Assembly: GCA_965203585.1 (NCBI GenBank)
Contig: CBDBDC010000001.1
Coordinates: forward strand, 4,021 to 68,020
Length of the DNA stretch: 64,000 bases
Direction of reading: 5' to 3'
Source: Candidatus Synoicihabitans sp.
GTDB taxonomy: Bacteria > Verrucomicrobiota > Verrucomicrobiia > Opitutales > Opitutaceae
The position numbers and the translations under genes were made by a program. This document shows, one piece after another, positions 1 to 64,000 of the stretch. How positions within the stretch are numbered: position 1 is the first letter of the stretch; the number at the start of each line of letters is the position of its first letter. Under the pieces are notes generated by a model. The model was not told the DNA's origin, searched no databases, and worked only from the letters and a program-made list of their open reading frames with translations.

Positions 1-418
1 GGATCCGGTGCTGGCCGACGATCTGGCCCAGCAGGTTTTCCTGCAGGTCTGGTTGAAGATCCGTGGCCTGAAGGAGCCGGGTGCCTTTGGCGGGTGGCTC
101 AGAAAACTCGCGATTTCGGTGTGGCTGATGCAAAAGCGTAAACACGATCCGCTCGGTGACGCTGACGACAGCGTGAACGATCCGGTCGCGCCAGCGACGA
201 ACCCGGCGCTTGGTCTGGATCTGGATCAGGCGCTAGCCCAGTTGCCCGACGCCGTGCGGCTTGCGGTCGTGCTCTCGTATCAGGAGGGCATGAGCCACCC
301 GGAAATCGCCGACGCGATCGGCATGCCCGTCGGCACCGTCAAATCGCACATCAATCGAGGATCGAAACGACTGCGCGCGCTGCTGGCCGAGTACGACGGT
401 GATGAGGTAACGATATGA
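1..418 (+). CDS. ECF-type sigma-70 family RNA polymerase sigma factor (5' end cut by window edge)
   Basis: The frame is open from the window start. A region-2-like DDLAQQVFLQVW and a region-4 HTH (LSYQEGMSHPEIADAIGMPVGTVKSHINRGSKRLRALL) are typical of RpoE/ECF sigma factors. The stop overlaps the next start (ATGA). Confidence 0.8.
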   Translation, partial: DPVLADDLAQQVFLQVWLKIRGLKEPGAFGGWLRKLAISVWLMQKRKHDPLGDADDSVNDPVAPATNPALGLDLDQALAQLPDAVRLAVVLSYQEGMSHPEIADAIGMPVGTVKSHINRGSKRLRALLAEYDGDEVTI

Positions 419-810
419 ACGACACGCGCGACCCTGCGGACGACGCGGACTTCGGGGATGACCGTGATGCCGCGCTCGCGGCGCTGTTCGCGACGCCGCC
501 CCCCGTCTCCGACGACGCGGAGTTCACGGCGCGCGTCATGACCCGCACCCGATTCGCGAAAACGCGCCGGTTTGCACCGTGGCTGCTGCTGGCGCTTTGC
601 GCCGCGGGTACCGCCTGGTACCTGGCCGTGCCGTACGAATTCGCGCGCCTCGTCGCAATCGCCTTGACTACGACGCTCGTGGACCTTGGTGAAGGCTGGG
701 TCGCGTGGGTGCTGGCGCCGGTCAACAGCGTCGCCGCGCTGCTGGCGCTCGGTGTCAAGTTCGTCCGGGTCTGGCACCGGCGCTTTGTATCAGCCGCGTT
801 GCCGCGGTGA
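415..810 (+). CDS. Putative membrane anti-sigma factor / hypothetical membrane protein
   Basis: ATGA-coupled to the ECF sigma gene. Acidic N-terminus followed by two hydrophobic helices (WLLLALCAAGTAWYLAV, VLAPVNSVAALLALGV). The call rests on position only. Confidence 0.4.
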   Translation: MNDTRDPADDADFGDDRDAALAALFATPPPVSDDAEFTARVMTRTRFAKTRRFAPWLLLALCAAGTAWYLAVPYEFARLVAIALTTTLVDLGEGWVAWVLAPVNSVAALLALGVKFVRVWHRRFVSAALPR

Positions 811-824
811 GCGGTACACGATGG

Positions 825-1481
825 TCAACGCGTCGGGTAAACCTTGCCGGACGGGCCGTAAAACAGTGCCGCGGGGCGGGTCGGTGAGTCCAGATACGCG
901 CGGATCTTCGGGCGCGCCGCAAAGAACGTCAGGAACGACTGCAGCGCATCGAACGGTGCGAGCGTGTCGGCAAACCTGGCGGCAACGCCGTCGAGCGAAT
1001 GGTAGGCGGCAAAATCGGCGATCGTCAGCGTCCTGCCGGCCCAGAATCCGCTGTCGGATGGATTCTGCGCGTAGAACGCGGCCAGGTCGCTGAGGCGTTC
1101 CGGCAGCTCGGTCTCGACGAACGCGTCTCGACCGGCGTCCGGGTGCGACAGCGCACCGAACAGCGTCGCCACGCGGTTGCCGTAGTCGCGCCAGGCTTCG
1201 ATTGCGACATCACAACGGATCCGCTCTGCTTCGTCGCCGCCCATGAGTCCGTGCTGACGCCCTAAGTGGTTCATGATGGCGAAGGTTTCGGGAATGACCA
1301 GATCACCGTGACGGAACACGGGCATGCGGCGAAACGGCATGCGCGGCTTCAGATCCTGCCATTCCTCGGGTGTCACCATGACGTCGTCAAACTCGATCTC
1401 GAGCTCTGCAAGCAGCATGCGCACCGGCTCGGCGCGGCCGCGGATGTCGAAGTAGGTGAGCTGCGGTCTGATGTTGCTCAC
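825..1481 (-). CDS. Glutathione S-transferase family protein
   Basis: GST N- and C-domain-like sequence (LTYFDIRGRAEPVRMLLAELEIEFDD ... TIADFAAYHSL). I chose the GTG start at 1481 because it forms a GTGA overlap with the upstream gene's stop. The track ORF extends to 1517. Confidence 0.7.
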   Translation of the reverse strand: MSNIRPQLTYFDIRGRAEPVRMLLAELEIEFDDVMVTPEEWQDLKPRMPFRRMPVFRHGDLVIPETFAIMNHLGRQHGLMGGDEAERIRCDVAIEAWRDYGNRVATLFGALSHPDAGRDAFVETELPERLSDLAAFYAQNPSDSGFWAGRTLTIADFAAYHSLDGVAARFADTLAPFDALQSFLTFFAARPKIRAYLDSPTRPAALFYGPSGKVYPTR

Positions 1482-2107
1482 GGCGCCGTCCCGGCATTCT
1501 CGGCGACCACCAGCCACAGCGGGTCACCGGTGTCCGGAGACCGATCGATGAAGCCGACGTTGGCCAGGCCGCCCTCGGTGCAGAAGTGGGCAACCAGCTG
1601 CGCTCGCTGATCGCGGCTCGCCTGGTGAAACGCGAGGATCGCCTTGGTCGGAAACAGCCTGTGCGACATCGCGATACAGATCCTGCCGCCCGGCCGCAGC
1701 ACGCGGGCGACCGATGTCATGACCTCCATGGGTCTGATCAGATACTGGATCGATACCGCAATCAACACCCGGTCGAACGACGCCGGTTCGTAGGGCAGGG
1801 CGGGTTCGTCGTTCAAGTTGTGCACACAGTAGTCGCTGAGCCGGCGGTTGGCCGCTAACTCGGCGTCGTTCATGCCGAGCCCGGACACACGGCCGAGCGG
1901 CTTGTGCTCCGGCAGGTGAGACACCCAGGACGACATCAGATCCAGCACGTCCGCGCCATCTGGAATGAACTCGTCGTAGAACCCGGTCAGTGCGTCAATT
2001 GTCGTCTGATCGATGTGCGTGACGAACCGCAGCTGGACGTAAAAGTTGGCGTCCGGAGTCTGATCCTGGCGCCAGAAGAAATCGGGGTGGAGCTCCAGAT
2101 CACTCAT
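1478..2107 (-). CDS. Class I SAM-dependent methyltransferase
   Basis: Methyltransferase type-11-like core (VLDLMSSWVSHLP ... FDRVLIAVSIQYL ... VLRPGGRICIAMS). Confidence 0.7.
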   Translation of the reverse strand: MSDLELHPDFFWRQDQTPDANFYVQLRFVTHIDQTTIDALTGFYDEFIPDGADVLDLMSSWVSHLPEHKPLGRVSGLGMNDAELAANRRLSDYCVHNLNDEPALPYEPASFDRVLIAVSIQYLIRPMEVMTSVARVLRPGGRICIAMSHRLFPTKAILAFHQASRDQRAQLVAHFCTEGGLANVGFIDRSPDTGDPLWLVVAENAGTAP

Positions 2108-2155
2108 CTCGAGGTTATCCCGCGGCCCGGTCCCGGGACGGATCCGTTGCCCGCG

Positions 2156-3352
2156 TCACTCACCGGAGTACTCGATCAGGGCGCCGTTTGCCTTCAGTGC
2201 GTCGATGTCGTGTTGCGCGACGCCGACCGACTGCAGGATCTCGGCAGAATGCTCACCCAGGCGTGGCGCTGGTGCCCGAATCTCGGCCGGCGTTTCGTCG
2301 AATCTGATCGGCGGCCGCGCCTGACGTACCTGGCCGTGCTCCGCGAAGTCGTAGATGGCGATCGTGTCGTTGGCCAGCACCTGTTCGTGGTCGATCAGTT
2401 CGGTACGTTTCAGCAGTGGCGCCGACGGCACGCCGTTCGCGTCGAGCCTCGGCAGCAGCTCGTCGCGGTCCCACTGGCTGATCTCTTCCGCGGTCATGCG
2501 TTTCCTGAGCTCGGCGTTCCTGAATCGCTCGGTCGTCGTTGCGAATCGCTCGTCATCGATCCATTCGGGTTTGCTCAGCGCCGTGCACATGCCGCGCCAC
2601 TCGGCGTCGGATACTGCGCCGGCGGTAATGTAGCCGGTTTTTGTTTCGTAGATCAGGTCCATCGTGCCCTGATATTTGGTGACGTCGATTTCGTCGCCGA
2701 CAAACGTCAGGCCCGACATGCCTTCCGGCCAGAAGAACGACACCATCGTGTCCAGCATCGACAGCCGCACGTGTTGCCCCTTGCCCATTCGCTCGCGCGC
2801 AAACAGCGCCGACGAGACGGCTTGCGCGGCCGTCAGCGACGTGACCTTGTCGCAGACGATGATCCGGAACATCTTGGGCCGACCCGTTTCACGATCCGCC
2901 TGGATGTCGGTTGCACCGGTCAACGCCTGAATCACGGGGTCGTAGACCCGCTGATTGGCGTACGGTCCGGACTCGCCGAAGCCGCTGATGGACAGGTACA
3001 CCACGTCGGGATTGATTTCGCGCACCATCGGCTCTCCGAACCCCATGCGGTCGATCGCGCCTGGCCTGAAGTTCTGCATGACCACGTCGGCGGTCGCCAG
3101 CAGTTTCATCAGAGGTTCGCGTGTGGCCGGGTCCTTCAGGTCCAGGCACAGGGAACGCTTACCGCGATTACACGAGAAAAAGCCGGCCGTGACGCCGTTG
3201 CGCTTGTTGCCGATGTGCCGCATTTCGTCGCCGCGCGGCGACTCGACCTTGATTACGTCGGCACCCTGATCCGCGAGCATCGCCGCCGCGAACGGGCCGG
3301 ATACCATCGCGGTGAAGTCGACGACGCGAATGCCGTCCAACGGTCCTGGCAT
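2156..3352 (-). CDS. CaiB/BaiF family (class III) CoA-transferase
   Basis: N-terminal hallmark LDGIRVVDFTAMVSGPFAAAMLADQGADVIKVE and a full-length 398-aa family III CoA-transferase-like sequence. Confidence 0.85.
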   Translation of the reverse strand: MPGPLDGIRVVDFTAMVSGPFAAAMLADQGADVIKVESPRGDEMRHIGNKRNGVTAGFFSCNRGKRSLCLDLKDPATREPLMKLLATADVVMQNFRPGAIDRMGFGEPMVREINPDVVYLSISGFGESGPYANQRVYDPVIQALTGATDIQADRETGRPKMFRIIVCDKVTSLTAAQAVSSALFARERMGKGQHVRLSMLDTMVSFFWPEGMSGLTFVGDEIDVTKYQGTMDLIYETKTGYITAGAVSDAEWRGMCTALSKPEWIDDERFATTTERFRNAELRKRMTAEEISQWDRDELLPRLDANGVPSAPLLKRTELIDHEQVLANDTIAIYDFAEHGQVRQARPPIRFDETPAEIRAPAPRLGEHSAEILQSVGVAQHDIDALKANGALIEYSGE

Positions 3353-3492
3353 GGAGACTCCCTCGATTGCTTGGCGGCTGGGCCCGTCAGTTTCCCAGAC
3401 TGCCCGCGCATGTCAAAGCGGGCGCGTGTCCGCTACCCAGTTGCCGAGATTCTTGCGATGCTAGTCCGCTTCGATCGGGTAGGGGGGAACCG

Positions 3493-6400
3493 ATGGCCGT
3501 AACGAGGCTGCTGATTGCCAACCGGGGCGAGATCGCGGTACGCATTGCGCGAGCGGCGCGCGAACTGGATATCACGACAACCGCGGTTTATGCGGAAGAC
3601 GAGGCCGCGTCGCTGCATGTCGTCAAGTGTGATCGATCGGTTGCGCTGGCGGGCGCCGGCGCGCAAGCCTATCTGGACGTTGATGCTCTGGTCCGCGCCG
3701 CACTCGACGACGGCTGCGATGCGCTGCATCCCGGATACGGGTTTCTAAGCGAAAACGCGGCGCTTGCGGACGCCTGCGAAGCCGCCGGCCTGATCTTCGT
3801 GGGGCCGCGGCCCGGGCTGCTGCGGTTGTTCGGCGACAAGGTCCGTGCCCGCGCGGCTGCAAGCGATGCTGGCGTGCCGGTGCTGGACGGCACGACGGCG
3901 GCCACGTCGCTCGACGAATGCCGGAACTTTTTTGCCGCGCATCCGGCAGGCGTCATGATCAAGGCCGTGGCTGGAGGCGGTGGCCGTGGTATGCGCGCCG
4001 TAACCGACGCGGACGCGCTCGATGACGCGTACGAGCGTTGCCGTTCCGAGGCGCGGGCTGCGTTCGGTGACGACGAGGTCTACGTCGAAGAGCTCATCAG
4101 CGATGCGCGCCACATCGAGGTGCAGATCGTCGGCGACGGCGACCGGGTGGTGCATCTGGGCGAACGTGACTGTTCCATTCAGCGCCGGCATCAGAAGATC
4201 GTCGAGATTGCGCCGTCACCGGGTTTATCGGCCGAGATGCGCGACACCGTTGCGCAAGCGGCCGTCGGGTTTGCGTCGGCGGTTGGTTACAGCAGTCTCG
4301 GCACGTTCGAGTTCCTGGTCACCGATTCGCGGGTCGCGTTCATCGAGGCCAACGCCCGGCTGCAGGTCGAGCACACGATCACCGAGCAGGTCACCGGTGT
4401 CGACCTGGTTCGCAGTCAGCTGCTGCTCGCCGGCGGCGGCCGGTTGGGAGCCGGCGATCTTGCGCTGCCGGAAGCTGTGCCTGACGGATTTGCCGTACAG
4501 GTGCGCGTCAACATGGAGCGAATGACCGAAACCGGCGACGTCGTCCCGTCCGGCGGCGTACTGACTGCATTCGAACCGCCGAGCGGACCGGGCGTGCGCA
4601 CCGACACGTTCGGATATGCCGGATACGCGACAAGCCCCCGATACGACTCGCTGCTTGCAAAGGTCATCGGGCATCGTCCGGGCGGCAGCTACGCTGACGC
4701 ACTGAAACGTACCTGTCAGGCACTCCAGGAATTTCGTGTCGACGGCGTAGCCACCAACATCGACTTTGCGCTCGCGGTGCTGACACACGAGGCGGTGGTC
4801 GCGGGCAATTTCAACACGCGCTTTGTAGACGACCACATTGCCGCTCTCGTCAACGGCGTGGCGCACGTCAGGCGCCACTTCCCGGCGGCGCCTGAAGCGC
4901 CGGCAGGTACCGCAGCCGGCGCGACACCGTCGCTGGCCGGCGCGCGGATCGACAGCTCGGATCCGCTGGCGGTGCTCGATTACGGTCAGGTGCAGGCGCG
5001 CGCAGAGGCGCCTGCCGCCGCTGCGTCAGCGGTCGCGCCGGCGGTCGCCGCCGCACCGGACGGCACCGTCCCGGTGACCGCGCCGTTGCAGGGCACCATC
5101 GTGTCACTGGACGTTGCCGAGCAGGATGTCATTGCGGCAGGACAGACCGTCGCGATCATGGAATCGATGAAAATGGAGCACGAGGTTCGCGCCGAGGTTT
5201 CGGGCACGGTCCGGTCCGTTGGCGTTGCGGCGGGTGACACTGTTTACGAGGGGCACGCGCTGTTGTTCGTCGAAGCGGGTGATGTCGACGTAGACGTTGC
5301 CACGACCGGAGAAGACGTCGACCTCGACTACATCCGTCCGGACCTGGATGAGGTTGCGAAGCGCCACGACAAGACACTGGACGCCGCGCGACCCGAAGCG
5401 GTTGCGCGGCGACACGGAAAGAACCAGCGAACGGCGCGCGAAAACGTCGAGCATCTGTGCGACCCCGGCTCGTTCGTCGAATACGGCTCGCTGGTGCTTG
5501 CCGCGCAGCGCCGCCGCCGCAGTATCGAAGACCTGATCGACAAGACCCCGGCTGACGGCATGATTACCGGAGTCGGAGCGATCAATGGCGATCTCTTCGG
5601 TGACCCGGCCGCGCGCTCGGTGGTCATGGCGTACGACTACACGGTGCTCGCCGGCACGCAGGGCGGCCAGAACCATCGCAAGACCGATCGCATGATCGAG
5701 GTCGCCGAGTCCGGGACCATGCCGATGGTCCTGTTTGCCGAAGGCGGCGGCGGTCGACCCGGCGACACCGACGGCATTGGCACGAGCGAGCAGCGCACGT
5801 TCTCGCGGTTTGCCCAGCTGTCCGGCCTGGTGCCAATGATCGGAATCACGTCAGGCCGCTGTTTTGCCGGCAACGCATCGCTGCTCGGTTGCTGCGACGT
5901 GATCATCGCAACCGCTGGCTCGAACATCGGCATGGGCGGTCCGGCGATGATCGAAGGCGGCGGGCTCGGCATCTATGCGCCGGAAGAGATCGGGCCGATG
6001 GACGTGCAGGTGCCGAATGGCGTGGTCGACGTGCTGGTCGACGACGAAACGGCGGCTGTGGACGCGGCTAAGCGCTACCTCTCCTATTTCCAGGGACGGC
6101 TGCCTGCGTGGGAGGCGCCCGACCAGCGCGCGATGCGGCGCATAGTTCCTGAAAACCGGTTGCGCGTTTACGAAGTTCGCGACGTCGTCGCGACGCTCGC
6201 CGATGAAGGCTCGATCATGGAAATCCGTCCGGAATTCGGCACCGGCATGATCACATCGCTGATCCGGGTCGAAGGCCGAGCTGTTGGCGTCATCGCCAAC
6301 AATCCCAGACATCTCGGCGGCGCGATAGACAGTGACGGCGCCGACAAGGGCGCGCGGTTCATGCAGCTGTGCGACGCCTTCGACGTTCCGCTGCTCTATC

Positions 6401-6879
6401 TGTGCGACACGCCCGGCATCATGGTTGGTCCCGAAATCGAACGAACGGCGCTCGTGCGTCACTCATCCCGCATGTTCGTCATCGGTGCCAATCTGTCGGT
6501 GCCGTTTTTCACGGTCATACTGCGCAAGGCATATGGACTCGGCGCCATTGCGATGGCCGGCGGCAGCTACAAGGTCCCCACGTTCAGCGTGTCGTGGCCA
6601 ACGGGCGAATTCGGGGGCATGGGACTCGAGGGGTCCGTGAAACTCGGGTATCGCAACGAACTCGCGGCCATCGAGGACCCGCAGGCGCGCGCCGCGAAAT
6701 ACGAGGAAATGGTTGCCCGCGCGTACGAGTCGGGCAAGGCGTTGAACCACGCGTCGCTGTTCGGCGTCGACGACACGATCGATCCCGCGGATACGCGGTG
6801 GTGGCTCGCAAGCCTGCTGAATTCGATCCGCACCGAACCGCGGCGGGGTAAAAAGCGTGCCGCGATAGATGCCTGGTAG
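3493..6879 (+). CDS. Single-chain acyl-CoA carboxylase (biotin carboxylase + BCCP + carboxyltransferase fused)
   Basis: Biotin carboxylase N-terminus (RLLIANRGEIAVRIARAAREL). BCCP motif AIMESMKMEHEV with the biotinyl-Lys codon at 5170-5172. Carboxyltransferase domain (YDYTVLAGTQGGQNHRKTDR ... FAEGGGGRPGD). The ATG at 3493 follows the SD-like AGGGGGGAA; the track ORF starts at 3367. Confidence 0.85.
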   Translation: MAVTRLLIANRGEIAVRIARAARELDITTTAVYAEDEAASLHVVKCDRSVALAGAGAQAYLDVDALVRAALDDGCDALHPGYGFLSENAALADACEAAGLIFVGPRPGLLRLFGDKVRARAAASDAGVPVLDGTTAATSLDECRNFFAAHPAGVMIKAVAGGGGRGMRAVTDADALDDAYERCRSEARAAFGDDEVYVEELISDARHIEVQIVGDGDRVVHLGERDCSIQRRHQKIVEIAPSPGLSAEMRDTVAQAAVGFASAVGYSSLGTFEFLVTDSRVAFIEANARLQVEHTITEQVTGVDLVRSQLLLAGGGRLGAGDLALPEAVPDGFAVQVRVNMERMTETGDVVPSGGVLTAFEPPSGPGVRTDTFGYAGYATSPRYDSLLAKVIGHRPGGSYADALKRTCQALQEFRVDGVATNIDFALAVLTHEAVVAGNFNTRFVDDHIAALVNGVAHVRRHFPAAPEAPAGTAAGATPSLAGARIDSSDPLAVLDYGQVQARAEAPAAAASAVAPAVAAAPDGTVPVTAPLQGTIVSLDVAEQDVIAAGQTVAIMESMKMEHEVRAEVSGTVRSVGVAAGDTVYEGHALLFVEAGDVDVDVATTGEDVDLDYIRPDLDEVAKRHDKTLDAARPEAVARRHGKNQRTARENVEHLCDPGSFVEYGSLVLAAQRRRRSIEDLIDKTPADGMITGVGAINGDLFGDPAARSVVMAYDYTVLAGTQGGQNHRKTDRMIEVAESGTMPMVLFAEGGGGRPGDTDGIGTSEQRTFSRFAQLSGLVPMIGITSGRCFAGNASLLGCCDVIIATAGSNIGMGGPAMIEGGGLGIYAPEEIGPMDVQVPNGVVDVLVDDETAAVDAAKRYLSYFQGRLPAWEAPDQRAMRRIVPENRLRVYEVRDVVATLADEGSIMEIRPEFGTGMITSLIRVEGRAVGVIANNPRHLGGAIDSDGADKGARFMQLCDAFDVPLLYLCDTPGIMVGPEIERTALVRHSSRMFVIGANLSVPFFTVILRKAYGLGAIAMAGGSYKVPTFSVSWPTGEFGGMGLEGSVKLGYRNELAAIEDPQARAAKYEEMVARAYESGKALNHASLFGVDDTIDPADTRWWLASLLNSIRTEPRRGKKRAAIDAW

Positions 6880-6905
6880 CACTGACGAACCCAAGGAGAG
6901 AAAGG

Positions 6906-7820
6906 ATGCAGCTGACTGTTGATTTTCCGAGCGTGAGCTACCGTGACGGCCCCGACGGCATCATCCGGCTGGCGCAGGCGATCGAAGCCATCGGGTATAC
7001 GGAACTCGACATGTTCGACCACGTGATCATGGGTTACCCGATACCGGAACGGACCGGGTTGCGGTACCCGGCGAAGATGCCGATTCTGGAAGCATTGATG
7101 ACCCTGTCGTTTGTCGCGAGCGCAACCAGCACGATCCGGCTCGGTACCGAGGTGCTCGTGTTGCCGCAGCGCCAGCCTGTGCTGGTCGCCAAACAGGTCA
7201 GCACGCTCGACACGCTGTCCGGCGGCCGGGTGCGGCTCGGCGTCGGTGTCGGCTGGCAGGAGTCGGAGTATGACGCGCTGGAAGAACCGTTCGGCAACCG
7301 AGGCCGGCGCATGAACGAGGCGATCGATGTGCTGCGCGCCTGCTTTCGCGACCAGCAGATCGATTACGGCGGCGATCACTACTCGATCACTGCAATGGCG
7401 ATGGAGCCGAAACCGCCGCAGGGTGCCGCGCTGCCGATCTGGATCGGCGGTACTGCGCCGGCGAGTCTTGCCCGTGTCGGTACGCACGGCGACGGTTGGC
7501 TGGCGACCGCGTTCAGGGACGCCGACAAGGTCAAGGCGTGCCGCGAGGTGATTGAGGAAGCGGCCATCGGCGCGGGCCGCGATCCCGCCGCCATTGGCTA
7601 CCAGAGCATGTTCGACGTGCCACCGACCGACGAAGGCGGCAAGGACTTCTACGCTGACATGGATCGCGTCGGCGCACGCGCGTTGCAGCTGAGAGAACAG
7701 GGCTTCGACTGGGCAGCCGTGAACGTAACCGCGGTGTTTCAGGCCGGGTCGCGCAGCATCGACGCGATGATCGAGGCGCTCGGCAACATTCACGAGCGTG
7801 TCATGGCGGAGGCCGGCTGA
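6906..7820 (+). CDS. Luciferase-like monooxygenase (LLM) family oxidoreductase
   Basis: LLM-like sequence (LGTEVLVLPQRQPVLVAKQVSTLDTLSGGRVRLGVGVGW). GGAGAGAAAGG SD upstream. Cofactor class (FMN or F420) cannot be decided from sequence alone. Confidence 0.7.
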   Translation: MQLTVDFPSVSYRDGPDGIIRLAQAIEAIGYTELDMFDHVIMGYPIPERTGLRYPAKMPILEALMTLSFVASATSTIRLGTEVLVLPQRQPVLVAKQVSTLDTLSGGRVRLGVGVGWQESEYDALEEPFGNRGRRMNEAIDVLRACFRDQQIDYGGDHYSITAMAMEPKPPQGAALPIWIGGTAPASLARVGTHGDGWLATAFRDADKVKACREVIEEAAIGAGRDPAAIGYQSMFDVPPTDEGGKDFYADMDRVGARALQLREQGFDWAAVNVTAVFQAGSRSIDAMIEALGNIHERVMAEAG

Positions 7821-8686
7821 TGGCCGCGCCGCAGACACCCGCGGCACGACTGAGACACCGGCTCGACTCGCCGGGCGTCGTGTTTGCTCCGCTCGCGCTC
7901 GACGCGATCACCGCACGGCTTGCGGAAGCTGCCGGATTTCAGGCGGGATACGTCAGCGGCGGCGCGCTCGGCTACGCCCACGCGGTCAGCGAGGCGTTGC
8001 TGACTCTCGACGAGATCTGCGATGTCACTCGCCACGTTACAGCCAGGAGCGCGTTGCCGATTGTCGTGGACGGGGGCGTCGGCTTCGGTGATCCGGTGCA
8101 CGCGACCCGGATGATGTGGGCGCTCGAACAGGCGGGAGCAGCGGGAGTCGAGATTGAAGATCAGGTCGCGCCCAAACGCGTGAGCCACCATCGAGGCATC
8201 GAGCACCTGATCTCCGAGGTCGACATGGTCGCGAAAATCGAGCACGCGGCCGCGGCCCGGCGGGACGACGACTTCGTGATCATTGCGCGCACCGGCGCGG
8301 TACACAACGAGTCGTTCGAGCACGCGGTGGCGCGCGGCCGCGCGTACCACGCCGCCGGCGCCGATCTGGTGATGCTGATGCCGGGGGACGAGGAACAATG
8401 GCGCGCGGCGCCCGCGGAAATCGACGCGCCGCTGGCGACTATTGCCGCGCTGGATGCGCGAACGGCCGCCGACTGGGATGCGCTGGGATGGCGGTTGGTC
8501 ATCGACCCGTTCACGGCGCAGGTGCTGATGGTCGATGTGGTGCGTGCAGCGTACCAGTCGTTTGCCGCGACCGGCGCCACGGGTCAGACTGTGAAAAACT
8601 TGTTCAGCGTGTATCGGGAGCTGCCCGGCATCGCCGGACTCGAAGAACTCTACGCCATCGAAGATCGTACGACGGAAAAGACCTGA
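7820..8686 (+). CDS. Isocitrate lyase / PEP mutase family protein (methylisocitrate lyase / oxaloacetate decarboxylase-like)
   Basis: APLALDAITARLAEAAGFQAGYVSGGAL ... PIVVDGGVGFGDP ... GAAGVEIEDQVAPKR matches the ICL/PEP-mutase fold signature. The start overlaps the previous stop (TGATG). Confidence 0.7.
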   Translation: MAAPQTPAARLRHRLDSPGVVFAPLALDAITARLAEAAGFQAGYVSGGALGYAHAVSEALLTLDEICDVTRHVTARSALPIVVDGGVGFGDPVHATRMMWALEQAGAAGVEIEDQVAPKRVSHHRGIEHLISEVDMVAKIEHAAAARRDDDFVIIARTGAVHNESFEHAVARGRAYHAAGADLVMLMPGDEEQWRAAPAEIDAPLATIAALDARTAADWDALGWRLVIDPFTAQVLMVDVVRAAYQSFAATGATGQTVKNLFSVYRELPGIAGLEELYAIEDRTTEKT

Positions 8687-8719
8687 ACGATCCGGATCGG
8701 AGACCCAAACGGAATCAAC

Positions 8720-8806
8720 ATGAAACGAACGCTGCTGATCGTTACCATCGTGCTCCTCGCACTCGTACTGATCGGCGCCGGGTACACGTACACACGCGTC
8801 GCATGA
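8720..8806 (+). CDS. Possible 28-aa hydrophobic peptide (MKRTLLIVTIVLLALVLIGAGYTYTRVA)
   Basis: Short ORF below the track's length cut-off, in an otherwise empty 210-bp gap. It has a single TM-like segment and only a weak, distant GGAG upstream. Confidence 0.2.
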   Translation: MKRTLLIVTIVLLALVLIGAGYTYTRVA

Positions 8807-8897
8807 TCGATACGATGCTGGCGCTGCTCGAGACGACCCGTGCGGTCTCCGATCGCCCGTGATGTCCGGCGCAGCGGTTCCCCGCGCCCGGGGGCGA

Positions 8898-10232
8898 CTA
8901 CGCGGGCAGGCGCACCGGCAATTCGCGAATGCCGTTGATGAAACTCGAACGCAGATAGACCGGGTCGCCGACGACGTCGACCCTCGGAAAACGCTTGACG
9001 ATTTCCTCCCAGATGACGCGCAGCTGCATTTCGCCCAGCCGGTTGCCGAGGCAGCGGTGTATGCCGAACCCGAACGACAGATGCTGGCGAGCGTTGTCGC
9101 GATCGATCAGAAACCGATTGGCGTCTTTTATTGCTTCCTCGTCGCGGTTGCCTGACAGGTACCACATAGCCACGCGATCGCCGGCTTTGATTTGCTTGCC
9201 ACCCAGTTCCACGTCGGCCAGCGCGGTGCGCGCCATGTGCGCAACCGGCGACTGCCAGCGGATGATCTCGGGCACCATGTTCGGGATCAGCCCCGGGTTG
9301 TCCATGAGCTTCCGGTATTCGTCCGGATTCTGATTCAACGCGAGCACGCCGCCGGAGATCGAGTTGCGCGTCGTATCGTTGCCGCCGACGATTAGCAGCA
9401 GGATGTTGCCCAGATACTCGTTTGGCGGCATGTTTTTCGTGGATTCGCCGTGCACGAGCATCGAGATGAGATCGTCGCCGGGTTCGTCCTGCGCGGCGCG
9501 TTCCTTCCAGACCTCGTCGAAATACTGCCAGCACTTCCACAGCTCCTGAAATCCTTCTTCGACGGTATCGAAGTGCTCGGGATTGCTGAGGTTCTGTACG
9601 GAATCGGACCAGTAGATGAGTTTGTGACGGTCTTCCTGCGGCACGTCGAACAGCGTTGCCAGCATCTGGGCGGTCAACTCGACCGACACCTCCCGTACCC
9701 AGTTGAACTCTTCGTTGCGCGGCAGGCCGTCCAGAATGTTCCCGGCGCGCTCGCGGATGACGTTCTCGAGACCGGCGATCTTGCGCGGGCTGAACATCGG
9801 AGCGACGACCTTGCGTTGTTCATCGTGTTTCGGTGGGTCTTCCTGGATGAACATCGGCAGCGAGAAGTTCGGATCCGGCTCCGGTTCCTCGATGCCGCCC
9901 AGCGCGATGCCGCCACGCCGCGAATCCGAAGAGAACAGTTCATGGTGGCTGTCGACGAATTTGATGTCGTGGAAGCGGGTCACGGACCAGTACGGACCAA
10001 CCATGCTGGTTTCGGTTAGATGGACCGGGTCTTCCGCGCGCAGGCGCTCGAAGTACGGCATCTGCGTGCCGGCCTCGAACAGGTCGGGATGCGCCGGGTC
10101 GAGTTCGTCGAGCGGAATGCTCGCCACGTCGCGATGCACGTCGATTGCCCATTCGGCCTGCAGCGCTTCGTTCGAAAGCGACATCATCTCGGCGCGGTTG
10201 ATTGGCTGGGGGGATTCCTTGGATTCGGCCAT
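8898..10232 (-). CDS. Cytochrome P450, CYP153-like (alkane/terminal hydroxylase type)
   Basis: Heme-binding loop HLSFGFGIHRCLGNRLGEMQL, and a tail (IWEEIVKRFPRVDVVGDP...LPVRLP) that resembles CYP153 enzymes. The ATG at 10232 is preceded by GGAGAG; the longer track ORF upstream is not P450-like. Confidence 0.85.
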   Translation of the reverse strand: MAESKESPQPINRAEMMSLSNEALQAEWAIDVHRDVASIPLDELDPAHPDLFEAGTQMPYFERLRAEDPVHLTETSMVGPYWSVTRFHDIKFVDSHHELFSSDSRRGGIALGGIEEPEPDPNFSLPMFIQEDPPKHDEQRKVVAPMFSPRKIAGLENVIRERAGNILDGLPRNEEFNWVREVSVELTAQMLATLFDVPQEDRHKLIYWSDSVQNLSNPEHFDTVEEGFQELWKCWQYFDEVWKERAAQDEPGDDLISMLVHGESTKNMPPNEYLGNILLLIVGGNDTTRNSISGGVLALNQNPDEYRKLMDNPGLIPNMVPEIIRWQSPVAHMARTALADVELGGKQIKAGDRVAMWYLSGNRDEEAIKDANRFLIDRDNARQHLSFGFGIHRCLGNRLGEMQLRVIWEEIVKRFPRVDVVGDPVYLRSSFINGIRELPVRLPA

Positions 10233-10430
10233 GATGCTCTCCGTTGGCTCACACGGTGTTGGCGTCGCGCCTGCCAGGCAGCACGATCCACCATTCGATT
10301 TAATCAGGTTATTCTTTTGCGTGACACAGATGAAGGTGATAACCGGCCAGCATGACCGTCTCGGGTGCCCACACGCGGTACCCGACCAGAGGCTGGTCAC
10401 ATCCGCGGAAATAGCAGGAAGGGGAGCGGA

Positions 10431-11657
10431 ATGACTGATGCGCACGAAGGCGGCGAGGACTATCTGTTTGGCGGTCTGAAAGTGCTCGATGTTGGCACCT
10501 GGATCGCCGCACCGGTTGCGACGACGATGCTTGCCGACTATGGCGCCAGCGTCATCAAGGTGGAAATGCCCGGGCATGGTGACGCCTACCGGCACTTTTC
10601 GGGGATGCCGGGCACGCCCACCGCCGACGTCAACTACTGCTGGCTCATGGACGGTCGCAACAAGCGCTCCATAACGCTGGACCTGAAAAGCGGCGCCGGT
10701 ATCAGGATCCTGCACCAGCTGATCGGCGAGTGCGATGTCTACGTCACCAACCACCCACTGCCGCTGCGGCGCGAGCTGGGCCTGACGTATGACGACCTCG
10801 CGGCGCTCAATCCGAAGCTGATCTATGCATCGTTGACCGCATATGGAGAGCAGGGTCCGGAACGAGATCGGGAAGGGTTCGATCTGGTTGCGTACTGGTC
10901 CCGGCCGGCGCTGATGGATCTCGTTCGCAGTTCGCCCGAAACGCAGCCCGCGCACTCGTTACCAGGCATGGGCGATCACCCGACCGCGGTGTCGATGTAC
11001 GCGAACATCGTCACGGCGCTGTTGCGCCGCGAACGTACCGGCAAGGGCAGCCACGTACACACGTCCCTGATTGCGAACGGGCTGTGGTCGGCGTCCTGCA
11101 TCGCGCAGGCGCGGCTGTGTAACGCGGATTTTTCGGCATTCCGCCACCCGCAGCACATGGCGTTTACCCGCGGACTGTATCAGACGAGCGACAGCCGCTG
11201 GCTGCAGTTCACGATGGTCCGAACGCCCGAGGAGCAGCAGGCGCTGCTCGCAGCCGTCGGCGGACTGCACCTGCTGGAGGATCCCCGGTTCGCCACGGCG
11301 GAAGACCGTTTTGCGAATGGCGCGGAGATGGTCGCTGCTGTACGGCCGCTGCTGGCCGCGCGGTCGAGCGAGGAGTGGATGGCCGTGTTCCGCGACGCTG
11401 GCGTCCCGGCGGCGCTGATCGGGGTGCTGGATGATCTGCCGCACGATCCTCAGATCGCGATCAACGACATGGCGCCGGCACCGGTGGACGACGTAGGCGC
11501 GCAACGCGTGATCAAACACCCGTTGAACATCGAAGGTCTGCCGCGGGTCGGGGTCACCCGGGCGCCGGAGATCGGCGAACACAGCGTCGCGGTGTTGACC
11601 GAGCTCGGCTACACGGACGAGCAGATTGCCGAGCTCGCCCTCGACGACGTGATTTAA
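10431..11657 (+). CDS. CaiB/BaiF family (class III) CoA-transferase
   Basis: LKVLDVGTWIAAPVATTMLADYGASVIKVEMPGHGD hallmark. The ATG at 10431 follows GGGGAGCGGA. Confidence 0.85.
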   Translation: MTDAHEGGEDYLFGGLKVLDVGTWIAAPVATTMLADYGASVIKVEMPGHGDAYRHFSGMPGTPTADVNYCWLMDGRNKRSITLDLKSGAGIRILHQLIGECDVYVTNHPLPLRRELGLTYDDLAALNPKLIYASLTAYGEQGPERDREGFDLVAYWSRPALMDLVRSSPETQPAHSLPGMGDHPTAVSMYANIVTALLRRERTGKGSHVHTSLIANGLWSASCIAQARLCNADFSAFRHPQHMAFTRGLYQTSDSRWLQFTMVRTPEEQQALLAAVGGLHLLEDPRFATAEDRFANGAEMVAAVRPLLAARSSEEWMAVFRDAGVPAALIGVLDDLPHDPQIAINDMAPAPVDDVGAQRVIKHPLNIEGLPRVGVTRAPEIGEHSVAVLTELGYTDEQIAELALDDVI

Positions 11658-12823
11658 CCGGCGGCGGCCGGAAACACCCGCAGGAAATTCTCGCTGTAGA
11701 ACCTGGTGCGCACCGACTCGTCGACGTTGCCGAGCGATTGCTCGAAACGCCCCAGCGGATTGCGTCCGCCTTCGGGATGTGGGTAGTCGCTGGAGAACAG
11801 GTACAGATCCGGACTCGACTGCGCGACGAGTTTACCGATGTCCTCGTAAACGTACGGGGTGAACGCGAACTGGGTCGCGATCTGTTCCGACGGCTTGCGT
11901 GACAGCGCGGCCAGCTCCACATCGCTCTTGCGCCAGATGTCGACGATCCAGTCCAGCCGATCCAGCATGGCCGGGACCCAGCCGGCGCCGAGTTCGACGC
12001 TGGCGCCGGTCAGCGTAGGGAACCGTTCGAAGACGCCGTCCAGCACCATCATGCTCAGGAATCGTTCCGCCATGTGGTGCACGCTCGTCATGTCCTTGCC
12101 GCGGACGTTTTCCCCGCCGCCGAGCCAGTCCTTCGGCAGCGGCCGGCCGTTGTTCATCCACGCTTTCGAAACCTGAAGTGCATCGCCGCCGATGTGAATG
12201 ACGAACGGGATGCCAGCCTCCTGCAGGCGCGCCCAGAACGGGTCCAGGTCGTCGTGCCCGGGAGAGCGCCCGCCGCAGTCGCGATGCGGAACCCACACCG
12301 CGCCGCAGCCGTCGGCCAGCACCGTGTCGAGTTCGGCGAGTGCGCGTGCCGGGTCGTCGAGCGTGATCGCGGCTACGCCCATCAGCCGCTCGTCGGCCGC
12401 GCAGAACGCGTGCATCGCGCGGTTGTGCGCGCGGGCGGCGCCGTAGCGGACGTCCAGATCCGTGCGAGTGGAAAACACCATGCCTTCGCTGACAGACGCG
12501 AACACGAGCTGCTTGCGGAAACCAAGCAGGTCCAGTACGCGGCTGCGCTCCTCGGCGTTGAACGCGCCGGGCGCGTCGTAGCCTTTCGGGCCGCGCAGAA
12601 TGTCGTCGCCCATCTCCAGCGCTTTCTGCACATCGGCTTCCAGGTGCCGGCCGCCCTGCGCGACCAGCGTGTCCAGATTGCGCTGCAACCCGGAGTTGGC
12701 GCCGAAGTCGATCGGCGGCAGCGCGTCGCGAATGTGCGGGTCTGCAAAGTCGGTCAGGAACGTTGGCAGTTCCATGATGTGGCTGTCTGCGTCGTAGAGC
12801 ACGCGGTCCGCTGCGTAGGTCAT
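11654..12823 (-). CDS. Amidohydrolase-2 family metal-dependent hydrolase/decarboxylase
   Basis: DADSHIMELP near the N-terminus and FSSDYPHPEGG near the C-terminus, typical of the ACMSD/amidohydrolase_2 family. The stop overlaps the convergent CoA-transferase stop by 4 nt. Confidence 0.75.
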   Translation of the reverse strand: MTYAADRVLYDADSHIMELPTFLTDFADPHIRDALPPIDFGANSGLQRNLDTLVAQGGRHLEADVQKALEMGDDILRGPKGYDAPGAFNAEERSRVLDLLGFRKQLVFASVSEGMVFSTRTDLDVRYGAARAHNRAMHAFCAADERLMGVAAITLDDPARALAELDTVLADGCGAVWVPHRDCGGRSPGHDDLDPFWARLQEAGIPFVIHIGGDALQVSKAWMNNGRPLPKDWLGGGENVRGKDMTSVHHMAERFLSMMVLDGVFERFPTLTGASVELGAGWVPAMLDRLDWIVDIWRKSDVELAALSRKPSEQIATQFAFTPYVYEDIGKLVAQSSPDLYLFSSDYPHPEGGRNPLGRFEQSLGNVDESVRTRFYSENFLRVFPAAAG

Positions 12824-12969
12824 ATTGCCTCCTCAATCCTTTGAATGCCGTTGTGCGAGCGTAGGCGAATCGACGGTGCCGGGCAAATACCGGTTCGTCC
12901 GGCCGGCGCGTGCACTGCAAGCCGGCAATGCGATACCCTGTGCGCTGCCGTGGAAAACGGGAGGGAGGC

Positions 12970-13446
12970 ATGGCGGCCAAGCTCGAGCCCCGGGATCAGT
13001 TCCCGGATCTGGCGCTGAACGTCGCGGGCGGGGGCGCCGTGGCGCTACCCGGCGACATTCAGACCGACTATGCGCTGGTGCTCTTTTATCGCGGCCACTG
13101 GTGACCGTTCTGTCGCCGTTTGTTAAACGGCTATCAGGAGCGTCTGGCACAGTTCAGGGATCTCGGTGTGTCTCTGTTTGCCGGCACCGTCGACTCCGAG
13201 GAGGACACCCTCGAGGTCGGCAAGGACCTGGACTTTCCGGTAGCGTACGGCATGACTCGCGCGGACGGGGACGCAATCGGCGCCTGGTGGGAAGAACGCC
13301 GCGATCACATTCAACCGTCCGAGTTCCTGTTGCGCGGCGACGGCCGAGTCCTTGCATCCACGTACAGCAATTCTCCGGTTGGCCGCATGGATCCGGGCGA
13401 AACTGCCAGGCTCATCGACTTCATCGCGTCGATGGCCCGCAAGTGA
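12970..13446 (+). CDS. Peroxiredoxin-like (AhpC/TSA, thioredoxin-fold) selenoprotein; in-frame TGA 13102-13104 read as Sec
   Basis: Track ORFs 12910-13104 and 13120-13446 share a frame and are separated only by TGA. Read through, they give LVLFYRGHW-U-PFCRRLLNGYQERLAQFRDLGVSLFAG, where the TGA sits where AhpC/TSA proteins carry the peroxidatic Cys (W-C-P-x-C). GGGAGGGAGG SD before the ATG at 12970. A hairpin lies 10 nt after the TGA. Confidence 0.75.
13115..13131 (+). promoter_or_regulatory. Candidate bacterial SECIS hairpin for the peroxiredoxin-like gene
   Basis: GCCGTTT-GTT-AAACGGC, a perfect 7-bp stem (or 6 bp with a UGUUA loop). It starts 10 nt after the UGA, and the G/U-containing apical loop is about 18 nt downstream. 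Hand-folded only. Confidence 0.5.
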
Positions 13447-13488
13447 TGATGGTCGAGCCTCAGCGGCAGCGCCGGTAGTAGCTGCGCG

Positions 13489-14709
13489 ATGCTGGACGCG
13501 GACGTACCCGAACACCTGGCGACACTCGAGTGTCCGGTTTACGAGCCGACCGCCGCAGTTGCGGGAACCGCGCTCGACGCGAGGCGCGTCGCGCTGATCT
13601 CGTCCGCCGGACTGATGCATCAGGGTGATCCGCCGTTCGGCTTCGGTGCCGCCGATTACCGGGTCATCGACGCCGACTCGCCGGTACCCGTGTTGATGAC
13701 GCACGTATCCACGAACTTCGACCGTACCGGTTTCGCGCAGGACGCCAACGTCGTACTACCACTCGACCGGCTGCGGGAGCTGGTGGCGGACGGCGTCATT
13801 GGCAGCGTCGCCCGGTTTCACTATTCGTTCATGGGCGCAACCGCGCCGGACCTGTTCGAGGAACCTGTCACCAGGGTGGCGGGGCAGCTTGCTGCCGACG
13901 AAGTCGACCTGGCACTGTTGATACCCGTGTGACCGCTCTGTACGCGCGCCGTGTGCGGGCTGGCTCACTACCTCGAACGCGCGGGTGTTCCGACCGTCGT
14001 CATCGGTCTGATACCACAGCATGTGCGGCGCATGATGCCTCCGCGGGCGCTGCTGGTACCGTTCGAACTCGGGCGGCCAATTGGCCCCCCCGGGGCGCCC
14101 GCGCTGCAGCGCCGCGTGCTGACAGCGGCCCTCGAGCTCGGCGCGACTGCCCCTGCCGACCCGGTCATCGACACGTTCGAACTCGAGCCCGGAGAACGAC
14201 TGCCAGCAGCGCAGACCCAAGGATGGGCGTGTCCAGTATCGTTCGCGACCGCCGTGGACGACGAGGCGTCCACCGCAGAGCGATTGGCTGCGGAGGTACA
14301 GGCGCTTGCACCATGGTATGCGCAGGCCGTCCGCGAACGTGGCCGCACCACGGCCGGCGCATCGGGGCTCGATTTCGAAGCGATTGCGCGCTGGCTTGGC
14401 GATCTGAACGACGTTGCCGGCGCTGACGACAAGGCGCCCGAAGCGGGGCAGGACACCGCGCCGGCTGACCTTCCGTTTGGCCTGGCGCAGACGCTCAAGC
14501 TGGCAGTCGAAGATCTGAAAGCGTTTTACGTCGAAGCGGCAACCACCCAGCCCACGTCAGCGAGCGCGCCGGTCCTGGACTGGATGTGGAACGACACGCT
14601 GCTTGCGCGCGTGCTCCGCACGCTCGCGGCGCGGCTGAGCGACCATCCGGATCGTCAGCTTGCGCTTTACGCAAGTCTGACGTTCGTGCCGCGGGAACGG
14701 ATGGCATAG
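13489..14709 (+). CDS. GrdB/PrdB-like (glycine/sarcosine/betaine/D-proline reductase component B family) selenoprotein; in-frame TGA 13930-13932 read as Sec
   Basis: Track ORFs 13489-13932 and 13951-14709 share a frame. Read through: VDLALLIPV-U-PLCTRAVCGLAHYLERAGVPTVVIGL. The N-terminal part (HVSTNFDRTGFAQDANVVLPLDRLRELVADGVIGSVARFHYSFMG) resembles the selenoprotein B family as I recall it. Confidence 0.7.
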
Positions 14710-14783
14710 CCCGCGTCGGTTGGTGCGGCGGATCCTTGGAGCTGAAACTTTGCAACTGAATCATGTCACTGGAGGAGCAGACG

Positions 14784-15317
14784 ATGATTGATTACCACGA
14801 TCCACGGGCGGAGACCGCCGGCGAGGTTGAGCCATATGCGCTCAGCGTCGACCTGGGCCGGCTCAACGAGGCGCGTATCGGATTTCTGGCAAACGGCTTC
14901 CCCGACTCCGATCGATTTCTGGAGAAGGTCGCCGAGGTCATGAGCGAGCGCCTCGACGGCGTTCAACACGTGCACGAAAACAAAGGCAACGCATCGATCC
15001 CGGCACCGGATGTGCTGCTCGATTCGATGCAGAACCAGTGCCAGGCGGCAATCGCCGCCTATGGTCACTGAGGCAGCTGCACAACCGGCACCGTGCGTGA
15101 CGGCATTGCACTGGCTCGAAGGGGAGTGCCCGTGGTGGCGCTTGTTACCGAGGAATTCTGGCCGCAGGGTGACTTCGTGGCTGCGTCGCTCGGTATGCCG
15201 GACGTTCCACGGGTGAAGCTGCCGCATCCTGTTGCGGGTACCGGCGAAGCGAACCTGCGCCGCGTCGCGGAAGCGATCGTTCCGGAGATCATTGCCGCTC
15301 TGGAAGGCGCCCGGTGA
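14784..15317 (+). CDS. UGSC-motif selenoprotein (small GrdB-like redox module); in-frame TGA 15069-15071 read as Sec
   Basis: Track ORFs 14763-15071 and 15093-15317 share a frame. Read through: AAIAAYGH-U-GSCTTGTVRDGIALARRGVPVVALVT. The ATG at 14784 follows GGAGGAG. The Sec loop resembles that of the preceding gene. Confidence 0.65.
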
Positions 15318-16405
15318 GCGGAATGTTGCAGTCGGCAGACGAAGCTGCTGCGCTCGAGAACCTGCACGCGCTCGGCTGCACTGATGGACTGCCCGTCGTG
15401 GTTCCAACCGTGGACCGCGTCGCGCGCATGGTACTCGCGACCGGGTACGACGCCGACATGGTGCTCGGAGAAATGGGACCCGGCAACGGGATTGCGACCG
15501 TCGAACAGGTTGCGGTCGCCGCGGTCATGGCGGGATGTCTACCCGACTACATGCCGCTCGTCGTCGCCGCCGTGCGCGCAGTGATTGCGCCGGAGTTCGA
15601 TCTTACCGAGATGCAGTCGACGACACATTGCACGGCGCCGCTCGTGATCGTCAACGGCCCGGCGCGCCAGACCTGCGGTCCCGTTGCGTCAGGATTTGGC
15701 GCGCTCGGACCGGGTCACCGAGCCAACGCCAGCATCGGCAGGGCGCTCAGGCTTGCAATGATGAACATCGGCGGCGCCCGACCCGGGACCTCCGACATGG
15801 CGCTGCTCGGCCACCCGGGAAAATTCACCTACTGCCTGGCGGAAGACGAGGAAACCAGCCCGTTTCCGCCGCTGCATGTAGCGCGCGGTTTCGACCCGGA
15901 CGACAGCGTCGTGACCGTCATCGGCGCGGAAGCACCCCATTCGGTGATCTTCTCGGGCGACGCCGACAATCCCGAGTCGTACCGCGGGTTGATCCACGCG
16001 TTGGCGGTTGGCCTCGCAAACCTGGCGACCAACAATGCCGTTCTGCGGCACGGGTCCGCAACGGTGATTCTGAATCCCGAGCACGCCGACGTGCTGCATG
16101 CCGCCGGTCTGGGGCGCGCGGATATTGCCCGGGCGCTTCACGAGTCCTGCGTTCACTCGATATCCGATCTTGCCGAAGTCGCGCCCGCGTTTGCTGGCCG
16201 CGACGGCGACGACGAACGCAAGCACTGTTTTGACGGTCCCGACGACATCCTCGTTCTGGTCGCGGGCGGTAGCGGGCTGTACTCGATGGTGATGCCGTCG
16301 TGGTGCGCCGGGGCGCACAACAACTCGGCGGTCAGTGTGACGGTGGACGTCGATCAGTTCTGCGAGGTGCCGGGGCTCGGCGAGGCGCTGACGACGGACG
16401 TCTGA
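15314..16405 (+). CDS. Conserved-looking hypothetical protein (363 aa), translationally coupled to the UGSC gene
   Basis: GTGA start/stop overlap at 15314-15317 (alternative ATG at 15323). Long ORF with high third-position GC. I recognise no family (motifs LHALGCTDGLPVVVP, QSTTHCTAPLVIVNGP, GHPGKFTYCLAEDE). Confidence 0.6.
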   Translation: MSGMLQSADEAAALENLHALGCTDGLPVVVPTVDRVARMVLATGYDADMVLGEMGPGNGIATVEQVAVAAVMAGCLPDYMPLVVAAVRAVIAPEFDLTEMQSTTHCTAPLVIVNGPARQTCGPVASGFGALGPGHRANASIGRALRLAMMNIGGARPGTSDMALLGHPGKFTYCLAEDEETSPFPPLHVARGFDPDDSVVTVIGAEAPHSVIFSGDADNPESYRGLIHALAVGLANLATNNAVLRHGSATVILNPEHADVLHAAGLGRADIARALHESCVHSISDLAEVAPAFAGRDGDDERKHCFDGPDDILVLVAGGSGLYSMVMPSWCAGAHNNSAVSVTVDVDQFCEVPGLGEALTTDV

Positions 16406-16514
16406 ACGTCTGCGGCTGCATTGCCGGCGCCAGCTAGCGAAAAAGCGCTTACAATCGACATACGTTCCGGGCACAGCAGTGTGACCTGGGTCTCACTACC
16501 GTGGTGCGGGAGAT

Positions 16515-16967
16515 ATGAGACCCGGGATCATCATGAAGTACTCGCCCGCATCCGGCGCGACCCGCGCGCCGTTCCGTCCGGCCCTGTTGCTGACGCTCGC
16601 GATCGCCGCCGGAGGGTGTGAGTCGATCGACCGTCGCGAGGCCGCCTGGCTGTCCCTGCACGCTGTCGATGTCGCCCAGACGCTGAGCGCGGCAGACGAT
16701 CCGTGTTATCGCGAAAAGACCTGGTTGACGGAGCGGCTGATCGGAGAGCAGCCGAGCGACGGGGAAGTCGTTGCGTGGGGCCTCGGCACCGCCGTGGCGC
16801 ACTGGCTGATCGGCGAAACGCTGAAGCAACACGACGCGCCCCGGTGGCTGCAGGCCGTCTGGAGCTATACGACGATTGCCCACACCGGGTATGCCGTGAT
16901 CAACAACCACGACGAAGGCGTGCGGGTGTTCGGTGACAACAAGAACGTGCCGGGTTGCAGCGGATAG
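16515..16967 (+). CDS. Hypothetical lipoprotein
   Basis: Signal peptide with lipobox LAIAAGGC. The start could instead be the ATG at 16533. Confidence 0.55.
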   Translation: MRPGIIMKYSPASGATRAPFRPALLLTLAIAAGGCESIDRREAAWLSLHAVDVAQTLSAADDPCYREKTWLTERLIGEQPSDGEVVAWGLGTAVAHWLIGETLKQHDAPRWLQAVWSYTTIAHTGYAVINNHDEGVRVFGDNKNVPGCSG

Positions 16968-17093
16968 CCAGCGCCGGTGTCGGACAGCCGCGCTGGTCGG
17001 TAGTCACCGGCGCGCGGTAGTATTCCGATGTCGTAGTGCCGGCTGGGGGCGCCGGAGTGAACGCCGGGCATACCGGCAGTTCGGAGAGACACG

Positions 17094-18014
17094 ATGACTG
17101 AAACTTCTTGCGGGCCGGTCCGGCTGACGCGCGGGACCCGCCTGCCGCGCAGGCGCTTAGGCCGTCTGACGGTAGCCGCGGCCTGTGCGACCGTGCTTCT
17201 CCTGGCCGGCTGCGCCGGGGCGCCGCGCGTGCCGCTGGACCAGGCGCAACTCGACGCCTACTTTCAGGACGTACCGGAAAAAGCGGATGCGGTCGACCCG
17301 CTTGCGGTCACGGACGAGATGCGTGCGTTCGCCCGGTTCATCAAAGGCCGTGCCCGGGCTGACAGCACCAAGCTCGAACACCTGCTGAAAGGCATGTTCG
17401 AACGTGGTCTGTCCGAGCTGCAGTACCACCCGTTCACGACGCTGACCGCCGCCGAGACGTTCGAGCGCCAGGTCGGTAACTGCCTGTCTTACACCAATCT
17501 GTTCGTTGCGCTGGCGCGCGAATCCGGCATGAAAGTCAGTTACCAGGTCGTGGACGTGCCGCCGATGTGGCTTTCGGACGGCGAGTCGGTGGTGCGCAAC
17601 ACGCACATCAACACGCTTGTGCGTAACGCCCGGGACAACAGCATCCTGGGTCGCGATTTCGCAATCGACTTCAACAACACCGAGTACAGCGACCGTTATC
17701 CGGTCGAAGTGGTGACCGACGACTATGCCATTGCCGTATACCACGGCAACCTCGCCGTGGAAGCGCTTAGTCGAGACGACACCGACACCGCGCTCGCTCA
17801 CCTGTGGCGGGCGCTGTCCATCCGCTCCGATGTCGCGCATCTGTGGGTCAACCTCGGTGTGGCACGCAGTCGACGAGGTGAGCACGACGCGTCGCTGGCG
17901 GCCTACGAGCGCGCACTAGCGCTCGACCCCGCCAATCCCTCGGCGCTCGTCAACATCTCGGTCGCCTACGACCGGCTGGGACTGACACAGCGTTCGGCCG
18001 ACATACGCCGCTAG
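17094..18014 (+). CDS. Transglutaminase-like cysteine-protease-fold lipoprotein with C-terminal TPR repeats (ends at an in-frame TAG; the frame stays open to 18296)
   Basis: Lipobox LLLAGCAG, transglutaminase-core-like QVGNCLSYTNLFVALARESG, and TPR-like repeats. GGAGAGA SD upstream. See the finding on the TAG at 18012-18014. Confidence 0.65.
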   Translation: MTETSCGPVRLTRGTRLPRRRLGRLTVAAACATVLLLAGCAGAPRVPLDQAQLDAYFQDVPEKADAVDPLAVTDEMRAFARFIKGRARADSTKLEHLLKGMFERGLSELQYHPFTTLTAAETFERQVGNCLSYTNLFVALARESGMKVSYQVVDVPPMWLSDGESVVRNTHINTLVRNARDNSILGRDFAIDFNNTEYSDRYPVEVVTDDYAIAVYHGNLAVEALSRDDTDTALAHLWRALSIRSDVAHLWVNLGVARSRRGEHDASLAAYERALALDPANPSALVNISVAYDRLGLTQRSADIRR

Positions 18015-18312
18015 GTCGAACGGATTCAGCGGCGCAACCCCTACTATCATTATCAGGTTGCGAGTGCCGCGTTCGAGGGCGCCGACTACGCCGGTTCGCT
18101 CGAGTCGATCAACCGCGCCATCGCGCTGAACAGAACCGAGTCGAGGTTCTACGGGTTACAGGGTCTAGTGCACGTCAGGATGGGCCAGACGGACGCCGCG
18201 CGAGACAGCTTCGATCATGCCCGGCGAACGGCGGAGTCGCCAAAACAGCGTGAGCGCTTCCAGCGCAAGCTCGACCTGCTGAAGCGACGGTCCTGACTCG
18301 ACCGGTTACGTT

Positions 18313-18699
18313 TCAGCCGGTGGGCACGTGCGTGGTCGTGACATCTGCGAGCAGTCGATCGTCGTCGCCACGCACCTCGGTGCGGACAACCGTGATCCGC
18401 CGTCCGACACGGATGGCTCGCGCGATGCCCCGGATCCTGCCGCCGTTCTGATTGGCCATCATGACCGCATGCAGGTCGACCCCGACCATGAACCGCGATT
18501 CGTCGAATCGCGCGTTGTACGCGCGACCAGCGGCCGCGGTGCTCAGGTTGTCGGCAAGCGAGATGATGACGCCGCCATTGATGTTGCCGGTCGGGTTCTG
18601 GTGGTGGCCTTCGATGTCGATGACCGCAACCACGGCGTCCCCGTCGTCGGCGTAACCGTGAACGCCGATGTATTCGTCGAACGTGGGTGAACTGGTCAT
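18313..18699 (-). CDS. PaaI-family hotdog-fold thioesterase
   Basis: NPTGNINGGVIISLADNLSTAAAG and an overall 128-aa hotdog-fold pattern. Confidence 0.7.
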   Translation of the reverse strand: MTSSPTFDEYIGVHGYADDGDAVVAVIDIEGHHQNPTGNINGGVIISLADNLSTAAAGRAYNARFDESRFMVGVDLHAVMMANQNGGRIRGIARAIRVGRRITVVRTEVRGDDDRLLADVTTTHVPTG

Positions 18700-18711
18700 G
18701 AGGCGCTCCGG

Positions 18712-19185
18712 TCAGATAGGCAGTTCGGTCGTCTGCTTGATGCGTTCCATGGCAAACGACGATGAGACGTCGTACAGGCTGGTCACGGCAAGCAGCTTTT
18801 TATAGACGCGGTCGTAGTCGGCGATGTCCCGGACCACGACCTTCAGCAGGTAGTCGGTATCGCCACTCAGACGATAAAACTCGACGACCTCGGGAATGGC
18901 GCTGACGCCGCGGGCGAACGTCTGCAACCACGCCTCGTTGTGTTCGTTGGTCCGGATCGACACGAATGCGGTAATACCGAGCGCAAGACTGTCCTGGTCG
19001 AGCAACGCGACCCTGCGGCGGATGACGCCGGATTGTTCCAGCTGTTTGATCCGGCGCCAGCAGGCGTTGGTCGACAGTCCGACGTCTTCGGCGAGTGCGG
19101 CAGCGGACACGGTTGCGTCGCGCTGCAGCGCGCGCAGAATCTGGCGGTCCTTGGCGTCGAGTCGCGAGGTGGTGGTTTCACTCAT
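18712..19185 (-). CDS. Lrp/AsnC family transcriptional regulator
   Basis: LDAKDRQILRALQRDATVSAAALAEDVGLSTNACWRRIKQLEQSGVI HTH plus a C-terminal RAM/AsnC_trans_reg domain. Confidence 0.85.
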   Translation of the reverse strand: MSETTTSRLDAKDRQILRALQRDATVSAAALAEDVGLSTNACWRRIKQLEQSGVIRRRVALLDQDSLALGITAFVSIRTNEHNEAWLQTFARGVSAIPEVVEFYRLSGDTDYLLKVVVRDIADYDRVYKKLLAVTSLYDVSSSFAMERIKQTTELPI

Positions 19186-21194
19186 GATCGAAATTGGTGT
19201 GACAATTTCCCGAATATATCATTCCGCGCGGTGAAAATATCCCACAGACTACACCGCGTCTGTGGTTTCCGGGCGCGGCGTGACGATCGGAAAGCGCCTC
19301 GGAAACTGATCGAACAGCCTGCAAACGTCGCCAGCGCGTCTGCGTCTCCGTCGATTGCGAGCGACCCGGCGCCCACCAGGTCGGCGGCGGTGACAACGCC
19401 CAGCATCATTCGCTTGAACTCGGTTTCGCCAAGCGCAAGCGTTGCGTCCGCCGTCTCGGCAACGCGCCCGCCGAAGAAGTTCAGCACGCTGTTGTGCACC
19501 TGCACGAGGTAGGTGCCGCCCGTATCGGTGAATCGCACGTTCAGCCTCAGCGTCAGGCCGTCCGCGCGTGCCGCGTTGAGTCGCACCGCCATCGCCTGGA
19601 ACACGTTGTCGATCGGCATGCCCCGCGCAATGCCCTCACTGACGGTCTGTTTGGAGCCGGTCGGCACGCCGTGCCTGAGTTCCAGCGCGCCGCACAGATA
19701 GAAATTGCGCCACGGCGCGGATTCCGCCTGATAACCCATCTGCTCCAGCGCATCGGCCAGCAGCGCCCGGGCGGCGACGTGTCCCGGGTTGGTCATCATC
19801 ACGTGATTCAACAGTTCGGCGACCCAGCGATAGTCGCCTTCGTCAAACGCGGCTCGTGCGATCGCCACGACGCGATCCTCGCCGCCGATCGCGTCGACGT
19901 AGCGGCGACCCGCGGCGGCGGGAGGATGTCGATGCAGCGTGGACGGATTGCCGTCGAAGAAGCCCAGGTATTTCACATAGACCGCGCGGGCGTTGTGATG
20001 CACCGAGCCGTAATAGCCGCGGTTGGAGAACTCCAGTCCCAGCGCGTCCGGCAGATCAATCTGTTCCGCGATCTCGTCTTTCGTGTAGCCGTGGTTGGCG
20101 AGCCGCAGCGTCTGATCGTGGATGTATTTATACAGGTCGCGTTGTTTCTCCAGGTAGTCGATGGCGTCGCCGCGGCCCCAGATCGGCCAGTGATGGGACG
20201 CAAAGTGCACATCCAGCCGGTCGCCGAACAGTTCGATGGATTCGTCGATCTGGCTCGCCCAGGCCAGCGCGTCGCGGACCTGCGCACCGCGCAGCGTGTA
20301 GACGTTGTGCAGGTGGTGGGACGTGATTTCAGACATGCATAGCGCCCGGAAAGCCGGCAGATAGAACACGAACTCCGACGGCGCTTCGGTGCCCATCGTC
20401 ATCTGAAACTCGAATTCCACACCGTCCAGCACGCGGCGCTCGCCCGTTTCGGAGACGATGTCGTTCGGCACGACGAATCCGGTGCTGCCCATCGACAATG
20501 CCGCGCCGAGGCCGGTGGAGACAAATGCGTGCGGCCCGGGTTTCAGAAGGTTGCCGTACATGTAGGTCGCCCGCCGGCCCATGACGTTGCCGGCGAGTAC
20601 GTTTTCGGCAAGCGCTTCTTCCACGAAGTCCCGGGGCGCAACGCACGGAATGCGACCGGATTCGATGTCCTCGGCGTCGACGACGCCGAGGATGCCGGCG
20701 AAGTGGTCCACGTGCGAGTGGGTATGGACGACGGCGGTCACCGGGCGCGCGCCTAGATGCGTGTTGGCCAGGTCGAGCGCGGCGCGCGCCGACTCGGCCG
20801 ACGTGAGCGGATCGATGACGACCCAGCCGGTCTCACCGCGGATCAGCGTCATGTTGGCGATGTCGAACGAACGCACCTGGTAGATGCCGTCGACGACCTC
20901 GAATAAGCCGTGGTGCTGCGCGTTCAGCTGAGCCTGTCGCCACAGGCTCGGGTTCACCGTGTCGGCGCAGTCGCCGTCGAGAAATCCAACCGACGACAGA
21001 TCGTAAGCAGCGCGTCCATCGGCGCGGTTGATCTTCAGCGGATCGAGCGTTGCGATGAAACCGCGGCGGGCGTTGTCGAAGCTGCGGGTGTCTTCGAAGG
21101 GTAGGGCGCGCCGTACTCTGTCGTTGGCGGCAATGGTGGCCGGGGTAGCCGGTTTGGGTGCGCGCAGCGCTTCGGGAAGTTCGAAATCTGACAC
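19182..21194 (-). CDS. Alkyl/aryl sulfatase, MBL-fold (SdsA1/BDS1-like); frameshifted about 25 codons before the natural end
   Basis: THSHVDHFAGILGV metallo-beta-lactamase motif, a dimerisation domain and an SCP2-like C-terminus. Around 19317 the frame leaves a family-like tail; the -1 frame reads LFDQFPRRFPIVTPRPETTDAV and stops at 19249-19251. Confidence 0.8.
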   Translation of the reverse strand: MSDFELPEALRAPKPATPATIAANDRVRRALPFEDTRSFDNARRGFIATLDPLKINRADGRAAYDLSSVGFLDGDCADTVNPSLWRQAQLNAQHHGLFEVVDGIYQVRSFDIANMTLIRGETGWVVIDPLTSAESARAALDLANTHLGARPVTAVVHTHSHVDHFAGILGVVDAEDIESGRIPCVAPRDFVEEALAENVLAGNVMGRRATYMYGNLLKPGPHAFVSTGLGAALSMGSTGFVVPNDIVSETGERRVLDGVEFEFQMTMGTEAPSEFVFYLPAFRALCMSEITSHHLHNVYTLRGAQVRDALAWASQIDESIELFGDRLDVHFASHHWPIWGRGDAIDYLEKQRDLYKYIHDQTLRLANHGYTKDEIAEQIDLPDALGLEFSNRGYYGSVHHNARAVYVKYLGFFDGNPSTLHRHPPAAAGRRYVDAIGGEDRVVAIARAAFDEGDYRWVAELLNHVMMTNPGHVAARALLADALEQMGYQAESAPWRNFYLCGALELRHGVPTGSKQTVSEGIARGMPIDNVFQAMAVRLNAARADGLTLRLNVRFTDTGGTYLVQVHNSVLNFFGGRVAETADATLALGETEFKRMMLGVVTAADLVGAGSLAIDGDADALATFAGCSISFRGAFRSSRRARKPQTRCSLWDIFTARNDIFGKLSHQFRS

Positions 21195-21439
21195 GGGTGT
21201 GATTTCCTCTGCCTGGTCAGCGCCATGCTAACCCGGATTTCCGCCCGGCGGGTCCGAGCGTGAACCCGCGCTTTCGGGGTAACGCCACCGTCATCGCGGC
21301 GGACCTGCTTACATATTGATCACCCGCACGTTACAAACCTCAGCTACCATCCGTGCTGGCCTTTCTGGTGTCGACGGCGCGTCGAACCGCGGTGTTCCGC
21401 TCGAAAGGCGTCTGTGTGCGAACATTGTCAAGAGGATCC

Positions 21440-24281
21440 ATGGCTCTGCCGCTGCCCCGACGGTTTGTCCTTGTCTCGCTGATCTGCGTGTTCGCTCCGC
21501 TGACGTTCGGTATTCCGTCAGCGCATGCACAGGAATCAGGTGCAGGGCAGGCGTACGAAAAAGCGCTCGCGCACTGGGCCGAGCGGGACTCGATCAGCGC
21601 CGTGATCGAACTGCACAATGCGCTGCGCGACAGACCCGATCACGTGCCGTCTCTGTTGCTGATCGGTGAAATCTATCTGGACCGTGGCGTTGGTGACGCC
21701 GCCGAAGATGCGTTTCGCCGCGCGCTCGACAACGGCGCCGACCGATCCAGGGTGTCGGTGCTCTACGCGCGTTCGCTGCTCATTCAACGCAAGGCGCAGC
21801 AGGCGCTGGACGAACTCTACTTCGCCGGTCTCGTTCCGACCGCGCAGGCAGAGATCCACGCGCTGCGTGCCGAAGCGAACGTCATGCTGTCGCGGATCAA
21901 CGACGCCGCCCGGGAACTCGACAGCGCGGACGCGCTGGCGCCCGGCGTACTGAGCGCCAGCCTCGTCCGGGTCACCGTTCACCTGCATCGGAACGAACTC
22001 GATGCGGCTCAGCGTATCGTCGACAGACTCGCGCTCGATTCTCCGGGGTCCAGTCGGGTCTGGAACGCGGCTGGTTCGGTGGCGCACGCCAAGGGGCTGT
22101 TCGAAACCGCGCTTGGGCATTACACGCGGGCGATTGATCTGGACCCACGCAACGGCGACGCTCGCATCGCTCGACTCAGCCTGTTCATCGACCTCGGTCG
22201 CGATGACGAAAGCGGTGACGATCTGGAATATTTCGCCAATCATCTGCCGACCGAACCGCGGGCGACCTACCTGCGCGCGCTCCGGCTGGCGCGGGGTGGA
22301 GACGACTTCGGGTCCCGTCAGGCGCTGGCGGACACCACATACCACCTGTCCAATTTCGAAGATGCGATGTTTCATAGGGACAGTCCGCTGCTGCTGGTCG
22401 CTGCGCTCGCGCACTACGGCCTCGGGCAGATGCAGCAGACGATTCGGTATACGCAGTTTTATCTGACGCTGCGCGGCGAAGACGTCGGCGCGCGCAAACT
22501 GCTGGCTGATGCGCTGATTAGGGTCGGGCAGCCCGTCGACGCAATCAAGACGCTGGAACCGGCGATGGAAGCGCACCCCAACGACCTCGATCTGCTGGCG
22601 CTTGCGGCGACCGCGTACGGCAGATACGGCCGGTTCCTCGAAGCGTCGAAGCTGCTGAGCCGGGCGATCAGCCTGGACGAGTCGGACGTGGACCTTCGGG
22701 CACGGCACGCAACCATGCGCATCGGCGCGGGTTACGTCGATGAAGGCATTGCGGTGCTGACGCGGTTGGTCGACGAGAACCCGACGCACGGGACGTCGGC
22801 GCTCGCGCTGCTCGTCACCTATCAGAAGGCTGGCGATTTTGCGTCAGCCATTGAGCTCGGCAAGCAGCTGGTCACGCTGAATCCGGACAATCTCAGCCTG
22901 ATCAATCTGCTCGGCGTATCGCACTTCCTGAGCGAGGACTTCGGTTCCGCCGGTGAGCAGTTTCAGAAATGCCTGGCCGCGGATCCGGAGTTCACGCCCG
23001 CGGCGGTCAATCTGGCCAAAGTGGAGATGGAGCGCGGCGACATCGCCGCGGCCAGGCAGCGCCTGCTCGCGCTGGCCGTGAAGAAACCCGACAGCGGCCG
23101 GGTTCAGCTCGAGCTGTCGCGAATCGAGCGCGCGGCGGGGAACGACCGGGACGCGATCAAGTACGCCGAGCAGGCGCAGCGGGTCGCGAAGACGGACGTC
23201 GACGTGCTGCGTTATCTCGTTGACCTGTATCTCGAGATGGGTGACATGACCCGCGCCGACGACGTCTCGTCGAGCGCCGCCACCACGGAACTGGACAACC
23301 TGGAAGTTCAGGAGATCCGGTCTCAGGTGCTGATAGTCAAAGGTGAGGTCGGATCAGCCCGGATGACCGTGCGCCGCATGCTGGACCTGGCGGCCGTGGA
23401 CGACGGCTGGCTGGTGCGGATCGCTGCGCTGCAGTCGGAGATTGGCGACGCGTCGGATGCTGCGTTTTCACTGGCCAACGCGATCAATCACGCACCGGAC
23501 AACCGGCTGGCGCACGTCGGGCTCGTCGAGCTGCAGCTCGGTATGGGGCGCGCCGCTCAGGCGCTGACGTCCGCCAAGAGCGCGATCGAGCGGTTTCCGG
23601 AAGATGGCGAACTCTGGCTGCTGCGCGGCGAGGCGGAGTATCTGCTGGCGGATCTCGTGTCGGCGCTCGTGAGTTTCGACGAAGCCGTGGCGCGCGCCAG
23701 CATCAGCCTCGCAGTGGTTCGAGGCGCCCACGTGCTGGCCACGCAGCGCAAGCTCGATGCCGCGCAGGCGCGTCTTGGGAGAATGGCTCACGAGCCACCC
23801 GGACGATCTGCTGGTGCGGCGCACGTACGGCGAGTTTCTACTTGCCGCGGGCGATTTCCGCGGCGCGAGTGACGCATACGGCAGGCTGCTCCAGACGCTG
23901 CCCGATGACGCGCAGGTACTCAACAACATGGCGTTTTCGCTGAACAAACTGGGTGACGAGGGTGCTGTCGACTACGCGCGCCGGGCGATCGAGATCGCGC
24001 CGGACAGCGCGTCCTACAACGACACGATGGGCTGGATCCTGGTTGGCAACGAGCGACCGGCGGAAGCGCTTGCGTATCTGCGCGAGGCGCGGGCGCGGGA
24101 CTATCGAAGCGCGCTGATCCGGTATCACCTTGCCGTCTGCCTGCGCGACCTCGACCGCGTCGAAGAGGCCGCAACCGAGCTGGCGGCGGCGCTGGACGGT
24201 GACACGAGGTTCGACGGGTACGACGACGCGCTGCTGCTGCAGTCCGAGTTGCGCGCGCGCCTTGCGGCCGCTGGGACCTGA
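21440..24281 (+). CDS. Large TPR-repeat protein, PrsT-like (PEP-CTERM system-associated); frameshift at GGG 23777-23779
   Basis: Signal peptide after the ATG at 21440 (AGAGGA SD), then more than 20 TPR-like repeats. Track ORFs 21353-23872 and 23757-24281 join as ...AAQARLGEWLTSHPDD... if one G is removed. The PrsT naming rests on size, repeats and the adjacent PEP-CTERM gene. Confidence 0.6.
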
Positions 24282-24546
24282 TCGCTCAACGGCACTTTAT
24301 ATCCGCGTCAGAATCTGGTTCAATGCAGGTGTTGGAAGGCAAACTGATTGACCAGTTCTGGCCTTTTGATCCCCCAGAACCGGCATTCGGCCCCCGGTAC
24401 GTCAATTCGGGCCCCAACAACGGACGTTGCACGACAACTAGTCAGGCAGTACTCACAACTCCGATACATCGCGTATCAGGGATGTGCCGTATGGTTGTCA
24501 GGGATATTTGTGCAACGCTTGGTCATTTCCAGACAGGAGGGATGTC

Positions 24547-25333
24547 ATGACACATCGACTGCTCGCGGCACTTGCAGTGTTTTTGCTGGGCCTGTCGAAC
24601 GTGGCGCTTGCCAGTGCTGACCTCGAATTCGATTTCAGCGATATCTACTCGCAGCACGGTTTCGGGTCGATGTCCGGCTCGGACGGGTCGATGCAGTATT
24701 ACCTGGACGAAACGCAGACCGGGACCGGTGCGTCATTGTCGATTACGGGCTGGCAGGCCCGGGCCAACACCCGCAATTTCCGCAACCGCACCGACAAGCT
24801 TCGCAATTTCGGCTCGCTGGGCCATGGCCTGGACCACAACGAGTCCGGTTGGCAGGAAGGCATCGACTCCAACGGGCGCTTCGACCTGATGATCTTCGAG
24901 TTCGACGACCTGGTGTCGCTCGACCGGGTCGACATGGGCTGGGTGGGTTCCGACGCGGACATCACCGTCATGGCGTTTACGGGGCGCTGGTGCGCCGACG
25001 CTCGACAACGGCACGTTTCGCTACGACCAGAACTCGAGCAAAGGCATGACGAACCTCGGTTGGGAGCTGGTCGGGCACTATGACGAAAACAGCATGTCGA
25101 TCGACGTCAACGAGACGGGCCTGATGTCGAGCTTCTGGGCGATTGGCGCCTTTACTTCGGCCATCGTCGACGCCAGCCGCACGTACGGCACCCCGGACGA
25201 GGGTGACGACTATTTCACGCTGCGCCGGATCGCTGCGTCGACCGTGGATGCGGCGGTATCCGAGCCCGGAGTGTTTGCATTGATGCTCGGTGGCATCCTG
25301 CTGCTGGTGTTGCGTCGCCGCGGACCAGCCTGA
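24547..25333 (+). CDS. PEP-CTERM sorting-domain surface protein; frameshift in GGGG 24981-24984
   Basis: CAGGAGGGA SD and signal peptide MTHRLLAALAVFLLGLSNVALA. The C-terminus VSEPGVFALMLGGILLLVLRRRG is a PEP-CTERM-type anchor. The two track ORFs join as ...ITVMAFTGGAGAPTLDNGTFRYDQNSSKGMTNLGWE.... Confidence 0.7.
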
Positions 25334-25360
25334 CGACGCGCCGGCGCGCCGAGGACACTG

Positions 25361-25390
25361 AAACCCCGCCAGTTGGCGGGGTTTTTTGTT
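25361..25390 (+). terminator. Rho-independent terminator
   Basis: AAACCCCGCC-AGTT-GGCGGGGTTTTTTGTT directly after the PEP-CTERM gene. Confidence 0.8.
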
Positions 25391-25586
25391 GGGCGAGGCA
25401 CAACGCTGATGCTGCGGTGCTCCCGTGCTCGACAATCCTGTACAGTCGGCGGACAGGCTCGGTCGGAGGCGCTGTGCGGTCGATACAAAGCCGCTATAAC
25501 CGATTGTTTTTCTGAACGTTTATCATCTCTCCAAACGCCGGACGTGGCATGAGTTTCGCATCGTGGCAGCCGGTACGACTGACGGA

Positions 25587-27704
25587 ATGTTGATGATTGA
25601 CCGAAGACGCGGGCCGCGCGCGCCGAACCCGTTGACACCCGCGGTTGCAGGGTGCCTGACAGCGCTCTTCTGCCTCGCCGCGGTGCCCGTCCCCGTCGAT
25701 GCGGACAGCGGCGATCGCATCGAGGAGCTGGTGGTCGTGGCTACCCGCGCGCCGTCGCCGGTATTCGACCTGCCGTACTCAATACACGTGGTCAATCAGG
25801 CCGAGGTGCTTCGGGCATCGCCGCGCACGCTGCCGCAGGCGTTCCGCGACGTCCCCGGAATCATGGTTCAGGAGACGTCGGCGGGTCAGGGTTCACCGTA
25901 CATACGAGGCTTCACCGGGTTCCGCAATCTGTTCCTGATCGACGGCGTCAGGCTCAACAACGCCGTCTTTCGCGACGGTCCCAACCAGTACTGGGCAACC
26001 GTGGACCTGGCCGCGTTGTCGCGCATCGAGGTCATCAACGGTCCGGCGAGCACGTTGTACGGCAGCGACGCGGTCGGAGGAACGGTTAATGCCGTGACGG
26101 CGGACGCGTTCGCCACCGGCAACCAGGCGCGTTACCGGTACGCGTCCGCCGAGCGGTCGAGCGTGCTGCGCGTGGCCACCGGCTTGGCGCTCGGTCCGGC
26201 GACCGCGGTCCGCGTTGGCGCTACCGGCAAGTCGTTCGGCGACCTGAGGGGTGGTGGCGGCGTTGGCCGTCAGGACGGTGTTGGTTATGACGAGTTCGAC
26301 GTCGATCTGAAACTCGCATCCCGTCTCGGCGCGGGGTGGCTGCTGGAAGCGTTTACGCAACACGTCAGGCAGAACAACGTGCCGCGTACGCACCGGACGA
26401 CCGACGCGGTCAGCTGGCGCGGGACGACGGTTGGCAGCGATCAACGGCGCGAGCTGGATCAGGAGCGCAGTCTGTCGTATCTCCGTCTTGGCAACGGCGA
26501 CCTCGACGGCGCGATCAGCCGCGCGTCGGTGACCGTCTCCTACGCCGGCATGGAGGAAACGCGCGACCGCATTCGCGGCAGCGGCAGCCGCGAAAAGCAG
26601 GGGTTTGAGGTCCGGACGCCGGGTCTGTCGCTGGCGCTCGAGAGTCCGACCGCAATTGGCGACCTGAGCTACGGCGTCGAGTACTACGACAATCGGGTGG
26701 ACTCCTTCAGCACCCGCAACCCGGTTCAGGGACCGGTAGGTGACGACGCAACCTATTCGACGGTCGACGCCTTCCTCAGGGATCGCTTCAGCGTTGGCGA
26801 TCGAGCGGCATTTGTTGCCGGAATCCGCCACACACGGGCACATCTGGATGCGAACAGCGTCAGCGAGCCGGTAACCGGCGAGCGCATCGCCATTGACGAC
26901 CGCTGGCACGCAACGGTCGTGAGCCTGAACGCGAGCTACGTGCTCCTCGACGACCGGTTGATGCTGTTTGGCGGCGTCAGCGAATCCTTCCGGGCGCCGA
27001 ACCTGTCCGATGTCACGCGCTTCGATTCGGCGCGCAGCAACGAATTCGAGATACCGGCGCCAGGTCTCGACCCGGAAACCTTCCTTACGGCCGAACTGGG
27101 CCTGCGTTGGCGGGGCGAGTCGTCGAGCGTCACGGCGGCAGTCTTCCGGACAGAAATCACCGATCTGATTCAGCGTTTTCCGACCGGCCGAATCGTCGAC
27201 GGCGAGGTCGAGATCACCAAAGACAACGTTGGCGACGGCGCCGTCCACGGCGTCGAACTGACCGGGTCGTATGCGCTCGACGAACAGTTGACGCTGTCGG
27301 CGTCGGCATCGTGGATGGACGGCGAAGTCAGCAACTACGTCACTACCGGCGGGCCGCCGTTTACGATGGTCGACGAGCCGCCAGATCGCCTGATGCCGCT
27401 GACGGGATCGGTGTCGCTGCGCTGGCAGTCTCGTGATACGAAGCGCTGGATCGAGGGCCGGCTGGCGTATGCTGATGCCGCTGATGATCTGTCGACCCGC
27501 GATGCGGCCGACACTAGTCGCATCCCGCCCGGCGGTACGCCGGGGTATGCGGTCGTCCACGTTGGCGGCGGCGTGCGGTTCACCGATCGCCTGGGCGTGC
27601 ACCTGACCGTGGACAACGTCCTGGACAAGGACTACCGCGTGCATGGATCGGGTACCAACATGCCGGGCATCAACGCAATGCTGACGCTCGACGTCGAGTT
27701 CTAA
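25587..27704 (+). CDS. TonB-dependent outer-membrane receptor
   Basis: Signal peptide. Plug domain (EELVVVATR ... GIMVQETSAGQGSPYIRGF ... RIEVINGPASTLYGSDAVGGTVN). Beta-barrel ending in the terminal aromatic ...MLTLDVEF. The start is uncertain (GTG 25563 or ATG 25587). Confidence 0.85.
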   Translation: MLMIDRRRGPRAPNPLTPAVAGCLTALFCLAAVPVPVDADSGDRIEELVVVATRAPSPVFDLPYSIHVVNQAEVLRASPRTLPQAFRDVPGIMVQETSAGQGSPYIRGFTGFRNLFLIDGVRLNNAVFRDGPNQYWATVDLAALSRIEVINGPASTLYGSDAVGGTVNAVTADAFATGNQARYRYASAERSSVLRVATGLALGPATAVRVGATGKSFGDLRGGGGVGRQDGVGYDEFDVDLKLASRLGAGWLLEAFTQHVRQNNVPRTHRTTDAVSWRGTTVGSDQRRELDQERSLSYLRLGNGDLDGAISRASVTVSYAGMEETRDRIRGSGSREKQGFEVRTPGLSLALESPTAIGDLSYGVEYYDNRVDSFSTRNPVQGPVGDDATYSTVDAFLRDRFSVGDRAAFVAGIRHTRAHLDANSVSEPVTGERIAIDDRWHATVVSLNASYVLLDDRLMLFGGVSESFRAPNLSDVTRFDSARSNEFEIPAPGLDPETFLTAELGLRWRGESSSVTAAVFRTEITDLIQRFPTGRIVDGEVEITKDNVGDGAVHGVELTGSYALDEQLTLSASASWMDGEVSNYVTTGGPPFTMVDEPPDRLMPLTGSVSLRWQSRDTKRWIEGRLAYADAADDLSTRDAADTSRIPPGGTPGYAVVHVGGGVRFTDRLGVHLTVDNVLDKDYRVHGSGTNMPGINAMLTLDVEF

Positions 27705-30700
27705 CGTGGGGTGGATGGCCGCCCCCGAACACGCGCCACCCGATCTCGATCGGTGTGCGCCATAACCGGCGTGCAAGATCGCTGCGGCGTTCGCGCAGCA
27801 GACCTGCCAGAAGGAGCAACGGCGCAATCGAGCTCGCCAATTGCGCCAGAGAGCGTGGTGCCCCTGGATATGTGCTGGGTCTGCCGTCCGGCCAGCGCTC
27901 GACCAGGCCCGCGCGCAGCCAGTCGTCGACCCGGCTCTCGCGGCCGGACTCGAACTGTTTGCCGCCTGCAAACCGGTGCGTCACCGACTCGGCGCCGAGT
28001 CGCACGTTGGCGGTCATCGGTCCCGGCCGATCCGAAACGACCGTTGCGACCGCGCGCCCGGGTGCCTGCACGTCGAATTCGAGCGGCACTTCGGTCCCGT
28101 CGCGGTGCACGAGCCGCCCGCGTGGTGTATCGCCGGCCGCGCCGTTGTCGGCGCCGATCCGGACGACACCGGGTGCCCGGGTGAGCCGAAGCTGCAGTCC
28201 GGCGCTGCCGTCGCGGCTCGAGACCCAGGACGCGAGTCGCGGGACGAATTCGGGCATCTCGCGCAGCCACCTGTCCGGAATGCCTCCCGGCAGCGCGGCG
28301 ACGAACCCGGCGCCGACCGGCCACGCGGCGAGTATCGGGTCGCCGCGATCCGACCGCAGGTACACGACCGCTCCATCCCGTGACCGGGTTGTGGCGTAGC
28401 CGTCGACCGGAGGCCAGACCTGCGGAACGTCGAATGGCAATCTTTGGTCCGGAACGACGGTCGCGCGTTCGCGAAGATACGGGCGCAGCTCGGCCTCGAC
28501 GCTCCTGCGTGTCAGGGCCGGTAGTCTCGACTGCGCGACGACGTCGAACAGCCGCCCGTCGACCCGCTCGACCATGCCCTGGAGGCTTGCGCCGGCGGAC
28601 CCGACGGCCAGCGTGATCAGCGAAATGTCCGCGTCCCGCATTCGACGTTCGACACCTGCCGTTGACTCTTCGGGCAATTCGCCGTCCGTCAACAGCACTA
28701 CGATGCGCTTGTGGATAGGCGATCGTTCGAGCGCGCCGATCGCGAGCGCCAGCGCGGGGAGCAGCCGCGTGCCGCCGGATGGACGCAACGCGCCGGCGGT
28801 GATCAGCTGTTCCAGCGCGGCGCGATCCGTCAGCGGCAACAGCTCGCGAGCCTGCGTATCGAAACCGACGACGCCGACGGTGTCCCGTGCGCCCAGAGCA
28901 CGCGCTGTCTCGCTTATGGCGGACACCGCGACCGGCATGACGGCCGCCATGCTGCCGGACGTGTCCACGACGAATTCGACGGCCAGCGCCGGTCGCGGTC
29001 GGCGCGGCTCGGACAGTACCGGAAGTGCGGCTTCCAGTACGCTGCCCCGGTATCCGCCGGCGCCAAACGAATTTGCGCCGCCCGATACTATGACGCCGAG
29101 GCCGTCGGTCCTGACCGCGTGCGTGACCGCGCGCCACTCACCTTCAGTAAGCCGGGTCGCGGAAACGTCGTCGAGTATCAGGACACCCAGTCTGCCGGCA
29201 AAGTCCGGTCCGGCGGTTTCGTCAGGATCGCGCGCCATCCGCGCCGCCGTGTCGGCGCCGACGTCTGCAACGAGCCACCCGTTGTCGCGCAGTGCGCGGG
29301 CAACGCCCGACGCGCGCTCCGAGACGACGGCGGCCAGCGGTGGCCCCGTGACGTTGATGTACGCCGCCTCGGTCCTGGTCAGACGCTCCGGCGTGCTGCT
29401 GCCGGCTGCGGAACCGTCGCTGCCGGGTACGGCGGCGACGTCCAGGTGCCACTCGTGTGCACCCGCTGACAGCCGTCCGAACGGCAGCGCGACTGCCCGT
29501 GGCCTGCCTGCTGGCAACGCCACGTCACGCGCCGTCCGCACTCTGTCGTCGACGGCCAGCGCTACCCGTACACGCTGATCCGACCGGCTGGTCAGGGTGG
29601 CCGCGACCCAGACCGGCTGATCCGCTCGCGCGCGCTCGGGTGCGACCACGTGTTCGACGCGAAGCGGTTTCTGCACTGACTCCACCACGCTGACGGAGAC
29701 CGACACACCAGCGTTTCGCGCGCGTTCGAGCGCGACCGATGCGGTGCCGAGGTTCTCGATGCCGTCAGTCACCAGAATCAGATCGCTTGGTTGTCCGGGG
29801 TCGATAAGGCCCAGTGCAGCGGTCAAGCCCGCCGCAACGTTCGACCCGCCGGGATCGACATAGCGCGTTGAAGGGGCCTGTTGCAAACCAATCGGCGTCA
29901 GCGTCCGTTCGACAACCGCATTCGCGCCAAAGCGGACAACGGCCAGACGACTCGCGGGGGCGAGCCGCGAGACGTCGGCTGCCGCGTCTCGCGACGCGTC
30001 GTCCCGGGAGGAACTGGCCATGCTATCGGAGGCGTCCACGACGAGGACAACGTCCCGTGCCGGCCGGCCGCCGGGCAGGTCGGGATCCCAGAGCGCAAGC
30101 GCGAGCAGCAGGCAGGCGCCCATTCGTGGCAGCGCGGACCAGCAGGTGATGCCGATCGTCGCGTGCAGCAGGATCAGATCGATAGCGATCAGCACCAGCG
30201 CCGCGGCCAGCAGCAGCCGGGTCAGCGTGGTCGAGCTGCCGGGCGACGCGGCCGGGAGACGATTGCCGGATGTGGCCGACGGCGCCTCGGCGGTCAGTTG
30301 ACGCGGGATGATGACTGAAGCGAACGCTGGCCGCGTCGCGCGCGGGGCAGGGTCGAGCAGGTCGCGGCCGACCACGTATGTAAACAGCGCGTCGACAAGC
30401 AGCGGCAGTTCCGGGCGAGTCGCCAGATGAGGGTGAGCCAGATCGAGCCACACGTCGATGCTGCCCGCGACGTCGGGGTCCGCCGTGACCAGCGGCCGGG
30501 CGCCGGCGCCGAGCAGCACGCGGTCAGCGCCGGTCGGGACCGCCGGCGGCGACCGCAGCCAAGGGCCATACAACACGAAACGCGGTTCGGCATGCCAGAT
30601 GGCCACGGCATCAGACGGCAGTTCGGTTGTCGGCTGACTCGAGTGGATCCGCACGGTGCGAGCCAACGGGACACCGCGGCCGGGTGCGCAGTCGACGCGG

Positions 30701-31722
30701 ATATCGGCGCTGGCCGTGGTCGGCCGCAGCCCCGGGTGGGTGCTCAATGCGGCTGTCAACGTCCGTGGACAGTCGCCCGCGTGGGCAATGCTCACGTTCA
30801 GCGGCACCAGCGGGTCCAGCGCCAGAAACAGGTTGTCGTCATCCGCCAATGCGTCCGGTTCCGTCAACGATGCATGAATGACTTGATCATCACTGCTCAA
30901 GGACACGACGAGGTTTCGGCGCTCACCAGGTGCGATCGTCAGCTCATCGAACCGCCGGATGGTCTGCTTCCCGCCGTAGCTGACGACAAGACTACGCCGC
31001 GCGATCCGTTCCCCGTGGTTCTGGATCGTGACAGTCGCCTGGATACCGCCGGTCCCGGAACCGCCGGCGGTGCGGCGGGCACCAATGGCCTGGACGCCGA
31101 CGTTCTCCGTTTCTTCACCAACATGGATGACGCGTTGCATACGCGCTGCAAGATTCGCGGTCTCCTCAGACGCGCCGTCTGTGACAAGCCAGTGAACGCT
31201 CGGGTCCGCAACAGCTGGCAGCGCCGGTGGCAGCGAGCGCCAGTCGTCGCCGGGTTCGGCCAACGCGGCGCGTGCCGCATCGATATCGGCGTGAACCACT
31301 GCCGGGTTGCTGAGCGAGCGATACTCGATCGCCGGACCCGGTTCGGGAAGCGAGGCCACTGCGCGGCCGACCTCGTCCAGCGCGCGGTCGAGTCGCGTCT
31401 GGCCGTGTCGATACGCATACATGCTCGCGCTGTCGTCGATCCAGACCCGCAGCGTCGACGTGCGTTGGTCCACCAGATCCGGCCCGGCCAGCGCAACCAC
31501 GATCAGCGCAAACGTCGCCGCGCGCAGGAACCATATTCGATCCGGTCGAGTGCGCATCTGCCCGGCGATCGGATCGGCTGTGTGCTCCCGCCACAGAAAC
31601 AGCGCCGGAATCCGCAGTATGCGGCTGGCATCGTGGAAGCGATGCAGCCACCGGATGATCAGCACGCCGCCGAGGGCGGCAAGCCACGCGGGCGCGTCGA
31701 GCACCAGCGTTGCGTCGGTCAC
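27670..31722 (-). CDS. Giant membrane protein with a BatA-like N-terminal double-TM segment and three VWA (MIDAS) modules
   Basis: N-terminus LDAPAWLAALGGVLIIRWLHRF resembles the aerotolerance BatA N-terminal region. D-x-S-x-S motifs occur at WIDDSASM, VVDASDSM and VVDTSGSM, the last followed by LLTDGE. The GTG start at 31722 overlaps the DUF58 stop (GTGA). Confidence 0.75.
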   Translation of the reverse strand: MTDATLVLDAPAWLAALGGVLIIRWLHRFHDASRILRIPALFLWREHTADPIAGQMRTRPDRIWFLRAATFALIVVALAGPDLVDQRTSTLRVWIDDSASMYAYRHGQTRLDRALDEVGRAVASLPEPGPAIEYRSLSNPAVVHADIDAARAALAEPGDDWRSLPPALPAVADPSVHWLVTDGASEETANLAARMQRVIHVGEETENVGVQAIGARRTAGGSGTGGIQATVTIQNHGERIARRSLVVSYGGKQTIRRFDELTIAPGERRNLVVSLSSDDQVIHASLTEPDALADDDNLFLALDPLVPLNVSIAHAGDCPRTLTAALSTHPGLRPTTASADIRVDCAPGRGVPLARTVRIHSSQPTTELPSDAVAIWHAEPRFVLYGPWLRSPPAVPTGADRVLLGAGARPLVTADPDVAGSIDVWLDLAHPHLATRPELPLLVDALFTYVVGRDLLDPAPRATRPAFASVIIPRQLTAEAPSATSGNRLPAASPGSSTTLTRLLLAAALVLIAIDLILLHATIGITCWSALPRMGACLLLALALWDPDLPGGRPARDVVLVVDASDSMASSSRDDASRDAAADVSRLAPASRLAVVRFGANAVVERTLTPIGLQQAPSTRYVDPGGSNVAAGLTAALGLIDPGQPSDLILVTDGIENLGTASVALERARNAGVSVSVSVVESVQKPLRVEHVVAPERARADQPVWVAATLTSRSDQRVRVALAVDDRVRTARDVALPAGRPRAVALPFGRLSAGAHEWHLDVAAVPGSDGSAAGSSTPERLTRTEAAYINVTGPPLAAVVSERASGVARALRDNGWLVADVGADTAARMARDPDETAGPDFAGRLGVLILDDVSATRLTEGEWRAVTHAVRTDGLGVIVSGGANSFGAGGYRGSVLEAALPVLSEPRRPRPALAVEFVVDTSGSMAAVMPVAVSAISETARALGARDTVGVVGFDTQARELLPLTDRAALEQLITAGALRPSGGTRLLPALALAIGALERSPIHKRIVVLLTDGELPEESTAGVERRMRDADISLITLAVGSAGASLQGMVERVDGRLFDVVAQSRLPALTRRSVEAELRPYLRERATVVPDQRLPFDVPQVWPPVDGYATTRSRDGAVVYLRSDRGDPILAAWPVGAGFVAALPGGIPDRWLREMPEFVPRLASWVSSRDGSAGLQLRLTRAPGVVRIGADNGAAGDTPRGRLVHRDGTEVPLEFDVQAPGRAVATVVSDRPGPMTANVRLGAESVTHRFAGGKQFESGRESRVDDWLRAGLVERWPDGRPSTYPGAPRSLAQLASSIAPLLLLAGLLRERRSDLARRLWRTPIEIGWRVFGGGHPPHVRTRRRASALR

Positions 31723-32639
31723 GCAGACTTCCCGTGAACTCCGGCCGGAAACGCGACGCCGGGAACCCGCGCGGTGAGGTGGGTCAGCACGGCCGCTTGC
31801 CACGTGTCGCCGGTGTCGGCCGACGTGATATGGATGCCTCGCGCCGCTGCCAGTCGCGCCAACGCGTGGGCAAGCGCGCGCTCGGAATCGTGCATGTGCG
31901 CAACCGACCGCTCGTCGACGGTTACGGCCAGACGTTCGCCGGTTTCGGCGTCTTCAAGCGCGTGCGGCCCCGCGGGCAGCCGGCGCGACGCGCTCCGGTC
32001 GGTAATGTGAATCGCCCGGGCCACACGGCCCCGGCTCATGCGGGACAGCTGCGCGCTCATGGCATCAGGCGCTAGGAAATCGCTGATCACGACCAGCGGC
32101 TGCGCGCCTCGGATGTAGCGCAGGCACGTGCTCACCTGTGATCCCCCGCCGGCGGTTCCGGGCGTCCTGTCACGCAGGTGTCGGAGTATTCGCGCGTACT
32201 GCAGTCTGCCGCGCCCGAGCGGTACCAGGTCGTCGACGTCGTCGCTGAACACCAGGACTCCGGTCCGGCAGCCAACCTGCAGCGCGAGATAAGCCAGCGC
32301 CGCGGCGATCTGAATGGCCAGCCGCCACGGAGCTCCGGCCATCAACGCGCTGCCGTCCAGACACAGCCACCAGTCCGCGCCGCGCTCGTCGACGTTGCGC
32401 CGGGTCAGCATCGTGCCCGCGCGCCCGGACGCCTTCCAATCGATACGTCGCGCGTCGCTACCCTGCTCGAACGGTGCGTAGTCGAGAAACTCGGCGCCGC
32501 TTCCGGGCTGGTCCACCTGGCCAGCGCCGCCCCGCGCGTTCAGCACAGACCGAGCGAGTACGTCCGCGGCCAGAGGCGTCAGCCGATCGAGCGCCAGCGT
32601 GTCGACGTCGGCAAGCGTCTGAGAGGGCGAGTCAGGCAT
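31719..32639 (-). CDS. DUF58 family protein (MoxR-associated, VWA-like)
   Basis: FLDYAPFEQGSDARRIDWKASGRAG is the DUF58 signature region. The gene is sandwiched between MoxR and the VWA protein. Confidence 0.8.
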   Translation of the reverse strand: MPDSPSQTLADVDTLALDRLTPLAADVLARSVLNARGGAGQVDQPGSGAEFLDYAPFEQGSDARRIDWKASGRAGTMLTRRNVDERGADWWLCLDGSALMAGAPWRLAIQIAAALAYLALQVGCRTGVLVFSDDVDDLVPLGRGRLQYARILRHLRDRTPGTAGGGSQVSTCLRYIRGAQPLVVISDFLAPDAMSAQLSRMSRGRVARAIHITDRSASRRLPAGPHALEDAETGERLAVTVDERSVAHMHDSERALAHALARLAAARGIHITSADTGDTWQAAVLTHLTARVPGVAFPAGVHGKSA

Positions 32640-33630
32640 CAGGCAGACAGTCAGAAACCAGGTCGGTCAGAATGGCGTCTGGCGTGAGCCCTTCGAGCTC
32701 GGCTTCCACGCTGAGCAGCACCCGATGGCGCAGCGCGGGAAGCGCCACGCCGCGCAGGTCGTCGAAGTCGACCTGAACCCGGCCTCGCAGCAACGCCGCG
32801 ACCCTTGCCGATCGCAGGAGCGCCTGCAGACCACGCGGACTTGCCCCGTACCGCAGCTGTCCCGCGGGTGATGATGGCCGGGCGGATCCAGGCTGCGTTG
32901 CCTGCACGAGCGCGACGGCAGCATCGATGACCGGTCCGGAGAACTGAACGTCCCGACCCGCTGTGATGATTCGATTCGCACCGGAGCCGTCGACGGCGGG
33001 TTGCAGCGTATCCGCCGGTTCTTCGTCGAGGGATACGTCGATCAGCGCGCGTAACGTGTCGACATCGGGAAACGGCACCGTCAGCTTGAACAGGAACCGA
33101 TCGAGCTGCGCTTCCGGGAGCGGGTAGGTGCCTTCGAGTTCGATCGGGTTCTGTGTCGCGACGACCCAGAACGGATCCGGCAGCGGGTAACGCCGACCGC
33201 CATAGGTGACCTGGCGCTCCTGCATTGCCTCGAGCAGCGCCGACTGCGACCTGGGCGTCGCGCGGTTGATCTCGTCGATCAGAACCAGCGACGCAAACAC
33301 GGGGCCGGGTCGGAATTCGAGAACGGACGACCCGTCGGCGCCGGTCACCAGCGTGTCGGCGCCGACGACGTCGGCCGGCATCAGGTCCGGCGTACACTGG
33401 ATGCGCGCCAGCCTGTGACCGAGCAGCGCCGCGAGCGCTTTGACCAGATGCGTCTTGCCGAGCCCTGGCAGACCTTCGATCAGCACGTGGCCTCCCGCAA
33501 ACAACGCGACGACCAGGTGTTCGACCAGCGCCTGCTGCCCGACGATGACGCCGCCTAGGCCGTCGACCAGCCGCCGCAGGTCGCGTTCTGCCGCCAGGAA
33601 GTTCTGCTCCGGGTCTGCGTGGTCGTTCAT
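32632..33630 (-). CDS. MoxR-family AAA+ ATPase
   Basis: Walker A GLPGLGKTHLVKALA, Walker B VLIDEINRATPRSQSALLEAMQERQVT and the MoxR C-terminal region. Confidence 0.9.
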   Translation of the reverse strand: MNDHADPEQNFLAAERDLRRLVDGLGGVIVGQQALVEHLVVALFAGGHVLIEGLPGLGKTHLVKALAALLGHRLARIQCTPDLMPADVVGADTLVTGADGSSVLEFRPGPVFASLVLIDEINRATPRSQSALLEAMQERQVTYGGRRYPLPDPFWVVATQNPIELEGTYPLPEAQLDRFLFKLTVPFPDVDTLRALIDVSLDEEPADTLQPAVDGSGANRIITAGRDVQFSGPVIDAAVALVQATQPGSARPSSPAGQLRYGASPRGLQALLRSARVAALLRGRVQVDFDDLRGVALPALRHRVLLSVEAELEGLTPDAILTDLVSDCLPDA

Positions 33631-33687
33631 GTTACCTCTGTTGCTTGATTCGCCCGGGCGCGACGGTTGATGGCTGGTTGGATGGGA

Positions 33688-34716
33688 TCACGGGTCGCGC
33701 TCGGTCGACGGTGTCTCAGCGTCGGCATAAGCAGCCGCGTAAGCCGCCGCATAACGTCGCTCGGCGTGCCGCAGGGCCCCTCGACGCGTCGGTGAGGCTG
33801 GTGCTGGTCGGAAGCCGTCGACTGAGCGGCGCGCGGTTCCCTTGCCGGATCGTCGACCCGGGCTCGTCGGAATGCCGGCCGCGCCCGGGCCGTCGATGTC
33901 GAGTTCGAGTATTTCGCGCGCGAAACCCCGCGCGGATGCTGGGGTTTCCGCGTCCGCTTCAATCCCGCGTCGGCTCGTTCCGGCGCCGCGCGCGGACTCG
34001 GTGACGATCGCGGCGCTGGCCCGACCGGCCGTCGTGGCACGGTTTACCGGGTCGCGCCGTAGCGCGTCGCGTCGCTGCGTCGTTGCGTCCGGATCCGCGG
34101 AATCGCGGCTCGACTGCTGCTGCGCCACGGATTGCCGCCGTCGGGGCTGCCCGCGTGGGTCCGGCGCTTCGATGGCCGGCTCCGCCGTAGTCCCGGTCTC
34201 GATGGCGTCGAATGCGACCGGCCGTGCCGCGGGCGTGTGTCCCGGTGCCGCGAGAACGGCAATCCCCGCGAGCGTCGCCAACGCTGCCGGCACCAGGTAC
34301 CTCGGCCGGGTTGGCGCCGACAGTTCGCCCAGCCGGGAGTCGACCTTCGCAACGAACTCACCGGCACGCCGATACACGACGCGCTGGCCCGGGGTCTTAT
34401 CGCGTGCCGCCGTTGCCGAGCCCTCGACCGCAGTCGTCAGCAGCTGTCGGGCGCCGAGACGACGGTCCGCTATCTGTGCGGCGGCACCGCGGTCGACGCG
34501 ACCACGCAACAGTCCGTCGAGCGCTGCCGCCGCGACCGGCGCGACAAAAAGCAGGACCGCAACGACAACCGGCACGGCGGCGGCAAAACGGTGAATGACG
34601 GCCGCGGCGACGAGTGCGCTGGCACCGACGACCGCGCCCTGCATGCCGCGGGTCAGCACGGTGGCCAACCACAGGCGTTGCCGCGCCCGATCGACAAAGG
34701 TGTCAACGGTCGTCAT
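33688..34716 (-). CDS. Hypothetical membrane-anchored protein with an Arg/Ala/Pro-rich low-complexity tail
   Basis: The ATG at 34716 overlaps the upstream stop (ATGA). Two N-terminal TM helices. No family recognised. Confidence 0.5.
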   Translation of the reverse strand: MTTVDTFVDRARQRLWLATVLTRGMQGAVVGASALVAAAVIHRFAAAVPVVVAVLLFVAPVAAAALDGLLRGRVDRGAAAQIADRRLGARQLLTTAVEGSATAARDKTPGQRVVYRRAGEFVAKVDSRLGELSAPTRPRYLVPAALATLAGIAVLAAPGHTPAARPVAFDAIETGTTAEPAIEAPDPRGQPRRRQSVAQQQSSRDSADPDATTQRRDALRRDPVNRATTAGRASAAIVTESARGAGTSRRGIEADAETPASARGFAREILELDIDGPGAAGIPTSPGRRSGKGTARRSVDGFRPAPASPTRRGALRHAERRYAAAYAAAYADAETPSTERDP

Positions 34717-35198
34717 AACGGTCCCGTCATCCAGGCGTCGCGCGACCACCAGAGAAGCGCGCAGATCAGCAACGGCAGCGCGCGGACGAGCGGTGCTGAC
34801 AGCGTTCCGGGCAGCGCGCGAACAGCCAGGCCTGCTGCCGTGCTCACCGCGCCGCAGATCAGCAACACAGCCTGGTACCAGATCGCGGTTCTGAGCGGTG
34901 CCGCATTCATCATGAAGGCGAGGTTGATGAACGGCATTGCCGTCAGCGCCAACGACGTGGCCACCGTCGCTGACAGGCGCCATCCCGCGCTACCTGCGGC
35001 GATTGCGCCGAAGGCCGCGACCAGCAATGCCCACGCCGTTGTCAGCGCCGGCAGCCCCGCGCTCGCAGCGGGTGCGAGCCCGGACCCGCCGCGCAACAGC
35101 ATGGCTCCGTACGCGGCGGCCCAGACCGCGCCGGCGACACCAACGCCGACCGCGGCGAGGAACGCAAAGCGCTGCCAGGTCGGTAGTGCGGCGTTCAT
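34713..35198 (-). CDS. Hypothetical polytopic membrane protein (about 161 aa)
   Basis: I chose the ATG at 35198 because it forms an ATGA overlap with the upstream stop. Four hydrophobic helices. The track ORF extends to 35387. Confidence 0.5.
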   Translation of the reverse strand: MNAALPTWQRFAFLAAVGVGVAGAVWAAAYGAMLLRGGSGLAPAASAGLPALTTAWALLVAAFGAIAAGSAGWRLSATVATSLALTAMPFINLAFMMNAAPLRTAIWYQAVLLICGAVSTAAGLAVRALPGTLSAPLVRALPLLICALLWWSRDAWMTGPL

Positions 35199-36721
35199 CG
35201 GCTGACCGTCAGCAGCCATCCGGCGCGCTCGGGCAGTTCGGTCATCAGTACGGCTGCCGGGCCATAAGCGCGCTGACGAAGCTGGCGCTGCGCCGGGGTG
35301 TTGGCCCATCGCCGCGGTTGGGCCGAGGCTGGATCGAACGTCGCCCCCTGCACCAGGGCCGGTACGTCGAATCGTTCGCCGCGCCACGCAAGCACGGCGG
35401 GCTTCGACGCCGCGGTGCCAGTGTTCGTGACCAGCGGTTTCGATGCGGGGCCTGTCAGGCGCAGCCCGGCAGCGACGTCAAACGCGCCGCGCAACAGAAA
35501 TTGTTGCCGCGAGAGGACCGAGCCGTCGATCTTCAGCGTGGCCGGGGACGTGGGGTCCTGCTGGCGTACGACGCGCACCGTTTCGTCGTCGATACGCGTG
35601 ACGGTTGCGCCGTGGGGGACCGTCACATTGGATGCCGACATGCCGCTGCCGGTAACGTCGAGCAGGCGGTCGTACCAGGCGACCGTGTCGCCGCTCGCCA
35701 TTTCAGCCCACACGACGCTGCGAGTGGTAGCGGTGGTGCCGCTCCAGGCGAACCACGCGATTGCGGTCGCCGTGACTGGTGCGCCAAACCACAGCGACCT
35801 GCGCCACGCGGAGACGCTGATGACGGCGAGCGCCGTGAGATACACGGCGATGTAGGCCGCAACCGCCGTCCAGGGCTTGTCCTGCGTCGGCAGCAGCCGC
35901 GCCAACGCGGACGCCCGCGCCAACGCGGACGCCCGCGCCGGCGGGAATGCCGGCAGGTGTGATGGCGGCGCGTTAGGGGCCAGCACAAACGTGGCGGCGC
36001 GTTGCCGGTCGCCAGGATCGTCGCGTCGAAACTCGACCAGCGTCTGCCCGCCGCATGCGTCACGCAGCGCACCGCGGCGGTTTGTTCCGGTCATGACCGC
36101 CACGCGCCGGCAGGCGTGGGCGTATCTAGCCATCGCGCGTTGCTGGCGCGGTGTCAGCCGTACGTACTGTTCCATCGACGTCATCAGGGCGTCGATGGGG
36201 TCGTAGCCCGCGTCTGAAAGTGGCAGCGTGTCGGGCGAGGTCGGCACGAGGACGGCGCCATCGGCGCGCTGGTCGTCCATATCCGGGTTGACGGCCACGA
36301 GGCGCTGGTGTGGCGCGGGAAAGCGGAAGTAGAACAGCGATTCGGCCACAAGCGAGTCGGCGCGGTTTACCGTGACCACGACGGCGCGGTCCGGGGTCGG
36401 GCGAACCGGGGCAACCAGCTTACGTGCCGTTCTCGGCTGCAGCGCGATGTGGATGTGTGTGGGCAGGTGACCGTCGTCGACGACGATGCGGACTGGTCCG
36501 CCGCGGTCGGCGCGCACTTCGATGCGCAGTTCCGCGGAGCGACCGTCAATGGCGTAACCGGACCACGGTGCGCTCAGATCGACGGCCACGGCGTCGGCCG
36601 CCCGGGCCGGGGACACCAGGACTGTAACGAGTGCGATCGTCGCCAGCGAAGCGGCCCGGCCTGCGTTCACGTGCCGGGTGCCCGTCAGCGCACGGCGAGG
36701 TTGAGCGCGATGACCGTCCAC
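35195..36721 (-). CDS. Hypothetical exported/membrane protein (about 490-508 aa)
   Basis: Signal peptide (LATIALVTVLVSPARA) and two internal TM helices. It contains an 18-bp tandem duplication. The start is ATG 36721 or GTG 36670. Confidence 0.5.
   Translation of the reverse strand: MDGHRAQPRRALTGTRHVNAGRAASLATIALVTVLVSPARAADAVAVDLSAPWSGYAIDGRSAELRIEVRADRGGPVRIVVDDGHLPTHIHIALQPRTARKLVAPVRPTPDRAVVVTVNRADSLVAESLFYFRFPAPHQRLVAVNPDMDDQRADGAVLVPTSPDTLPLSDAGYDPIDALMTSMEQYVRLTPRQQRAMARYAHACRRVAVMTGTNRRGALRDACGGQTLVEFRRDDPGDRQRAATFVLAPNAPPSHLPAFPPARASALARASALARLLPTQDKPWTAVAAYIAVYLTALAVISVSAWRRSLWFGAPVTATAIAWFAWSGTTATTRSVVWAEMASGDTVAWYDRLLDVTGSGMSASNVTVPHGATVTRIDDETVRVVRQQDPTSPATLKIDGSVLSRQQFLLRGAFDVAAGLRLTGPASKPLVTNTGTAASKPAVLAWRGERFDVPALVQGATFDPASAQPRRWANTPAQRQLRQRAYGPAAVLMTELPERAGWLLTVSR
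35901..35936. repeat. Perfect 18-bp tandem duplication (GCCAACGCGGACGCCCGC x2) inside a CDS
   Basis: Read directly from the sequence. It encodes ARASAL-ARASAL on the minus strand and is in frame. Confidence 0.9.
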
Positions 36722-37809
36722 GCGGTCACCAGGTTGCGGTCGCCCTCGCCCCAGCGCTTCGAGTCTGGATTGACCCAGGCGCCGTCTTCCAGTTGCAGAC
36801 TCAACAGCTTCGTCGCGAGGTCGTCGCGCCAGTTGCGCGCCTGTCCGCCTTTTGCGGTCAGCGTATCGGCACCGAACGCATACATGCTTTTTGAGAAGAC
36901 GTTGTAGTAGTAAAAAAGGCCCTGGCGGTCGACTGCGCCAGGATTGTCATCCAGCGTGTAGTTGTTCTGAATCCAGTTGTAGGCCGCCTGCACGCGCGGA
37001 TCGTCACGGTCCGTGCCGGCAAACAGCAGGCTCAACAGCCCGGCACTCGTCATGCCGCCGTAAGAGCCCGTGCCGCCATTGGGGCTGTAGCCCGGCATAT
37101 AGGTGAATCCGCCGTCGTTGGCGGCCCATTCCTGGTCGTTACTTTCGCTCCGGTTCTGGCACCGGCTGACGAATGTCAACGCCCGCTGCCAGACGTCGTC
37201 GTCCTCATCGAGGCCGGTGGCGGCCAGCGCTTCCAGCGCCATGTACGCATTCGACAGATCCGGACGTTCGTCGCCGCCGTAGCCGACGCCGCCGTAGTAG
37301 CGGTGGTCGGATTCGTAGCCTTCCTCCGTATCGATCTGCAATCTGATCAGGAACTGTTGGCCACCGGCGATGACATCGGCATACGCCGGGTTGTTCGTCG
37401 CCGCCAGCGCGGTCAGCACGACGGCCGTGTTGTACGCTCGGTTCTGATTGGTTTCGCTGATTGAGCCATCGTCATTGACGTGCCCCAGGATGAAGCGAAT
37501 CGGTCGCTCGATGAACGCGCCGTCGGATTCGTTGTAGCCGCGGTGACTCTCCAGAAACCCACGCAGCGCGAGCGCCGTGATACCGACCGATCCGGACCAG
37601 GAACCGTCTTCCGCCTGCTGCTCGCGCAGATAGTGCAGGCCTTCGTCCGTCGCGCGCTTTGCCTTGCTGCGAAGATCGGGGTCCATCGCCGGGGCGTCGT
37701 CGTCTGCGCCGGCGACCGTGGCGAACAGCAGTGTGGTTATCGTGGCGAGCGTACGGCGCAGGCGTCGACGTCGCGGGCGAGCGTGCGGTTCAGCGTAGAC
37801 AGGATTCAT
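36685..37809 (-). CDS. Secreted prenyltransferase / squalene-cyclase-repeat (alpha/alpha-toroid) protein
   Basis: Arg-rich signal (RPRRRRLRRTLATITTLLFATVAGA). Repeated motifs DGSWSG, DGSISE, YGGVGYGGDERPDLSNAYMALEAL, GGFTY and EDGAWVN are typical of terpene-cyclase/prenyltransferase repeats. Confidence 0.55.
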   Translation of the reverse strand: MNPVYAEPHARPRRRRLRRTLATITTLLFATVAGADDDAPAMDPDLRSKAKRATDEGLHYLREQQAEDGSWSGSVGITALALRGFLESHRGYNESDGAFIERPIRFILGHVNDDGSISETNQNRAYNTAVVLTALAATNNPAYADVIAGGQQFLIRLQIDTEEGYESDHRYYGGVGYGGDERPDLSNAYMALEALAATGLDEDDDVWQRALTFVSRCQNRSESNDQEWAANDGGFTYMPGYSPNGGTGSYGGMTSAGLLSLLFAGTDRDDPRVQAAYNWIQNNYTLDDNPGAVDRQGLFYYYNVFSKSMYAFGADTLTAKGGQARNWRDDLATKLLSLQLEDGAWVNPDSKRWGEGDRNLVTAWTVIALNLAVR

Positions 37810-38512
37810 GACGATCGGGTTCCTTGTGCGGTGGGATCAGGGCGCGCGTGACGCCGCGGGTCGCAACTGCGGGAAGCAGCCAGGCGGCGGCGATCAGCGC
37901 CGGCGGCGGGTAATCATAACGAAGGCTGCCTATGGCGGCGTGTTCGTAGAACCAGAGGTTGCGCAGGTAGTCGTAGTCGACACACACCGACAGCGCCGAC
38001 AGCGGGCTGATGGCGACCGCGGTATTCGCGACAGCCATGCTGCCGGTGAACTCGGCCAGCGTCCCCAGCCATACCGGAGCCGCTGCGAGCAGCACTACCA
38101 GCGTCAGGGTCAGCGCGACGGCCACCGGTTCGGGCGCGAACCGGCCAATCCAGCGCATGATGCTGATGACGCCAAACGTCATCGCTCCGGTCACGGCGAT
38201 CAGGCCCGGCAGCGTCAGCGGCGCGACGTCGCCACGGGCGCCGGACAGGTATGCGAGCAGCCCGCCGCAGAGCGCTGCGAGTACCGCTGCCCAGAAGCTC
38301 CAGACCAGCGCATACCGCAACGACAATCCCGGCGGGGTCTGCACCGACCCGCTCATGATGCCGCAGGCTGTCGCACCAACGAGTAACGATGCCGAAGATT
38401 GCTCTGGACTCAGTGCCACAGCGCTGACGAGGACGGTGGTCGTGACGATGTGCGCAACGGTTCGACCCCCCAGTGAACGAGTGCGTTCCGGCTCGATCTC
38501 AGGCGCGGACAC
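37790..38512 (-). CDS. Hypothetical polytopic membrane protein (first gene of the MoxR/VWA operon)
   Basis: Six or so hydrophobic helices. GTG start. The stop overlaps the next gene by 20 nt. Confidence 0.5.
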   Translation of the reverse strand: MSAPEIEPERTRSLGGRTVAHIVTTTVLVSAVALSPEQSSASLLVGATACGIMSGSVQTPPGLSLRYALVWSFWAAVLAALCGGLLAYLSGARGDVAPLTLPGLIAVTGAMTFGVISIMRWIGRFAPEPVAVALTLTLVVLLAAAPVWLGTLAEFTGSMAVANTAVAISPLSALSVCVDYDYLRNLWFYEHAAIGSLRYDYPPPALIAAAWLLPAVATRGVTRALIPPHKEPDRHESCLR

Positions 38513-38665
38513 GCGGCGGCTCGTTCATTGTAGAGACGTGCTCCCCTGGTGGGCGGCGTTGGTCTGTCATGCGTGACGAACTCTCGTTTCTGGACGGCGC
38601 AGCGTCGGTACGAAGGCAATCCTGCGCCCCACGCGGTGCTCTACCCGTTGGGGGGTCGGGTGGGG

Positions 38666-38732
38666 GTCACCGCGCACCCGCGGGTCGTGCGCGATGCGCG
38701 GTGACGTGTCCGTTGCTGTGGGGACAACGGAC
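38666..38732. other. Two adjacent perfect hairpins in the operon leader/intergenic region
   Basis: GTCACCGCGCA-N18-TGCGCGGTGAC (11-bp stem, 38666-38705), followed immediately by GTCCGTTG-N9-CAACGGAC (8-bp stem, 38708-38732). Confidence 0.6.
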
Positions 38733-38806
38733 GGATCCGCGCCTCTGGAAGGAGGCTGCGCGGACCATTGAACGCGGGCTCCGCCTACGTGTTCGCAGAA
38801 TTCCAT

Positions 38807-38822
38807 TGCAGGGTTCGGGCCA
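38807..38822 (-). promoter_or_regulatory. Candidate sigma-54 (-24/-12) promoter facing the MoxR/VWA operon
   Basis: The minus strand reads TGGCCCG-AACC-CTGCA against the consensus TGGCACG-N4-TTGCA. The GG and GC dinucleotides have the correct spacing. It lies about 295 nt upstream of the GTG at 38512 and next to a sigma-54 activator gene. Confidence 0.45.
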
Positions 38823-38837
38823 CCGTGAGGCAGCAAG

Positions 38838-38866
38838 TATAACTCTATTGTTTACAAAGAGTTATA
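38838..38866. repeat. AT-rich perfect inverted repeat TATAACTCT-N11-AGAGTTATA
   Basis: Read directly. It stands out in GC-rich DNA, overlaps the response-regulator stop codon, and sits just upstream of the sigma-54-like promoter. Confidence 0.7.
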
Positions 38867-40431
38867 GGGGAATCGTAACGCTGGCATTCGGATTGTAACG
38901 AGGCCCGGTGACGACGCGCTGGGCAGCACTGTCGACGCGCTGTACACGCGCGCTGCTCAGCGCGCTTTTTTCGCAGCGTCGTGCGTTTCCGCAGCGTCGT
39001 GCGTTTCCGCAGCGTCGTGCGGTTGATCCCGAGTAGCCGCGCGGCCGCGACCTGATTGCCACCGGTGAGCCGCAGCGCTTCGTCAACGAGCGCGGCTTCC
39101 ACGACCTCGGTCAGGTGCGCGAAGGGCGCCGGCTCGTCGGTGCCGTCGCTGCTTGCCGTTCCGGCGTCGTCGCGGTACTCGGCGAGGGTGTCGGACAACG
39201 CCCGCCGCGCGGCATGTTCCAGCGTCGCGAGCGGTGTTTCGCGGGCGTCCCCCGGCACGGGGTCCGCCGTGTCGAACACCAGGTCGTGAACGGTTAATCG
39301 TTCGCCCGGCGCCGTCAGCACGGAGCGCTTGATCGTGTGTTCCAGCTCACGGACGTTGCCGGGCCACGAGTGTTCCGCCAGGCGCGCGAGCGCGTCCGGT
39401 TCGATGCCGATCATCCGGCGGTCCAGCTCCGTATTGGCTCGGGTCAGGAAAACGCCTGCCAGCGCGTCGATGTCTTCCGCCCGTTCGCGCAGCGGGGGTA
39501 GCTCCAGGTGCGCGAGGTTCAGGCGGTAGTACAGATCGCTGCGGAACGGGTGCGCGCCGTCCGGCTGGTCGAGACGTCGGTTGGAGGCGGCGATGATTCG
39601 CGCCCGCAGCGGTATCGGTGTGACGCTGCCAACTCGCTCGAAGCTTTTCTCCTGCAGCACGCGCAGCAGCTTACCCTGCAGGTGGTACGGCAGTTCGGAA
39701 ATTTCGTCCAGGAACACGGTGCCCCCGTCCGCTGCCTCCAGTCGGCCGGTGTGCCGGCGTTCGGCGCCGGTGAACGCGCCTTTTTCGTGGCCGAAAAACT
39801 CGCTCTCCATCAGGTGTTCGGGAATTGCGGCGCAGTTAACGGCGACGAACGGCGCCGCGGTCCGTTTGCCGTTGTCGTGAATACCGCGCGCAACCAGTTC
39901 CTTGCCGGTGCCGGACTCTCCGGTGATCAGCACCGTCAGATCGTTGTTGGTCAGCAGGCCCATCATCTTGAACACCTGCTGCATGGCCGGACCCTTGCCA
40001 AGCGGCTGGCCGCTCGCGTTCGCGGGTAGCGTATCCGGGCCATCGGACGCTGTTTCGGCCTCGGGCGGCGACGTGCGGTGCAGCGCGCGCGTCAGCAGTG
40101 CACGGATCTGGGTCAGATCGAGGGGTTTGCCGAGATAGTCGAATGCGCCGCCCGCCATGGCGTCCATCGCGGTCTGCACGGTACCTCGTGCGGTCATGAC
40201 GATAACCGGTATGTCCGGATCGTGCTCCTGGATGGCGGTCAGCGCGTCGAGGCCTGACATGCCCGGCATCTGCACGTCCAGGAACGCAACCGCCGGCCGT
40301 TCGGTGCGGGCAATCTCCACGGCTTGCTCGCCGCTTGCCGCAACCAAAGCGACGTGGCCGTCTTGCGCCAGCAATTCGGCAAACGCCTCGCAGATCGCGT
40401 GCTCATCGTCGGCAACCAGGACTTTAGCCAT
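38845..40431 (-). CDS. Sigma-54-dependent (NtrC-family) response regulator
   Basis: REC domain (KVLVADDE...FLDVQMPGMSG). AAA+ domain with GESGTGKE and the GAFTGA motif (HEKGAFTGA). Fis-type HTH (AARLLGINRTTLRK). I chose the ATG at 40431. The C-terminal tail after the HTH is unusually long. Confidence 0.85.
   Translation of the reverse strand: MAKVLVADDEHAICEAFAELLAQDGHVALVAASGEQAVEIARTERPAVAFLDVQMPGMSGLDALTAIQEHDPDIPVIVMTARGTVQTAMDAMAGGAFDYLGKPLDLTQIRALLTRALHRTSPPEAETASDGPDTLPANASGQPLGKGPAMQQVFKMMGLLTNNDLTVLITGESGTGKELVARGIHDNGKRTAAPFVAVNCAAIPEHLMESEFFGHEKGAFTGAERRHTGRLEAADGGTVFLDEISELPYHLQGKLLRVLQEKSFERVGSVTPIPLRARIIAASNRRLDQPDGAHPFRSDLYYRLNLAHLELPPLRERAEDIDALAGVFLTRANTELDRRMIGIEPDALARLAEHSWPGNVRELEHTIKRSVLTAPGERLTVHDLVFDTADPVPGDARETPLATLEHAARRALSDTLAEYRDDAGTASSDGTDEPAPFAHLTEVVEAALVDEALRLTGGNQVAAARLLGINRTTLRKRTTLRKRTTLRKKRAEQRACTARRQCCPARRHRASLQSECQRYDSPITLCKQ
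38972..39025. repeat. 18-bp tandem repeat x3 (CGCAGCGTCGTGCGTTTC; third copy 16/18) inside the regulator HTH
   Basis: Read directly. It encodes RTTLRK-RTTLRK-RTTLRK. Confidence 0.9.
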
Positions 40432-40473
40432 CGGGCGCGCGCCGCTTACGGTTACAAGGCGATGCACGGTGAT

Positions 40474-41859
40474 TCATCGTACCTCGGAGCTCGCGTGTCT
40501 GGGCAGGTGAATGTGGAACGCCGCGCCGCCAAGCCCGGCGCTCGTGTCGAGCGTCATGTTACCACCGTGTGCGCGCACCAGCTCCGCCGACAACGTCAAC
40601 CCGACGCCGAGCCCGCCGTCCTTCGTGGATGTCACGGCGCCCGTTTCGACGGCCTCGAGGAGTCCGGCAGGTACCCCTGGGCCCGAATCCTCGACACGAA
40701 CGGTTACGCGCTTTTCCGATAGAGCGGTCGACACTCGAATAGCGCCGACGTTGCCGACTTCGTCGGCGGCGTTGGTCAGCAGATTATATATGACCTGTTT
40801 GAACCGAGGTGCGTCCAGAGGTACCTCGCCCACGTCGCCCGGCTGCCATGACAGCTCGATCCCACGATGCGCGAGTGACGGTCGCATCAGTTCCAGCACA
40901 TCCTCGATCACCGGATTCAGCGGGGTAGGCACCGGCTGGACATCGGCGTCGCGCCCGAGCGCCAGCGTACTGGCAACCACCAGGTCCAGCCGCTCGACCT
41001 CAGCCGCCAGGCGCTGCGCGGTAGCCTGCAGGTCGGAACCAGCCGTGCGTTCGGTGAGCAGTTGCGCTTGCAGCTGGATGGCGGTCAACGGATTGCGGAT
41101 CTCGTGTGCAACGCGGGCCGCCAGTTCGCCGAGCGCCGCCAACCGGTTCCGCTGCGCGAGCTCGGTTTCGAACTGGCTGATGCTGACCGTCATGTCGTTT
41201 AATGCGTTGGCCAACCGACGTGTCTCGTCGGTGCCGGTTACCGTAGCGCGAACGGTGCGGTCGCCGGCGGCGATGGCGCTCGCCATATCGGACAGCGCCC
41301 GGACGGGTCGCGTGACCGCTCGCGTGCTGCGATGGCCCCACCATGCCAGAATCGCAACGCCGGCGAGCGCAATTCCGCCGAGGGTCAGGGCGCTGTCGCG
41401 CGCCACCTGCTGCGTAACCGACAGCGAGCCAAGCACCGCGATCGCTGCGGCCGGCGCCGACTCCGTCCGCAGACCCCGCAGTACCAGCAGGTAGTCGTTG
41501 CCGTCGATTGTCAGCACGTCGGCACCCGCCGTTGCCCCAGTGTCGCGCCAACGTCCGGCGATCTCGGCATTGGCGGCGGTGGCAGGGCCGAAAGTGCTGT
41601 AGGCCACCGAGCCGTCGCCGGCAATCAGCACGACTTCCGTCTGCTGCAGGTTGGCCAGCCGGGTCAGCACTTCGGGCGTCAGTGGAAACATGCGACTGGA
41701 GATGATGCTGGCCGCGTGGCCGAGCTGTTCCCCGACGCGAGTCTCAAGCGCGTCGGTCAGCAGCGCGTTCGCCAGCCACCAGGCCATGCCGGTACCGACG
41801 ATCACCACGGCGGCAAACGGCAGGAATATCCGGTTGTAGAGGTTGTTCAGCGGCGCCAC
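40474..41859 (-). CDS. Sensor histidine kinase (2 TM, HAMP, HisKA, HATPase_c)
   Basis: H-box AHEIRNPLTAI, N/G boxes (LLTNAADE, DSGPGVP, GLGVGLTLS) and a HAMP-like linker. Confidence 0.85.
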   Translation of the reverse strand: MAPLNNLYNRIFLPFAAVVIVGTGMAWWLANALLTDALETRVGEQLGHAASIISSRMFPLTPEVLTRLANLQQTEVVLIAGDGSVAYSTFGPATAANAEIAGRWRDTGATAGADVLTIDGNDYLLVLRGLRTESAPAAAIAVLGSLSVTQQVARDSALTLGGIALAGVAILAWWGHRSTRAVTRPVRALSDMASAIAAGDRTVRATVTGTDETRRLANALNDMTVSISQFETELAQRNRLAALGELAARVAHEIRNPLTAIQLQAQLLTERTAGSDLQATAQRLAAEVERLDLVVASTLALGRDADVQPVPTPLNPVIEDVLELMRPSLAHRGIELSWQPGDVGEVPLDAPRFKQVIYNLLTNAADEVGNVGAIRVSTALSEKRVTVRVEDSGPGVPAGLLEAVETGAVTSTKDGGLGVGLTLSAELVRAHGGNMTLDTSAGLGGAAFHIHLPRHASSEVR

Positions 41860-42035
41860 TCACGATCCAGGCGGTCCGCTCCACAGAGTAGGGGTTCGGG
41901 CTGCGGGTGAAAAGCATGGGTAGGTAAGCGTGCGGCCGTTGGCGTTTCCGCCCGCACCGGCGCGGATCTGCCAGGCGGACCCGTTGGCCGGTTACAATGG
42001 CCATATTGTGCCGCATTCGTCGAAAAGGGGCTCAC

Positions 42036-43274
42036 GTGTCCGAATTCCGTTCTCTGGGTCCGATGGCCCGGCTCAAACTCGAACTGATGTTCGACGGTGT
42101 CCGCTACAGTCCCGCGCTCGGGCTCGCGGCGGAGCATTCGTTCCCGAACTTCTACCCGTACCGATTCCAGAAAGGCGAGCCTGACCCGACGGGTAAAGGT
42201 AAAGCCGAGATTCCGTATCTGATGAGCACGCCGGACGGCTCGCTGGTGCGCGTGAAAGGCAGCGGCGATTCGCCGTGGGTGGTCACCGGCGACCGGGCGT
42301 CCGGTTATGTGCTCGAGCACGACGACGGCAGGCAACTGGCGGTCGAGTTCGAACCGCGACCGCGCTGGCTCCAGTCCGAGTGCAGTGACGGATTCCCGAT
42401 GTTGCACGCCGGTCTCGGCCAGCACGGCGACATGGCCGTCGTCAACGTGGCGCCCGGTTGCGAGTACTTTCTGGAAAAGCCCGACAAAGTGTCCATGCGC
42501 TGCACGTTCTGCGCGTACGGCGCTCCAGATAAACGTACCGAACATCTCGGCCAGGTTGCGGGCGTGACCGGTTTACCGGCGCGCACGTACCACAGGATTC
42601 AGGAGACCCTTCGTGCTGCCATCGACGAGTGCGACATCGGCCAGATCTACCTCGTTGGCGGATCGTTGACCGACTGGCAGGAAGAAGGCAAACGGTTCCT
42701 GGACATCGCGCGCGCGGTCAGGGAAGCCAATCCCGACGGAATTCCGGTCGCCTGTGGTTCTGGCGCGTTGCCCGCTGACGCGATGGACGCGCTGCACGCG
42801 GAACGCCTGGTGGAGTGCATCAGCTTCAACCTGGAGGTGTTCTCGCCGGAACTTTTTGCACGCATCTGCCCAGGCAAGAACACGTTCGTCGGGTACGAGC
42901 GCTGGATCGGGGCGTTGGAGTACGGCGTGAAACTCTGGGGCAGGGGGCGTGCGTACAGCGCCATGGTTGCCGGGATCGAGCTCGAGCCGGAACATGGCCT
43001 CGACTGGGAACAGGCCGCCGATCTCGCCATTGCCGGCGCGGACGATCTGTGCGGGCGCGGTGTGATACCGATTTACTCGTTGTACTGGCCGGTTGGTGGC
43101 CGCGATCACCCCGACTACATGAGCCGGCTGCGCGGTTATTTCGAAAAGCTGTCTGTGGGCTACCGCCAGGTCCGGGAGCGCCACGGCCTCGAAATCTGGC
43201 CCGGTTTCATGACCCATCGCAGCGCCTACATGCAGCTCGAATGCGACATCGACCGCGAGATCGGTGGCTACTGA
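42036..43274 (+). CDS. Radical-SAM-like enzyme with a non-canonical C-X13-C-X2-C motif
   Basis: Cys codons at 42459, 42501 and 42510 (GCEYFLEKPDKVSMRCTFCAYG). TIM-barrel-like motifs follow (IYLVGGSL, ISFNLEV). The GTG at 42036 follows AAAGGGG; the track ORF starts at 41997. Confidence 0.55.
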   Translation: MSEFRSLGPMARLKLELMFDGVRYSPALGLAAEHSFPNFYPYRFQKGEPDPTGKGKAEIPYLMSTPDGSLVRVKGSGDSPWVVTGDRASGYVLEHDDGRQLAVEFEPRPRWLQSECSDGFPMLHAGLGQHGDMAVVNVAPGCEYFLEKPDKVSMRCTFCAYGAPDKRTEHLGQVAGVTGLPARTYHRIQETLRAAIDECDIGQIYLVGGSLTDWQEEGKRFLDIARAVREANPDGIPVACGSGALPADAMDALHAERLVECISFNLEVFSPELFARICPGKNTFVGYERWIGALEYGVKLWGRGRAYSAMVAGIELEPEHGLDWEQAADLAIAGADDLCGRGVIPIYSLYWPVGGRDHPDYMSRLRGYFEKLSVGYRQVRERHGLEIWPGFMTHRSAYMQLECDIDREIGGY

Positions 43275-44313
43275 GCGATCCTGGAACCGACGGAGCAGTG
43301 GATTGACGAACGAATCACCACCGGTGAGCCCGGCCGGCATCATGGCGCTGTCTACGGCTTACTGGGACTCGCAGGCGCTGCTGACCGCCAATCGGATCGG
43401 CGTATTCGATACGCTCGCGCCGGCGGGTCTGACCGCCGACGCGCTTGCCGAACGCCTGAATCTGGAGCCGCGTCCCACGCGTCTGCTGCTGAACGCATGT
43501 GTTGCGTTACAGCTGCTCGAATTCGATGCGGGTGTATACCGCAACAGCGCGCAGAGCAACGCGTTTCTGGTCAGCGGCAGCCCAGGCTACCTCGGCAACG
43601 CGATTCGTTATTCCGACAATCTGTATGGCGCATGGGGGGAGCTGGAGTCGACGCTTCGAGGTGGCGGCCCGGCTATGGAGAGCGCAACGTATACCGGCGC
43701 GGACCACCAGGTCACCCGGGATTTCGTTTACGGCATGCACGAGCGCGCAATCGGCATCGGGCGCACGATGGTGGAACTGGTCGACCTGACCGGCCGCGAA
43801 CGACTGCTCGACGTCGGCGGCGGGCCCGGCACCTATTCCGCGCTCTTTGCCGAGTGTTATCCGTCGCTGACCTGTCGGGTCATGGACCTGCCGGGGGTAG
43901 TGGCACACGCTATGGACATCGTCGCGTCGTTTGGTGTGGCCGACCGCGTGGCTACCACGGAGGGCGACTTCACCAGGGACCCGTTCCCACAGGGCAATGA
44001 TGTCGTTCTGATATCGGGTGTGTTTCACCGCGAATCGGTTGCCGGATGCCGGCGACTGATCGAGAAAGCGCGCGACGCGCTTGTTCCGGGCGGGCTGCTG
44101 GTTGTCAGTGACGTGTTTGCCGACGCGGACGGGGTCAGCCCCGCGTTTGCGACGCTGTTTGGATTGAACATGATGCTGACCGCGCCTGACGGGGGCGTGC
44201 ACGCGGACGTCGACGTGGCGCGGTGGATGACGGAACTCGGGTTCGAGGTACCGCGCATCGACCCGTTCCCTCCGCCGATGCCGCACCGCGTGATTGCCGC
44301 CACACGGCGCTGA
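43264..44313 (+). CDS. Class I O-methyltransferase (family 2, CrtF/COMT-like, with N-terminal dimerisation/wHTH domain)
   Basis: LLDVGGGPGTYSALFAECYP SAM motif, DLPGVV and GDFTRDPFPQGNDVVLISGVFH. The start is GTG 43264 (11-nt overlap) or ATG 43342. Confidence 0.75.
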   Translation: MATERSWNRRSSGLTNESPPVSPAGIMALSTAYWDSQALLTANRIGVFDTLAPAGLTADALAERLNLEPRPTRLLLNACVALQLLEFDAGVYRNSAQSNAFLVSGSPGYLGNAIRYSDNLYGAWGELESTLRGGGPAMESATYTGADHQVTRDFVYGMHERAIGIGRTMVELVDLTGRERLLDVGGGPGTYSALFAECYPSLTCRVMDLPGVVAHAMDIVASFGVADRVATTEGDFTRDPFPQGNDVVLISGVFHRESVAGCRRLIEKARDALVPGGLLVVSDVFADADGVSPAFATLFGLNMMLTAPDGGVHADVDVARWMTELGFEVPRIDPFPPPMPHRVIAATRR

Positions 44314-44944
44314 CCTCGTGACGTACCGGTGGGAGCACGCCGGGCTGCGCCGCTACGGCAGAACGGCGGTAATCATCGGCGTGGCGATGCTGGTCCCGAT
44401 CGTGCCGTTCGTGATCATCGGCGAACTGCCTGGTGATCGCTGGCTGTCGGCGGTTGGCGACGACGCGGTCGCGTTTGGCGCAGCATCCGCTGCGCTGCTG
44501 GCCGGCGACGTGCTGTTGCCGGTGCCGTCCAGCGTTGTCATTACGCTGCTCGGCGCGCGCCTTGATTTGGTTCCGGGTTGGCTGCTGGCGTGGGCCGGTT
44601 TGTCAGTCGGCAACGCCATCGGTTATGCGGTTGGCAGGGTGTGGCCGGCCCGGTTGGCGCCCGGAATCGCCGAGGCGCCGACTTTTGTTGCGCTCGTACT
44701 GAGTCGGCCGGTTCCTGTCGTCGCCGAGGCGTTTGCGATCGCCGCCGGCGCGCTGCGCGCCGACGTTCGGATTGCGCTGCTTGGCTGCGTGCTCGGTAAC
44801 GCGGGGTATACGCTCGCGCTCGCGTCAATTGGTGCTGCAATTCTCCCCGAAAGTGCGACCGCGGTCTCAATTGCAGCCGCCGTTGTGGTGCCCGTCGTCG
44901 GCTGGATGATCTGGCGTTCGTGGACGCGCGCCCGGTCGGGATGA
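44294..44944 (+). CDS. DedA/VTT-like integral membrane protein
   Basis: Polytopic hydrophobic protein. LLPVPSSVVITLLGA resembles the DedA/SNARE-associated core. The start is uncertain (alternative GTG 44318). Confidence 0.45.
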   Translation: MPPHGADLVTYRWEHAGLRRYGRTAVIIGVAMLVPIVPFVIIGELPGDRWLSAVGDDAVAFGAASAALLAGDVLLPVPSSVVITLLGARLDLVPGWLLAWAGLSVGNAIGYAVGRVWPARLAPGIAEAPTFVALVLSRPVPVVAEAFAIAAGALRADVRIALLGCVLGNAGYTLALASIGAAILPESATAVSIAAAVVVPVVGWMIWRSWTRARSG

Positions 44945-45073
44945 CGGCGCGCGGCGCCCGGATACGCTTGCCGTTGAAACCGCACCGTTCGTCGGTGCGC
45001 GCTTGAGATTGCGGGCGTGCTCCAGTTTAGTAAGGTCGAGCCCGAAACCCCAGTGAGGCGCCCAGTGTCCGCA

Positions 45074-45892
45074 ATGCCAAACGATATTCCACTCGGTCAG
45101 CAGAGTCAGTATGTGTCGACGTACACACCGTCGCTGCTGTTTTCGATGGCCCGCGAAGAAACTCGCAACGGGCTTGGTATCCGCGAGGACGCGCTGCCGT
45201 TCAGGGGTGTGGACACGTGGACCTGTTACGAGTTCTCGTGGCTGACGCCATCCGGCAAGCCCGATGTTGCCGCACTCCGGATTCAGGCGCCGTGCACGTC
45301 CAAGTGTGTCGTCGAAAGCAAATCGATGAAGCTCTACCTCAACTCGTTTGCACAGACGACGTTCTCCGGCCGGCAGGAAGTGCGCCGGACGTTGACGTCG
45401 GACCTCTCGCTCGGTTTTCGAACCGCGGTGCTGGTCGAGATGCTGGACCTGGATCAGCTACCGGTGTCCGACGGTCATTTTCCGGGTGTATGTCTCGACG
45501 AACTGGACGTCCGCATCAGCCAGTACGACTGCGACCCGACGCTGCTGGGCCTGGACGACAGCGACGTGCACGTGCGCGAAACGCTCTACACAAATCTGTT
45601 TCGCACGATCTGCCCCGTGACCGCGCAGCCCGACTGGGCTTCGGTCATGGTCCAGTACGCGGGTAGGCCGATCAACGAGGAGGGGCTACTCAAGTACCTG
45701 ATCTCGTTTCGCAATCACGCCGGGTTTCACGAGGAAGCCATAGAGCGGATCTTCGTCGACGTCCGTAACGTCTGCGCTCCTGACCAGTTGACGGTCTACG
45801 GACGCTTTTTACGGCGAGGCGGGATCGACATCAGTCCGTTCCGGTCCACGTCCGAAGACGCTGGCGCAGACCTCCGCCTGCCGCACCAATAG
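45074..45892 (+). CDS. queF: NADPH-dependent 7-cyano-7-deazaguanine (preQ0) reductase, two-domain type
   Basis: QueF motif VESKSMKLYLNSF. The two-domain length (about 272 aa) and sequences such as PDWASVMVQYAG and ISFRNHAGFHE fit proteobacterial QueF. Confidence 0.85.
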   Translation: MPNDIPLGQQSQYVSTYTPSLLFSMAREETRNGLGIREDALPFRGVDTWTCYEFSWLTPSGKPDVAALRIQAPCTSKCVVESKSMKLYLNSFAQTTFSGRQEVRRTLTSDLSLGFRTAVLVEMLDLDQLPVSDGHFPGVCLDELDVRISQYDCDPTLLGLDDSDVHVRETLYTNLFRTICPVTAQPDWASVMVQYAGRPINEEGLLKYLISFRNHAGFHEEAIERIFVDVRNVCAPDQLTVYGRFLRRGGIDISPFRSTSEDAGADLRLPHQ

Positions 45893-45908
45893 AAGCACCG
45901 TCGCGGCG

Positions 45909-46075
45909 TCAGTCGCCGCGCAGATAGCGTTCCAGCTGATCGGGTCCCGCGTCAGGCGCTCGGCGTCGGCCGGCAGGTCCGCGCGTCGGACCTGCTTCCG
46001 TGACGGGGCGAGCCGAACACGGCGAGCCGGAGTACGGTCGTGGAGATCTTGCCGGTCGGCGTCCGTGCGCTAATA
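45909..46075 (-). pseudogene. Remnant of the 3' end of a hexapeptide acetyltransferase gene (paralogous to 46914-47645)
   Basis: 45909-46005 aligns by eye at about 85-90% identity with 46914-47060. It carries a 51-bp in-frame deletion and a 1-nt deletion. Similarity fades by about 46075. Confidence 0.65.
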
Positions 46076-46164
46076 CCGCTCGGGTGCGTGCCTGGTTGCC
46101 AGCCGCGTCGGGACCGCCTAGCCTTTCGGCTACTGCACGACAACGCCACGCAAGGAACGTAACC

Positions 46165-46602
46165 ATGAATCGGCACCTGGTTCGCCTGCTCGTTACCGCG
46201 CCGACCGTGTTCACCGCAGGCATTGTGTTGGCTGATACGTTACAGCCGGGACGCTACGAGATCGTCAACACGGTGGAGTCTGCCACCATGCCGATACCGA
46301 CCACCGCGCAGACGACGACAGAGTGCATCACTCAGCAGGACCTCGATCAGGGCGCCGTCGGCATGGTTCCCCAGGACGGCCAGGACGACGGCAGCTGCGA
46401 GGTGGAGTCCTATGAGATGGCGGGCGGTGAGATGACGATCGATATGATGTGTGACGGACCGATGGGCGTCATCACGATGTCGGGACGGGGCACCTATGAC
46501 AGCACGATGTACAGGATCAACTCCACGGTGACAATACAGGCTGTCGGACAGACCATGCAGGTGAAGTCGCGGACCGTCGCCACGCGTGTCGGCGGGTGCT
46601 GA
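46165..46602 (+). CDS. DUF3617-like exported protein
   Basis: AAGGAA SD and a signal peptide. The pattern LQPGRYEIVNTVE...TTTECITQQDL...C...MTIDMMC...G is reminiscent of the DUF3617 family. Confidence 0.5.
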   Translation: MNRHLVRLLVTAPTVFTAGIVLADTLQPGRYEIVNTVESATMPIPTTAQTTTECITQQDLDQGAVGMVPQDGQDDGSCEVESYEMAGGEMTIDMMCDGPMGVITMSGRGTYDSTMYRINSTVTIQAVGQTMQVKSRTVATRVGGC

Positions 46603-46913
46603 TGCATGCATCGGTGGCCGCCTCGCGCTAGGTAGCTCTGCGGGCCTTCCTGATTCGCCCGACCGGTTGTCGTTTTTCCCGCGCGCGTTTCGCCGCGCGT
46701 CCTGCTTTTCCCCGTTACGTTCACCTTTGGTTTGGTTGGACAAGCGGACGTTGGCTTCGTAGGAAAGAGACGGAGCACGAGCCACAGGCTCAGTTCGGTT
46801 CTCGCGACGTTGGCGCCCGTGATGCTCTCGGCGAAAGCGATAACCGGCGCCGCCGGAACTTACTATGTGAAGGCGCGCGCCGCCGAAGTCGATCCGTCGC
46901 GGACTGGCAAGCG

Positions 46914-47645
46914 TCAGTCGCCGCGCCGCGGTCGTATCAGGCTTCTGAGCCAGTTGAGCCAGCTGTTGTTGCCGAGCAGGTAGCGTTCCAGCTGATCGGT
47001 CTCGCGCGCCAGGCGCTCGGCGTCGGCGAGCAGGTCCGCGCGTCGGACCAGCTTCCGTGACGCATCGAGGCTCCGAATACAGCGAGCCGGGGTGCCCGCC
47101 GCGATGACGTTCGGCGGTATGTCGCCGGTCACCACGCTGCCCGCGCCGATGACGCTGTTGGCCCCGATCGTGACACCCTTGCAGACGATTACGCCGTCGC
47201 CGAGCCAGACGTTGTCTTCCAGCACGACGGGCCCGGTTCCGCCGATCGTCTCGGTACGGTTGTAGACGTCGTGCCAGTCGGCGTCCGTGACGTAACAGCC
47301 GCTCGCGAGCATTGAGTTGCTGCCGATGCGCACGATGGTCGCGGAGTCGAGCCGCACGCCCGGGCAAAGCAGCGCGTAATCACCGATGTCGATCGATCCT
47401 GCACTCATGTTCTGCTCCCACACGGTCAGGGACACCCGGCGCTCGGGGGCGCATATCATGTGCACGGAATCGCCGATACGGATGTTCGGGCCGTGCACGT
47501 TGACGTACCACGGTTTCATGATCAGTGGATGCCCGCCCAGATGTTCGAACTGCGGGCGAAGGAACCAATCGATGTAAGCAGACTCGATCTGTCGGAGGAT
47601 TTGTTTGGCCCGGTAGGGCCGCAGGTCTTTGCGCACGTCGGTCAA
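46914..47645 (-). CDS. Hexapeptide-repeat (LbH) acetyltransferase
   Basis: Repeats IGDSVHM, IGDYALLCPGVRL, IGSNSMLASGCYV, LEDNVWLGDGVIVCKGVTIGANSVIGAGSVV and GDIPPNVIAAGTPA. Confidence 0.75.
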   Translation of the reverse strand: MTDVRKDLRPYRAKQILRQIESAYIDWFLRPQFEHLGGHPLIMKPWYVNVHGPNIRIGDSVHMICAPERRVSLTVWEQNMSAGSIDIGDYALLCPGVRLDSATIVRIGSNSMLASGCYVTDADWHDVYNRTETIGGTGPVVLEDNVWLGDGVIVCKGVTIGANSVIGAGSVVTGDIPPNVIAAGTPARCIRSLDASRKLVRRADLLADAERLARETDQLERYLLGNNSWLNWLRSLIRPRRGD

Positions 47646-47712
47646 TATCGGGGATTCGGTGCAGAGTGCCCGTCGCGGCGGACGGGTTCAAGGTGCGCGT
47701 TGCGGGCTGTGG

Positions 47713-48696
47713 TTACGCCTCGGCGCCGGCGTGTTCGGCGAGTCTCTGCTCCAGGTCGTAGTTCTTCTGTTCCAGTTCCTGAATACACTCGAGCATGTCG
47801 CGGCTCTCGCGGGTGAACTGCTGCAGAAGATTCTTGAGGTCCTCGCTGTTCTCCGAGTCGACGGCGCCGGCCTCGACCAGCGCTTCGAGTTCAGCCACGC
47901 GTGCGCGGGCTTCGGCGAGTTCCTGATCACGCGCCTCGAGCGCTGCCTGCAGTTCCCCGTCAGCATTGCCTGGAGTGTCGTCGGACGACGACTCCAGTAC
48001 CGTGATCTGGTCTTTTGCGGTCTGCAGCTGGCTGGTCAGATCGGCGACCTGCACCGTCAGCGCAACCGCGTCGGCGTCTGCGTCAGCGTCGCTGTCACCA
48101 CCGGCTGCGTCCGGAAACTCGAACGCGGGCAGGTCGACGTCGAGACGAATGTCCCACGCGGCAACCGAATCGTACAGCGTCGAGATGCTCTGCGCGGCGG
48201 TGGGGAAGTCGCCGATCAGCTGCACGGCGCAGGCGTGCATGTGCTCCCGTGCCTCGCGCCACAACGTCGCCTCGTCCCCGGGAGCCTCGCCCGTGCCGCC
48301 CGCGCTGACGTGCTCGGCGAGCGCGCTGCTGGCGGCGAGCTCATGAGCAAATACCAGACGTTGTGTCGCCTCGACGGCGTCGTCTTCAGACAGCTCCGAG
48401 ATTCTCTGCGCAAGCCATTCGGTCCGGATCTGTGCCGGGTCCTTGCGTCCTTCCAGCGCGCTGCGCGCCCGCGCCAGCCCATCGACGGCGGCCTCGCACT
48501 GCGTGCGAAGCGACGCACGTTCGAGCTCGCCCCGACTCGCGCGACGCCACAGCAGCAACGCGGCAGCGGTCGCTACGAGCGCCACCTGTCCGAGGCCTGC
48601 TGCCAGCCACTGAGTGAAATCCATGTCGATCCGATACGAGGGGAGCCTCATCGAAGTATAGAAGCCGCCCCTGGAAGCGCGAACGCTGTCCGACAT
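47713..48696 (-). CDS. Membrane-anchored coiled-coil protein, function unknown
   Basis: One TM helix (GQVALVATAAALLLW), then long Glu/Leu/Ala-rich heptad-like sequence. High GC3 in this frame; the overlapping plus-strand 471-aa ORF is a shadow. The start is uncertain (48777, 48696, 48651 or 48624). Confidence 0.55.
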   Translation of the reverse strand: MSDSVRASRGGFYTSMRLPSYRIDMDFTQWLAAGLGQVALVATAAALLLWRRASRGELERASLRTQCEAAVDGLARARSALEGRKDPAQIRTEWLAQRISELSEDDAVEATQRLVFAHELAASSALAEHVSAGGTGEAPGDEATLWREAREHMHACAVQLIGDFPTAAQSISTLYDSVAAWDIRLDVDLPAFEFPDAAGGDSDADADADAVALTVQVADLTSQLQTAKDQITVLESSSDDTPGNADGELQAALEARDQELAEARARVAELEALVEAGAVDSENSEDLKNLLQQFTRESRDMLECIQELEQKNYDLEQRLAEHAGAEA

Positions 48697-49102
48697 CGTA
48701 ACGCCGACGTCCCGGGGCCTGGCCGGACGGGCGGTAATCCGGGCGCAAGGGGAGGGATGACTCGGTCGTTTGCTCATGCTGACGCCGTCACCCTTCGGGG
48801 CCGCCGCCGCTGCGCGGCGATGTCTTGCACGGTATCGAGGCGGCGCCGCGATGGTGCGTTCGGTTCGAACCCAGCGCCTCGTTTGTCACGAACTGAGCGC
48901 CTGTTCGACCAACGATTGCCCGTCCGAACCGTGAGTTCGTCAGTACCAAAGCGTCGGATTCCTTTACAGGCTTTTTCGGTGAAATCGATAGAGGCGTCAG
49001 GATCTTTTACAACGGTGAATCGACGTGTCCTGGCGGGGCCTTGAATAGCGGGGTGTGTCGGTCCGTGGCACAAACCTTGCTGCTTTTCGACCCATCGCCT
49101 TC

Positions 49103-49134
49103 GCGTGAGCGTTGAGCGTTGAGCGTTGAGCGTT
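49103..49134. repeat. 7-bp tandem repeat (GAGCGTT x4, plus a partial copy)
   Basis: Read directly in the 530-bp intergenic region. Confidence 0.9.
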
Positions 49135-49305
49135 TCTCAGTGCGGCCGGGCGGGACTCGTACCTCAAGCGCCCCTGTCGCCGCTCACGGGGCATCGTCGG
49201 CTCGCAGGCCCGGCGGGGTGCCGGTGGGCTTTTGCGCCAAGCCTCCGAGCCATAAGAAGGTTCGACCGTCGTCGCACCGTCGAGCAGCTCAAGAGGACCG
49301 CAGAA

Positions 49306-50709
49306 ATGAAAGACAAGCACGTACGCCGGTCTCGTCCGATCACCCGCGCGCTCGCGTTGACCGCGCTGACCCTCGTTCTGACCGGGTGCATTCTCAGGTT
49401 CTTTTCCGGACTGGTGGTCGTCGATGACCTGGGCCAGTTCATCGATCTGATCTTCGCGGACGTGAATGCCGCGTATTGCACCGATGTAAGGGACTTCGAG
49501 ACCGGCACGACCAACATCGAGTGCCGGTACAACATCGTCACGGACGATGGTTTTTCGGAACGTACGTCCACGGCGACGTTGCTTTCGGAATTCGGCGTTT
49601 TCGGCATCATCGTCGACCCGGTCATCGTGCAGGTACCAGAGACCGCCACCATCGGGGTTGCGACCGTCGACGATGGCTCGGGCCCCCAGGATCTGGTGAT
49701 TACCGAGACAACGGCGTTTGATGTCACGCCCGGCACGCAGGCCGTTGCGGAAACAGGACGGAAGTTCTGGATCATCGACTTGCCGGCCGCCATCGCCGAC
49801 AACCTGCCGGATGGGCCGCTGCAGAACGCGCCGCCGCTCGACTATCGGTTCTCCTACCGGCTACCCGGCGTATTCTCGAACGACCCGGTGGTCCTGAAGG
49901 CGATGTTCGCCGGGCGTGTCGACGCCGGCGGTCAGTCCTACTACTTCCCGATGTTTCCGTGCACGAACGACTTCGCGGACGTACCGGAAGTCAGTCTACC
50001 GGTCGGCGTGCCGTTGGACGGGTTCATCTTCAATCTGTTGTTTCTGTTTCTGCAGGGAGAGCAGCTGGTCTGCAACGACCAGGTGTATGACTTCGGCGAC
50101 GTGCCGGTCGGCGACCCACCTGAAGTCCGACTCCTGAAGCAGGTAAGCCTGGATGGCGTGAACTATTTCGACGCGGACCAGCCCGGCGACGCCGACGTAC
50201 CGGTGGGCGTCGTAGGCGCGACCGATGCGGTGTACCGTTTGATCGTGCAGAACCTCGGCGCACAATCGCTCACCAACGTGATCGTCGACGATGCCGGACT
50301 CGGCATCAGCGCGCCGATTCCGGATCTCCAACCGGGAGAGACGCGTGTCATCGAGGGCAACGTTGCCGGTTTCGTCAATCTCTTCCAGCCCCGGCGCTGC
50401 GACGGGCAACCCGGTCTGAAGTCGAACGTTGCCTCCGTGACCGCGAGCGGCGCCGCGGGCGGTTCGGCGGCCGACAGTGATGCTGCCCATCTCCGGTGCG
50501 AGCTTCCACAGGCAATGACATGTGACGCGGACGCCAACGGGCAGATCGACGTCAACGATGTGCGTATGATTCTCGCCGCCCGCGGCCAGACCGTTCCGCC
50601 TGCGGATCCTGTACTGGATGCAGACGGCGACGGGCAGATTTCGGTGCTGGACGCGCGACGATGTGTTCTGATGTGTACGAACCCGCGGTGCGCGACGAGA
50701 GCACGCTGA
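49306..50709 (+). CDS. Lipoprotein with a C-terminal dockerin/EF-hand-like repeat pair
   Basis: AGAGGA SD and lipobox LVLTGC. C-terminus DADANGQIDVNDVRMIL...DADGDGQISVLDARRCV (two D-x-D-x-D-G-x-I calcium-loop repeats). Confidence 0.65.
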   Translation: MKDKHVRRSRPITRALALTALTLVLTGCILRFFSGLVVVDDLGQFIDLIFADVNAAYCTDVRDFETGTTNIECRYNIVTDDGFSERTSTATLLSEFGVFGIIVDPVIVQVPETATIGVATVDDGSGPQDLVITETTAFDVTPGTQAVAETGRKFWIIDLPAAIADNLPDGPLQNAPPLDYRFSYRLPGVFSNDPVVLKAMFAGRVDAGGQSYYFPMFPCTNDFADVPEVSLPVGVPLDGFIFNLLFLFLQGEQLVCNDQVYDFGDVPVGDPPEVRLLKQVSLDGVNYFDADQPGDADVPVGVVGATDAVYRLIVQNLGAQSLTNVIVDDAGLGISAPIPDLQPGETRVIEGNVAGFVNLFQPRRCDGQPGLKSNVASVTASGAAGGSAADSDAAHLRCELPQAMTCDADANGQIDVNDVRMILAARGQTVPPADPVLDADGDGQISVLDARRCVLMCTNPRCATRAR

Positions 50710-50851
50710 TGCCGGGCAGGGTTCAAATCACGGCGTAGACGCGGCGCCTGCACGGTCAGCAAGGTGTTTCTGGGGCTGCGTTCCTGGCAGGCGTTCTGAC
50801 CGATTTCAGGGATCGGGAATGGTGCGCACACTCAGCGTATCTGCGCATGGA

Positions 50852-52157
50852 CTAGCAGCGTGTTGAAATATAGCGGAACTGGCGCATCCGTGTAGCTGCT
50901 TTAGATTCCGGTGTAGCGCGACAGGTGGAGGCCGTTTCCGAAGTGGGTCGATGCGGCTCCGCTGATTGAGCGTCCGTTACCGCAACCTTTCCCGTAGGAG
51001 GCGGCAAGTCGACGTTCAACTGCGGTTTGCGCACTGTATTCATGTCGCAAATCCTCGCAATCGGGTGATGTTGTAGGCCGTGGCAGTCAGTCGAAACAGC
51101 CACCTGACATTGTCATGACCCCGATGTCGGAGTTTCCGCAGGAGTCCGTATGACTTCATCCAGCCGAACGGTTCTTCTACCCGTTTCCGTTTGCGCTGGC
51201 TGATCTCGTAGCCCGGGTGGCGCGTCGTCCGCTGGTCGATGCGGCTGTATCGGCTCTTGGCTGCAACGTGTGGTGTGATGCCCAGTTCTCTGCATCCAGA
51301 GACGAACGCACCAACGTCGTAACCCTTGTCTGCTCCGACCGTTTGTCCCGGTCGCACCGGCTGCTCTGCAAGCAGTTCGATCGCCGCTGTCCACTCCTGC
51401 CGTGTGCCTGCTTCGGTCACCGTCGCGCCAACCACGAAACCGTTGCGGTTCTCCGTAACGATGTGTCCCATGTAGTTCAGCTTCGCTTCCTTCCCCAAAC
51501 CCTTCCGGAACATGCGTGAATCGGGATCCGTCGTCGATTCGTGCGTGTTGTTGCGGCGCTTCTTACCATGGAAGTTCTCTCCGTCGTCAGAGTCGTCTTC
51601 CTGGTCCTTGGGTTTGAAAGACTTCAGCGATGCGCACGCCTCGATGAGCGTCCCATCTGCCGAAAAATGATCGCGCGAGAGCAACTTCTTCGCGGCCGCT
51701 TGATCCTTGATGGCTTCGAACAGCAACTCGTCTACGTCATAGGCCATCAGCCGGTCACGGTTTTTCGAAAACACTGAGTGGTTCCACACCGGATCGTCCA
51801 TACCGAGCCCCACAAACCAGCGAAACAGCAGGTCGTAGTCGATCCGCTCCATCAGCTGACGCTCAGAACGGATGGTGTAAAGGATCTGCAGCAACAGCGC
51901 GCGAATCAGCTGTTCAGGCGGGATTGATGGACGGCCTCGGTCGGAGTACATCTCGTCGAACGCAGGCTCAAGTGCCGGCAAAGCCTTGTCCACAATCCGG
52001 CGGATCTTCCGAATCGGGTGTTGCTTCGGGATCCGGGACTCCAGGTCCACGTAGCTGAACATCCCGGGTTGGGGATCGGCTTCTCCGCGCATCCGCTGAC
52101 CTCGAACATTCGTTGCGCTATTGTCTCTCGATCAGGGCTTTTTCAACAAGCTGCTAG
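50852..52157. mobile_element. IS5-family insertion sequence (about 1.3 kb)
   Basis: Terminal inverted repeats CTAGCAGCGTGTTGAAA (left) and CTAGCAGCTTGTTGAAA (right, reverse complement), 16/17 identical. The terminal CTAG could instead be a 4-bp target duplication, making the element 50856-52153. Encloses one transposase gene. GC is visibly lower than in the flanks. Confidence 0.8.
51040..52092 (-). CDS. IS5-family DDE transposase
   Basis: N-terminal DUF772-like region (MFSYVDLESRIPKQHPIRKIRRIVD...GRPSIPPEQLIRALLLQILYTIRSERQLMERIDYDLLFRWFVGL) and a C-terminal DDE domain. Confidence 0.9.
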   Translation of the reverse strand: MRGEADPQPGMFSYVDLESRIPKQHPIRKIRRIVDKALPALEPAFDEMYSDRGRPSIPPEQLIRALLLQILYTIRSERQLMERIDYDLLFRWFVGLGMDDPVWNHSVFSKNRDRLMAYDVDELLFEAIKDQAAAKKLLSRDHFSADGTLIEACASLKSFKPKDQEDDSDDGENFHGKKRRNNTHESTTDPDSRMFRKGLGKEAKLNYMGHIVTENRNGFVVGATVTEAGTRQEWTAAIELLAEQPVRPGQTVGADKGYDVGAFVSGCRELGITPHVAAKSRYSRIDQRTTRHPGYEISQRKRKRVEEPFGWMKSYGLLRKLRHRGHDNVRWLFRLTATAYNITRLRGFAT

Positions 52158-52235
52158 CTGCTGGCTTCGCGTTGCGAACTGGATCCAATTCTCAGCATCC
52201 TTTCAGCCTGCATCGAAAGGACGACCCATTGTTGA

Positions 52236-54330
52236 TCATGGTGCGTGGCTCGCCGAGATCGCGTTCGCGTTGCCGCGCCGCTCCGCTTCGGCGACGCGCG
52301 TCCGCAACGCAGTCCATTGCGGGTCGTCGCGGACCGTATCGTAGAGTGGGTCGATCTCGATCAAGTTCAACGTGGGAAATCTACGCAAGATCGTAAAACA
52401 ACGTTGGCCCGATTCGAGCGCGGCTTTCATGTCTCCAACCCAGACGTAAGCGCGATGTAGTACACACGCGCGAACGTAATTGTCTCCCGTGAGCCTCGTG
52501 AGCATCCGATCGGCCGCGTCGAGTTGCCCTGCGTAGAAGTGCAGGAGTGCCTGGGCGGGGCTCGGATCCACAGGTGCAGGATCCGCCAGAATCCTGACGG
52601 CGAACGGCCGTACCGCGGACTCGCCGCCGACCGCATCTAACGCCCGCAGCTTCTCCATGATCAGAAACTCGTATATGACGCCACGTTGCTTGGTTGCGGA
52701 CGACTGCGTCGCGAGCTCGAGCCCGGCGTTCGCCGAGGCGAGCGCGTCGGAGGATTTCCCCATGACGTTCAGTAGCCTCGCGAGTTCCCAGTACATCCTT
52801 GCGTCGGCGTCGTAGAGACGAATTGCGCGCCGAAAATGCTCGACCGCCGAAGTCAATTCGCCACGCGCAATCGCGAGGCTACCGAGAGAGGCATGGTACC
52901 AATGCGCCCAGGGCGACAGCGGGTCGAGCTCGAGCGCCCTTTCGACATTGCGCTGGGCCGCATGGTATTGATAAGCCTGGATCTGCACATACCCCAGCCA
53001 CCACGCCCATACCGGATTGTCGGGTTCCAGCCGCACCGCGGTCTCAATCTCCGCGATGGCGGACGGCATCGTTTCGTCGTATGAACCTGCACGGTTGAAG
53101 TGATACCAGGAAACGAGCATGCGCGAGTCCGCCAGATCCGGGTCGTGTTCGATGGCCAGCTTGCCGTACGATCGCCAGAGCTCGATATCAAAACGTTTGT
53201 CAGGCTGGCCCACCAGGTAAACGTCGGCCATACCCGCACAGGCGTATCTGGCGGCCAGCTGATTCAGCGTTTTTTGCTTGATCGATTCACATTCGTGATC
53301 GATCACCAGTTGCAGCCGAACATTATGAGCGATCAGTTGTGCAAGCTTACGCTGCGCCGCGGCGTCGCCGGTTGCGGATAACTCGTAGGTCTTCGACCAG
53401 ACGGTTACGCCCGCGGCGGTCCGCACCAGGTGCACCAGAAAACGCACAGAGTTCGAGCTGGCTTGCACATTGCCTGTTACCCGATAGGTCGGATCGACCT
53501 CCTGCAGGGACGACTCCGCTTGCAGCGTCTGCAGCTCGTGGTATCCGGAGAGTAAACCCTTTAGATCCGCGCGCACGCCCGAGGCCAGCATGTCTGCGGC
53601 ATCGTCGGACCCGATGACATCGAAAGGCATAACCAGAACAGAACGCGACAACACCCGCGACGGTTCGCGCGCGAGGTCCCGACTGGAATCGGTTTGGCGG
53701 ACTGCTAGCCAGCCCACGATCCCGGCGACAACCATCAGTATGGCTACCAGGAAGATCCATGCGGTGCGGAAGGGGAAATGACGTCGGGAAGTGTTCGGGT
53801 CGCGCTCGATCTCCGTGCCGGACGACCCCTGACCTGGTTCGCCTGTCAGCGCCCGAACCAGCTTGGACCGGAAGATCGCTGCACTGAGGTCCGACTTGCG
53901 TAGCGCCTGGCTGGCTCCGATTGTCAGGTCCAGACCCACCGGAAGACGGGTCTCTTCCAGATACACAGGGAGGATCGGCGTGTCGTGATTTTGAGCGAAA
54001 AGTATCTCGTTGCGGCAGTTGCGGGAGTCTACTGAACTGGGTGTCACGAAAAAGAGCACACGCTCAGCGCTCTGGATCGCACGACCCAACTCCTCGGTCC
54101 ACTCTTCTCCCGGAGAGATGCCTTCGTCGTACCAGACGTTGATACCATCTTGTCGTAGTTGCTGGGAGCAGCGGGTAAACCACATCGGCGTCGTCATGTG
54201 AATAGCACACGAAGACGTAGCGACCGGTTCCTCGATAGGCTGAAAACGGGTTGTCCACCAACCGCCCCCGACCACGCCGTCGCTCGAGTTTACACCTGAT
54301 CAGACGACTGGTTTGTTGGCCTGCGAGCAC
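52236..54330 (-). CDS. TIR-domain / transmembrane / TPR-repeat protein; frameshift at GGG 54164-54166
   Basis: The TIR start YVFVCYSHDDADVVYP (track ORF 54064-54330) joins QQLRQDGINVWYDEGISPGEEWTEELGRAIQSAERVLFFVTPSSV (ORF 52236-54275) after a 1-nt correction. One TM helix (WIFLVAILMVVAGIVGWLAV) and C-terminal TPR repeats follow. Confidence 0.7.
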
Positions 54331-54407
54331 CCCATACGACCGGGCCTACCCGCCGGTGGTCCGTCGGGCGTACAATTTGCCGCAACCGGGACCATCGAGG
54401 TGGTGAT

Positions 54408-55205
54408 ATGGCCGTGCGAGCAGAGGTTCGTTACCTGAACGAAGAGTGGCGCGAGCGCACGGACAAACCAAGGATCGGCAGCAAATCCGACCGGCTTGCG
54501 GTCACCGCCAAACATTCGGTTGTCATCGAGGATGCTTATCCGCGGTGCCGCGGTGGCGAGTTGGATCTGGATGTCGCCGGATTCACGCTCGTCAATCACT
54601 CATCGACGGTGCGTGACTTCCACGATCCGGAACAGGTCGAGAAGGCCTACTACGCCGAGATGACCGAACTGGCCAAACGCACGGTGGGCGCTGACGAAGT
54701 GTTCGTCACACAGCACGTGGTTCGCACGGAAGACACCAGCGATTTCAACAAGGCTTATGCGCGCTTTATTCACTGCGACTACAGCGTTGCCGATCCGCGA
54801 GCGACGGCCTATCAACTACTGGAGAGCCGTGGCCTCGACACCGCGCAGTACGAGAGTGCTGAGTTTGCGTGGTACAACACGTGGCAACCGATCGAACGCC
54901 CTGCGACCAAAAACCCGCTCACCGTCATCGACGCTGCATCGATCGCGGACGGCGATATCGTCGACTACCTGTACACGGGCTTCAAAGCGGACGGTCTGTC
55001 GTCGATGCCGGTACGGGACCCGGCGCACCGGTTCTACTATTTCCCAGACATGCAAACTGACGAACTCTTGGTGATCAAACAGCTGGACACCCGCAGCGGG
55101 CACGCGATGGCGTGTCCGCATACGTCTTTCGACGACGCCACGGCCGATCCGGCTGCGCTGCCGCGGCGCAGCGTCGAGGTTCGATTGATGTGTGTGTTTC
55201 GTTGA
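54408..55205 (+). CDS. CmcJ/NvfI/AsaB-like oxygenase family protein
   Basis: AGFTLVNHSSTVRDFHDPEQVEKAYYAEMTELAKRTVGADEVFVTQHVVR fits the pattern I recall for this family. Confidence 0.55.
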   Translation: MAVRAEVRYLNEEWRERTDKPRIGSKSDRLAVTAKHSVVIEDAYPRCRGGELDLDVAGFTLVNHSSTVRDFHDPEQVEKAYYAEMTELAKRTVGADEVFVTQHVVRTEDTSDFNKAYARFIHCDYSVADPRATAYQLLESRGLDTAQYESAEFAWYNTWQPIERPATKNPLTVIDAASIADGDIVDYLYTGFKADGLSSMPVRDPAHRFYYFPDMQTDELLVIKQLDTRSGHAMACPHTSFDDATADPAALPRRSVEVRLMCVFR

Positions 55206-55379
55206 TGACCGGGACCTGCCCCGAGCCTGGTCCCGCCCCCGTCACGCTGAACTAGCCGTATGGGGACTCGCCGGTCTCAATTGCGATCGACCTCCGTGAG
55301 CACGTAGAAGTCCCCGGTGGCGTCCAGCAACGCGCCAGCTCTACCATACCTGTCAAGCCCTGCTCGAACCGTAGTAGAC

Positions 55380-55403
55380 GCGGCGGGCCCGCGGGCCCGC
55401 CGC
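55380..55403. terminator. GC-rich perfect hairpin between convergent genes (terminator-like, no U-tract)
   Basis: GCGGCGGGCCC-GC-GGGCCCGCCGC, 8 nt after the TonB-receptor stop. Confidence 0.4.
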
Positions 55404-55410
55404 CAGTCTT

Positions 55411-57542
55411 CTAGAACACCAGGCGAACGCCCGCTTCCACGGTGCGTCCCGGCGCCGGCGCGAAGTCCTTGATGAACGACGTATGGTGGCGCTGCTCGTC
55501 GTCGGTCAGGTTTCTGCCTTCGGCGAACACGCTGACCGAGCTGTCGCCGAAGCCGAACTCGGCACCGACGTAGATCCGCAGATCTTCGTGCCGAGCGGTG
55601 ACCAATTCGTTTTCGGCGACGTCGTCCTGCTCCGTGACGTGCGTGTAGTCGACCGACGCGGTCAGCACGCCAAAGGTTCCTTCGAGGCCAAGGCCGTAGC
55701 GAAGCGGGGGGATGCGCGGCAGATGGTCGTTGCCGCTGACGTCCAGCTCGGCGTCCACGTAGTCGAGCATCACGCGCGCGTGCAGCATGCCGCCGCTGAA
55801 CTCGGCAACCCGCGCCCGCGCTTCCAGATCGACGCCAAAGAAAGCCGCGTCGTCCTGCAGGTAGGCAAAACACCGGCAGTTCGTCTTCCTCGTCGCCGGT
55901 TGGTTGCTGGTAGATGAAATCGCCGAAGCGGATGTAGTACGCCGTCGCGGACAGCGCACCCCAATCGGCCGCGAAGTCGAGTGTTGCGGACAGGCTCGCC
56001 GCGCTCTCCGTGTCGAGATCCTGGTTGCCGACCTCGAACGCGCCGGTGGTCAGGTGCGGCCCAAAGGAGTACAGCTCCTCAGCAACGGGTGCGCGGACGG
56101 AATAGTCTGCGTGCAGCCCCAGCTTCCAGACGTCGTCGAGCGGTACGATCAATCCGAGCGCGGCTGCGCCCGTTGTGAAGTTTTCGCTCTCGTTGGGCAC
56201 CTCGGCCATCTTCCGGATCGTGATCGACGCGCCCGATCCGGGCGCCGGTCTCCAGGTCGAAGCCGTCGAACGACCGCTGGCCGACCCAGAATATGCCGGT
56301 GTCGAGGGTGTCCACCGGCGGCACGAAAGCTTCGTCACCAATTGCTGAAAACTCGCGGTCCGCGTGCTGCAAGCCGAACGCACCCTGCCATCGATCCGTC
56401 TCATAGACCAGCTCGGTCCGGAACTCCCACGCATCGTTCTCGAAATCCGTGCCGAGCGCGCCATCCGGCTCGATTTCCTGGTGCTCGTAGTCGTTGACGC
56501 CGACGCGCACGTTCAGGCTCGTGAACACACCGAACGGATCCTGGACGCCGAGCTCCAAGTCGACCCTGGTCTGTTCGAGCTCCAGTGTCGGTACGCCTTC
56601 GACTTCATCCTCGTGCTCGCCTTCCGCTTCTTCTCCTTCCTCGTGCTCTTCTTCGTGCCCGTGCGCATGCCCGCCGGGCAGCCCGTATTCCGCGTCCATT
56701 CGGCTGACGGAAACGCCGATGAAACCCCACTCGGCGACATACGACGCGCCGCCCGCAAACGCGGTCGAGTCGAACTCGGAGCCTGGCAACACGCCTCGAA
56801 CTTCCTCGTCTTCGTCGTGTTCTTCCTCTTCCTCGTGCCCTTCTTCCTCCTCGTGCTCTTCTTCTTCGAGCGCGCGAGCACGGGAGGACTCGGCAAAGCC
56901 GGGAATCTCGTAGTCGTCACCGTCCTTGAACGTGCCGTCGAGATGCCACGCGAATCGACCACCACCCCCGTTCAGCTTGGCGCTAGTCGTGTTGCCGTCG
57001 TTGGCGTCGTCGAAGCGCGTCTCGATACCGCCGCTGACCGGCTGGTCCGGCACGCGGTGTGGTATGCGGTTTGTGTGTACGTCAACGACGCCTCCGATTG
57101 CGCCCGGCCCGTACAGCAGCGCGCTGGAACCCTTCAGCACCTCGACGCGTTCGGCAATGAAGGGTTCGACCGCAACCAGGTGGTCGGAGCTCGTGACCGA
57201 CACGTCGAGCGCATCGATGCGATCTTCCATGACCCGTACCCGCGGACCGCCGAGTCCGTGGATGACGGGCCGCCCAACGGCGGCGCCGAACGAGGCGGAG
57301 TGAATGCCCGGTTCACGCGCCAGCGTGGCGCCGATGTTCGCGGCCGCCTTCCGCTCCAGCTCGGCGCCGGCGAGCACGCTGCTCGCCTGCGACAAACCCT
57401 CGCTGGACAGAGGATGGCTGGCAACGACCACCACCTCGTCGATCCGGTCGGACCGCTTGTCCCCGGACTCTTCGCCATAAACTGATGTATGGACGGCCAG
57501 GCAGCCGACTGCGACCGCGCGTAGCGTGTGACTCACGTTCAT
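55411..57542 (-). pseudogene. TonB-dependent receptor with His/Glu-rich loops, disrupted by two frameshifts
   Basis: GGGAG SD, signal peptide and plug (DEVVVVASH, VEVLKGSSALLYGPGAIGGVV). Loops EEEEHEEEEGHEEEEEHDEDEE and HAHGHEEEHEEGEEAEGEHEDE. Three track ORFs in three frames join at about 56205-56215 and at AAAA 55867-55870. Ends ...EAGVRLVF. Confidence 0.75.
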
Positions 57543-57605
57543 CTTTTTCTCCCGAACAGCATGGGCCGCCCGATTGCGGGCGGCAGTGATCAACAGGTGC
57601 AGTGA

Positions 57606-57896
57606 TTACTGTCGGGTAACGGGTGGAGCGCGGGGACGGTGCGCGTAGCCGGGCTGCGATGCGTTTACCGCAGGTCGAACCCAGACGCCGAAGACCGGAC
57701 TCTCGATCGAGTCTGCTGCGGAACTGCAGACCGGTTGCGAGACTGGCGGTGTGTCCGCGTGACCGCACGCAGCACAGGAACCGCTGGACGGGGCGTCCAG
57801 GTGCACGTGGTCCTGCGCCAGCGTCTGCAACGGCAGAACGGCGATAGCCAGTAACAACACGACGCCGCGCAGGCGATTTGTAAAGGATCGATTCAA
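57606..57896 (-). CDS. Small secreted Cys/His-containing protein upstream of the TonB receptor
   Basis: Signal peptide (VVLLLAIAVLPLQTLAQD), then HVHLD...SGSCAACGH. Same strand as the receptor and 63 nt upstream of it. Confidence 0.45.
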   Translation of the reverse strand: MNRSFTNRLRGVVLLLAIAVLPLQTLAQDHVHLDAPSSGSCAACGHADTPPVSQPVCSSAADSIESPVFGVWVRPAVNASQPGYAHRPRAPPVTRQ

Positions 57897-58043
57897 CGGA
57901 TCCAGCTATCTCGAAGTCCCCGAACCGAGCATTGTGGCCGCGTGTCGCGGCCTGTCAATAGGCCGGGCGCCCCGGTCGGACACGGCCGCGCGCTCCCCAC
58001 ACGGTAAGTCAGCCCCGCATGCACCTGATTTTGGCGCCGGTTC

Positions 58044-58274
58044 TTACCATCCGGCTATAGCGACGCATGGGTCAAGACGGCCCGCAATCGTCTGGTGCTG
58101 TAGAGTTCGTCCCGCTTCAGCTTGTTGCGGAACGGGTAGCCCCGAAGCGAGTGCAATACGCTCGATTCGAGCGATTTTTGAATCATCGATGAATAGGAGC
58201 CGCCGCGGGAAGCGCGAACGCACGCTATCCAGGCGGCGCGTCGATGGCGCGCCCGGCTCGAACTCAGCGGCCAT
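58044..58274 (-). CDS. Hypothetical small protein (76 aa)
   Basis: Strong SD (ACGGAGGATCCAT-ATG). No family recognised with confidence. Confidence 0.45.
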   Translation of the reverse strand: MAAEFEPGAPSTRRLDSVRSRFPRRLLFIDDSKIARIERIALASGLPVPQQAEAGRTLQHQTIAGRLDPCVAIAGW

Positions 58275-58291
58275 ATGGATCCTCCGTTTTC

Positions 58292-58315
58292 ACAAAAAAT
58301 GGGGCCTTTGGCCCC
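58292..58315 (-). terminator. Rho-independent terminator after tRNA-Ser
   Basis: The minus strand reads GGGGCC-AAA-GGCCCC followed by ATTTTTTGTG. Confidence 0.8.
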
Positions 58316-58322
58316 ATATTTC

Positions 58323-58410
58323 TGGCGGAGAGGGAGGGATTCGAACCCTCGATGAGTTGCCCCATACACACTTTCCAGGCGTGCTCCTTCGACCGCTCGG
58401 ACACCTCTCC
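58323..58410 (-). tRNA. tRNA-Ser (anticodon GGA), CCA encoded
   Basis: Hand-folded cloverleaf: acceptor GGAGAGG/CCTCTCC, anticodon stem CACGC/GTGTG with loop CUGGAAA, long variable arm, T-arm GAGGG-TTCGAAT-CCCTC, discriminator G and CCA. Confidence 0.9.
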
Positions 58411-58705
58411 GAAACTGGAGGCGACCCACCCAGCCACACCTCGGCACCCGAGTCCGCTGCTACCGTTGCTCCCTTCCGGGCCTGGCGGAGTTCACAACAT
58501 ATCGTCGCGAAGGGACCGAGGTGGGTCACCATAGGGGCGCGTATGCTAGCCGAAGCGGTGCCGGATGCACAGTGGGAAAGGTACTGCGTGCGGCGTCGGT
58601 ATCGCGATATGTCGCGGCAATTTAGTGCCGACGGGCCTTGTCTGCACAAACGCCCGACCGAATCATCCTGCCCCTCCCGTTCGCGGCGGCGCCTCGGCGC
58701 GCCAC

Positions 58706-58858
58706 TCAGAAAGCGCGCCCCTCGAGCGGACCGAGCACGACCCAATCGACAACGAAACTGACGCCGGCGAGCACGAGGACGACGAGCGCAATGACACCCA
58801 GCAGGCGCCAGCCGTGGAATTGTTTCTCGTCCGTCTCGGCCGGTTGGTTCTGTGACAT
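58706..58858 (-). CDS. Possible 50-aa single-TM protein (MSQNQPAETDEKQFHGWRLLGVIALVVLVLAGVSFVVDWVVLGPLEGRAF)
   Basis: ORF below the track's cut-off, with good codon GC3 and a clear TM helix, but no obvious SD. Confidence 0.3.
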   Translation of the reverse strand: MSQNQPAETDEKQFHGWRLLGVIALVVLVLAGVSFVVDWVVLGPLEGRAF

Positions 58859-59154
58859 CGGAAAGCGGTACATCGTCATGTGGCAGAAGAGTCATTCTAC
58901 CGCACCGGCGTCGCCATGTAGCGCGCGCACGAATCGGCCTGCCACTAGAAATGGGCCATAACGGCCCGTGGCTTGATCGATTGAGACGGCGCTGTGCCTG
59001 CTCAACTCACAGATCGACGGCGGCGGCTTCAGCATGTAGGCGAGGCCGCCGTCGGGGGTTGATTGCGGTGCTGGCGGTGACTATCAGCCAACACTGACGG
59101 GGTTGGCCTGTCCGCGGCAGTGGGGCGCACTGTCGCGCGCGGCAAGCGTTCGCC

Positions 59155-59183
59155 TTGACGCCCCTCGATACCGCCTCGATAAT
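59155..59183 (+). promoter_or_regulatory. Sigma-70-type promoter for tRNA-Arg
   Basis: TTGACG, a 17-nt spacer, then GATAAT, with a GC-rich discriminator (GGTGCCGC). It lies 38 nt upstream of the tRNA 5' end. Confidence 0.6.
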
Positions 59184-59220
59184 GGTGCCGCTTTTCCGGC
59201 CCCTCCCGGGGTTCTACCGC

Positions 59221-59297
59221 GCTCGAGTGGCCAAACTGGATAAGGCACCGGTCTACGAAACCGGGGATTACAGGTTCGAATCCTGTCTCGGGCGCCA
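59221..59297 (+). tRNA. tRNA-Arg (anticodon ACG), CCA encoded
   Basis: Acceptor GCTCGAG/CTCGGGC (one G-U pair), anticodon stem CCGGT/ACCGG with loop CUACGAA, T-arm ACAGG-TTCGAAT-CCTGT, discriminator G and CCA. Confidence 0.9.
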
Positions 59298-59403
59298 TCT
59301 TCCGCCTTCAGTCCGTTCGCCCGCCACCGTCTCAGGCCGCCGTCGCGATCCCGCGCCTCTACTACACTGAAAGGATCGGCGACCCCGCAGTGCTTCGAGA
59401 ACC

Positions 59404-60908
59404 GTGCCTGATCCATCTCCGCGAAACGATGCCTCCAACCTCGACGAATGGCGCGACCGCCTGAGCGGGGCCGGGTCGCCGGTGTTTGCGACGACGGTCC
59501 GCGACGTATCCAACGTGGCGACCAATCGGGAGTCGTCCGCCCGCGACCTGTCTGACGTGATCGGCAACGATGCGTCGATGGCGGCGCGCGTGCTGAAGAT
59601 CGCCAACAGCTCACTGTTCAACCTGCCGGTCCGCGTCGACACGATCAGTTCAGCCGTGGTTCGGCTCGGCTTCGACGCCATTCGCGAGCTGGCGATCTCG
59701 GTGGCCGTGATCGAACAGATGAAGCGTGGGCGTCGACATGAACGCGTGACCCGGCACATGGCGCACGCTTTTCATGCAGCGGCGCAGGCGCGTTCGTTTG
59801 CGGCCTGCTCGGGCGACAAGCACCAGGAGGAGGTGTTTCTGGCTGCGCTACTGCGCGAGGTCGGCGAGATGGCGTTCTGGTCGCATGCCAAGAAGGAAGG
59901 CGACGCCATCGCCGAGCGTGCGGCGGCCGGTGAGGCCTGGGAAGACGCCGAACGCGGTGTGCTGGGATTCGAACTGCGCGAGCTCACTCGCCACCTGGTG
60001 ACCGACTGGTCGCTCGGCGAGCTACTTCAGGCATCGGTCGACAGTTTCCGGCCGACGGGACGGGCCCGCAACGTCGTGCTCGGACACGAGGTGGCCCGCG
60101 GCTATCGAAGACCACGGCTGGGGTTCCCGACGAGGCCGACGCGGCGCTGGTGGTGGCGGCGGAAGCGCTCGATGTCAGCAAAGCAGATCTGGAGGAACTG
60201 GTGCACGACAACGTCGAGCAGGCCAGCCGGATGGCGGCGCGGTACGGGGTAGGCAAGCTGGAAGACAGCCTGCCGCGGATCAAGCGGCCGGAACCGGGGG
60301 GTGCGGCGGAAGTTGCAGGCACCGAAGGCGAGGGGGCTGCCGACCCGTCCGCTGCCGGTGCCCAGGCCGGGGCGGCTACCGCCACGCATCAGGCTGGCGA
60401 CACCCCCTCGCGCGCGCCCGATCCCGGCGTGCAGCTGCGCGTGCTGACCGAACTGGCTGCCGGGCTCGAGAGCGGGCGGTCGCTGAACGAACTGATCCAG
60501 CTGGTACTCGAAGGGATTCACGACGGTATAGGCTTCGATCGCACCTACTTTGCGCTCCTCACACCCGACCGCGCCCACCTGAAGCCGAAGTACTCGCTCG
60601 GCGCCAACCCGGACGGTTTTGCGCGCTGCCAGCGTGAGATGCTGGGCGACGCCGATCCGGTGTTTGGTCCGCTATTCACGACGCCGGGCGCCCAGGTCCT
60701 GACGGGAGCCGAGGCGGAACGGGGTGATCCGTGGGTGGCCGATCGCGACTTTGTCGCAACCGCGGTTACCATTGGTAACTCGCCTGTTGGGGTGCTGTAC
60801 GCCGACCGGGTCGCGAGCGCGGGTCCGATCGACGCGGTGGCTGTCGATGCGTTCCGGCATTTTGCTCAGCAGACGGTGCTGGTGTTGTCCCGTTCTCTGA
60901 AATCCTGA
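59404..60908 (+). CDS. HDOD domain - GAF domain signalling protein; frameshift at GGGG 60120-60123
   Basis: HDOD-like N-terminus (DLSDVIGNDASMAARVLKIANSSLFNLP...ISSAVVRLGFDAIRELA). GAF-like C-terminus (LNELIQLVLEGIHDGIGFDRTYFALL...SPVGVLYADR). The two track ORFs join with one added G. Confidence 0.6.
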
Positions 60909-60941
60909 GCGCTGGATCGGGCGCCGCACCAGTCGCCGTTA

Positions 60942-61974
60942 TCAGGCTGTGCGACTCCGGTTGATGCGGTCGATCAGCGTCGCAAAGCGCGGATCTTCGT
61001 GCAGCTGCCTGTGCCACGCGTCGACCCAGAAACGCTCGTCGTCATCAGCGGGCCCGCCACGGTCCAGGATGTCGTCGATCGAGCGTTCCACATAACCAAT
61101 CCAGTCCGGTCGGCGGCCGTCGATGTCGTCGAATCCGTATTCTTTCGCGAGCGTCCAGCTCGCGACGACCTGCCCGTTGCGCCCGGCAACGTCCGGGTCG
61201 GCCGCGAGCGCGGCAACGGCGCGCCCGACAAAACACGGCGTTTCGGACTCGCTGAAGCCGCGTGCCCTGCTGATTGCGTCACGCCAGTTGGCTTCGGTCA
61301 CGCCGAAGTTGTCCAGCATCGCCTCCGAACGCAGGAACCCGGGCGTGACGGCAACGGTGGTCACGCCCTGCGCGCCTAACTCGCTGGCGAGGGCAAACGC
61401 CAGGCGTATGACCTGATTTTTGACGAGGTCGTAAACCAGGTTGCCCCGGTAACCCGCGTGATCGCCGTCGGTGATCTCGACGATCAGCCCGCTGCCGCGG
61501 GCGACCATCAACGGCGCCACGTGGCGCGCCGTCAGGATGTGTGTGCCTACCGCTGTGTCGAGGAACTCGAATGCACGATTTATATCGGTGCTGCAGAACG
61601 GTTGCCATTCGGCCAGGTTTTTCGCCACCAATGTCGTTGACAAGAATGTCCACGTGGCCGGATTCGGATTCGACCCGCTCGACCAGTTGCGCCACGTCGT
61701 CGGCGTTGCTGTGGTCGGTGCGGACGGCGATGCCACGGCCGCCCGCGGCGTCGACCAGCTCGGCGGTCTCCTCGATGGTTTCCGGGCGGCCGATCGGCGA
61801 CAGGTTGCCGCGCGTGCTCCGCCCCGAACAGTAGACGGTGGCCCCGGCCTCGCCCAGCATCCGGGCGATACCCCGGCCGGCGCCTCGCGTTGCGCCGGCT
61901 ACAATCGCAACGCGGCCTTCTAGCGGTTGGTTCACGGCGTCAGCCCGTGGCAAAAGATGATGTGATGCTACCAT
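60942..61974 (-). CDS. Short-chain dehydrogenase/reductase (SDR); frameshift in TTTTT 61618-61622
   Basis: Cofactor motif GRVAIVAGATRGAGRGIA, then DILVNDIGGEK joining NLAEWQPF...LIVEITDGDHAGYRGNLVYDLVKNQVIRLA after a 1-nt correction. Confidence 0.65.
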
Positions 61975-62044
61975 CGCGTTGTCCCCTGCGGCGGCATCGA
62001 TCCACGCTACAATCCGCGCCCGAACACCAGTTAGAGCCACAGCC

Positions 62045-62914
62045 ATGATGCCCGCGAACGCCACGACCGAATCCAGCGCGCTGGCGGGCGCCACTTTCAT
62101 GTCGCTGGCAATGCTCGCCGGCGCCGGCATCGACATCTCCGTAAAGGCGCTGGCCGGTGATTTCTCGACCGCGCAGATCGTGTTCTTGAGGTCGCTGCTC
62201 GCGCTGCCGGTCGTGCTCGCGATCTGCGCGCATCAGGGCGTGCTCGCGGAGCTTACGCGCCCCCGCTGGGGCTGGCAGCTGTATCGAGGGGTGCTGGTCG
62301 CCGGCGCCAATTTCGGGTTCTTTTTTGGCCTCGCGCACGTGCCGCTGGTCACGGCCGTTCTGCTGGCGTACCTGGCGCCCGTGCTGATCGTGCTGCTGGC
62401 GCGACCCCTGCTGGGCGAACGCGTGGGCATCCGGCGCTGGTGCGGCATCGGCGTTGCATTTACCGGCGTGCTGGTCGTCGTACGGCCGACGGAACTCGAT
62501 GTGTCGCCAGCAGTGCTCGCCATCCTGGGCTCCGCAGCGTGTTGGGCGCTGCTCAGTATCTCCAACCGCAAACTCGCCGGCACCGTCTCCGTCGGCGTGC
62601 TGTCGTTTTACACGATGCCGATCAGCGCGCTGCTCGGCGGTTGGTTTTCGCTGGGGGCATGGAGCACGCCTGGGTTGGATGACTGGATGTTGTTCCTGAC
62701 CGCGGGCTGCGCAGGCGGGTTAGCCCATACGTTGGTCGCCACCGCGTACCGTCACGCGTCTGTCGCGGTGGTTGCGCCGTTTGAATACACCACACTGATC
62801 TGGACCGCGTTGGCGGGCTGGTTGTTCTGGAACGAGTTACCGTCGGCCTGGGTATGGGTTGGCGGTGCGGCGGTGATCGCGGGCGGCTACCTCGCCGTGC
62901 GCGGTCGCGACTGA
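62045..62914 (+). CDS. EamA/DMT-family transporter
   Basis: Ten hydrophobic helices in two EamA-like halves. I chose the ATG at 62045; the track ORF starts at 61979. Confidence 0.75.
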   Translation: MMPANATTESSALAGATFMSLAMLAGAGIDISVKALAGDFSTAQIVFLRSLLALPVVLAICAHQGVLAELTRPRWGWQLYRGVLVAGANFGFFFGLAHVPLVTAVLLAYLAPVLIVLLARPLLGERVGIRRWCGIGVAFTGVLVVVRPTELDVSPAVLAILGSAACWALLSISNRKLAGTVSVGVLSFYTMPISALLGGWFSLGAWSTPGLDDWMLFLTAGCAGGLAHTLVATAYRHASVAVVAPFEYTTLIWTALAGWLFWNELPSAWVWVGGAAVIAGGYLAVRGRD

Positions 62915-63390
62915 CCGCGCGAGCAGGCTCTGTTGCGTATGACTTACGTCATTCGCCAACCGGGTCGCTGGTCGCCACACTGCATGACACCGAACGCGAC
63001 ACCGGTCTCGACATCAACGGCTGCAGAACATCGCCGTCTATCCCGCTCGTTACAGCAATCTCACAAATCGTCGGCACGCAGCCGGTGCTGACCGTGCTGA
63101 CCGGGGAACGGTACAAACATCACGAAAGAAACAGCGGGTGTGCTGAAAGGCGCACCTTCTCGCACAGCCCGCGGCGACCGGTGCCGCACCGTTCCTGCTG
63201 ATGCATGCCAAGGGACCGAACGTCGTCTTGGCCATCGGCTCTGCCGCGGCGGCCGGAATCGCGGTTCTGTATGTAGGCAGCTGACAGCCGACGCGGCCAC
63301 CATTACCCGCTAGAATGCGCCGCTTACGTGTTGCGTGAACCGCCCGCACAGAACGGCGGCAGCGCAGCGCCGAATTGCCTAGGAGTTGTC

Positions 63391-63993
63391 ATGCGTACTC
63401 TGACTGAACGACGTCTGTTTCACGTGCTTGCCATGTTCATGCTGGCGACGCCGCTGGTGCTGGCGCTGGCGGCACCGGCGAGTGCCGAGTCCCGGCTCTG
63501 GGTGTCTGTGGCGAGCTTTGGCTCTGATCCGACGGCGCACGAGTTTCGCGACGACGTGACCCGACGCCTCGCAGACACGGTGTCCGTGGTAACCGTTGAT
63601 ACCGCGACCGGCCGGATTCACCGCGTCGTCGTCGGCCCGTTTGGGAGCCGGGACGCGGCCTCCGTGGCGCTGGACGACGCGCGCGCGGCCGGCTACGACG
63701 ACGCCTGGATATTCACGTCGTCGGAGGATCTGACGGCTGATGCGGGGGACGACTACGGCAGCAGCCTGTCGGGAATTGACGCCGACTACGATTCCGGACT
63801 GACCGGCAGCTACTCGAGTACCAGTGACGTGGGCAGCAGCAGCTACAGCTATGAGCCAGTCGACCCCGAACCGTACGTCCCGCCGGCGCGCAGCGCTTCA
63901 TCCCGCGAGGAAGAACCCTACCAGGTACCACCCGAGATGGTGGACACAGCGCCGGCAGGCTATCAGCTGCACAAGCTCAAGCGCGATCCCTAG
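63391..63993 (+). CDS. SPOR-domain (peptidoglycan-binding) protein with an acidic/Ser-rich tail
   Basis: AGGAG SD and a signal peptide. SPOR-like core RLWVSVASFGSDPTAHEF...HRVVVGPFGSRDAASVALDDARAAGYDDAWIF. Confidence 0.6.
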   Translation: MRTLTERRLFHVLAMFMLATPLVLALAAPASAESRLWVSVASFGSDPTAHEFRDDVTRRLADTVSVVTVDTATGRIHRVVVGPFGSRDAASVALDDARAAGYDDAWIFTSSEDLTADAGDDYGSSLSGIDADYDSGLTGSYSSTSDVGSSSYSYEPVDPEPYVPPARSASSREEEPYQVPPEMVDTAPAGYQLHKLKRDP

Positions 63994-64000
63994 CGCCGCC

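What the first reader, a model, noticed from the sequence alone, without database searches (positions are those of the whole stretch)
12970..16405. Three back-to-back selenocysteine-type genes plus a coupled unknown: candidate undescribed selenoprotein redox/reductase module
Three consecutive plus-strand genes are each split in the ORF track by exactly one TGA, and the downstream piece continues in the same frame each time. Every TGA falls in a U-x-x-C redox context: GHW-U-PFC (13102), IPV-U-PLC (13930) and YGH-U-GSC (15069). The genes are tightly packed, with gaps of 42 and 74 bp. A fourth 363-aa ORF starts in a GTGA overlap with the third gene, so this looks like one operon. The composition (a thioredoxin-fold Prx-like protein, a GrdB/PrdB-like protein and a small UGSC module) echoes the logic of glycine/D-proline reductases. 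However, no grdA, grdC/D/E, prdA or trxB-like genes are present. The neighbourhood is also aerobic-type (P450, LLM oxidoreductase, biotin carboxylase). I infer a distinct, uncharacterised Sec-dependent system rather than a canonical Grd/Prd cluster.
Basis: partly seen in the sequence, partly recalled or inferred. Interest (0 to 1): 0.9.

Follow-up and report, generated by a model that had tools for sequence, protein, structure and literature searches.

The report
Three selenoprotein genes; UGSC-partner cassette
Three neighbouring genes really do encode selenocysteine proteins, all from already catalogued families, but only the last one (UGSC) is consistently tied to the unknown gene after it, forming a widespread two-gene unit of unknown function in marine bacteria.

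Summary
Three co-directional genes each carry one in-frame TGA in a U-x-x-C motif, and coding continues downstream.

All three are genuine Sec codons:
- The aligned codon is TGA in 85/85 UGSC orthologue sequences and in 80/80 metagenomic PrdB-like loci. Cys forms also exist in each family.
- Each TGA is followed by a conserved hairpin with a GU loop.
- In UGSC a 20-nt stretch is invariant at synonymous sites in 79 distinct sequences.

The families are not new. They are Prx-like (AhpC/TSA, UxxC), a GrdB/PrdB-like selenoprotein B family protein, and UGSC (PF24696/NF041046).

The four-gene "module" is not conserved:
- Across 80 species, only UGSC and the 363-aa ORF ("D") travel together (79/80). 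They are single-chain fusions in other lineages.
- The Prx-like gene is never near them, and the PrdB-like gene rarely is (4/80).
- The PrdB-like gene has no conserved neighbour, and no PrdA/GrdE partner.

D belongs to a very large family (4,674 clusters at 50% identity). It has no Pfam model, no PDB relative and no known function.

Best reading: UGSC is a flavodoxin-like selenol/thiol subunit serving D, a Cys-dependent enzyme of unknown substrate. The other two selenoprotein genes sit beside it only in this lineage.

Sec machinery was not found in the window.

The parts
12824..12969 (+). Divergent intergenic region upstream of gene A. It is the likely promoter region, and it ends in the GGGAGGGAGG ribosome-binding site before ATG 12970.
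   Evidence: The upstream gene (Amidohydro_2, 11654-12823) is on the minus strand. No sigma-70 consensus was found, so the promoter is inferred only.
12970..13446 (+). Gene A: a 158-aa Prx-like (AhpC/TSA) selenoprotein with motif GHW-U-PFC.
   Evidence: Pfam AhpC-TSA scores 51.2 bits against a cutoff of 26. One search found full-length homologues (156-163 aa) and many ~95-113-aa post-TGA fragments. Sec homologues L091-L095 sit in unrelated contexts.
13102..13104 (+). Sec codon (UGA) of gene A.
   Evidence: TGA is kept in homologues L091-L095 and in the A-like genes of L152 and L173.
13115..13131 (+). bSECIS hairpin of gene A: GCCGUUU-GUU-AAACGGC.
   Evidence: Predicted by the fold. It is conserved in L091-L095, with a compensatory change U-A to C-G and one U.G wobble. 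The loop keeps UGUU.
13489..14709 (+). Gene B: a 406-aa GrdB/PrdB-like 'selenoprotein B family' protein. It has motif IPV-U-PLC and a conserved C-terminal extension with no domain model.
   Evidence: Pfam GRDB scores 31.5 bits against a cutoff of 22. TIGR04483 PrdB scores 92.6 bits, below its cutoff of 300.
13930..13932 (+). Sec codon (UGA) of gene B.
   Evidence: TGA in 80/80 metagenomic loci and in L054, L087 and L089. Cys (TGC/TGT) in L090, L044 and L064.
13944..13960 (+). bSECIS hairpin of gene B: GCGCGCC-GUG-UGCGGGC.
   Evidence: 86% of pair cells are paired, against 30-58% for slid controls. The loop GU is invariant in 80/80. Synonymous-site entropy is 0.17-0.55 bits here against 1.5-1.9 elsewhere. 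The Cys forms lack the element.
14784..15317 (+). Gene C: UGSC-family selenoprotein, 177 aa from ATG 14784 (the ORF opens at ATG 14763). Motif YGH-U-GSC.
   Evidence: Pfam PF24696 UGSC scores 156 bits against a cutoff of 25. NCBIfam NF041046 scores 109.6 bits against a cutoff of 125.
15069..15071 (+). Sec codon (UGA) of gene C.
   Evidence: TGA in 85/85 orthologue sequences from 80 species loci plus L001-L006.
15084..15103 (+). bSECIS of gene C. The 20-mer ACCGGCACCGUGCGUGACGG is invariant. It forms the hairpin CCG(G)CAC-CGUGC-GUG(A)CGG at 15085-15103.
   Evidence: Third-position entropy is 0 at codons +5..+10 in 79 distinct orthologues. It is 1.5-1.9 bits at other invariant-residue fourfold codons. 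RNAalifold predicts the hairpin.
15314..16405 (+). Gene D: a 363-aa protein (360 aa from ATG 15323) of a large uncharacterised family. It is the obligate partner of UGSC.
   Evidence: More than 6,169 close homologues and 4,674 50%-identity clusters. UGSC lies immediately upstream in 79/80 species. UGSC-D fusions exist. No Pfam or PDB match.

Best explanation
The region holds three genuine selenocysteine-encoding genes from three already catalogued selenoprotein families: a Prx-like AhpC/TSA protein (WUPFC), a GrdB/PrdB-like selenoprotein B family protein (VUPLC), and a UGSC-family protein (HUGSC).

Each gene carries its own bacterial SECIS hairpin starting 11-14 nt after the UGA. This is shown.

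Only one functional coupling is conserved. The UGSC gene and the following 363-aa ORF D form a self-contained two-gene cassette found throughout marine and aquatic Pseudomonadales-type Gammaproteobacteria. In other lineages they are fused into one polypeptide. This is shown.

The proposed mechanism is inferred:
- D is the catalytic or substrate-binding subunit, and its chemistry depends on near-invariant Cys75 (AVMAGC) and Cys174 (GHPGK..C.AENE).
- UGSC is a small flavodoxin-like-fold subunit. Its Sec103/Cys106 pair cycles between selenol/thiol and selenenylsulfide, either to reduce D or a D-bound intermediate. UGSC is then re-reduced by the general thiol system.

The Prx-like and PrdB-like genes are stand-alone selenoproteins elsewhere. 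Here they are probably co-transcribed neighbours, not obligate parts of one enzyme.
For: Sec codons:
- TGA in 85/85 UGSC sequences and 80/80 B sequences.
- Cys forms occur at the same column in B (L090, L044, L064) and UGSC (L178 GHCGSC; fusions DCGSC). Full-length A homologues (P0374-P0391) are taken to be Cys forms.

SECIS:
- The UGSC 20-mer is invariant at synonymous sites (entropy 0 against 1.5-1.9 bits).
- In the B hairpin 86% of pair cells are paired against 30-58% for slid controls, with an invariant GU loop.
- The A hairpin shows a compensatory change.

Families: Pfam AhpC-TSA, GRDB and UGSC all score above their cutoffs.

UGSC-D coupling:
- UGSC is immediately upstream of D in 79/80 species; the one exception is cut by a contig end.
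- These are the only flanking genes conserved across 81 loci.
- The pairing persists at 45-50% D identity.
- Natural UGSC-D fusions exist. In some fusions a Trx-like CPTC/CPTS domain replaces UGSC.
- The fusion model has pLDDT 87 and pTM 0.84.

Fold: the UGSC domain matches flavodoxin-like folds.

Conserved D residues: Cys75 and Cys174 are at least 90% conserved in 46 diverse members.

Independence of A and B.
Against: - No selA, selB, selD or tRNA-Sec was found in the 64-kb window. Sec decoding in this genome is therefore inferred from conservation, not shown.
- Co-transcription of the four genes is not tested. The tight spacing and lack of terminators leave room for a lineage-specific functional link.
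- Weak recurrent proximity exists:
  - A B homologue lies within 8 kb of UGSC-D in 4/80 species (L054 is adjacent, on the same strand, and a Sec form).
  - Sec-containing A-like genes lie beside B in L152 and L173.
- D has no informative structural relative. The best PDB hit has TM 0.27, so its chemistry is a guess.
I therefore could not measure whether the UGSC redox motif faces Cys75 or Cys174.
Confidence: 0.75

Rival explanations
1. All four genes form one dedicated Sec-dependent reductase system with Grd/Prd-like logic. The PrdB-like protein would be the substrate-activating selenoprotein. UGSC would be a GrdA-like carrier. The Prx-like protein would be the reductant. D would be the missing partner subunit.
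For: - The genes are co-directional, with gaps of 42 nt and 74 nt and an overlap or 6 nt, and no terminator between them.
- In L054 a Sec-form B homologue sits directly downstream of D. B homologues lie within 8 kb of UGSC-D in L044, L064 and L079.
- Sec A-like genes sit next to B in L152 and L173. A UGSC-like gene lies 5 kb from B in L101.
- UGSC and B align locally around UxxC...GVP.V.
Against: - A is within 8 kb of D in 0/80 species. B is absent from that range in 76/80.
- D is near B in 0/80 metagenomic loci, and no flanking gene of B recurs in more than 5/80 loci.
- A and B homologues sit in unrelated contexts.
- No PrdA/GrdE-type (PF09338) or GrdA, GrdC or GrdD homologue was found.
- The UGSC-B profile match is not significant (hhalign probability 5.6%).
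Confidence: 0.12
2. UGSC-D is a substrate reductase in which Sec itself attacks a D-bound substrate. The resulting selenoether-type intermediate would be resolved by Cys106, as in PrdB/GrdB chemistry. In this view UGSC is not merely a disulfide reductant for D.
For: - Sec is kept in 85/85 sequences of this clade despite its cost.
- The motif is U-x-x-C, as in PrdB/GrdB.
- D is extremely conserved (about 70% identity across families), as expected for an enzyme with a defined small-molecule substrate.
- Conserved Arg136, Asn138, Arg143 and Glu177 are suggestive of a polar substrate site.
Against: - In some fusions an ordinary Trx-like CPTC or CPTS domain replaces UGSC. This fits generic thiol-disulfide exchange better.
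- Cys-form UGSC proteins are common in distant lineages.
- No pyruvoyl-type partner is present, and no substrate clue comes from the neighbours. Only an SDR gene recurs downstream, in 24/81 loci.
Confidence: 0.2
3. The TGAs are ordinary stops, sequencing errors or pseudogene lesions, and the halves are independent or dead ORFs.
For: No Sec machinery was seen in the window. Public gene callers split all three genes at the TGA.
Against: - TGA is conserved at exactly the same codon in 85/85 and 80/80 independent sequences.
- Protein conservation is strong on both sides of each TGA.
- Cys occupies the same column in homologues.
- RNA hairpins are conserved at synonymous sites.
Confidence: 0.02

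Closest known systems
UGSC family (seleno)protein (Pfam PF24696; NCBIfam NF041046; 'UGSC-containing protein' of Zhang & Gladyshev 2008, PMC2398784)
   Same: Gene C matches the Pfam model at 156 bits and carries the U-G-S-C motif and a SECIS. This family is one of the most abundant marine selenoprotein families: 255 Sec forms against 21 Cys forms in GOS, and 8.2% of marine selenoprotein genes (PMC9402790). A UGSC/'Unknown_1' fusion was already reported (PMC2398784).
   Different: The literature calls it 'likely Trx-like fold'. The model of a UGSC-D fusion instead matches flavodoxin-like folds. The near-obligate pairing with gene D as a two-gene cassette is not described in the papers read, including the 2026 review's operon section (PMC13188914). 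That 'Unknown_1' equals D is inferred, because the figure is an image.
D-proline reductase PrdB / glycine reductase GrdB (selenoprotein B family, PF07355; TIGR04483, TIGR01918)
   Same: Residues 27-216 of gene B align to PrdB (E 2.4e-26). B has Sec in a U-x-x-C motif at the equivalent position and a SECIS directly downstream.
   Different: - B scores below all NCBIfam cutoffs (92.6 against 300; 49 against 65.45).
- It has about 190 aa of family-specific C-terminal extension, with conserved W-x-C-P-V and DLKxFYxEA.
- It has no PrdA/GrdE, GrdA, GrdC/D or PrdC neighbour here or in 80 other loci.
- It occurs in aerobic-type genomes.
Prx-like 1 selenoproteins (AhpC/TSA, UxxC) of the Sargasso/GOS selenoproteomes
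   Same: Gene A is a PF00578 member with Sec in a W-U-P-F-C motif. Full-length homologues exist.
   Different: It is not a canonical peroxiredoxin (TxxC/U peroxidatic motif). All NCBIfam peroxiredoxin equivalogs score far below their cutoffs.
Known selenoprotein operons (grdA-grdB, prdB-prdC, frhA-frhD-hdrA-glpC, SAO, Tso; PMC13188914)
   Same: Several selenoprotein genes lie side by side on one strand.
   Different: None of the listed operons contains this gene set. The Tso proteins have different motifs (LULAxC, UxxxxU, GxxU). Unlike those operons, this A-B-C arrangement is not conserved across genomes.

Membership tests
UGSC family (PF24696 / NF041046) | Match to the family profile above the curated cutoff | tested here: met
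   Pfam PF24696 scores 156.1 bits against a cutoff of 25, covering 11-181 of the protein and 2-171 of 172 profile positions. The NCBIfam equivalog NF041046 scores 109.6 bits, below its cutoff of 125. The query carried Cys in place of Sec.
UGSC family (PF24696 / NF041046) | U/C-G-S-C redox motif with Sec encoded by TGA | tested here: met
   YGH-U-GSC at 15069-15071. TGA in 85/85 orthologue sequences.
Bacterial selenoprotein gene (any family) | SECIS stem-loop shortly downstream of the UGA, with G/U in the apical loop | tested here: met
   Hairpins start 11-14 nt after the UGA in all three genes, with GU in the loop. They are conserved at synonymous sites and partly compensatory. No Rfam SECIS model matches.
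Bacterial selenoprotein gene (any family) | Cys-containing homologues at the Sec-aligned column | tested here: met
   B: L090, L044 and L064 have TGC/TGT. UGSC: L178 and the fusions have Cys. A: full-length 156-163-aa homologues exist, but the column was not aligned explicitly because one search failed.
Bacterial selenoprotein gene (any family) | Genome encodes selA, selB, selD and tRNA-Sec | not testable with these tools
   None was found in the 64-kb window (30 ORFs scanned). The rest of the genome is not available.
D-proline reductase PrdB / glycine reductase GrdB | Score above the equivalog or subfamily cutoff | tested here: not met
   TIGR04483 scores 92.6 against 300. TIGR01918 scores 49 against 65.45. 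TIGR01917 scores 46 against 602. Only the broad Pfam GRDB model passes, at 31.5 against 22.
D-proline reductase PrdB / glycine reductase GrdB | Adjacent pyruvoyl proprotein (PrdA/GrdE) and GrdA, GrdC/D or PrdC partners | tested here: not met
   No such domains were found in the window's neighbours. In 80 metagenomic loci, no flanking gene recurs in more than 5. The contexts of L087, L089 and L090 are unrelated.
AhpC/TSA (PF00578) Prx-like | Profile match above cutoff, with the redox residue at the N-terminus of helix 1 | tested here: met
   PF00578 scores 51.2 bits against a cutoff of 26, covering 8-127 of the protein and 2-121 of 124 profile positions. The motif is W-U-P-F-C.
Conserved multi-selenoprotein operon (as for SAO/Tso) | The same gene set recurs together across genomes | tested here: not met
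   A is within 8 kb of D in 0/80 species and B in 4/80. D is near B in 0/80 loci.
UGSC-D two-gene cassette (proposed here) | UGSC gene immediately upstream of, or fused to, a D-family gene | tested here: met
   Seen in 79/80 species. It is the only conserved flank. It persists in distant homologues L177 and L178. Fusions are shown.

The most novel reading that the evidence does not exclude
UGSC plus D is a two-subunit selenoenzyme that has never been characterised. It would consist of a flavodoxin-like Sec subunit and a catalytic subunit with no detectable relative in Pfam or the PDB. It would perform a reductive reaction on a small molecule in aerobic marine Gammaproteobacteria, an aerobic counterpart of Grd/Prd-type Sec chemistry. 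In this genome it would be wired to a PrdB-like and a Prx-like selenoprotein as one Sec-dependent redox relay.
Probability: 0.2. Interest if true: 0.8.

Novelty: new member of a known kind. Interest (0 to 1): 0.45.

Why it matters
UGSC is among the most abundant selenoprotein families in the ocean, and its function is unknown.

This work shows that UGSC is almost always encoded next to, or fused with, one particular uncharacterised protein. That protein's family has about 4,700 clusters at 50% identity and no domain model. The result gives a concrete, testable handle on UGSC: co-express the pair, trap the selenenylsulfide partner, and look for a substrate.

It also corrects the fold assumption for UGSC (flavodoxin-like, not thioredoxin-like). 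In addition, it provides an invariant 20-nt SECIS signature that can be used to find and correctly annotate these genes, which public gene callers routinely split.

The three-selenoprotein cluster itself is an annotation curiosity, not a new system.

Tried and rejected
- **Tso 'three selenoprotein operon' and SAO (PMC13188914).** Their motifs and families differ, so this is not either of them.
- **Canonical Grd/Prd cluster.** No partner genes are present here, or around 80 B homologues.
- **UGSC as a mini-GrdB/PrdB.** BLASTP E = 0.2. hhalign aligns 25 columns around UxxC with P = 0.007 but probability 5.6%. Homology is not demonstrated.
- **Identifying D by sequence.** No hit in Pfam (46 diverse members, E <= 1), NCBIfam or a PDB profile search.
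- **Identifying D by fold.** The best PDB hits are class I fumarate hydratase (E 4e-4, TM 0.27) and Toblerone-fold cyclic amide hydrolases (TM about 0.2). These are too weak to use.
- **PDB relatives of B or UGSC by sequence.** None found.
- **Rfam SECIS families.** No hit.
- **Single-sequence folding z-scores of the 69 nt after each TGA.** Not significant in this GC-rich background. The evidence for the SECIS elements comes from comparative conservation.
- **Identifying the source organism or contig.** The window's proteins are unnamed singletons from one 78-kb NCBI/ENA contig, and exact look-ups failed.
- **Confirming that 'Unknown_1' of the 2008 paper is D.** The supplementary figure is an image.
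- **Other in-frame TGA candidates in the window.** None is convincing.
- **Explicit alignment of Cys forms of gene A.** The call failed because 'U' is not accepted, and I did not repeat it.


Full report
**1. Observation**

Translating the plus strand confirms the anatomy.

- Gene A (12970-13446, 158 aa) has one in-frame TGA at 13102-13104, in GHW-U-PFC.
- Gene B (13489-14709, 406 aa) has one at 13930-13932, in IPV-U-PLC.
- Gene C (14763 or, more likely, 14784 to 15317) has one at 15069-15071, in YGH-U-GSC.
- Gene D (15314-16405) starts at a GTG that overlaps C's TGA stop. An ATG at 15323, used by the public gene call P0001, is an equally plausible start.

The A-B gap is 42 nt. The B-C gap is 74 nt from ATG 14784, which has a GGAGGAG ribosome-binding site upstream. 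The simple scan finds no terminator-like site between the genes apart from the SECIS region of A itself, and it finds no promoter consensus. TGA also ends genes A, C and D, so the genetic code is standard.

**2. Are the TGAs selenocysteine codons?**

Family scans, with Cys substituted for Sec, place each gene in a known family.

| Gene | Pfam result | NCBIfam result |
|---|---|---|
| A | AhpC/TSA, 51 bits (cutoff 26) | peroxiredoxin equivalogs far below cutoff |
| B | GRDB, 31.5 bits (cutoff 22) | PrdB model E 2.4e-26, below every equivalog or subfamily cutoff |
| C | UGSC PF24696, 156 bits (cutoff 25) | NF041046, 109.6 bits (cutoff 125) |

Comparative evidence is decisive.

*UGSC (gene C).* I fetched 80 species loci through gene D. 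The UGSC orthologue has TGA at the aligned codon in 85/85 sequences.

The 20 nt ACCGGCACCGTGCGTGACGG (window 15084-15103) are invariant in 79 distinct sequences, apart from two rare first-position changes (ACC to TCC in 3, CGT to AGT in 1). Third-codon-position entropy is 0 at codons +5 to +10. It is 1.5-1.9 bits at other fourfold codons of invariant residues in the same gene.

RNAalifold folds this stretch into the hairpin CCG(G)CAC-CGUGC-GUG(A)CGG.

*PrdB-like (gene B).*
- 80/80 metagenomic loci have TGA.
- The hairpin GCGCGCC-GUN-NGCG(C/G)GC is 86% paired, against 30-58% for slid controls.
- The first two loop bases (GU) are invariant.
- A few changes are compensatory.
- Synonymous entropy in the hairpin falls to 0.17-0.55 bits.
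- The Cys forms (Falsiroseomonas L090, L044, L064) lack the element.

*Prx-like (gene A).*
- The hairpin GCCGUUU-GUU-AAACGGC is conserved in L091-L095, with a U-A to C-G compensatory change.
- Full-length 156-163-aa homologues and many post-TGA fragments both exist.

*Limits.* Single-sequence folding energies are not significant in this 65% GC background, and Rfam has no matching SECIS model. The case therefore rests on conservation.

No tRNA-Sec, selA, selB or selD lies in the window. The machinery remains untested.

**3. Is it one module?**

No.

*Around gene D.* In the 80 species loci:
- The UGSC gene is immediately upstream of D in 79. The exception, L028, is cut by the contig end, and in L072 the pair is divergent.
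- The A family is never within 8 kb.
- The B family is within 8 kb in only four loci. L054 has it adjacent downstream as a Sec form. L044 and L064 have Cys forms on the opposite strand. L079 has a partial copy on the opposite strand.

*Flank clustering.* Clustering all ORFs within 6 kb of D in 81 loci shows that the two UGSC halves and D are the only universally shared genes. Next is an SDR-like gene downstream, in 24 loci (SDR assignment).

*Around gene B.* In 80 metagenomic loci none has D. One has a distant UGSC-like Sec gene 5 kb away. Two have Sec-containing A-like genes beside B. No flanking gene recurs in more than 5 loci.

*Individual contexts.* Those of A (PDDEXK/UvrD; esterases) and of B (amidases; acetyl-CoA hydrolase and carboxyltransferase; a peptide ABC transporter) are unrelated.

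The A-B-C-D arrangement is therefore specific to this lineage. The closest relative found (L176, D 80% identical) is too short upstream to test it.

**4. The conserved unit: UGSC plus D**

*Size and annotation of the D family.*
- More than 6,169 close homologues, at about 70% identity, all annotated 'hypothetical'.
- 4,674 representatives at 50% clustering.
- No Pfam, NCBIfam or PDB sequence match, even for 46 diverse members or their profile.

*Longer family members*.
- Many are UGSC-D fusions, mostly Cys forms with D-C-G-S-C-T-S-W.
- Some have a Trx-like CPTC or CPTS domain in place of UGSC (P0172, P0204, P0234).
- Some are tandem D-D (P0129).

*Persistence of the pairing.* It holds at 45-50% D identity, with a Sec form in L177 and a Cys form in L178.

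*Conserved residues in D.* Across 46 diverse members, the conserved positions include D24-G-L-P27, C75 (AVMAGC), R136, N138, R143, D161, C174 (GHPGK..C.AENE) and E177.

*Structure.*
- An AlphaFold2 model of window D has pLDDT 79.7 and pTM 0.84. Its PDB matches are weak: class I fumarate hydratase at TM 0.27 and Toblerone-fold hydrolases at about 0.2.
- A model of the natural fusion P0150 has pLDDT 87.3 and pTM 0.84.
- In that model the UGSC domain is an alternating β/α fold that matches flavodoxin-like proteins: MsuE, flavodoxin and WrbA, with TM 0.45-0.5 on the target. This is not the thioredoxin fold suggested in PMC2398784.

**5. Mechanism**

Shown:
- There are three Sec genes, each with a SECIS.
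- UGSC and D are genetically coupled, and sometimes fused.
- Generic CxxC/CxxS thiol-redox domains can replace UGSC in fusions.
- Two Cys residues in D are nearly invariant.

Inferred:
- D is a Cys-dependent enzyme or substrate-binding subunit.
- The Sec103/Cys106 pair of UGSC reduces D or a D-bound intermediate through a selenenylsulfide, which the cellular thiol system then recycles.

A variant in which Sec attacks the substrate directly (PrdB-like chemistry) cannot be excluded. The substrate is unknown. The recurrent downstream SDR is the only contextual hint.

**6. Comparison with the known**

All three selenoprotein families are in the Sargasso/GOS catalogues (PMC2398784) and later reviews (PMC9312934, PMC13188914, PMC9402790, PMC5029168). 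[quoted passage not shown] I infer that Unknown_1 is D, but I could not verify this because the figure is an image.

The 2026 review's list of selenoprotein operons does not include this gene set or a UGSC-partner cassette. Its Tso operon is a different set of families.

Gene B fails the membership tests for true PrdB/GrdB on both score and partners. It is best described as a stand-alone GrdB/PrdB-like subfamily with its own conserved C-terminal domain.

**7. Verdict**

The claim of a distinct, undescribed four-gene Sec system is not supported. The selenoproteins are new members of known families.

What deserves follow-up is the tightly conserved UGSC-D cassette, a common marine selenoprotein tied to a very large family with no model or function. 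Interest is moderate (0.45).

Noticed in passing
window 15084-15103; L007-L086: The 20-mer ACCGGCACCGTGCGTGACGG after the UGSC Sec codon is identical in about 80 species that otherwise differ at most synonymous sites. It could serve as a DNA probe or annotation signature for UGSC selenoprotein genes, which public gene callers split in two.
   Followed up: yes
P0129, P0136, P0139, P0151, P0165, P0191: Some D-family proteins of 710-740 aa are tandem D-D duplications. This suggests that D normally works as a dimer.
   Followed up: partly
P0172, P0204, P0234: In some fusion proteins a thioredoxin/Prx-like domain with CPTC or CPTS replaces the UGSC domain in front of D. This links D to Prx-like domains in general.
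   Followed up: partly
L001-L006 7106-7882; 24 of 81 D loci: A short-chain dehydrogenase (adh_short) gene follows D by about 40 nt on the same strand in roughly 30% of species. It is the only recurrent third gene, and it is absent from this window.
   Followed up: partly
window 14140-14709 (gene B residues ~217-406): The C-terminal half of the PrdB-like protein is a conserved domain (W-x-C-P-V, RG.T, DLKxFYxEA, W..W) with no Pfam model. It defines a subfamily that is almost always a Sec form (80/80 loci).
   Followed up: partly
L152 591-2351; L173: In two metagenomic contigs a Sec-form PrdB-like gene lies next to a Sec-containing Prx-like gene (GYW-U-PFC, GRW-U-PFC). This is a weak hint of a B-A link, or of a general tendency of selenoprotein genes to cluster.
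   Followed up: partly
L072 7383-7898: In this one species the UGSC gene is divergently oriented relative to D, not co-directional.
   Followed up: no
window 8898-10955 (minus strand): This 685-aa ORF has a cytochrome P450 domain only in residues 372-656. The N-terminal ~370 aa have no Pfam hit, so this is either a fusion or an over-extended start.
   Followed up: no
window 2156-6879: A CoA-transferase family III gene lies next to a 1170-aa single-chain biotin carboxylase-BCCP-carboxyltransferase fusion. The homologue of B in L089 also sits beside acetyl-CoA hydrolase and carboxyltransferase genes.
   Followed up: no
window 51040-54275: An IS5-type transposase (DUF772 + DDE_Tnp_1) lies next to a TIR-TPR protein, a possible defence or mobile island. 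An SRP RNA (58425-58521), tRNA-Ser and tRNA-Arg follow.
   Followed up: no
window 27670-33630: A MoxR-type AAA ATPase lies near a 1377-aa VWA-domain protein on the minus strand, forming a MoxR-VWA cluster.
   Followed up: no

Follow-up and report, generated by a model that had tools for sequence, protein, structure and literature searches.

A 406-residue PrdB-like selenoprotein gene with a conserved SECIS hairpin and C-terminal extension, probably encoding a stand-alone selenol/thiol reductase

A gene for a PrdB-like selenoprotein lies on the forward strand at positions 13489–14709 of the window, the whole 64-kb stretch of DNA that was analysed. The reading frame comprises 406 codons followed by TAG and contains one in-frame UGA that is read as selenocysteine (Sec). 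Translation placed the ATG at 13489, the TGA at 13930–13932 (codon 148) and the TAG at 14707–14709; an earlier sequence-only reading had given exactly the same coordinates for the ORF, its TGA and the motif. The read-through product of 406 amino acids carries the segment V-U-P-L-C-T-R-A-V, in which U148-P-L-C151 forms a UxxC motif with Cys151 (13939–13941) as the putative resolving cysteine. The GC3 value was 0.78 upstream of the TGA and 0.74 downstream of it.

The gene is the middle one of three consecutive selenoprotein genes, and its two TGA-containing neighbours had been missed by the sequence-only reading. Upstream, a Prx-like (AhpC/TSA) selenoprotein gene occupies 12970–13446 on the same strand and ends 42 nt before the PrdB-like start. 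Its TGA (13102–13104) lies within a W-U-P-F-C motif, its product matches Pfam PF00578 across the TGA (E 1.5e-13, residues 8–127), and the hairpin following the UGA has a GUU loop and a folding energy of −17.2 kcal/mol (z = −1.9). Downstream, a UGSC-family selenoprotein gene (14784–15314, forward strand) begins 74 nt after the PrdB-like stop; its TGA is at 15069–15071 and is also followed by a hairpin, and the protein matches Pfam PF24696 (E 1.1e-45) and NF041046 (109.8 bits). The UGSC stop is overlapped by 1 nt by a 363-aa ORF of unknown family (15314–16405, forward strand; GC3 0.79), for which no Pfam, NCBIfam or PDB match was obtained. A homologue of this ORF was present at all 22 Cys-form UGSC loci and at 117 of the 119 loci retrieved by a Sec-form UGSC pattern, directly downstream of UGSC where coordinates were listed. 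Judged by this co-occurrence, the 363-aa ORF is a conserved partner of UGSC. Between the genes of the run, neither promoter nor terminator matches were seen; the sole terminator-like match (13099–13118) overlies the UGA hairpin within the Prx-like gene. Elsewhere in the window, a TGA at 56346 was considered as marking another selenoprotein and was rejected, as its frame does not look coding.

The decoding of UGA148 was evaluated by comparison with the best 80 related loci found by tblastn, whose sources include Alpha- and Gammaproteobacteria, SAR202 and Desulfobacterota. At every one of the 80 loci, a single continuous match spanned query residues 1–406 and contained TGA at the same codon. In the alignment of 81 sequences, both U148 and Cys151 were invariant, and the UxxC motif was constant throughout. 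In addition, full-length, uninterrupted homologues (P0003, P0004, P0005 and P0224–P0323) carry Cys in the Sec column as PVCPxCTR, a CxxC motif; at least one such Cys form, P0003, belongs to a named species, Falsiroseomonas selenitidurans. The gene qualifies as that of a bacterial selenoprotein because the in-frame UGA is kept among homologues and is replaced by Cys in some of them. At the level of sequence conservation, these comparisons show that UGA148 would be recoded as selenocysteine and that the product is a genuine selenoprotein. The sequence-only reading might have failed had the two halves occurred as separate genes in relatives, but a single frame was found in the 80 TGA-containing relatives and in the Cys forms alike.

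Automatic gene callers nevertheless split the gene into P0104 (147 aa) and P0001 (252 aa) and treat thousands of relatives likewise, so that the databases hold many separate entries of about 147 aa and about 245 aa, divided at the TGA. In view of the in-frame TGA, these entries are regarded as gene-calling artefacts. Furthermore, the called C-terminal ORFs begin arbitrarily within a helix of the alpha/beta domain.

A bacterial SECIS is a stem-loop that follows the UGA immediately and has G/U in an apical loop about 16–37 nt downstream, as in the fdhF element of E. coli and the model used by bSECISearch. The PrdB-like hairpin, at 13944–13960 on the forward strand (positions 15–31 counted from the U of the UGA), has this geometry. 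Its G+C-rich stem of 7 bp pairs positions 15–21 with 25–31, and the apical loop is G22-U23-N24 (13951–13953). The window copy has mismatches at pairs 17/29 and 21/25, and a single-sequence fold of the region (−17.8 kcal/mol, z = −0.4) was not more stable than shuffled sequences. Because the single fold was not significant in this G+C-rich copy, a comparative route was taken, using alignment A3 of 80 sequences. Loop positions G22 and U23 were invariant, and compensatory pairs were observed at 16/30 (CG 71, AU 4, UA 3), 17/29 (GC 31, UG 4, CG 3) and 15/31 (GC 70, UA 2). The observed covariation score was reached by none of 500 shuffles, and slid controls scored far lower. Moreover, synonymous variation was strongly suppressed over the hairpin, with a codon entropy of 0.31–0.60 bits at T152, R153 and A154 versus a minimum of 1.31 bits at 59 other conserved degenerate codons. 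It is thus the comparison across 80 sequences, not the stability of the window copy, that identifies the hairpin as real. By covariation and codon constraint, the hairpin at 13944–13960 is a predicted bacterial SECIS; the alignment shows it 14 nt downstream of the UGA and with a G-U apical loop, the kind of element that SelB would recognise. An Rfam scan of 13000–16000 (E up to 10) returned no SECIS or other RNA family, only one chance CRISPR-repeat match. The weak hairpin that the sequence-only reading had folded by hand at about 13948–13960 is essentially the same element; computational folding, which it had proposed as a check, did not by itself distinguish the hairpin from shuffled sequence, whereas the comparison did.

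Profile searches placed the protein in the selenoprotein B superfamily. The PrdB model TIGR04483 matched residues 27–216 with E 2.4e-26, covering profile positions 25–216 of 238 and crossing the TGA, and TIGR01917, TIGR01918, NF040794 and NF040795 matched at E 1e-12 to 1e-13. Pfam PF07355 (GRDB) matched residues 27–144 (E 1.5e-7) with 31.5 bits, above its gathering cut-off of 22, and relatives carry a precomputed PF07355 assignment. UxxC is itself a listed motif of PrdB and GrdB (PMC2398784, Table 2; PMC13188914). The proposal that the gene encodes a GrdB/PrdB-like selenoprotein, which a lack of significant similarity to this family would have overturned, was therefore borne out. The separation of this protein from true PrdB and GrdB rests on curated HMM cut-offs, and by these it scored too low throughout: 92.6 bits against 300 for the PrdB equivalog, 46.1 against 602, 48 against 800 and 49.4 against 775 for the glycine/sarcosine/betaine reductase B models, and 49 against 65.45 for the TIGR01918 subfamily. 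Because it failed every PrdB/GrdB equivalog cut-off, the gene was assigned to a distinct stand-alone clade of the superfamily.

The matched span, residues 27–216 (13567–14136), forms a PrdB/GRDB-like alpha/beta domain and is followed by a family-specific extension of about 190 aa (residues 217–406; 14137–14706) that opens with a W-x-C-P linker and continues as a helical domain. The sequence-only reading had described this extension as long and unrelated-looking; it was kept in 80/80 loci and in the Cys forms, and profile searches gave no Pfam or NCBIfam match to it. A PDB sequence search likewise gave no significant match to the extension. Within it, C248, E269, W276, D342, P355, W365 and T370 are invariant. 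Cys248 (14230–14232), a third invariant redox-capable residue, is present in 81/81 Sec forms and in most Cys forms but is absent from P0004, P0225, P0237 and P0243, so it may be non-essential. Elsewhere in the protein, the polar residues R58, H72, S74, N76, D78 and R79 are invariant. The structure prediction suggested by the sequence-only reading was made by AF2 on the Cys-form homologue P0003 (41% identity) as a stand-in for the window protein, and gave a two-domain model with pLDDT 93.3 and pTM 0.92. In this model, strands and helices alternate in the PrdB/GRDB-like domain, and helices span 268–404 (P0003 numbering) in the extension, which the model shows with high confidence to be a helical domain packed against the alpha/beta one. 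A Foldseek search of the full-length model against the PDB gave no fold match at E < 0.01, the top matches being generic flavodoxin-like or B12-binding domains with E > 0.02 and TM < 0.3.

The genomic neighbourhood was then compared among relatives. In agreement with the sequence-only reading, no gene for a PrdA, GrdE, GrdA or GrdC partner was found beside the gene in the 64-kb window or in the 80 related loci. The neighbours in the window are the Prx-like gene and UGSC, together with genes for an amidohydrolase, a CoA-transferase and a P450. Clustering of flanking ORFs, together with Pfam assignment of immediate neighbours, detected no conserved operon partner, the commonest cluster occurring in 9/80 loci. 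Immediate neighbours numbered 75 on the upstream side, with 81 different Pfam families, and 75 on the downstream side, with 109; none of the families listed for them was a reductase-complex family. SelD was encoded within about 4 kb of the PrdB-like gene in 8 relatives and SelB in 5, and pyridine-nucleotide disulfide oxidoreductases were found near the gene in 5 loci. In the window itself, tblastn revealed no SelD or SelB, and tRNA-Sec was not detected; with none of SelA, SelB, SelD and tRNA-Sec in these 64 kb, the Sec machinery would be encoded elsewhere in the genome. UGSC was rejected as a conserved partner of the PrdB-like gene: it lay within 6 kb in just 3 of the 80 PrdB-like loci, and in the reverse check the PrdB-like gene was near UGSC in 0 of 141 retrieved loci (22 Cys-form and 119 by the Sec-form pattern, 118 of the latter confirmed). 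A Prx-like homologue occurred at one of the 80 loci, and hhalign of UGSC against the PrdB-like domain gave a weak local match (38 columns, E 0.0034, probability 9%).

Taken together, the gene encodes a genuine 406-aa selenoprotein of a large stand-alone clade within the GRDB/PrdB superfamily, which probably acts as a self-contained selenol/thiol reductase. Sec148 would attack an electrophilic centre of a substrate held in a pocket that may be lined by R58, H72, S74, N76, D78 and R79 and by the C-terminal domain. Cys151 would then resolve the adduct to give a selenenyl-sulfide. Re-reduction of the Se–S bond could fall to a thiol system of general function in the cell, with Cys248 as a possible intermediary; the Prx-like and UGSC selenoproteins encoded on either side may share in this step in the window's genome. 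By analogy, the roles proposed for Sec and Cys would follow the established PrdB/GrdB mechanism (PMC13188914). On this reading it is no D-proline or glycine reductase of the clostridial type. A bolder and rather improbable version holds that the helical domain, with Cys248, takes over the substrate-binding and activating role of the pyruvoyl subunit, that the enzyme reductively cleaves a common small molecule such as an osmolyte or amino-acid derivative in aerobes, and that the clade is the abundant "proline reductase" of environmental surveys.

Among the alternatives, the one that survives best is still unlikely: a protein of general thiol/selenol redox function, for instance a reductase of disulfides, peroxides or persulfides or part of a redox relay, that performs no reductive C–N or C–X cleavage of small molecules and that in this genome would form one redox-defence operon with the Prx-like and UGSC proteins. 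It draws on the three consecutive same-strand UxxC selenoprotein genes with their short gaps and the overlapping fourth ORF, on the lack of promoter or terminator matches between them, and on the disulfide oxidoreductases near 5 relatives, and the heterogeneous context of relatives would suit a housekeeping redox protein. The UGSC model is flavodoxin-like, and a strand-UxxC-helix-strand element is common to both proteins. However, the link among the three genes is rare, as the locus counts above indicate, and the many polar residues that are invariant outside the redox motif, along with a 190-aa domain of its own, point to a pocket for a specific substrate. Far less probable is that the protein serves as component B of a genuine reductase of D-proline, glycine, sarcosine or betaine whose partners (PrdA/GrdE, GrdA, GrdC, PrdC) are encoded elsewhere in the genome. 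PrdB is indeed the top profile match, and JGI/NCBI pipelines call relatives "D-proline reductase (dithiol) PrdB" or "selenoprotein B family". Nevertheless, the scores fall far below every equivalog or subfamily cut-off, the protein has a conserved domain that is absent from PrdB and misses the N-terminal half of GrdB, and characterised proline/glycine reductase systems are operons (PMC13188914), whereas no partner gene was found in the window or at the 80 loci; moreover, the window encodes a P450 and a luciferase-like monooxygenase, both O2-dependent. That the TGA is a true stop, leaving a truncated 147-aa protein and an independent 252-aa gene or a pseudogene, is hardly credible, since the automatic calls and the lack of visible Sec machinery in the window are outweighed by the shared in-frame TGA in several phyla, its replacement by Cys in uninterrupted homologues, the RNA-level constraint of the SECIS, the PrdB profile alignment running through the TGA and the arbitrary starts of the called C-terminal ORFs.

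The preferred reading, a stand-alone selenol/thiol reductase, concerns a large family. Species-level genomes that encode it number at least 573, its N-terminal half is matched by about 3,900 protein clusters (90% identity), and the family is predominantly selenium-dependent. Marine and freshwater MAGs are the main source of the relatives, which JGI names PrdB as the surveys do. In oxic surface seawater, "PrdB" has been reported since 2005 to be one of the most abundant selenoproteins (PMC1088965, PMC2398784). The non-fermentative context that the sequence-only reading had emphasised is less surprising in view of those reports. The Sargasso and GOS papers give counts only and do not describe the C-terminal domain, the absent partners or a function (PMC1088965, PMC2398784). 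The family is already catalogued, very common and functionally uncharacterised, and the window result is mostly confirmatory. Public annotation mislabels the family as a Stickland-type proline/glycine reductase and splits the gene at the UGA, which distorts metabolic reconstructions of marine and soil bacteria. The role of abundant marine PrdB in aerobes is now concretely testable, given a stand-alone two-domain protein with three invariant redox residues and available Cys forms.

Among known systems, PrdB of Clostridium sticklandii and Clostridioides difficile is homologous over essentially its whole chain of about 240 aa and likewise has Sec in UxxC with a bacterial SECIS directly after the UGA. 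Unlike this single-domain protein, the PrdB-like protein has 406 aa, an extra helical domain of about 190 aa and a third invariant Cys; its gene has no prdA (pyruvoyl proprotein), prdC, prdD, prdE or prdF neighbour, and the family occurs in aerobic heterotrophs as well as anaerobes. GrdB, GrdF and GrdH (about 435 aa) belong to the same superfamily, as indicated by the GRDB score above the gathering cut-off and the UxxC Sec motif. In contrast to them, only their C-terminal half is matched (profile positions about 220–416), the N-terminal 220 aa or so are absent, a different domain is added at the C-terminus, and grdA, grdE, grdC and grdD are not found nearby. In UGSC (PF24696, NF041046), too, a UxxC motif closes a beta-strand and precedes a helix and then a G-(V/I)-P-x-V strand. 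The UGSC protein, modelled with a flavodoxin-like alpha/beta fold, is likewise abundant in aquatic metagenomes. It differs in its length of 177 aa, in having its own strictly conserved 363-aa partner gene and in its rare linkage to the PrdB-like gene. Finally, the marine "PrdB" class of the Sargasso Sea (PMC1088965) and GOS (PMC2398784) surveys is defined by pfam07355 and UxxC and has far more Sec than Cys forms. The PrdB-like protein, with pfam07355, UxxC, mostly Sec forms and aquatic relatives, agrees with that class, matched by description only, and it may be its clade rather than true PrdB that the surveys count as an abundant "proline reductase" selenoprotein in oxic waters.

The PrdB-like open reading frame runs on the forward strand from an ATG at 13489 to a TAG at 14707–14709, and its read-through translation gives 406 aa. 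As the sequence-only reading had claimed, a 147-aa part precedes a TGA (13930–13932), which is codon 148 and the sole in-frame TGA, in the context ...LALLIPV-U-PLCTRAVCGLAHYLERAGVPTVVIGL... Third-position G+C was 0.78 on the 5' side of the TGA and 0.74 on the 3' side, coding-like on both. Relatives were found in at least 573 genomes (DNA fetched, one genome per species). The 80 best loci, from Alphaproteobacteria, Pseudomonadales and OM182, SAR202/Dehalococcoidia, Desulfobacterota, Vicinamibacterales and others, all carry a TGA at aligned codon 148.

The weak hairpin with a UGUG loop that had been put forward as a SECIS candidate (13948–13960) is essentially the same element as the conserved hairpin at 13944–13960 (forward strand, loop 13951–13953), which was defined by comparison of the 80 sequences. 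Single-sequence folding did not support it: the 51 nt from the UGA, folded alone, gave a hairpin of −17.8 kcal/mol, which, given the high G+C content here, did not outdo shuffled sequence (z = −0.4), and no Rfam match was found there. The comparison was decisive. Aligned without gaps from the UGA (position 1 = U of the UGA), the 80 sequences gave the consensus UGA CCN NNN UGY ACG CGC GCC GUN GGC GSG CUN, with a 7-bp stem (positions 15–21 with 25–31) and invariant G22 and U23 in the loop. Counts by pair were 71 CG, 4 AU and 3 UA at 16/30; 31 GC, 4 UG and 3 CG at 17/29; and 70 GC and 2 UA at 15/31. The observed covariation score was not reached in any of 500 column shuffles, and sliding the 3' partners by 1–3 columns lowered the pairing from 80% to 31–58%. 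Furthermore, the codons for Thr152 (ACG, 73/81), Arg153 (CGC, 68/72) and Ala154 (GCC, 74/79) were near-frozen, with entropies of 0.31–0.60 bits against a mean of 1.75 bits (minimum 1.31) across the gene's 59 other conserved degenerate codons, indicating selection on the RNA and not on the protein. In the window copy, residue 156 is Cys and not the Gly of most relatives; this leaves pairs 21/25 and 17/29 mismatched and allows an alternative, shifted fold. In Escherichia coli fdhF, the element that SelB recognises is an apical loop containing G-U some 20 nt past the UGA. The comparison shows UGA148 to be decoded as Sec by way of a SelB-type SECIS, and the gene is a real selenoprotein gene with a demonstrable SECIS.

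Profile searches, in which U was replaced by C, bore out the proposed resemblance to selenoprotein B. The D-proline reductase PrdB model TIGR04483 (NCBIfam) matched residues 27–216 at profile positions 25–216 of 238 (E = 2.4e-26), in an alignment continuous through the TGA. The GrdB, GrdF and GrdH models and TIGR01918 gave E values of about 1e-12 to 1e-13, and Pfam GRDB (PF07355) was passed with 31.5 bits against a gathering cut-off of 22. The similarity thus far exceeds chance, and the protein belongs to the Pfam GRDB superfamily. However, the scores fell under the cut-offs of TIGR04483 (PrdB, 92.6 vs. 300 bits), TIGR01917 (GrdB, 46.1 vs. 602), NF040794 (GrdF, 48 vs. 800), NF040795 (GrdH, 49.4 vs. 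775) and the subfamily model TIGR01918 (49 vs. 65.45), and the protein is therefore not a PrdB, GrdB, GrdF or GrdH equivalog.

The C-terminal extension described earlier is real: residues 217–406 gave no Pfam or NCBIfam match, and the extension is kept in all 80 Sec forms and in Cys forms, with a few shorter relatives (246–293 aa) being without it. Among 81 aligned Sec forms (the 80 loci and the window copy), U148, C151 and a third cysteine, C248 (14230–14232, forward strand; motif W-x-C-P), are invariant. The same holds for E269, W276, D342, P355, W365 and T370 in the extension, and for R58, H72, S74, N76, D78, G81, P91, R186, F192, G195-R196-P197, G199 and Q207 in the alpha/beta domain. An AlphaFold2 model was made for P0003, a full-length Cys-form homologue from Falsiroseomonas selenitidurans that is 41% identical to the window protein. 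It is a single globule, modelled with very high confidence (mean pLDDT 93.3, pTM 0.92), consisting of an alpha/beta domain, with Cys/Sec at a strand end/helix start, then a linker and seven helices (268–404), and the extension is helical in this model. No relative of the PrdB-like protein was found in the PDB by sequence at E < 0.1, and the fold search with the P0003 model returned nothing at E < 0.01, the best matches being generic flavodoxin-like/B12-binding domains (TM < 0.3). These results show a two-domain product with an invariant U148-x-x-C151 and C248. In PrdB and GrdB, Sec attacks the substrate, the adjacent Cys resolves the adduct to a selenenyl-sulfide and a dithiol system reduces it (PMC13188914). 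By analogy, the PrdB-like protein may be a self-contained selenol/thiol reductase, whose putative pocket is made up of the private C-terminal domain together with the invariant polar residues. A general thiol reductant would then regenerate the protein, perhaps via C248.

The gene content of the window (a TonB-dependent receptor, P450, luciferase-like monooxygenase, two family III CoA-transferases and alkyl sulfatase) suggests an aerobic Gram-negative heterotroph, and the genes adjoining the PrdB-like gene have their closest matches in Pseudomonadales MAGs. The gene is the middle one of three consecutive same-strand UxxC selenoprotein genes, and the sequence-only reading had overlooked the two that flank it. 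The Prx-like (AhpC/TSA) gene (12970–13446, TGA 13102–13104, forward strand) lies 42 nt upstream and encodes W-U-P-F-C; its Pfam PF00578 match (E = 1.5e-13) crosses the TGA, and 3' of the UGA is a hairpin whose loop is GUU. This gene appears in ORF lists as two pieces (12910–13104 and 13120–13446). The UGSC-family gene (14784–15314, TGA 15069–15071, forward strand; PF24696, E = 1.1e-45) lies 74 nt downstream. No sigma-70 promoter match was found in 12600–17100, and the sole terminator-like match (13099–13118) falls within the Prx-like gene, over its UGA hairpin; the three genes are possibly an operon. A general redox or peroxide-defence protein acting with the Prx-like and UGSC neighbours is plausible here, but this reading is poorly supported across the family. 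Only 3 of the 80 loci (L003, L013 and L016) have UGSC within 6 kb, no PrdB-like gene was near UGSC at the 141 UGSC loci retrieved, and a single one of the 80 has the Prx-like gene. With linkage this rare, UGSC was rejected as a conserved partner, and the best reading is that these genes form a local island of selenoprotein genes, not a conserved system. A further in-frame TGA flagged by a coding-bias scan at 56346 (forward strand, '...VTNC-U-KLAV...') was also rejected, as the translated frame is not protein-like and probably shadows a gene on the other strand.

As first noted, partner reductase subunits are not nearby: PrdA/GrdE, GrdA, GrdC and PrdC were absent among the annotated window neighbours (Pfam, NCBIfam). 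When the flanking ORFs of the 80 loci were clustered, no neighbour exceeded 9 loci; enoyl-CoA hydratase and short-chain dehydrogenase (SDR) reached 9 each, SelD and Zn-dependent alcohol dehydrogenase 8 each, and SelB and pyridine-nucleotide disulfide oxidoreductase 5 each. Immediate neighbours comprised 81 Pfam families upstream (n = 75) and 109 downstream (n = 75), none in more than 5 loci. With such heterogeneous neighbours, the PrdB-like gene behaves as a stand-alone unit. That it encodes a classical reductase subunit with partner genes located elsewhere is unlikely, since all equivalog cut-offs failed, the architecture differs and the 81 loci hold no partners. SelD lay within about 4 kb of the gene in its 8 loci and SelB in its 5 (e.g. 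L014, 4903–5967; L054, 2441–4360), which hints that the PrdB-like gene may be a principal selenoprotein gene of those genomes. A family III CoA-transferase, one of the most frequent metabolic neighbours but still rare, was found in 7 of 81 loci, including the window (2156–3412, reverse strand; 10365–11657, forward strand); in loci L059, L070 and L072 it lies directly upstream on the same strand, ending before the PrdB-like gene.

Two separate genes or a pseudogene are effectively excluded, one continuous tblastn alignment spanning query residues ~1–406 with the TGA in all 80 loci. A search against 5.8 billion proteins gave about 100 clusters, the majority of ~245 aa with the post-TGA part only and a few full-length (403–418 aa). 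Of the 3,869 clusters obtained with the 147-aa N-terminal query, the best 120 listed were almost all 145–157 aa, the signature of gene callers halting at the UGA. P0003, searched exhaustively and without a profile against 1.84 billion representatives, gave 2,127 matches; about twenty among the top 150 were uninterrupted proteins of 380–420 aa, nearly all aligning Cys at the Sec column, as PVCPxCTR. The halves that databases list separately are annotation artefacts. Public gene calls cut the selenoprotein at the UGA (P0104, 147 aa; P0001, 252 aa), naming N-terminal fragments PrdB or GRDB family and ~245-aa C-terminal fragments 'hypothetical protein'. In one Candidatus Azotimanducaceae MAG, two paralogues, both full-length and TGA-containing, lie ~290 kb apart (L027 and L040; contig CBDFIL010000002.1), and a second PrdB-like ORF lies within 4 kb at several loci.

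The earlier observation is confirmed and its interpretation supported: the gene belongs to a clade within the selenoprotein B superfamily that is widespread, stand-alone and two-domain in architecture. Databases mislabel and split its members, public pipelines calling them "D-proline reductase (dithiol) PrdB" or selenoprotein B family. The Sargasso Sea and GOS surveys list "proline reductase PrdB (pfam07355, UxxC)" among the most abundant selenoproteins, with Sec forms in large excess over Cys forms (42 vs. 1 and 235 vs. 110; PMC1088965, PMC2398784). The missing PrdA, the extra domain and the function are undiscussed there and in recent reviews (PMC9312934, PMC13188914), and a full-text literature search for "PrdB-like" gave no match. 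The family is already known and catalogued without characterisation, and the window gene is a new member. Its presence in an aerobe would not surprise a specialist.

The neighbouring UGSC, among the top GOS families (PMC2398784), has a companion of its own. A 363-aa ORF (15314–16405, forward strand) shares 1 nt with the UGSC stop codon, and neither Pfam, NCBIfam nor the PDB gave a match for it. Across loci L081–L221, a homologue of the ORF accompanies UGSC in 22/22 Cys-form loci and in 117/119 retrieved by the Sec-form pattern, so that the pair forms a two-gene module that is strictly conserved. The ORF probably corresponds to the 'Unknown_1' domain sometimes fused to UGSC (PMC2398784). UGSC was modelled by AlphaFold2 on the homologue P0368, 56% identical to the window UGSC protein (model m70074cc0d5cb, pLDDT 95.3), which confidently predicted a five-stranded alpha/beta fold. 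Its best PDB matches were flavodoxin-like: AzoR (E = 1e-4, TM about 0.46–0.48), flavodoxins and type II dehydroquinase. Across these matches, TM was about 0.45–0.5. The predicted fold does not fit the thioredoxin-like fold suggested for UGSC (PMC2398784). Profile-profile comparison of UGSC with the PrdB-like domain gave a local match only (38 columns, E = 0.0034, probability 9%). The P0368 and PrdB-like models both place Sec where a strand meets a helix, and the two proteins have a strand-UxxC-helix-G(V/I)PxV-strand element in common.

Follow-up and report, generated by a model that had tools for sequence, protein, structure and literature searches.

Here we report that a small gene of Candidatus Synoicihabitans sp. 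is a genuine member of the known UGSC selenoprotein family. We argue that its in-frame UGA is decoded as selenocysteine (Sec) with the aid of a short hairpin, that its product is a flavodoxin-like domain, and that this domain forms a two-gene module with P363, the gene directly downstream, in which it is the redox subunit that carries Sec; taken together, we consider this reading rather likely. The gene lies in a stretch of 64,000 nucleotides that was analysed as a whole and is called the window throughout, and its features are collected in the table below. UGSC proteins were first noted in the ocean metagenome surveys of the mid-2000s and their role has been unknown since; the family is one that we take to be the "UGSC-containing protein" of Zhang and Gladyshev. 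In the GOS ocean survey, UGSC ranks among the most abundant selenoprotein families, with 255 Sec sequences against 21 Cys sequences, and Figure S1A of the same paper presents a UGSC/Unknown_1 fusion (PMC2398784). The literature assumes a thioredoxin-like fold for the family, and reviews of 2022 and 2026 still list it with unknown function (PMC13188914, PMC9312934), which agrees with a sequence-only reading that preceded our analysis. That reading had also recognised the gene as a UGSC-motif selenoprotein with a known database family, correctly so, as the family is Pfam PF24696 and NCBIfam NF041046.

Features of the window discussed in the text, in window positions
Feature	Position	Strand	Description
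Peroxiredoxin-like (Prx-like) selenoprotein gene	12970..13446	+	UGA 13102-13104, W-U-PFC; Pfam AhpC-TSA E 1.5e-13
GrdB/PrdB-like selenoprotein gene	13489..14709	+	UGA 13930-13932
Probable SECIS of the GrdB-like gene	13944..13960	+	GCGCGC[CGUGU]GCGGGC
Ribosome-binding site of UGSC	14771..14777	+	GGAGGAG, 6 nt 5' of the ATG, read from the sequence
UGSC-family selenoprotein gene	14784..15317	+	177 codons, Sec at codon 96, U-G-S-C motif
UGA, predicted selenocysteine codon of UGSC	15069..15071	+	aligns with a Cys at least 90% invariant in Cys-form homologues
Possible extended stem around the SECIS core	15069..15118	+	lower helices, 15069-15080 with 15107-15118
Likely SECIS core of UGSC	15085..15103	+	19-nt hairpin, CCG.CAC[CGUGC]GUG.CGG; CCGGCACCGUGCGUGACGG
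P363, 363-residue conserved partner gene	15314..16405	+	GTG start; alternative ATG at 15323

The UGSC gene and its likely SECIS hairpin

The reading frame of UGSC runs from the ATG at 14784 to the TGA at 15315-15317 and is interrupted by a single in-frame UGA, at codon 96; its start residue is common to the homologues in the alignment. Pfam PF24696 matches residues 4-174 of 177 with an E value of 1.1e-45 (156.3 bits, cutoff 25), and the equivalog cutoff of NCBIfam NF041046 is missed, at 109.8 against 125 bits with Sec entered as Cys. Identity to full-length homologues is 34-54% in the multiple alignment and reaches 56% to protein P0001 by BLASTP. The motif GH-C-GSC-T is present in 30 of 32 full-length homologues, the exceptions being P0001, which has W at the Sec position, and P0006, which does not carry the motif; in the window protein GH-U-GSC-T occupies residues 94-100, and the aligned columns are invariant or nearly so in all 33 sequences. 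The selenoprotein is real because coding conservation runs past the UGA, because Cys-form homologues carry GH-C-GSC-T, and because of the Pfam match. In its full-length Pfam match, the position of its motif and its size of about 180 residues the window gene is like the rest of the family, which has both Sec and Cys forms; what is unusual is the presence of GrdB-like and Prx-like selenoprotein genes immediately upstream.

The likely SECIS core begins 13 nt past the UGA, places the GU of its loop at +24/+25, and has a stability of -4.9 kcal/mol. Its 19-mer is identical in 86 of 100 distinct Sec-form UGSC genes, synonymous sites included. At the third-codon positions from +17 to +32 the entropy of the Sec forms is 0-0.54 bits, compared with 1.0-1.74 bits at the same positions in 20 Cys-form genes and mostly about 1.6-1.9 bits at Sec-form third positions outside +5..+32; this synonymous freezing 3' of the UGA is confined to the Sec forms. 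The core has the general geometry of bacterial SECIS elements, with a stem-loop about 11-13 nt and an apical GU 16-37 nt downstream. The fdhF element of E. coli, which the UGSC element resembles in geometry (a 13-nt spacer and GU in a 5-nt loop about 24 nt past the UGA), is likewise a short stem-loop 11-13 nt past the UGA, whose small apical loop holds a GU about 23-25 nt downstream and whose stem is interrupted by an unpaired position; the two differ in sequence and in the G/A mismatch that takes the place of the bulged U. Judging from these comparisons of sequence, selenocysteine is most probably inserted at the UGA with hairpin 15085-15103 assisting. This nucleotide-invariant SECIS offers annotators a simple means of joining the split open reading frames, one of 97 and one of 67-78 residues, as which the UGSC family fills the databases.

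The pairs of the core never vary among the Sec forms and show no covariation, and RNAalifold prefers an alternative pairing of +9..+13 with +24..+28. The region around the UGA folds no better than shuffles (z 0.09), single-sequence minimum-free-energy folding being uninformative in DNA of 65% GC (z about 0). An Rfam scan of 12500-16500 returned no SECIS family, just a chance match to a CRISPR repeat (E 3). An extended stem around the core is weakly suggested by a constrained fold of -20.9 kcal/mol and by the pairing of the native 5' and 3' flanks, which in 86 sequences is 0.7 kcal/mol better than that of flanks swapped between sequences, a difference of about 4 standard deviations. The sequence-only reading had instead drawn a hairpin in which 15091-15096 pairs with 15108-15114, with a bulged U and an 11-nt loop (GUGACGGCAUU). 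Such a pairing exists, at -4.5 kcal/mol, and its location was right, but it is the wrong pairing: its 3' arm varies freely among the 100 Sec-form genes (entropy 0.66-1.93 bits, mostly 1.3-1.9), and it is the overlapping hairpin at 15085-15103 that is conserved.

A predicted flavodoxin-like fold and a remote likeness to selenoprotein B

The AlphaFold model of UGSC (pLDDT 94.4) is a single flavodoxin-like alpha/beta domain and not a thioredoxin fold; it is built of five beta-alpha units, and residues 88-94 form a strand and 97-111 a helix. Among the 50 Foldseek matches listed, all are flavodoxin, TIR or lumazine-synthase type folds and none is a thioredoxin fold. With flavodoxin-like proteins in general (flavodoxin, TIR, CheY-type receiver, lumazine synthase) the predicted structure shares the five beta-alpha units, the three-layer sandwich and the placing of functional residues at the C-terminal edge of the sheet; it differs from them in a TM score of at most 0.5, in having no cofactor-binding or phosphorylation motif, and in its redox UxxC, which is specific to UGSC. 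In the model the strand is followed directly by Sec96 and Cys99, at the N-terminal end of the third helix, which Sec caps. The other invariant residues of the family fall in loops, N37, F39 and D41 after strand 1 and L146-P-H-P-V-x-G after strand 5, and the model suggests that both groups lie near Sec96 and Cys99.

The Sec loop of UGSC reads ...GH-U-GSC-T-TGTVRDGIALA-RRGVP-VVA and that of the GrdB-like protein encoded upstream reads ...PV-U-PLC-T-RAVCGLAHYLE-RAGVP-TVV, so that U-x-x-C-T and R-x-G-V-P are separated by an 11-residue spacer in both. The sequence-only reading had quoted both strings exactly as they stand in the translations and had proposed that the two loops are related. We find a remote similarity. 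BLASTP aligns 25 residues at E 0.2, which is not significant and by itself too weak as proof of relatedness, while profile-profile comparison gives modest support: with 33 UGSC and 22 GrdB-like proteins, hhalign returns a score of 31 (P 0.0012-0.0018, probability 15-20%) over 38 columns, aligning UGSC 84-122 with GrdB-like 137-174 and Sec on Sec, in the register that had been proposed. Reversed profiles score 18, unrelated profile pairs score 16-19 (P 0.16-0.2), and 200 column shuffles average 14.7 (sd 2.8, maximum 26.2), none of them reaching 31; when columns were shuffled in blocks of ten, 1 of 200 did. Beyond about 40-70 residues the likeness is unconvincing. Extending the alignment (mact 0.05 or 0.01, global mode) yielded a low-confidence extension and a collapse of the global score, and the similarity is therefore local. 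We read it as a weak, family-level similarity that exceeds chance, and not as recent paralogy.

The same signal appears when the 33 UGSC proteins are compared with all 18,950 NCBIfam models. TIGR01917, glycine reductase selenoprotein B, is a weak second match in 18 of the 33 (best E 1.5e-4), followed by TIGR01918 in ten, GrdH in nine, GrdF in four and PrdB in two. GrdB, GrdF and GrdH belong to glycine, sarcosine and betaine reductase and PrdB belongs to D-proline reductase. For the window protein, residues 81-153 match positions 332-398 of the GrdB profile, in the Sec region, at E 0.16 and 10.9 bits, against a cutoff of 602, and there is no match to Pfam GRDB. Models of CheY-type response regulators match six UGSC members about as weakly (best 2e-4), and since matches of such strength can be fold-level noise, common ancestry of the Sec units of UGSC and selenoprotein B is plausible and unproven. 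When the PDB was searched by sequence, neither UGSC nor the GrdB-like protein nor P363 had a meaningful match there, and no GrdB or PrdB structure came up. The selenoprotein B family (GrdB/GrdF/GrdH/PrdB; TIGR01918, PF07355) shares with UGSC a U-x-x-C between strand and helix followed by a G-[VI]-P strand, and the resemblance of UGSC to its GrdB-like neighbour would be explained by this strand-UxxC-helix-strand unit, which appears remotely similar to that of the whole family. UGSC falls far below every selenoprotein B family cutoff, and it is half the size of PrdB, without the N-terminal part. Its hosts are marine and soil Proteobacteria, presumably aerobic, whereas those of selenoprotein B are amino-acid-fermenting anaerobes.

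P363, the constant companion of UGSC

In the window the GTG start of P363 overlaps the stop codon of UGSC (GTGA). We sampled at least 130 UGSC loci from metagenome and genome scans, the genome scan yielding Cys forms only. Among the matches listed, a P363 homologue lies directly downstream on the same strand in every other locus with room for one (114 of 114, comprising 94 of 94 Sec-form and 20 of 20 Cys-form loci), at a median gap of 11-26 nt. A complete 4.1-Mb genome that was approached from P363 has UGSC upstream there too, and at locus L146 a second UGSC gene, divergent and with Sec, stands beside a second P363-like gene, in the opposite order. Carriers of Cys forms include Novosphingobium and Sphingobium (loci L015 and L020), and the gene types seen next to the pair include those for a family III CoA-transferase, a luciferase-like monooxygenase and a class I fumarase. 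UGSC and P363 are thus probably a fixed and translationally coupled pair in the sampled loci, and the best reading of these gene orders is that P363, and not the GrdB-like neighbour, would be the working partner of UGSC.

P363 belongs to a family of more than 6169 clusters, all labelled hypothetical. It has no sequence match in Pfam, NCBIfam or the PDB, and when 25 P363 proteins were compared with Pfam and NCBIfam at lenient settings, scattered noise was all that appeared. In 74 sequences, 42-72% identical to the window protein, the invariant residues include TDGLP, TTH and exactly three cysteines, C75, C174 and C350. Its model has a pLDDT of 79, and the folds that Foldseek brought up for it (class I fumarase, Toblerone-fold hydrolases, PurM-like) were set aside, the best TM score being 0.26 with an rmsd above 15 A. 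Profile comparison of P363 with the GrdB-like protein, C-terminal extension included, gave P 0.16, and comparison with UGSC gave P 0.2; kinship to either was likewise rejected, which leaves no Rosetta-stone link.

As with PrdB beside PrdA, a small Sec subunit is encoded here next to a larger partner that has no Sec. By analogy with PrdB/PrdA and GrdB/GrdE, UGSC would be the small catalytic or redox subunit carrying Sec and P363 the larger subunit that binds the substrate. Sec would attack the substrate, or a group held on P363; Cys99 would then resolve the adduct to a Se-S bond, and a cellular thiol system would re-reduce that bond. The pyruvoyl proproteins GrdE and PrdA have no kinship or similarity to P363, which also has no Gly_reductase match, and the analogy with selenoprotein B must therefore be drawn from the UGSC side. 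A bolder proposal, which we put forward tentatively, is that UGSC and P363 are an unrecognised two-subunit selenoenzyme widespread in presumed-aerobic marine and soil Proteobacteria, in which UGSC, derived from the Sec unit of GrdB/PrdB, has been re-paired with a substrate-binding P363 that has three cysteines and maybe an Fe-S cluster. If true, this would offer a first clue to the function of a selenoprotein that is among the most abundant in the ocean. In the literature searched we found no mention of a flavodoxin-like, as opposed to thioredoxin-like, fold for UGSC, none of the remote similarity of its Sec unit to selenoprotein B, and none of the constant companionship of P363 (a family of more than 6000 clusters) in loci such as those sampled here. 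Together, the fold, the selenoprotein B likeness and the pairing make the function of UGSC testable by expressing the pair.

Other readings and the upstream selenoprotein genes

Of the alternatives to a catalytic pair, the one that survives best, although we think it improbable, is that UGSC is a dedicated carrier of electrons, or of sulfur or selenium, for a metal or Fe-S centre in P363, the latter being a protein like the [4Fe-4S] hydro-lyases that UGSC would reduce, repair or load. Class I fumarate hydratases use a three-Cys [4Fe-4S] cluster; the invariant cysteines of P363 are exactly three, its best, weak structural matches are to these enzymes (7xky_A, E 1e-4), and in several marine loci the gene after P363 encodes a class I fumarase. 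However, the TM score and rmsd of those matches are poor, P363 has no sequence match to any Fe-S hydro-lyase family, and a trio of conserved cysteines need not mean a cluster.

It is less probable still that UGSC works on its own as a general thiol-disulfide oxidoreductase that has a thioredoxin-like fold and many targets. Such a role would suit a UxxC at the N-terminus of a helix, and a Prx-like selenoprotein gene does lie 1.3 kb upstream, but no Prx-like gene was found in the other UGSC loci sampled, the high-confidence model is five-stranded and flavodoxin-like, with the Foldseek matches described above, and its strict pairing, one UGSC to one P363, is more in keeping with a dedicated role.

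GrdB hands a carboxymethyl group to GrdA, and a comparable transfer follows from the suggestion of the sequence-only reading that UGSC and its GrdB-like neighbour are paralogous redox modules, between which electrons or a covalent intermediate could pass from Sec loop to Sec loop. The two genes are neighbours in the same orientation, separated by 74 nt without a terminator, their Sec loops share the equal spacing and the beyond-chance profile similarity described above, and in the GOS survey members of both families abound in the same ocean samples (PMC2398784). The gene neighbourhoods nonetheless speak against the idea. Among the matches listed, none of the 78 UGSC loci with at least 1.3 kb upstream (60 Sec-form, 18 Cys-form) has a GrdB-like gene near UGSC, and none of five other GrdB-like selenoprotein genes has a UGSC gene within 6 kb; the adjacency was seen in this window alone among the at least 130 loci sampled. 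Moreover, UGSC has an invariant partner of its own in P363, it is unlike GrdA, which carries CxxU (PMC13188914), and the BLASTP identity is far too low for recent paralogy. Missing linkage of UGSC-type to GrdB-like genes in other genomes is the outcome that the sequence-only reading had named as refuting it; cross-talk between the two proteins is not supported, and we regard their cooperation as very unlikely. The row of three consecutive selenoprotein genes, Prx-like first, then GrdB-like, then UGSC, is best read as a local cluster, possibly co-transcribed, and not as a conserved functional unit; given that neither a terminator nor a promoter was found between the four window genes, a UGSC/GrdB-like link specific to this lineage is conceivable. 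GrdA, GrdC, PrdC and other Grd/Prd families were not found among the flanking ORFs scanned.

Finally, that the UGA is a true stop, leaving two short unrelated ORFs or a pseudogene, can be practically dismissed: in every database the gene callers have split the region in two, the window yielded no tRNA-Sec, and a scan of 25 of its roughly 50 ORFs (all in the first 44 kb) turned up no sel genes, but frame, family match and conservation all run past the UGA, Cys-form orthologues place their Cys precisely there, the synonymous freezing just downstream is specific to the Sec forms, and two further selenoprotein genes with in-frame UGA stand alongside.

Both of these upstream genes have hairpins of their own. 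The GrdB-like protein matches TIGR04483 (PrdB) at 92.6 bits (cutoff 300) and Pfam GRDB at 31.5 bits, with no family match for its C-terminal 190 or so residues. Its probable SECIS is kept as GCGCGC[CGUGN]GCGCGC in three of four other GrdB-like Sec genes, and the fourth, at locus L156, has GCGCGC[CGUGU]GCGGGC, equal to that of the window; the CGUG loop is common to the GrdB-like and UGSC elements. In the Prx-like gene a hairpin with a GUU loop lies at 13115-13131.

The UGSC gene and its putative SECIS element

Three selenoprotein genes, peroxiredoxin-like, GrdB/PrdB-like and UGSC, follow one another on the forward strand, and behind them lies a 363-codon gene, here called P363; no terminator-like or promoter-like sites were found between the four. 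With Sec entered as Cys, the UGSC protein fits Pfam PF24696 ("UGSC family") along its full length (E 1.1e-45, 156 bits, cutoff 25) and scores 109.8 bits, slightly below the cutoff of 125, against NCBIfam NF041046 ("UGSC family (seleno)protein"), these being the motif-named family mentioned in the sequence-only reading. A database search returned 343 relatives, of which the full-length ones, about 180 residues each, carry GH-C-GSC-T, while a large class of 97-residue entries consists of N-terminal halves that break off at the UGA. The family match, the Cys-form relatives and these halves together mark the gene, as judged from its sequence, as a true Sec-form member of a known family, and as a new member it is, in that alone, ordinary. 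The name "UGSC-containing protein" has been used since the mid-2000s for a protein of unknown function with a "likely Trx-like fold" (PMC2398784, PMC1976440), and reviews of 2022 and 2026 still place the family among the uncharacterised (PMC9312934, PMC13188914). One database homologue, P0001, has W in the Sec position (GH-W-GSC-T), presumably because its translation followed a code in which UGA stands for Trp; all other Sec-form genes are split into two ORFs in every source.

Features in the window and at two other loci (L021 and L033, with their own coordinates)
Feature	Position	Strand	Remarks
Family III CoA-transferase	2156-3352	-	
Biotin carboxylase, biotinyl carrier domain and carboxyltransferase fusion	3367-6879		single 1170-residue ORF
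Luciferase-like monooxygenase gene	6906-7820		
PEP-mutase-like gene	7820-8686		
Family III CoA-transferase	10365-11657	+	
Peroxiredoxin-like selenoprotein gene	12970-13446, UGA 13102-13104	+	W-U-PFC; Pfam AhpC-TSA E 1.5e-13
Hairpin of peroxiredoxin-like gene	13115-13131	+	7 bp, GUU loop, begins 11 nt past UGA
GrdB-like gene	13489-14709, UGA 13930-13932	+	PrdB TIGR04483 92.6 bits; Pfam GRDB 31.5 bits
Conserved hairpin of GrdB-like gene	13944-13960	+	conserved form GCGCGC[CGUGN]GCGCGC
Ribosome-binding site of UGSC gene	6 nt before ATG	+	GGAGGAG
UGSC gene	ATG 14784 to TGA 15315-15317	+	177 codons, single in-frame UGA
Sec codon UGA of UGSC gene	15069-15071	+	codon 96
Putative SECIS of UGSC gene	15085-15103	+	CCG.CAC[CGUGC]GUG.CGG, -4.9 kcal/mol
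P363	15314-16405	+	363 codons; GTG start overlaps UGSC stop codon
Class I fumarase gene after P363	L021 7650-9170; L033 8691-10211		

When 100 distinct Sec-form UGSC genes were compared codon by codon, positions +16 to +34, counted after the U of the UGA, proved nearly invariant. Third-codon entropies at +17, +20, +23, +26, +29 and +32 are 0.54, 0.08, 0.14, 0.08, 0 and 0 bits; in 20 Cys forms these positions hold 1.0-1.74 bits, and third positions of the Sec forms outside +5 to +32 mostly about 1.6-1.9 bits. The element in the window, CCGGCACCGUGCGUGACGG, recurs as an exact copy in 86 of the 100 genes, and it would fold into a hairpin that begins 13 nt past the UGA and places GU at +24/+25, a geometry near that of the E. 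coli fdhF element. Its pairs never vary, and so covariation lends the structure no support. RNAalifold proposes an alternative in which +9 to +13 pair with +24 to +28, but this leaves the conservation out to +34 unexplained. Around the hairpin at +16 to +34, native flanks fold better by 0.7 kcal/mol than flanks exchanged among the sequences (a difference of about 4 sd), which gives weak support to a lower stem below the core. The hairpin put forward from sequence alone, at 15091-15114, does exist (-4.5 kcal/mol) and overlaps the conserved element, but it is not itself the conserved structure, because the positions of its 3' arm vary freely (entropy 0.66-1.93 bits, mostly 1.3-1.9). The GrdB-like and UGSC hairpins have the CGUGN apical loop in common at a similar distance from the UGA, with one stem mismatch each in the window (G/G and G/A, respectively), and this loop may be the motif that SelB recognises in these Proteobacteria. 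No Rfam family matches the putative SECIS elements. The sequence evidence supports a genuine selenoprotein gene whose putative SECIS is specific to the family.

A probable remote tie to selenoprotein B and no linkage in the other loci sampled

The sequence-only reading held that the Sec loops of the UGSC and GrdB-like proteins are related, and the motifs that it quoted are exact: both have U-x-x-C-T, 11 residues, and R-x-G-V-P. Pairwise BLASTP gives E 0.2 over 25 residues, which is not significant, but hhalign of the two profiles (33 UGSC and 22 GrdB-like proteins) aligns UGSC 84-122 with GrdB-like 137-174 over 38 columns, Sec on Sec, with a score of 31, P 0.0012-0.0018 and a probability of 15-20%; beyond this core there is no confident extension. 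A reversed-profile control scored 18, column shuffles averaged 14.7 (n=200, sd 2.8, max 26.2, none reaching 31), and shuffles of 10-column blocks reached 31 once in 200. P363 scored 19 against the GrdB-like profile (P 0.16) and 16 against the UGSC profile (P 0.2). The 33 UGSC proteins were also scanned singly, at a lenient threshold, against all 18,950 NCBIfam models: 18 matched TIGR01917 (glycine reductase selenoprotein B) with a best E of 1.5e-4, for which the six that matched a CheY-type response-regulator model, at E 2e-4, give a gauge of fold-level noise, and ten matched the GrdB/PrdB superfamily model TIGR01918, nine GrdH, four GrdF and two PrdB. Residues 81-153 of the window's UGSC protein align with positions 332-398 of the GrdB profile, its Sec region. 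Since the two hhalign profiles consist almost wholly of Cys forms, the similarity is not a by-product of a common SECIS. The resemblance is read here as real at the level of profiles, and it probably stems from a remote common ancestor of the strand-UxxC-helix-strand unit in UGSC and in the selenoprotein B family; the relationship is one between families, not a specific kinship of the two neighbouring genes.

The sequence-only reading had gone on to propose that the two redox modules could pass electrons or a covalent intermediate between them. Loci were drawn from 20 Cys-form loci (one genome per species), from Sec-form loci found by looking up UGA-truncated products, and from at least 120 metagenome stretches matching a DNA pattern for A-x-G-H-UGA-G-S-C-T, giving without duplicates a sample, not an exhaustive set, of 110 Sec-form and 20 Cys-form loci. 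A GrdB-like or peroxiredoxin-like gene was found in none of them, including the 60 Sec-form and 18 Cys-form loci with at least 1.3 kb of upstream sequence and the 20 and 14 with at least 5 kb. Conversely, no UGSC gene lies within 6 kb of any of five other GrdB-like selenoprotein genes located on long contigs, and the genes around them vary from one case to the next. These counts (0/60, 0/18 and 0/5) support the absence of a conserved link and leave the functional crosstalk unsupported. The sequence observation on which it was built was largely right.

The best models for the GrdB-like protein itself are PrdB TIGR04483 and Pfam GRDB, with a score far under the cutoff of 300 for the former, and HMM scans found no family match for its C-terminal extension of about 190 residues (14134-14709). 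With E<=0.001 as the limit, 3688 relatives came up in a profile search, and more than 100 database clusters are the post-UGA fragment of this protein, filed as hypothetical proteins of 240-250 residues. One of the five other GrdB-like selenoprotein genes, on a 674-kb contig of JGI sample 3300072015, adjoins an Ndh-SelD fusion (Pyr_redox_2 + AIRS), with selB and selA 1-3 kb away, which suggests that genes of this kind cluster in selenium-related islands.

P363 as the conserved partner

All loci that extend at least 150 nt past UGSC (94 of 94 Sec-form, 20 of 20 Cys-form) have a homologue of P363 (42-77% identical) directly after UGSC on the same strand, at a median gap of 11-26 nt. When P363 was taken as the starting point, a truncated UGSC ORF again turned up immediately upstream of it in a complete 4.1-Mb genome. 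The metagenome contig L146 carries two pairs, at 2096-4110 and 5291-6900, the second divergent (29-34% identity) and reversed in order, with the P363-like gene before a UGSC gene that also encodes a selenoprotein (GD-U-GSC-S); the two families thus stay together even when duplicated. Gene order across the sampled loci supports a fixed gene pair.

The P363 family is very large and strongly conserved: clustering at 90% identity gives more than 6169 clusters, every one annotated as hypothetical, and the closest relatives share about 70-80% identity. P363 has no sequence match in Pfam, NCBIfam or PDB, lenient thresholds included. An AlphaFold model of moderate quality (pLDDT 79, pTM 0.84) drew weak Foldseek matches (TM 0.26) to class I fumarate hydratases, Toblerone-fold hydrolases and PurM-like proteins. 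Among 74 sequences 42-72% identical to the window protein, C75, C174, C350, TDGLP 23-27, TTH 103-105, H188 and H257 are kept in at least 97%.

For UGSC, a confident AlphaFold model of the Cys-form relative P0002, computed with 31 sequences (pLDDT 94.4, pTM 0.89), has five beta-alpha units, with Sec/Cys 96 right after strand 88-94 at the N-terminus of helix 97-111. The PDB entries that rank highest against it have TIR, flavodoxin, lumazine synthase or similar three-layer folds (TM <=0.5), and the model supports a flavodoxin-like domain in which UxxC caps a helix. The thioredoxin-like fold guessed in the literature is unsupported, since no thioredoxin fold is among the 50 Foldseek matches listed. 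The nearly invariant N37, F39 and D41 and L146-P-H-P-V-x-G, in the loops that follow strands 1 and 5, would lie on the same sheet edge as Sec, suggesting a pocket or docking surface around it.

UGSC and P363 may act as a two-subunit enzyme. In PrdB/PrdA and GrdB/GrdE, Sec attacks a substrate carbon and an adjacent Cys resolves the selenoether to Se-S (PMC13188914); by analogy, UGSC would contribute the Sec nucleophile and the resolving Cys99, and P363 would bind the substrate. Since P363 has no relationship to PrdA or GrdE, the pair may use a very different chemistry; in one alternative, P363 would have a metal or Fe-S site with three Cys ligands, serviced by UGSC. P363 as the constant partner in the sampled loci, the flavodoxin-like fold and the probable remote tie to selenoprotein B were not found in the searchable literature, and with them an old question becomes experimentally approachable.

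Neighbourhood of the gene pair

Genes for family III CoA-transferases and luciferase-like monooxygenases, both present in the window, recur upstream of UGSC-P363, at L021, L033, L045, L079 and L085 as well as in the window. Of 33 Sec-form loci that reach at least 3 kb upstream, 10 contain a CoA-transferase. A gene for a class I fumarase (Fumerase + Fumerase_C) comes directly after P363 on several contigs from marine Gammaproteobacteria. These neighbours hint, no more, at organic-acid or acyl-CoA metabolism. After the fumarase gene the marine contigs carry, on the other strand, a gene for a pyridine-nucleotide disulfide oxidoreductase. In the window, the fused carboxylase ORF is a one-chain acyl-CoA carboxylase-type protein, and a P450 gene and an amidohydrolase_2 gene also lie within 2156-12823.
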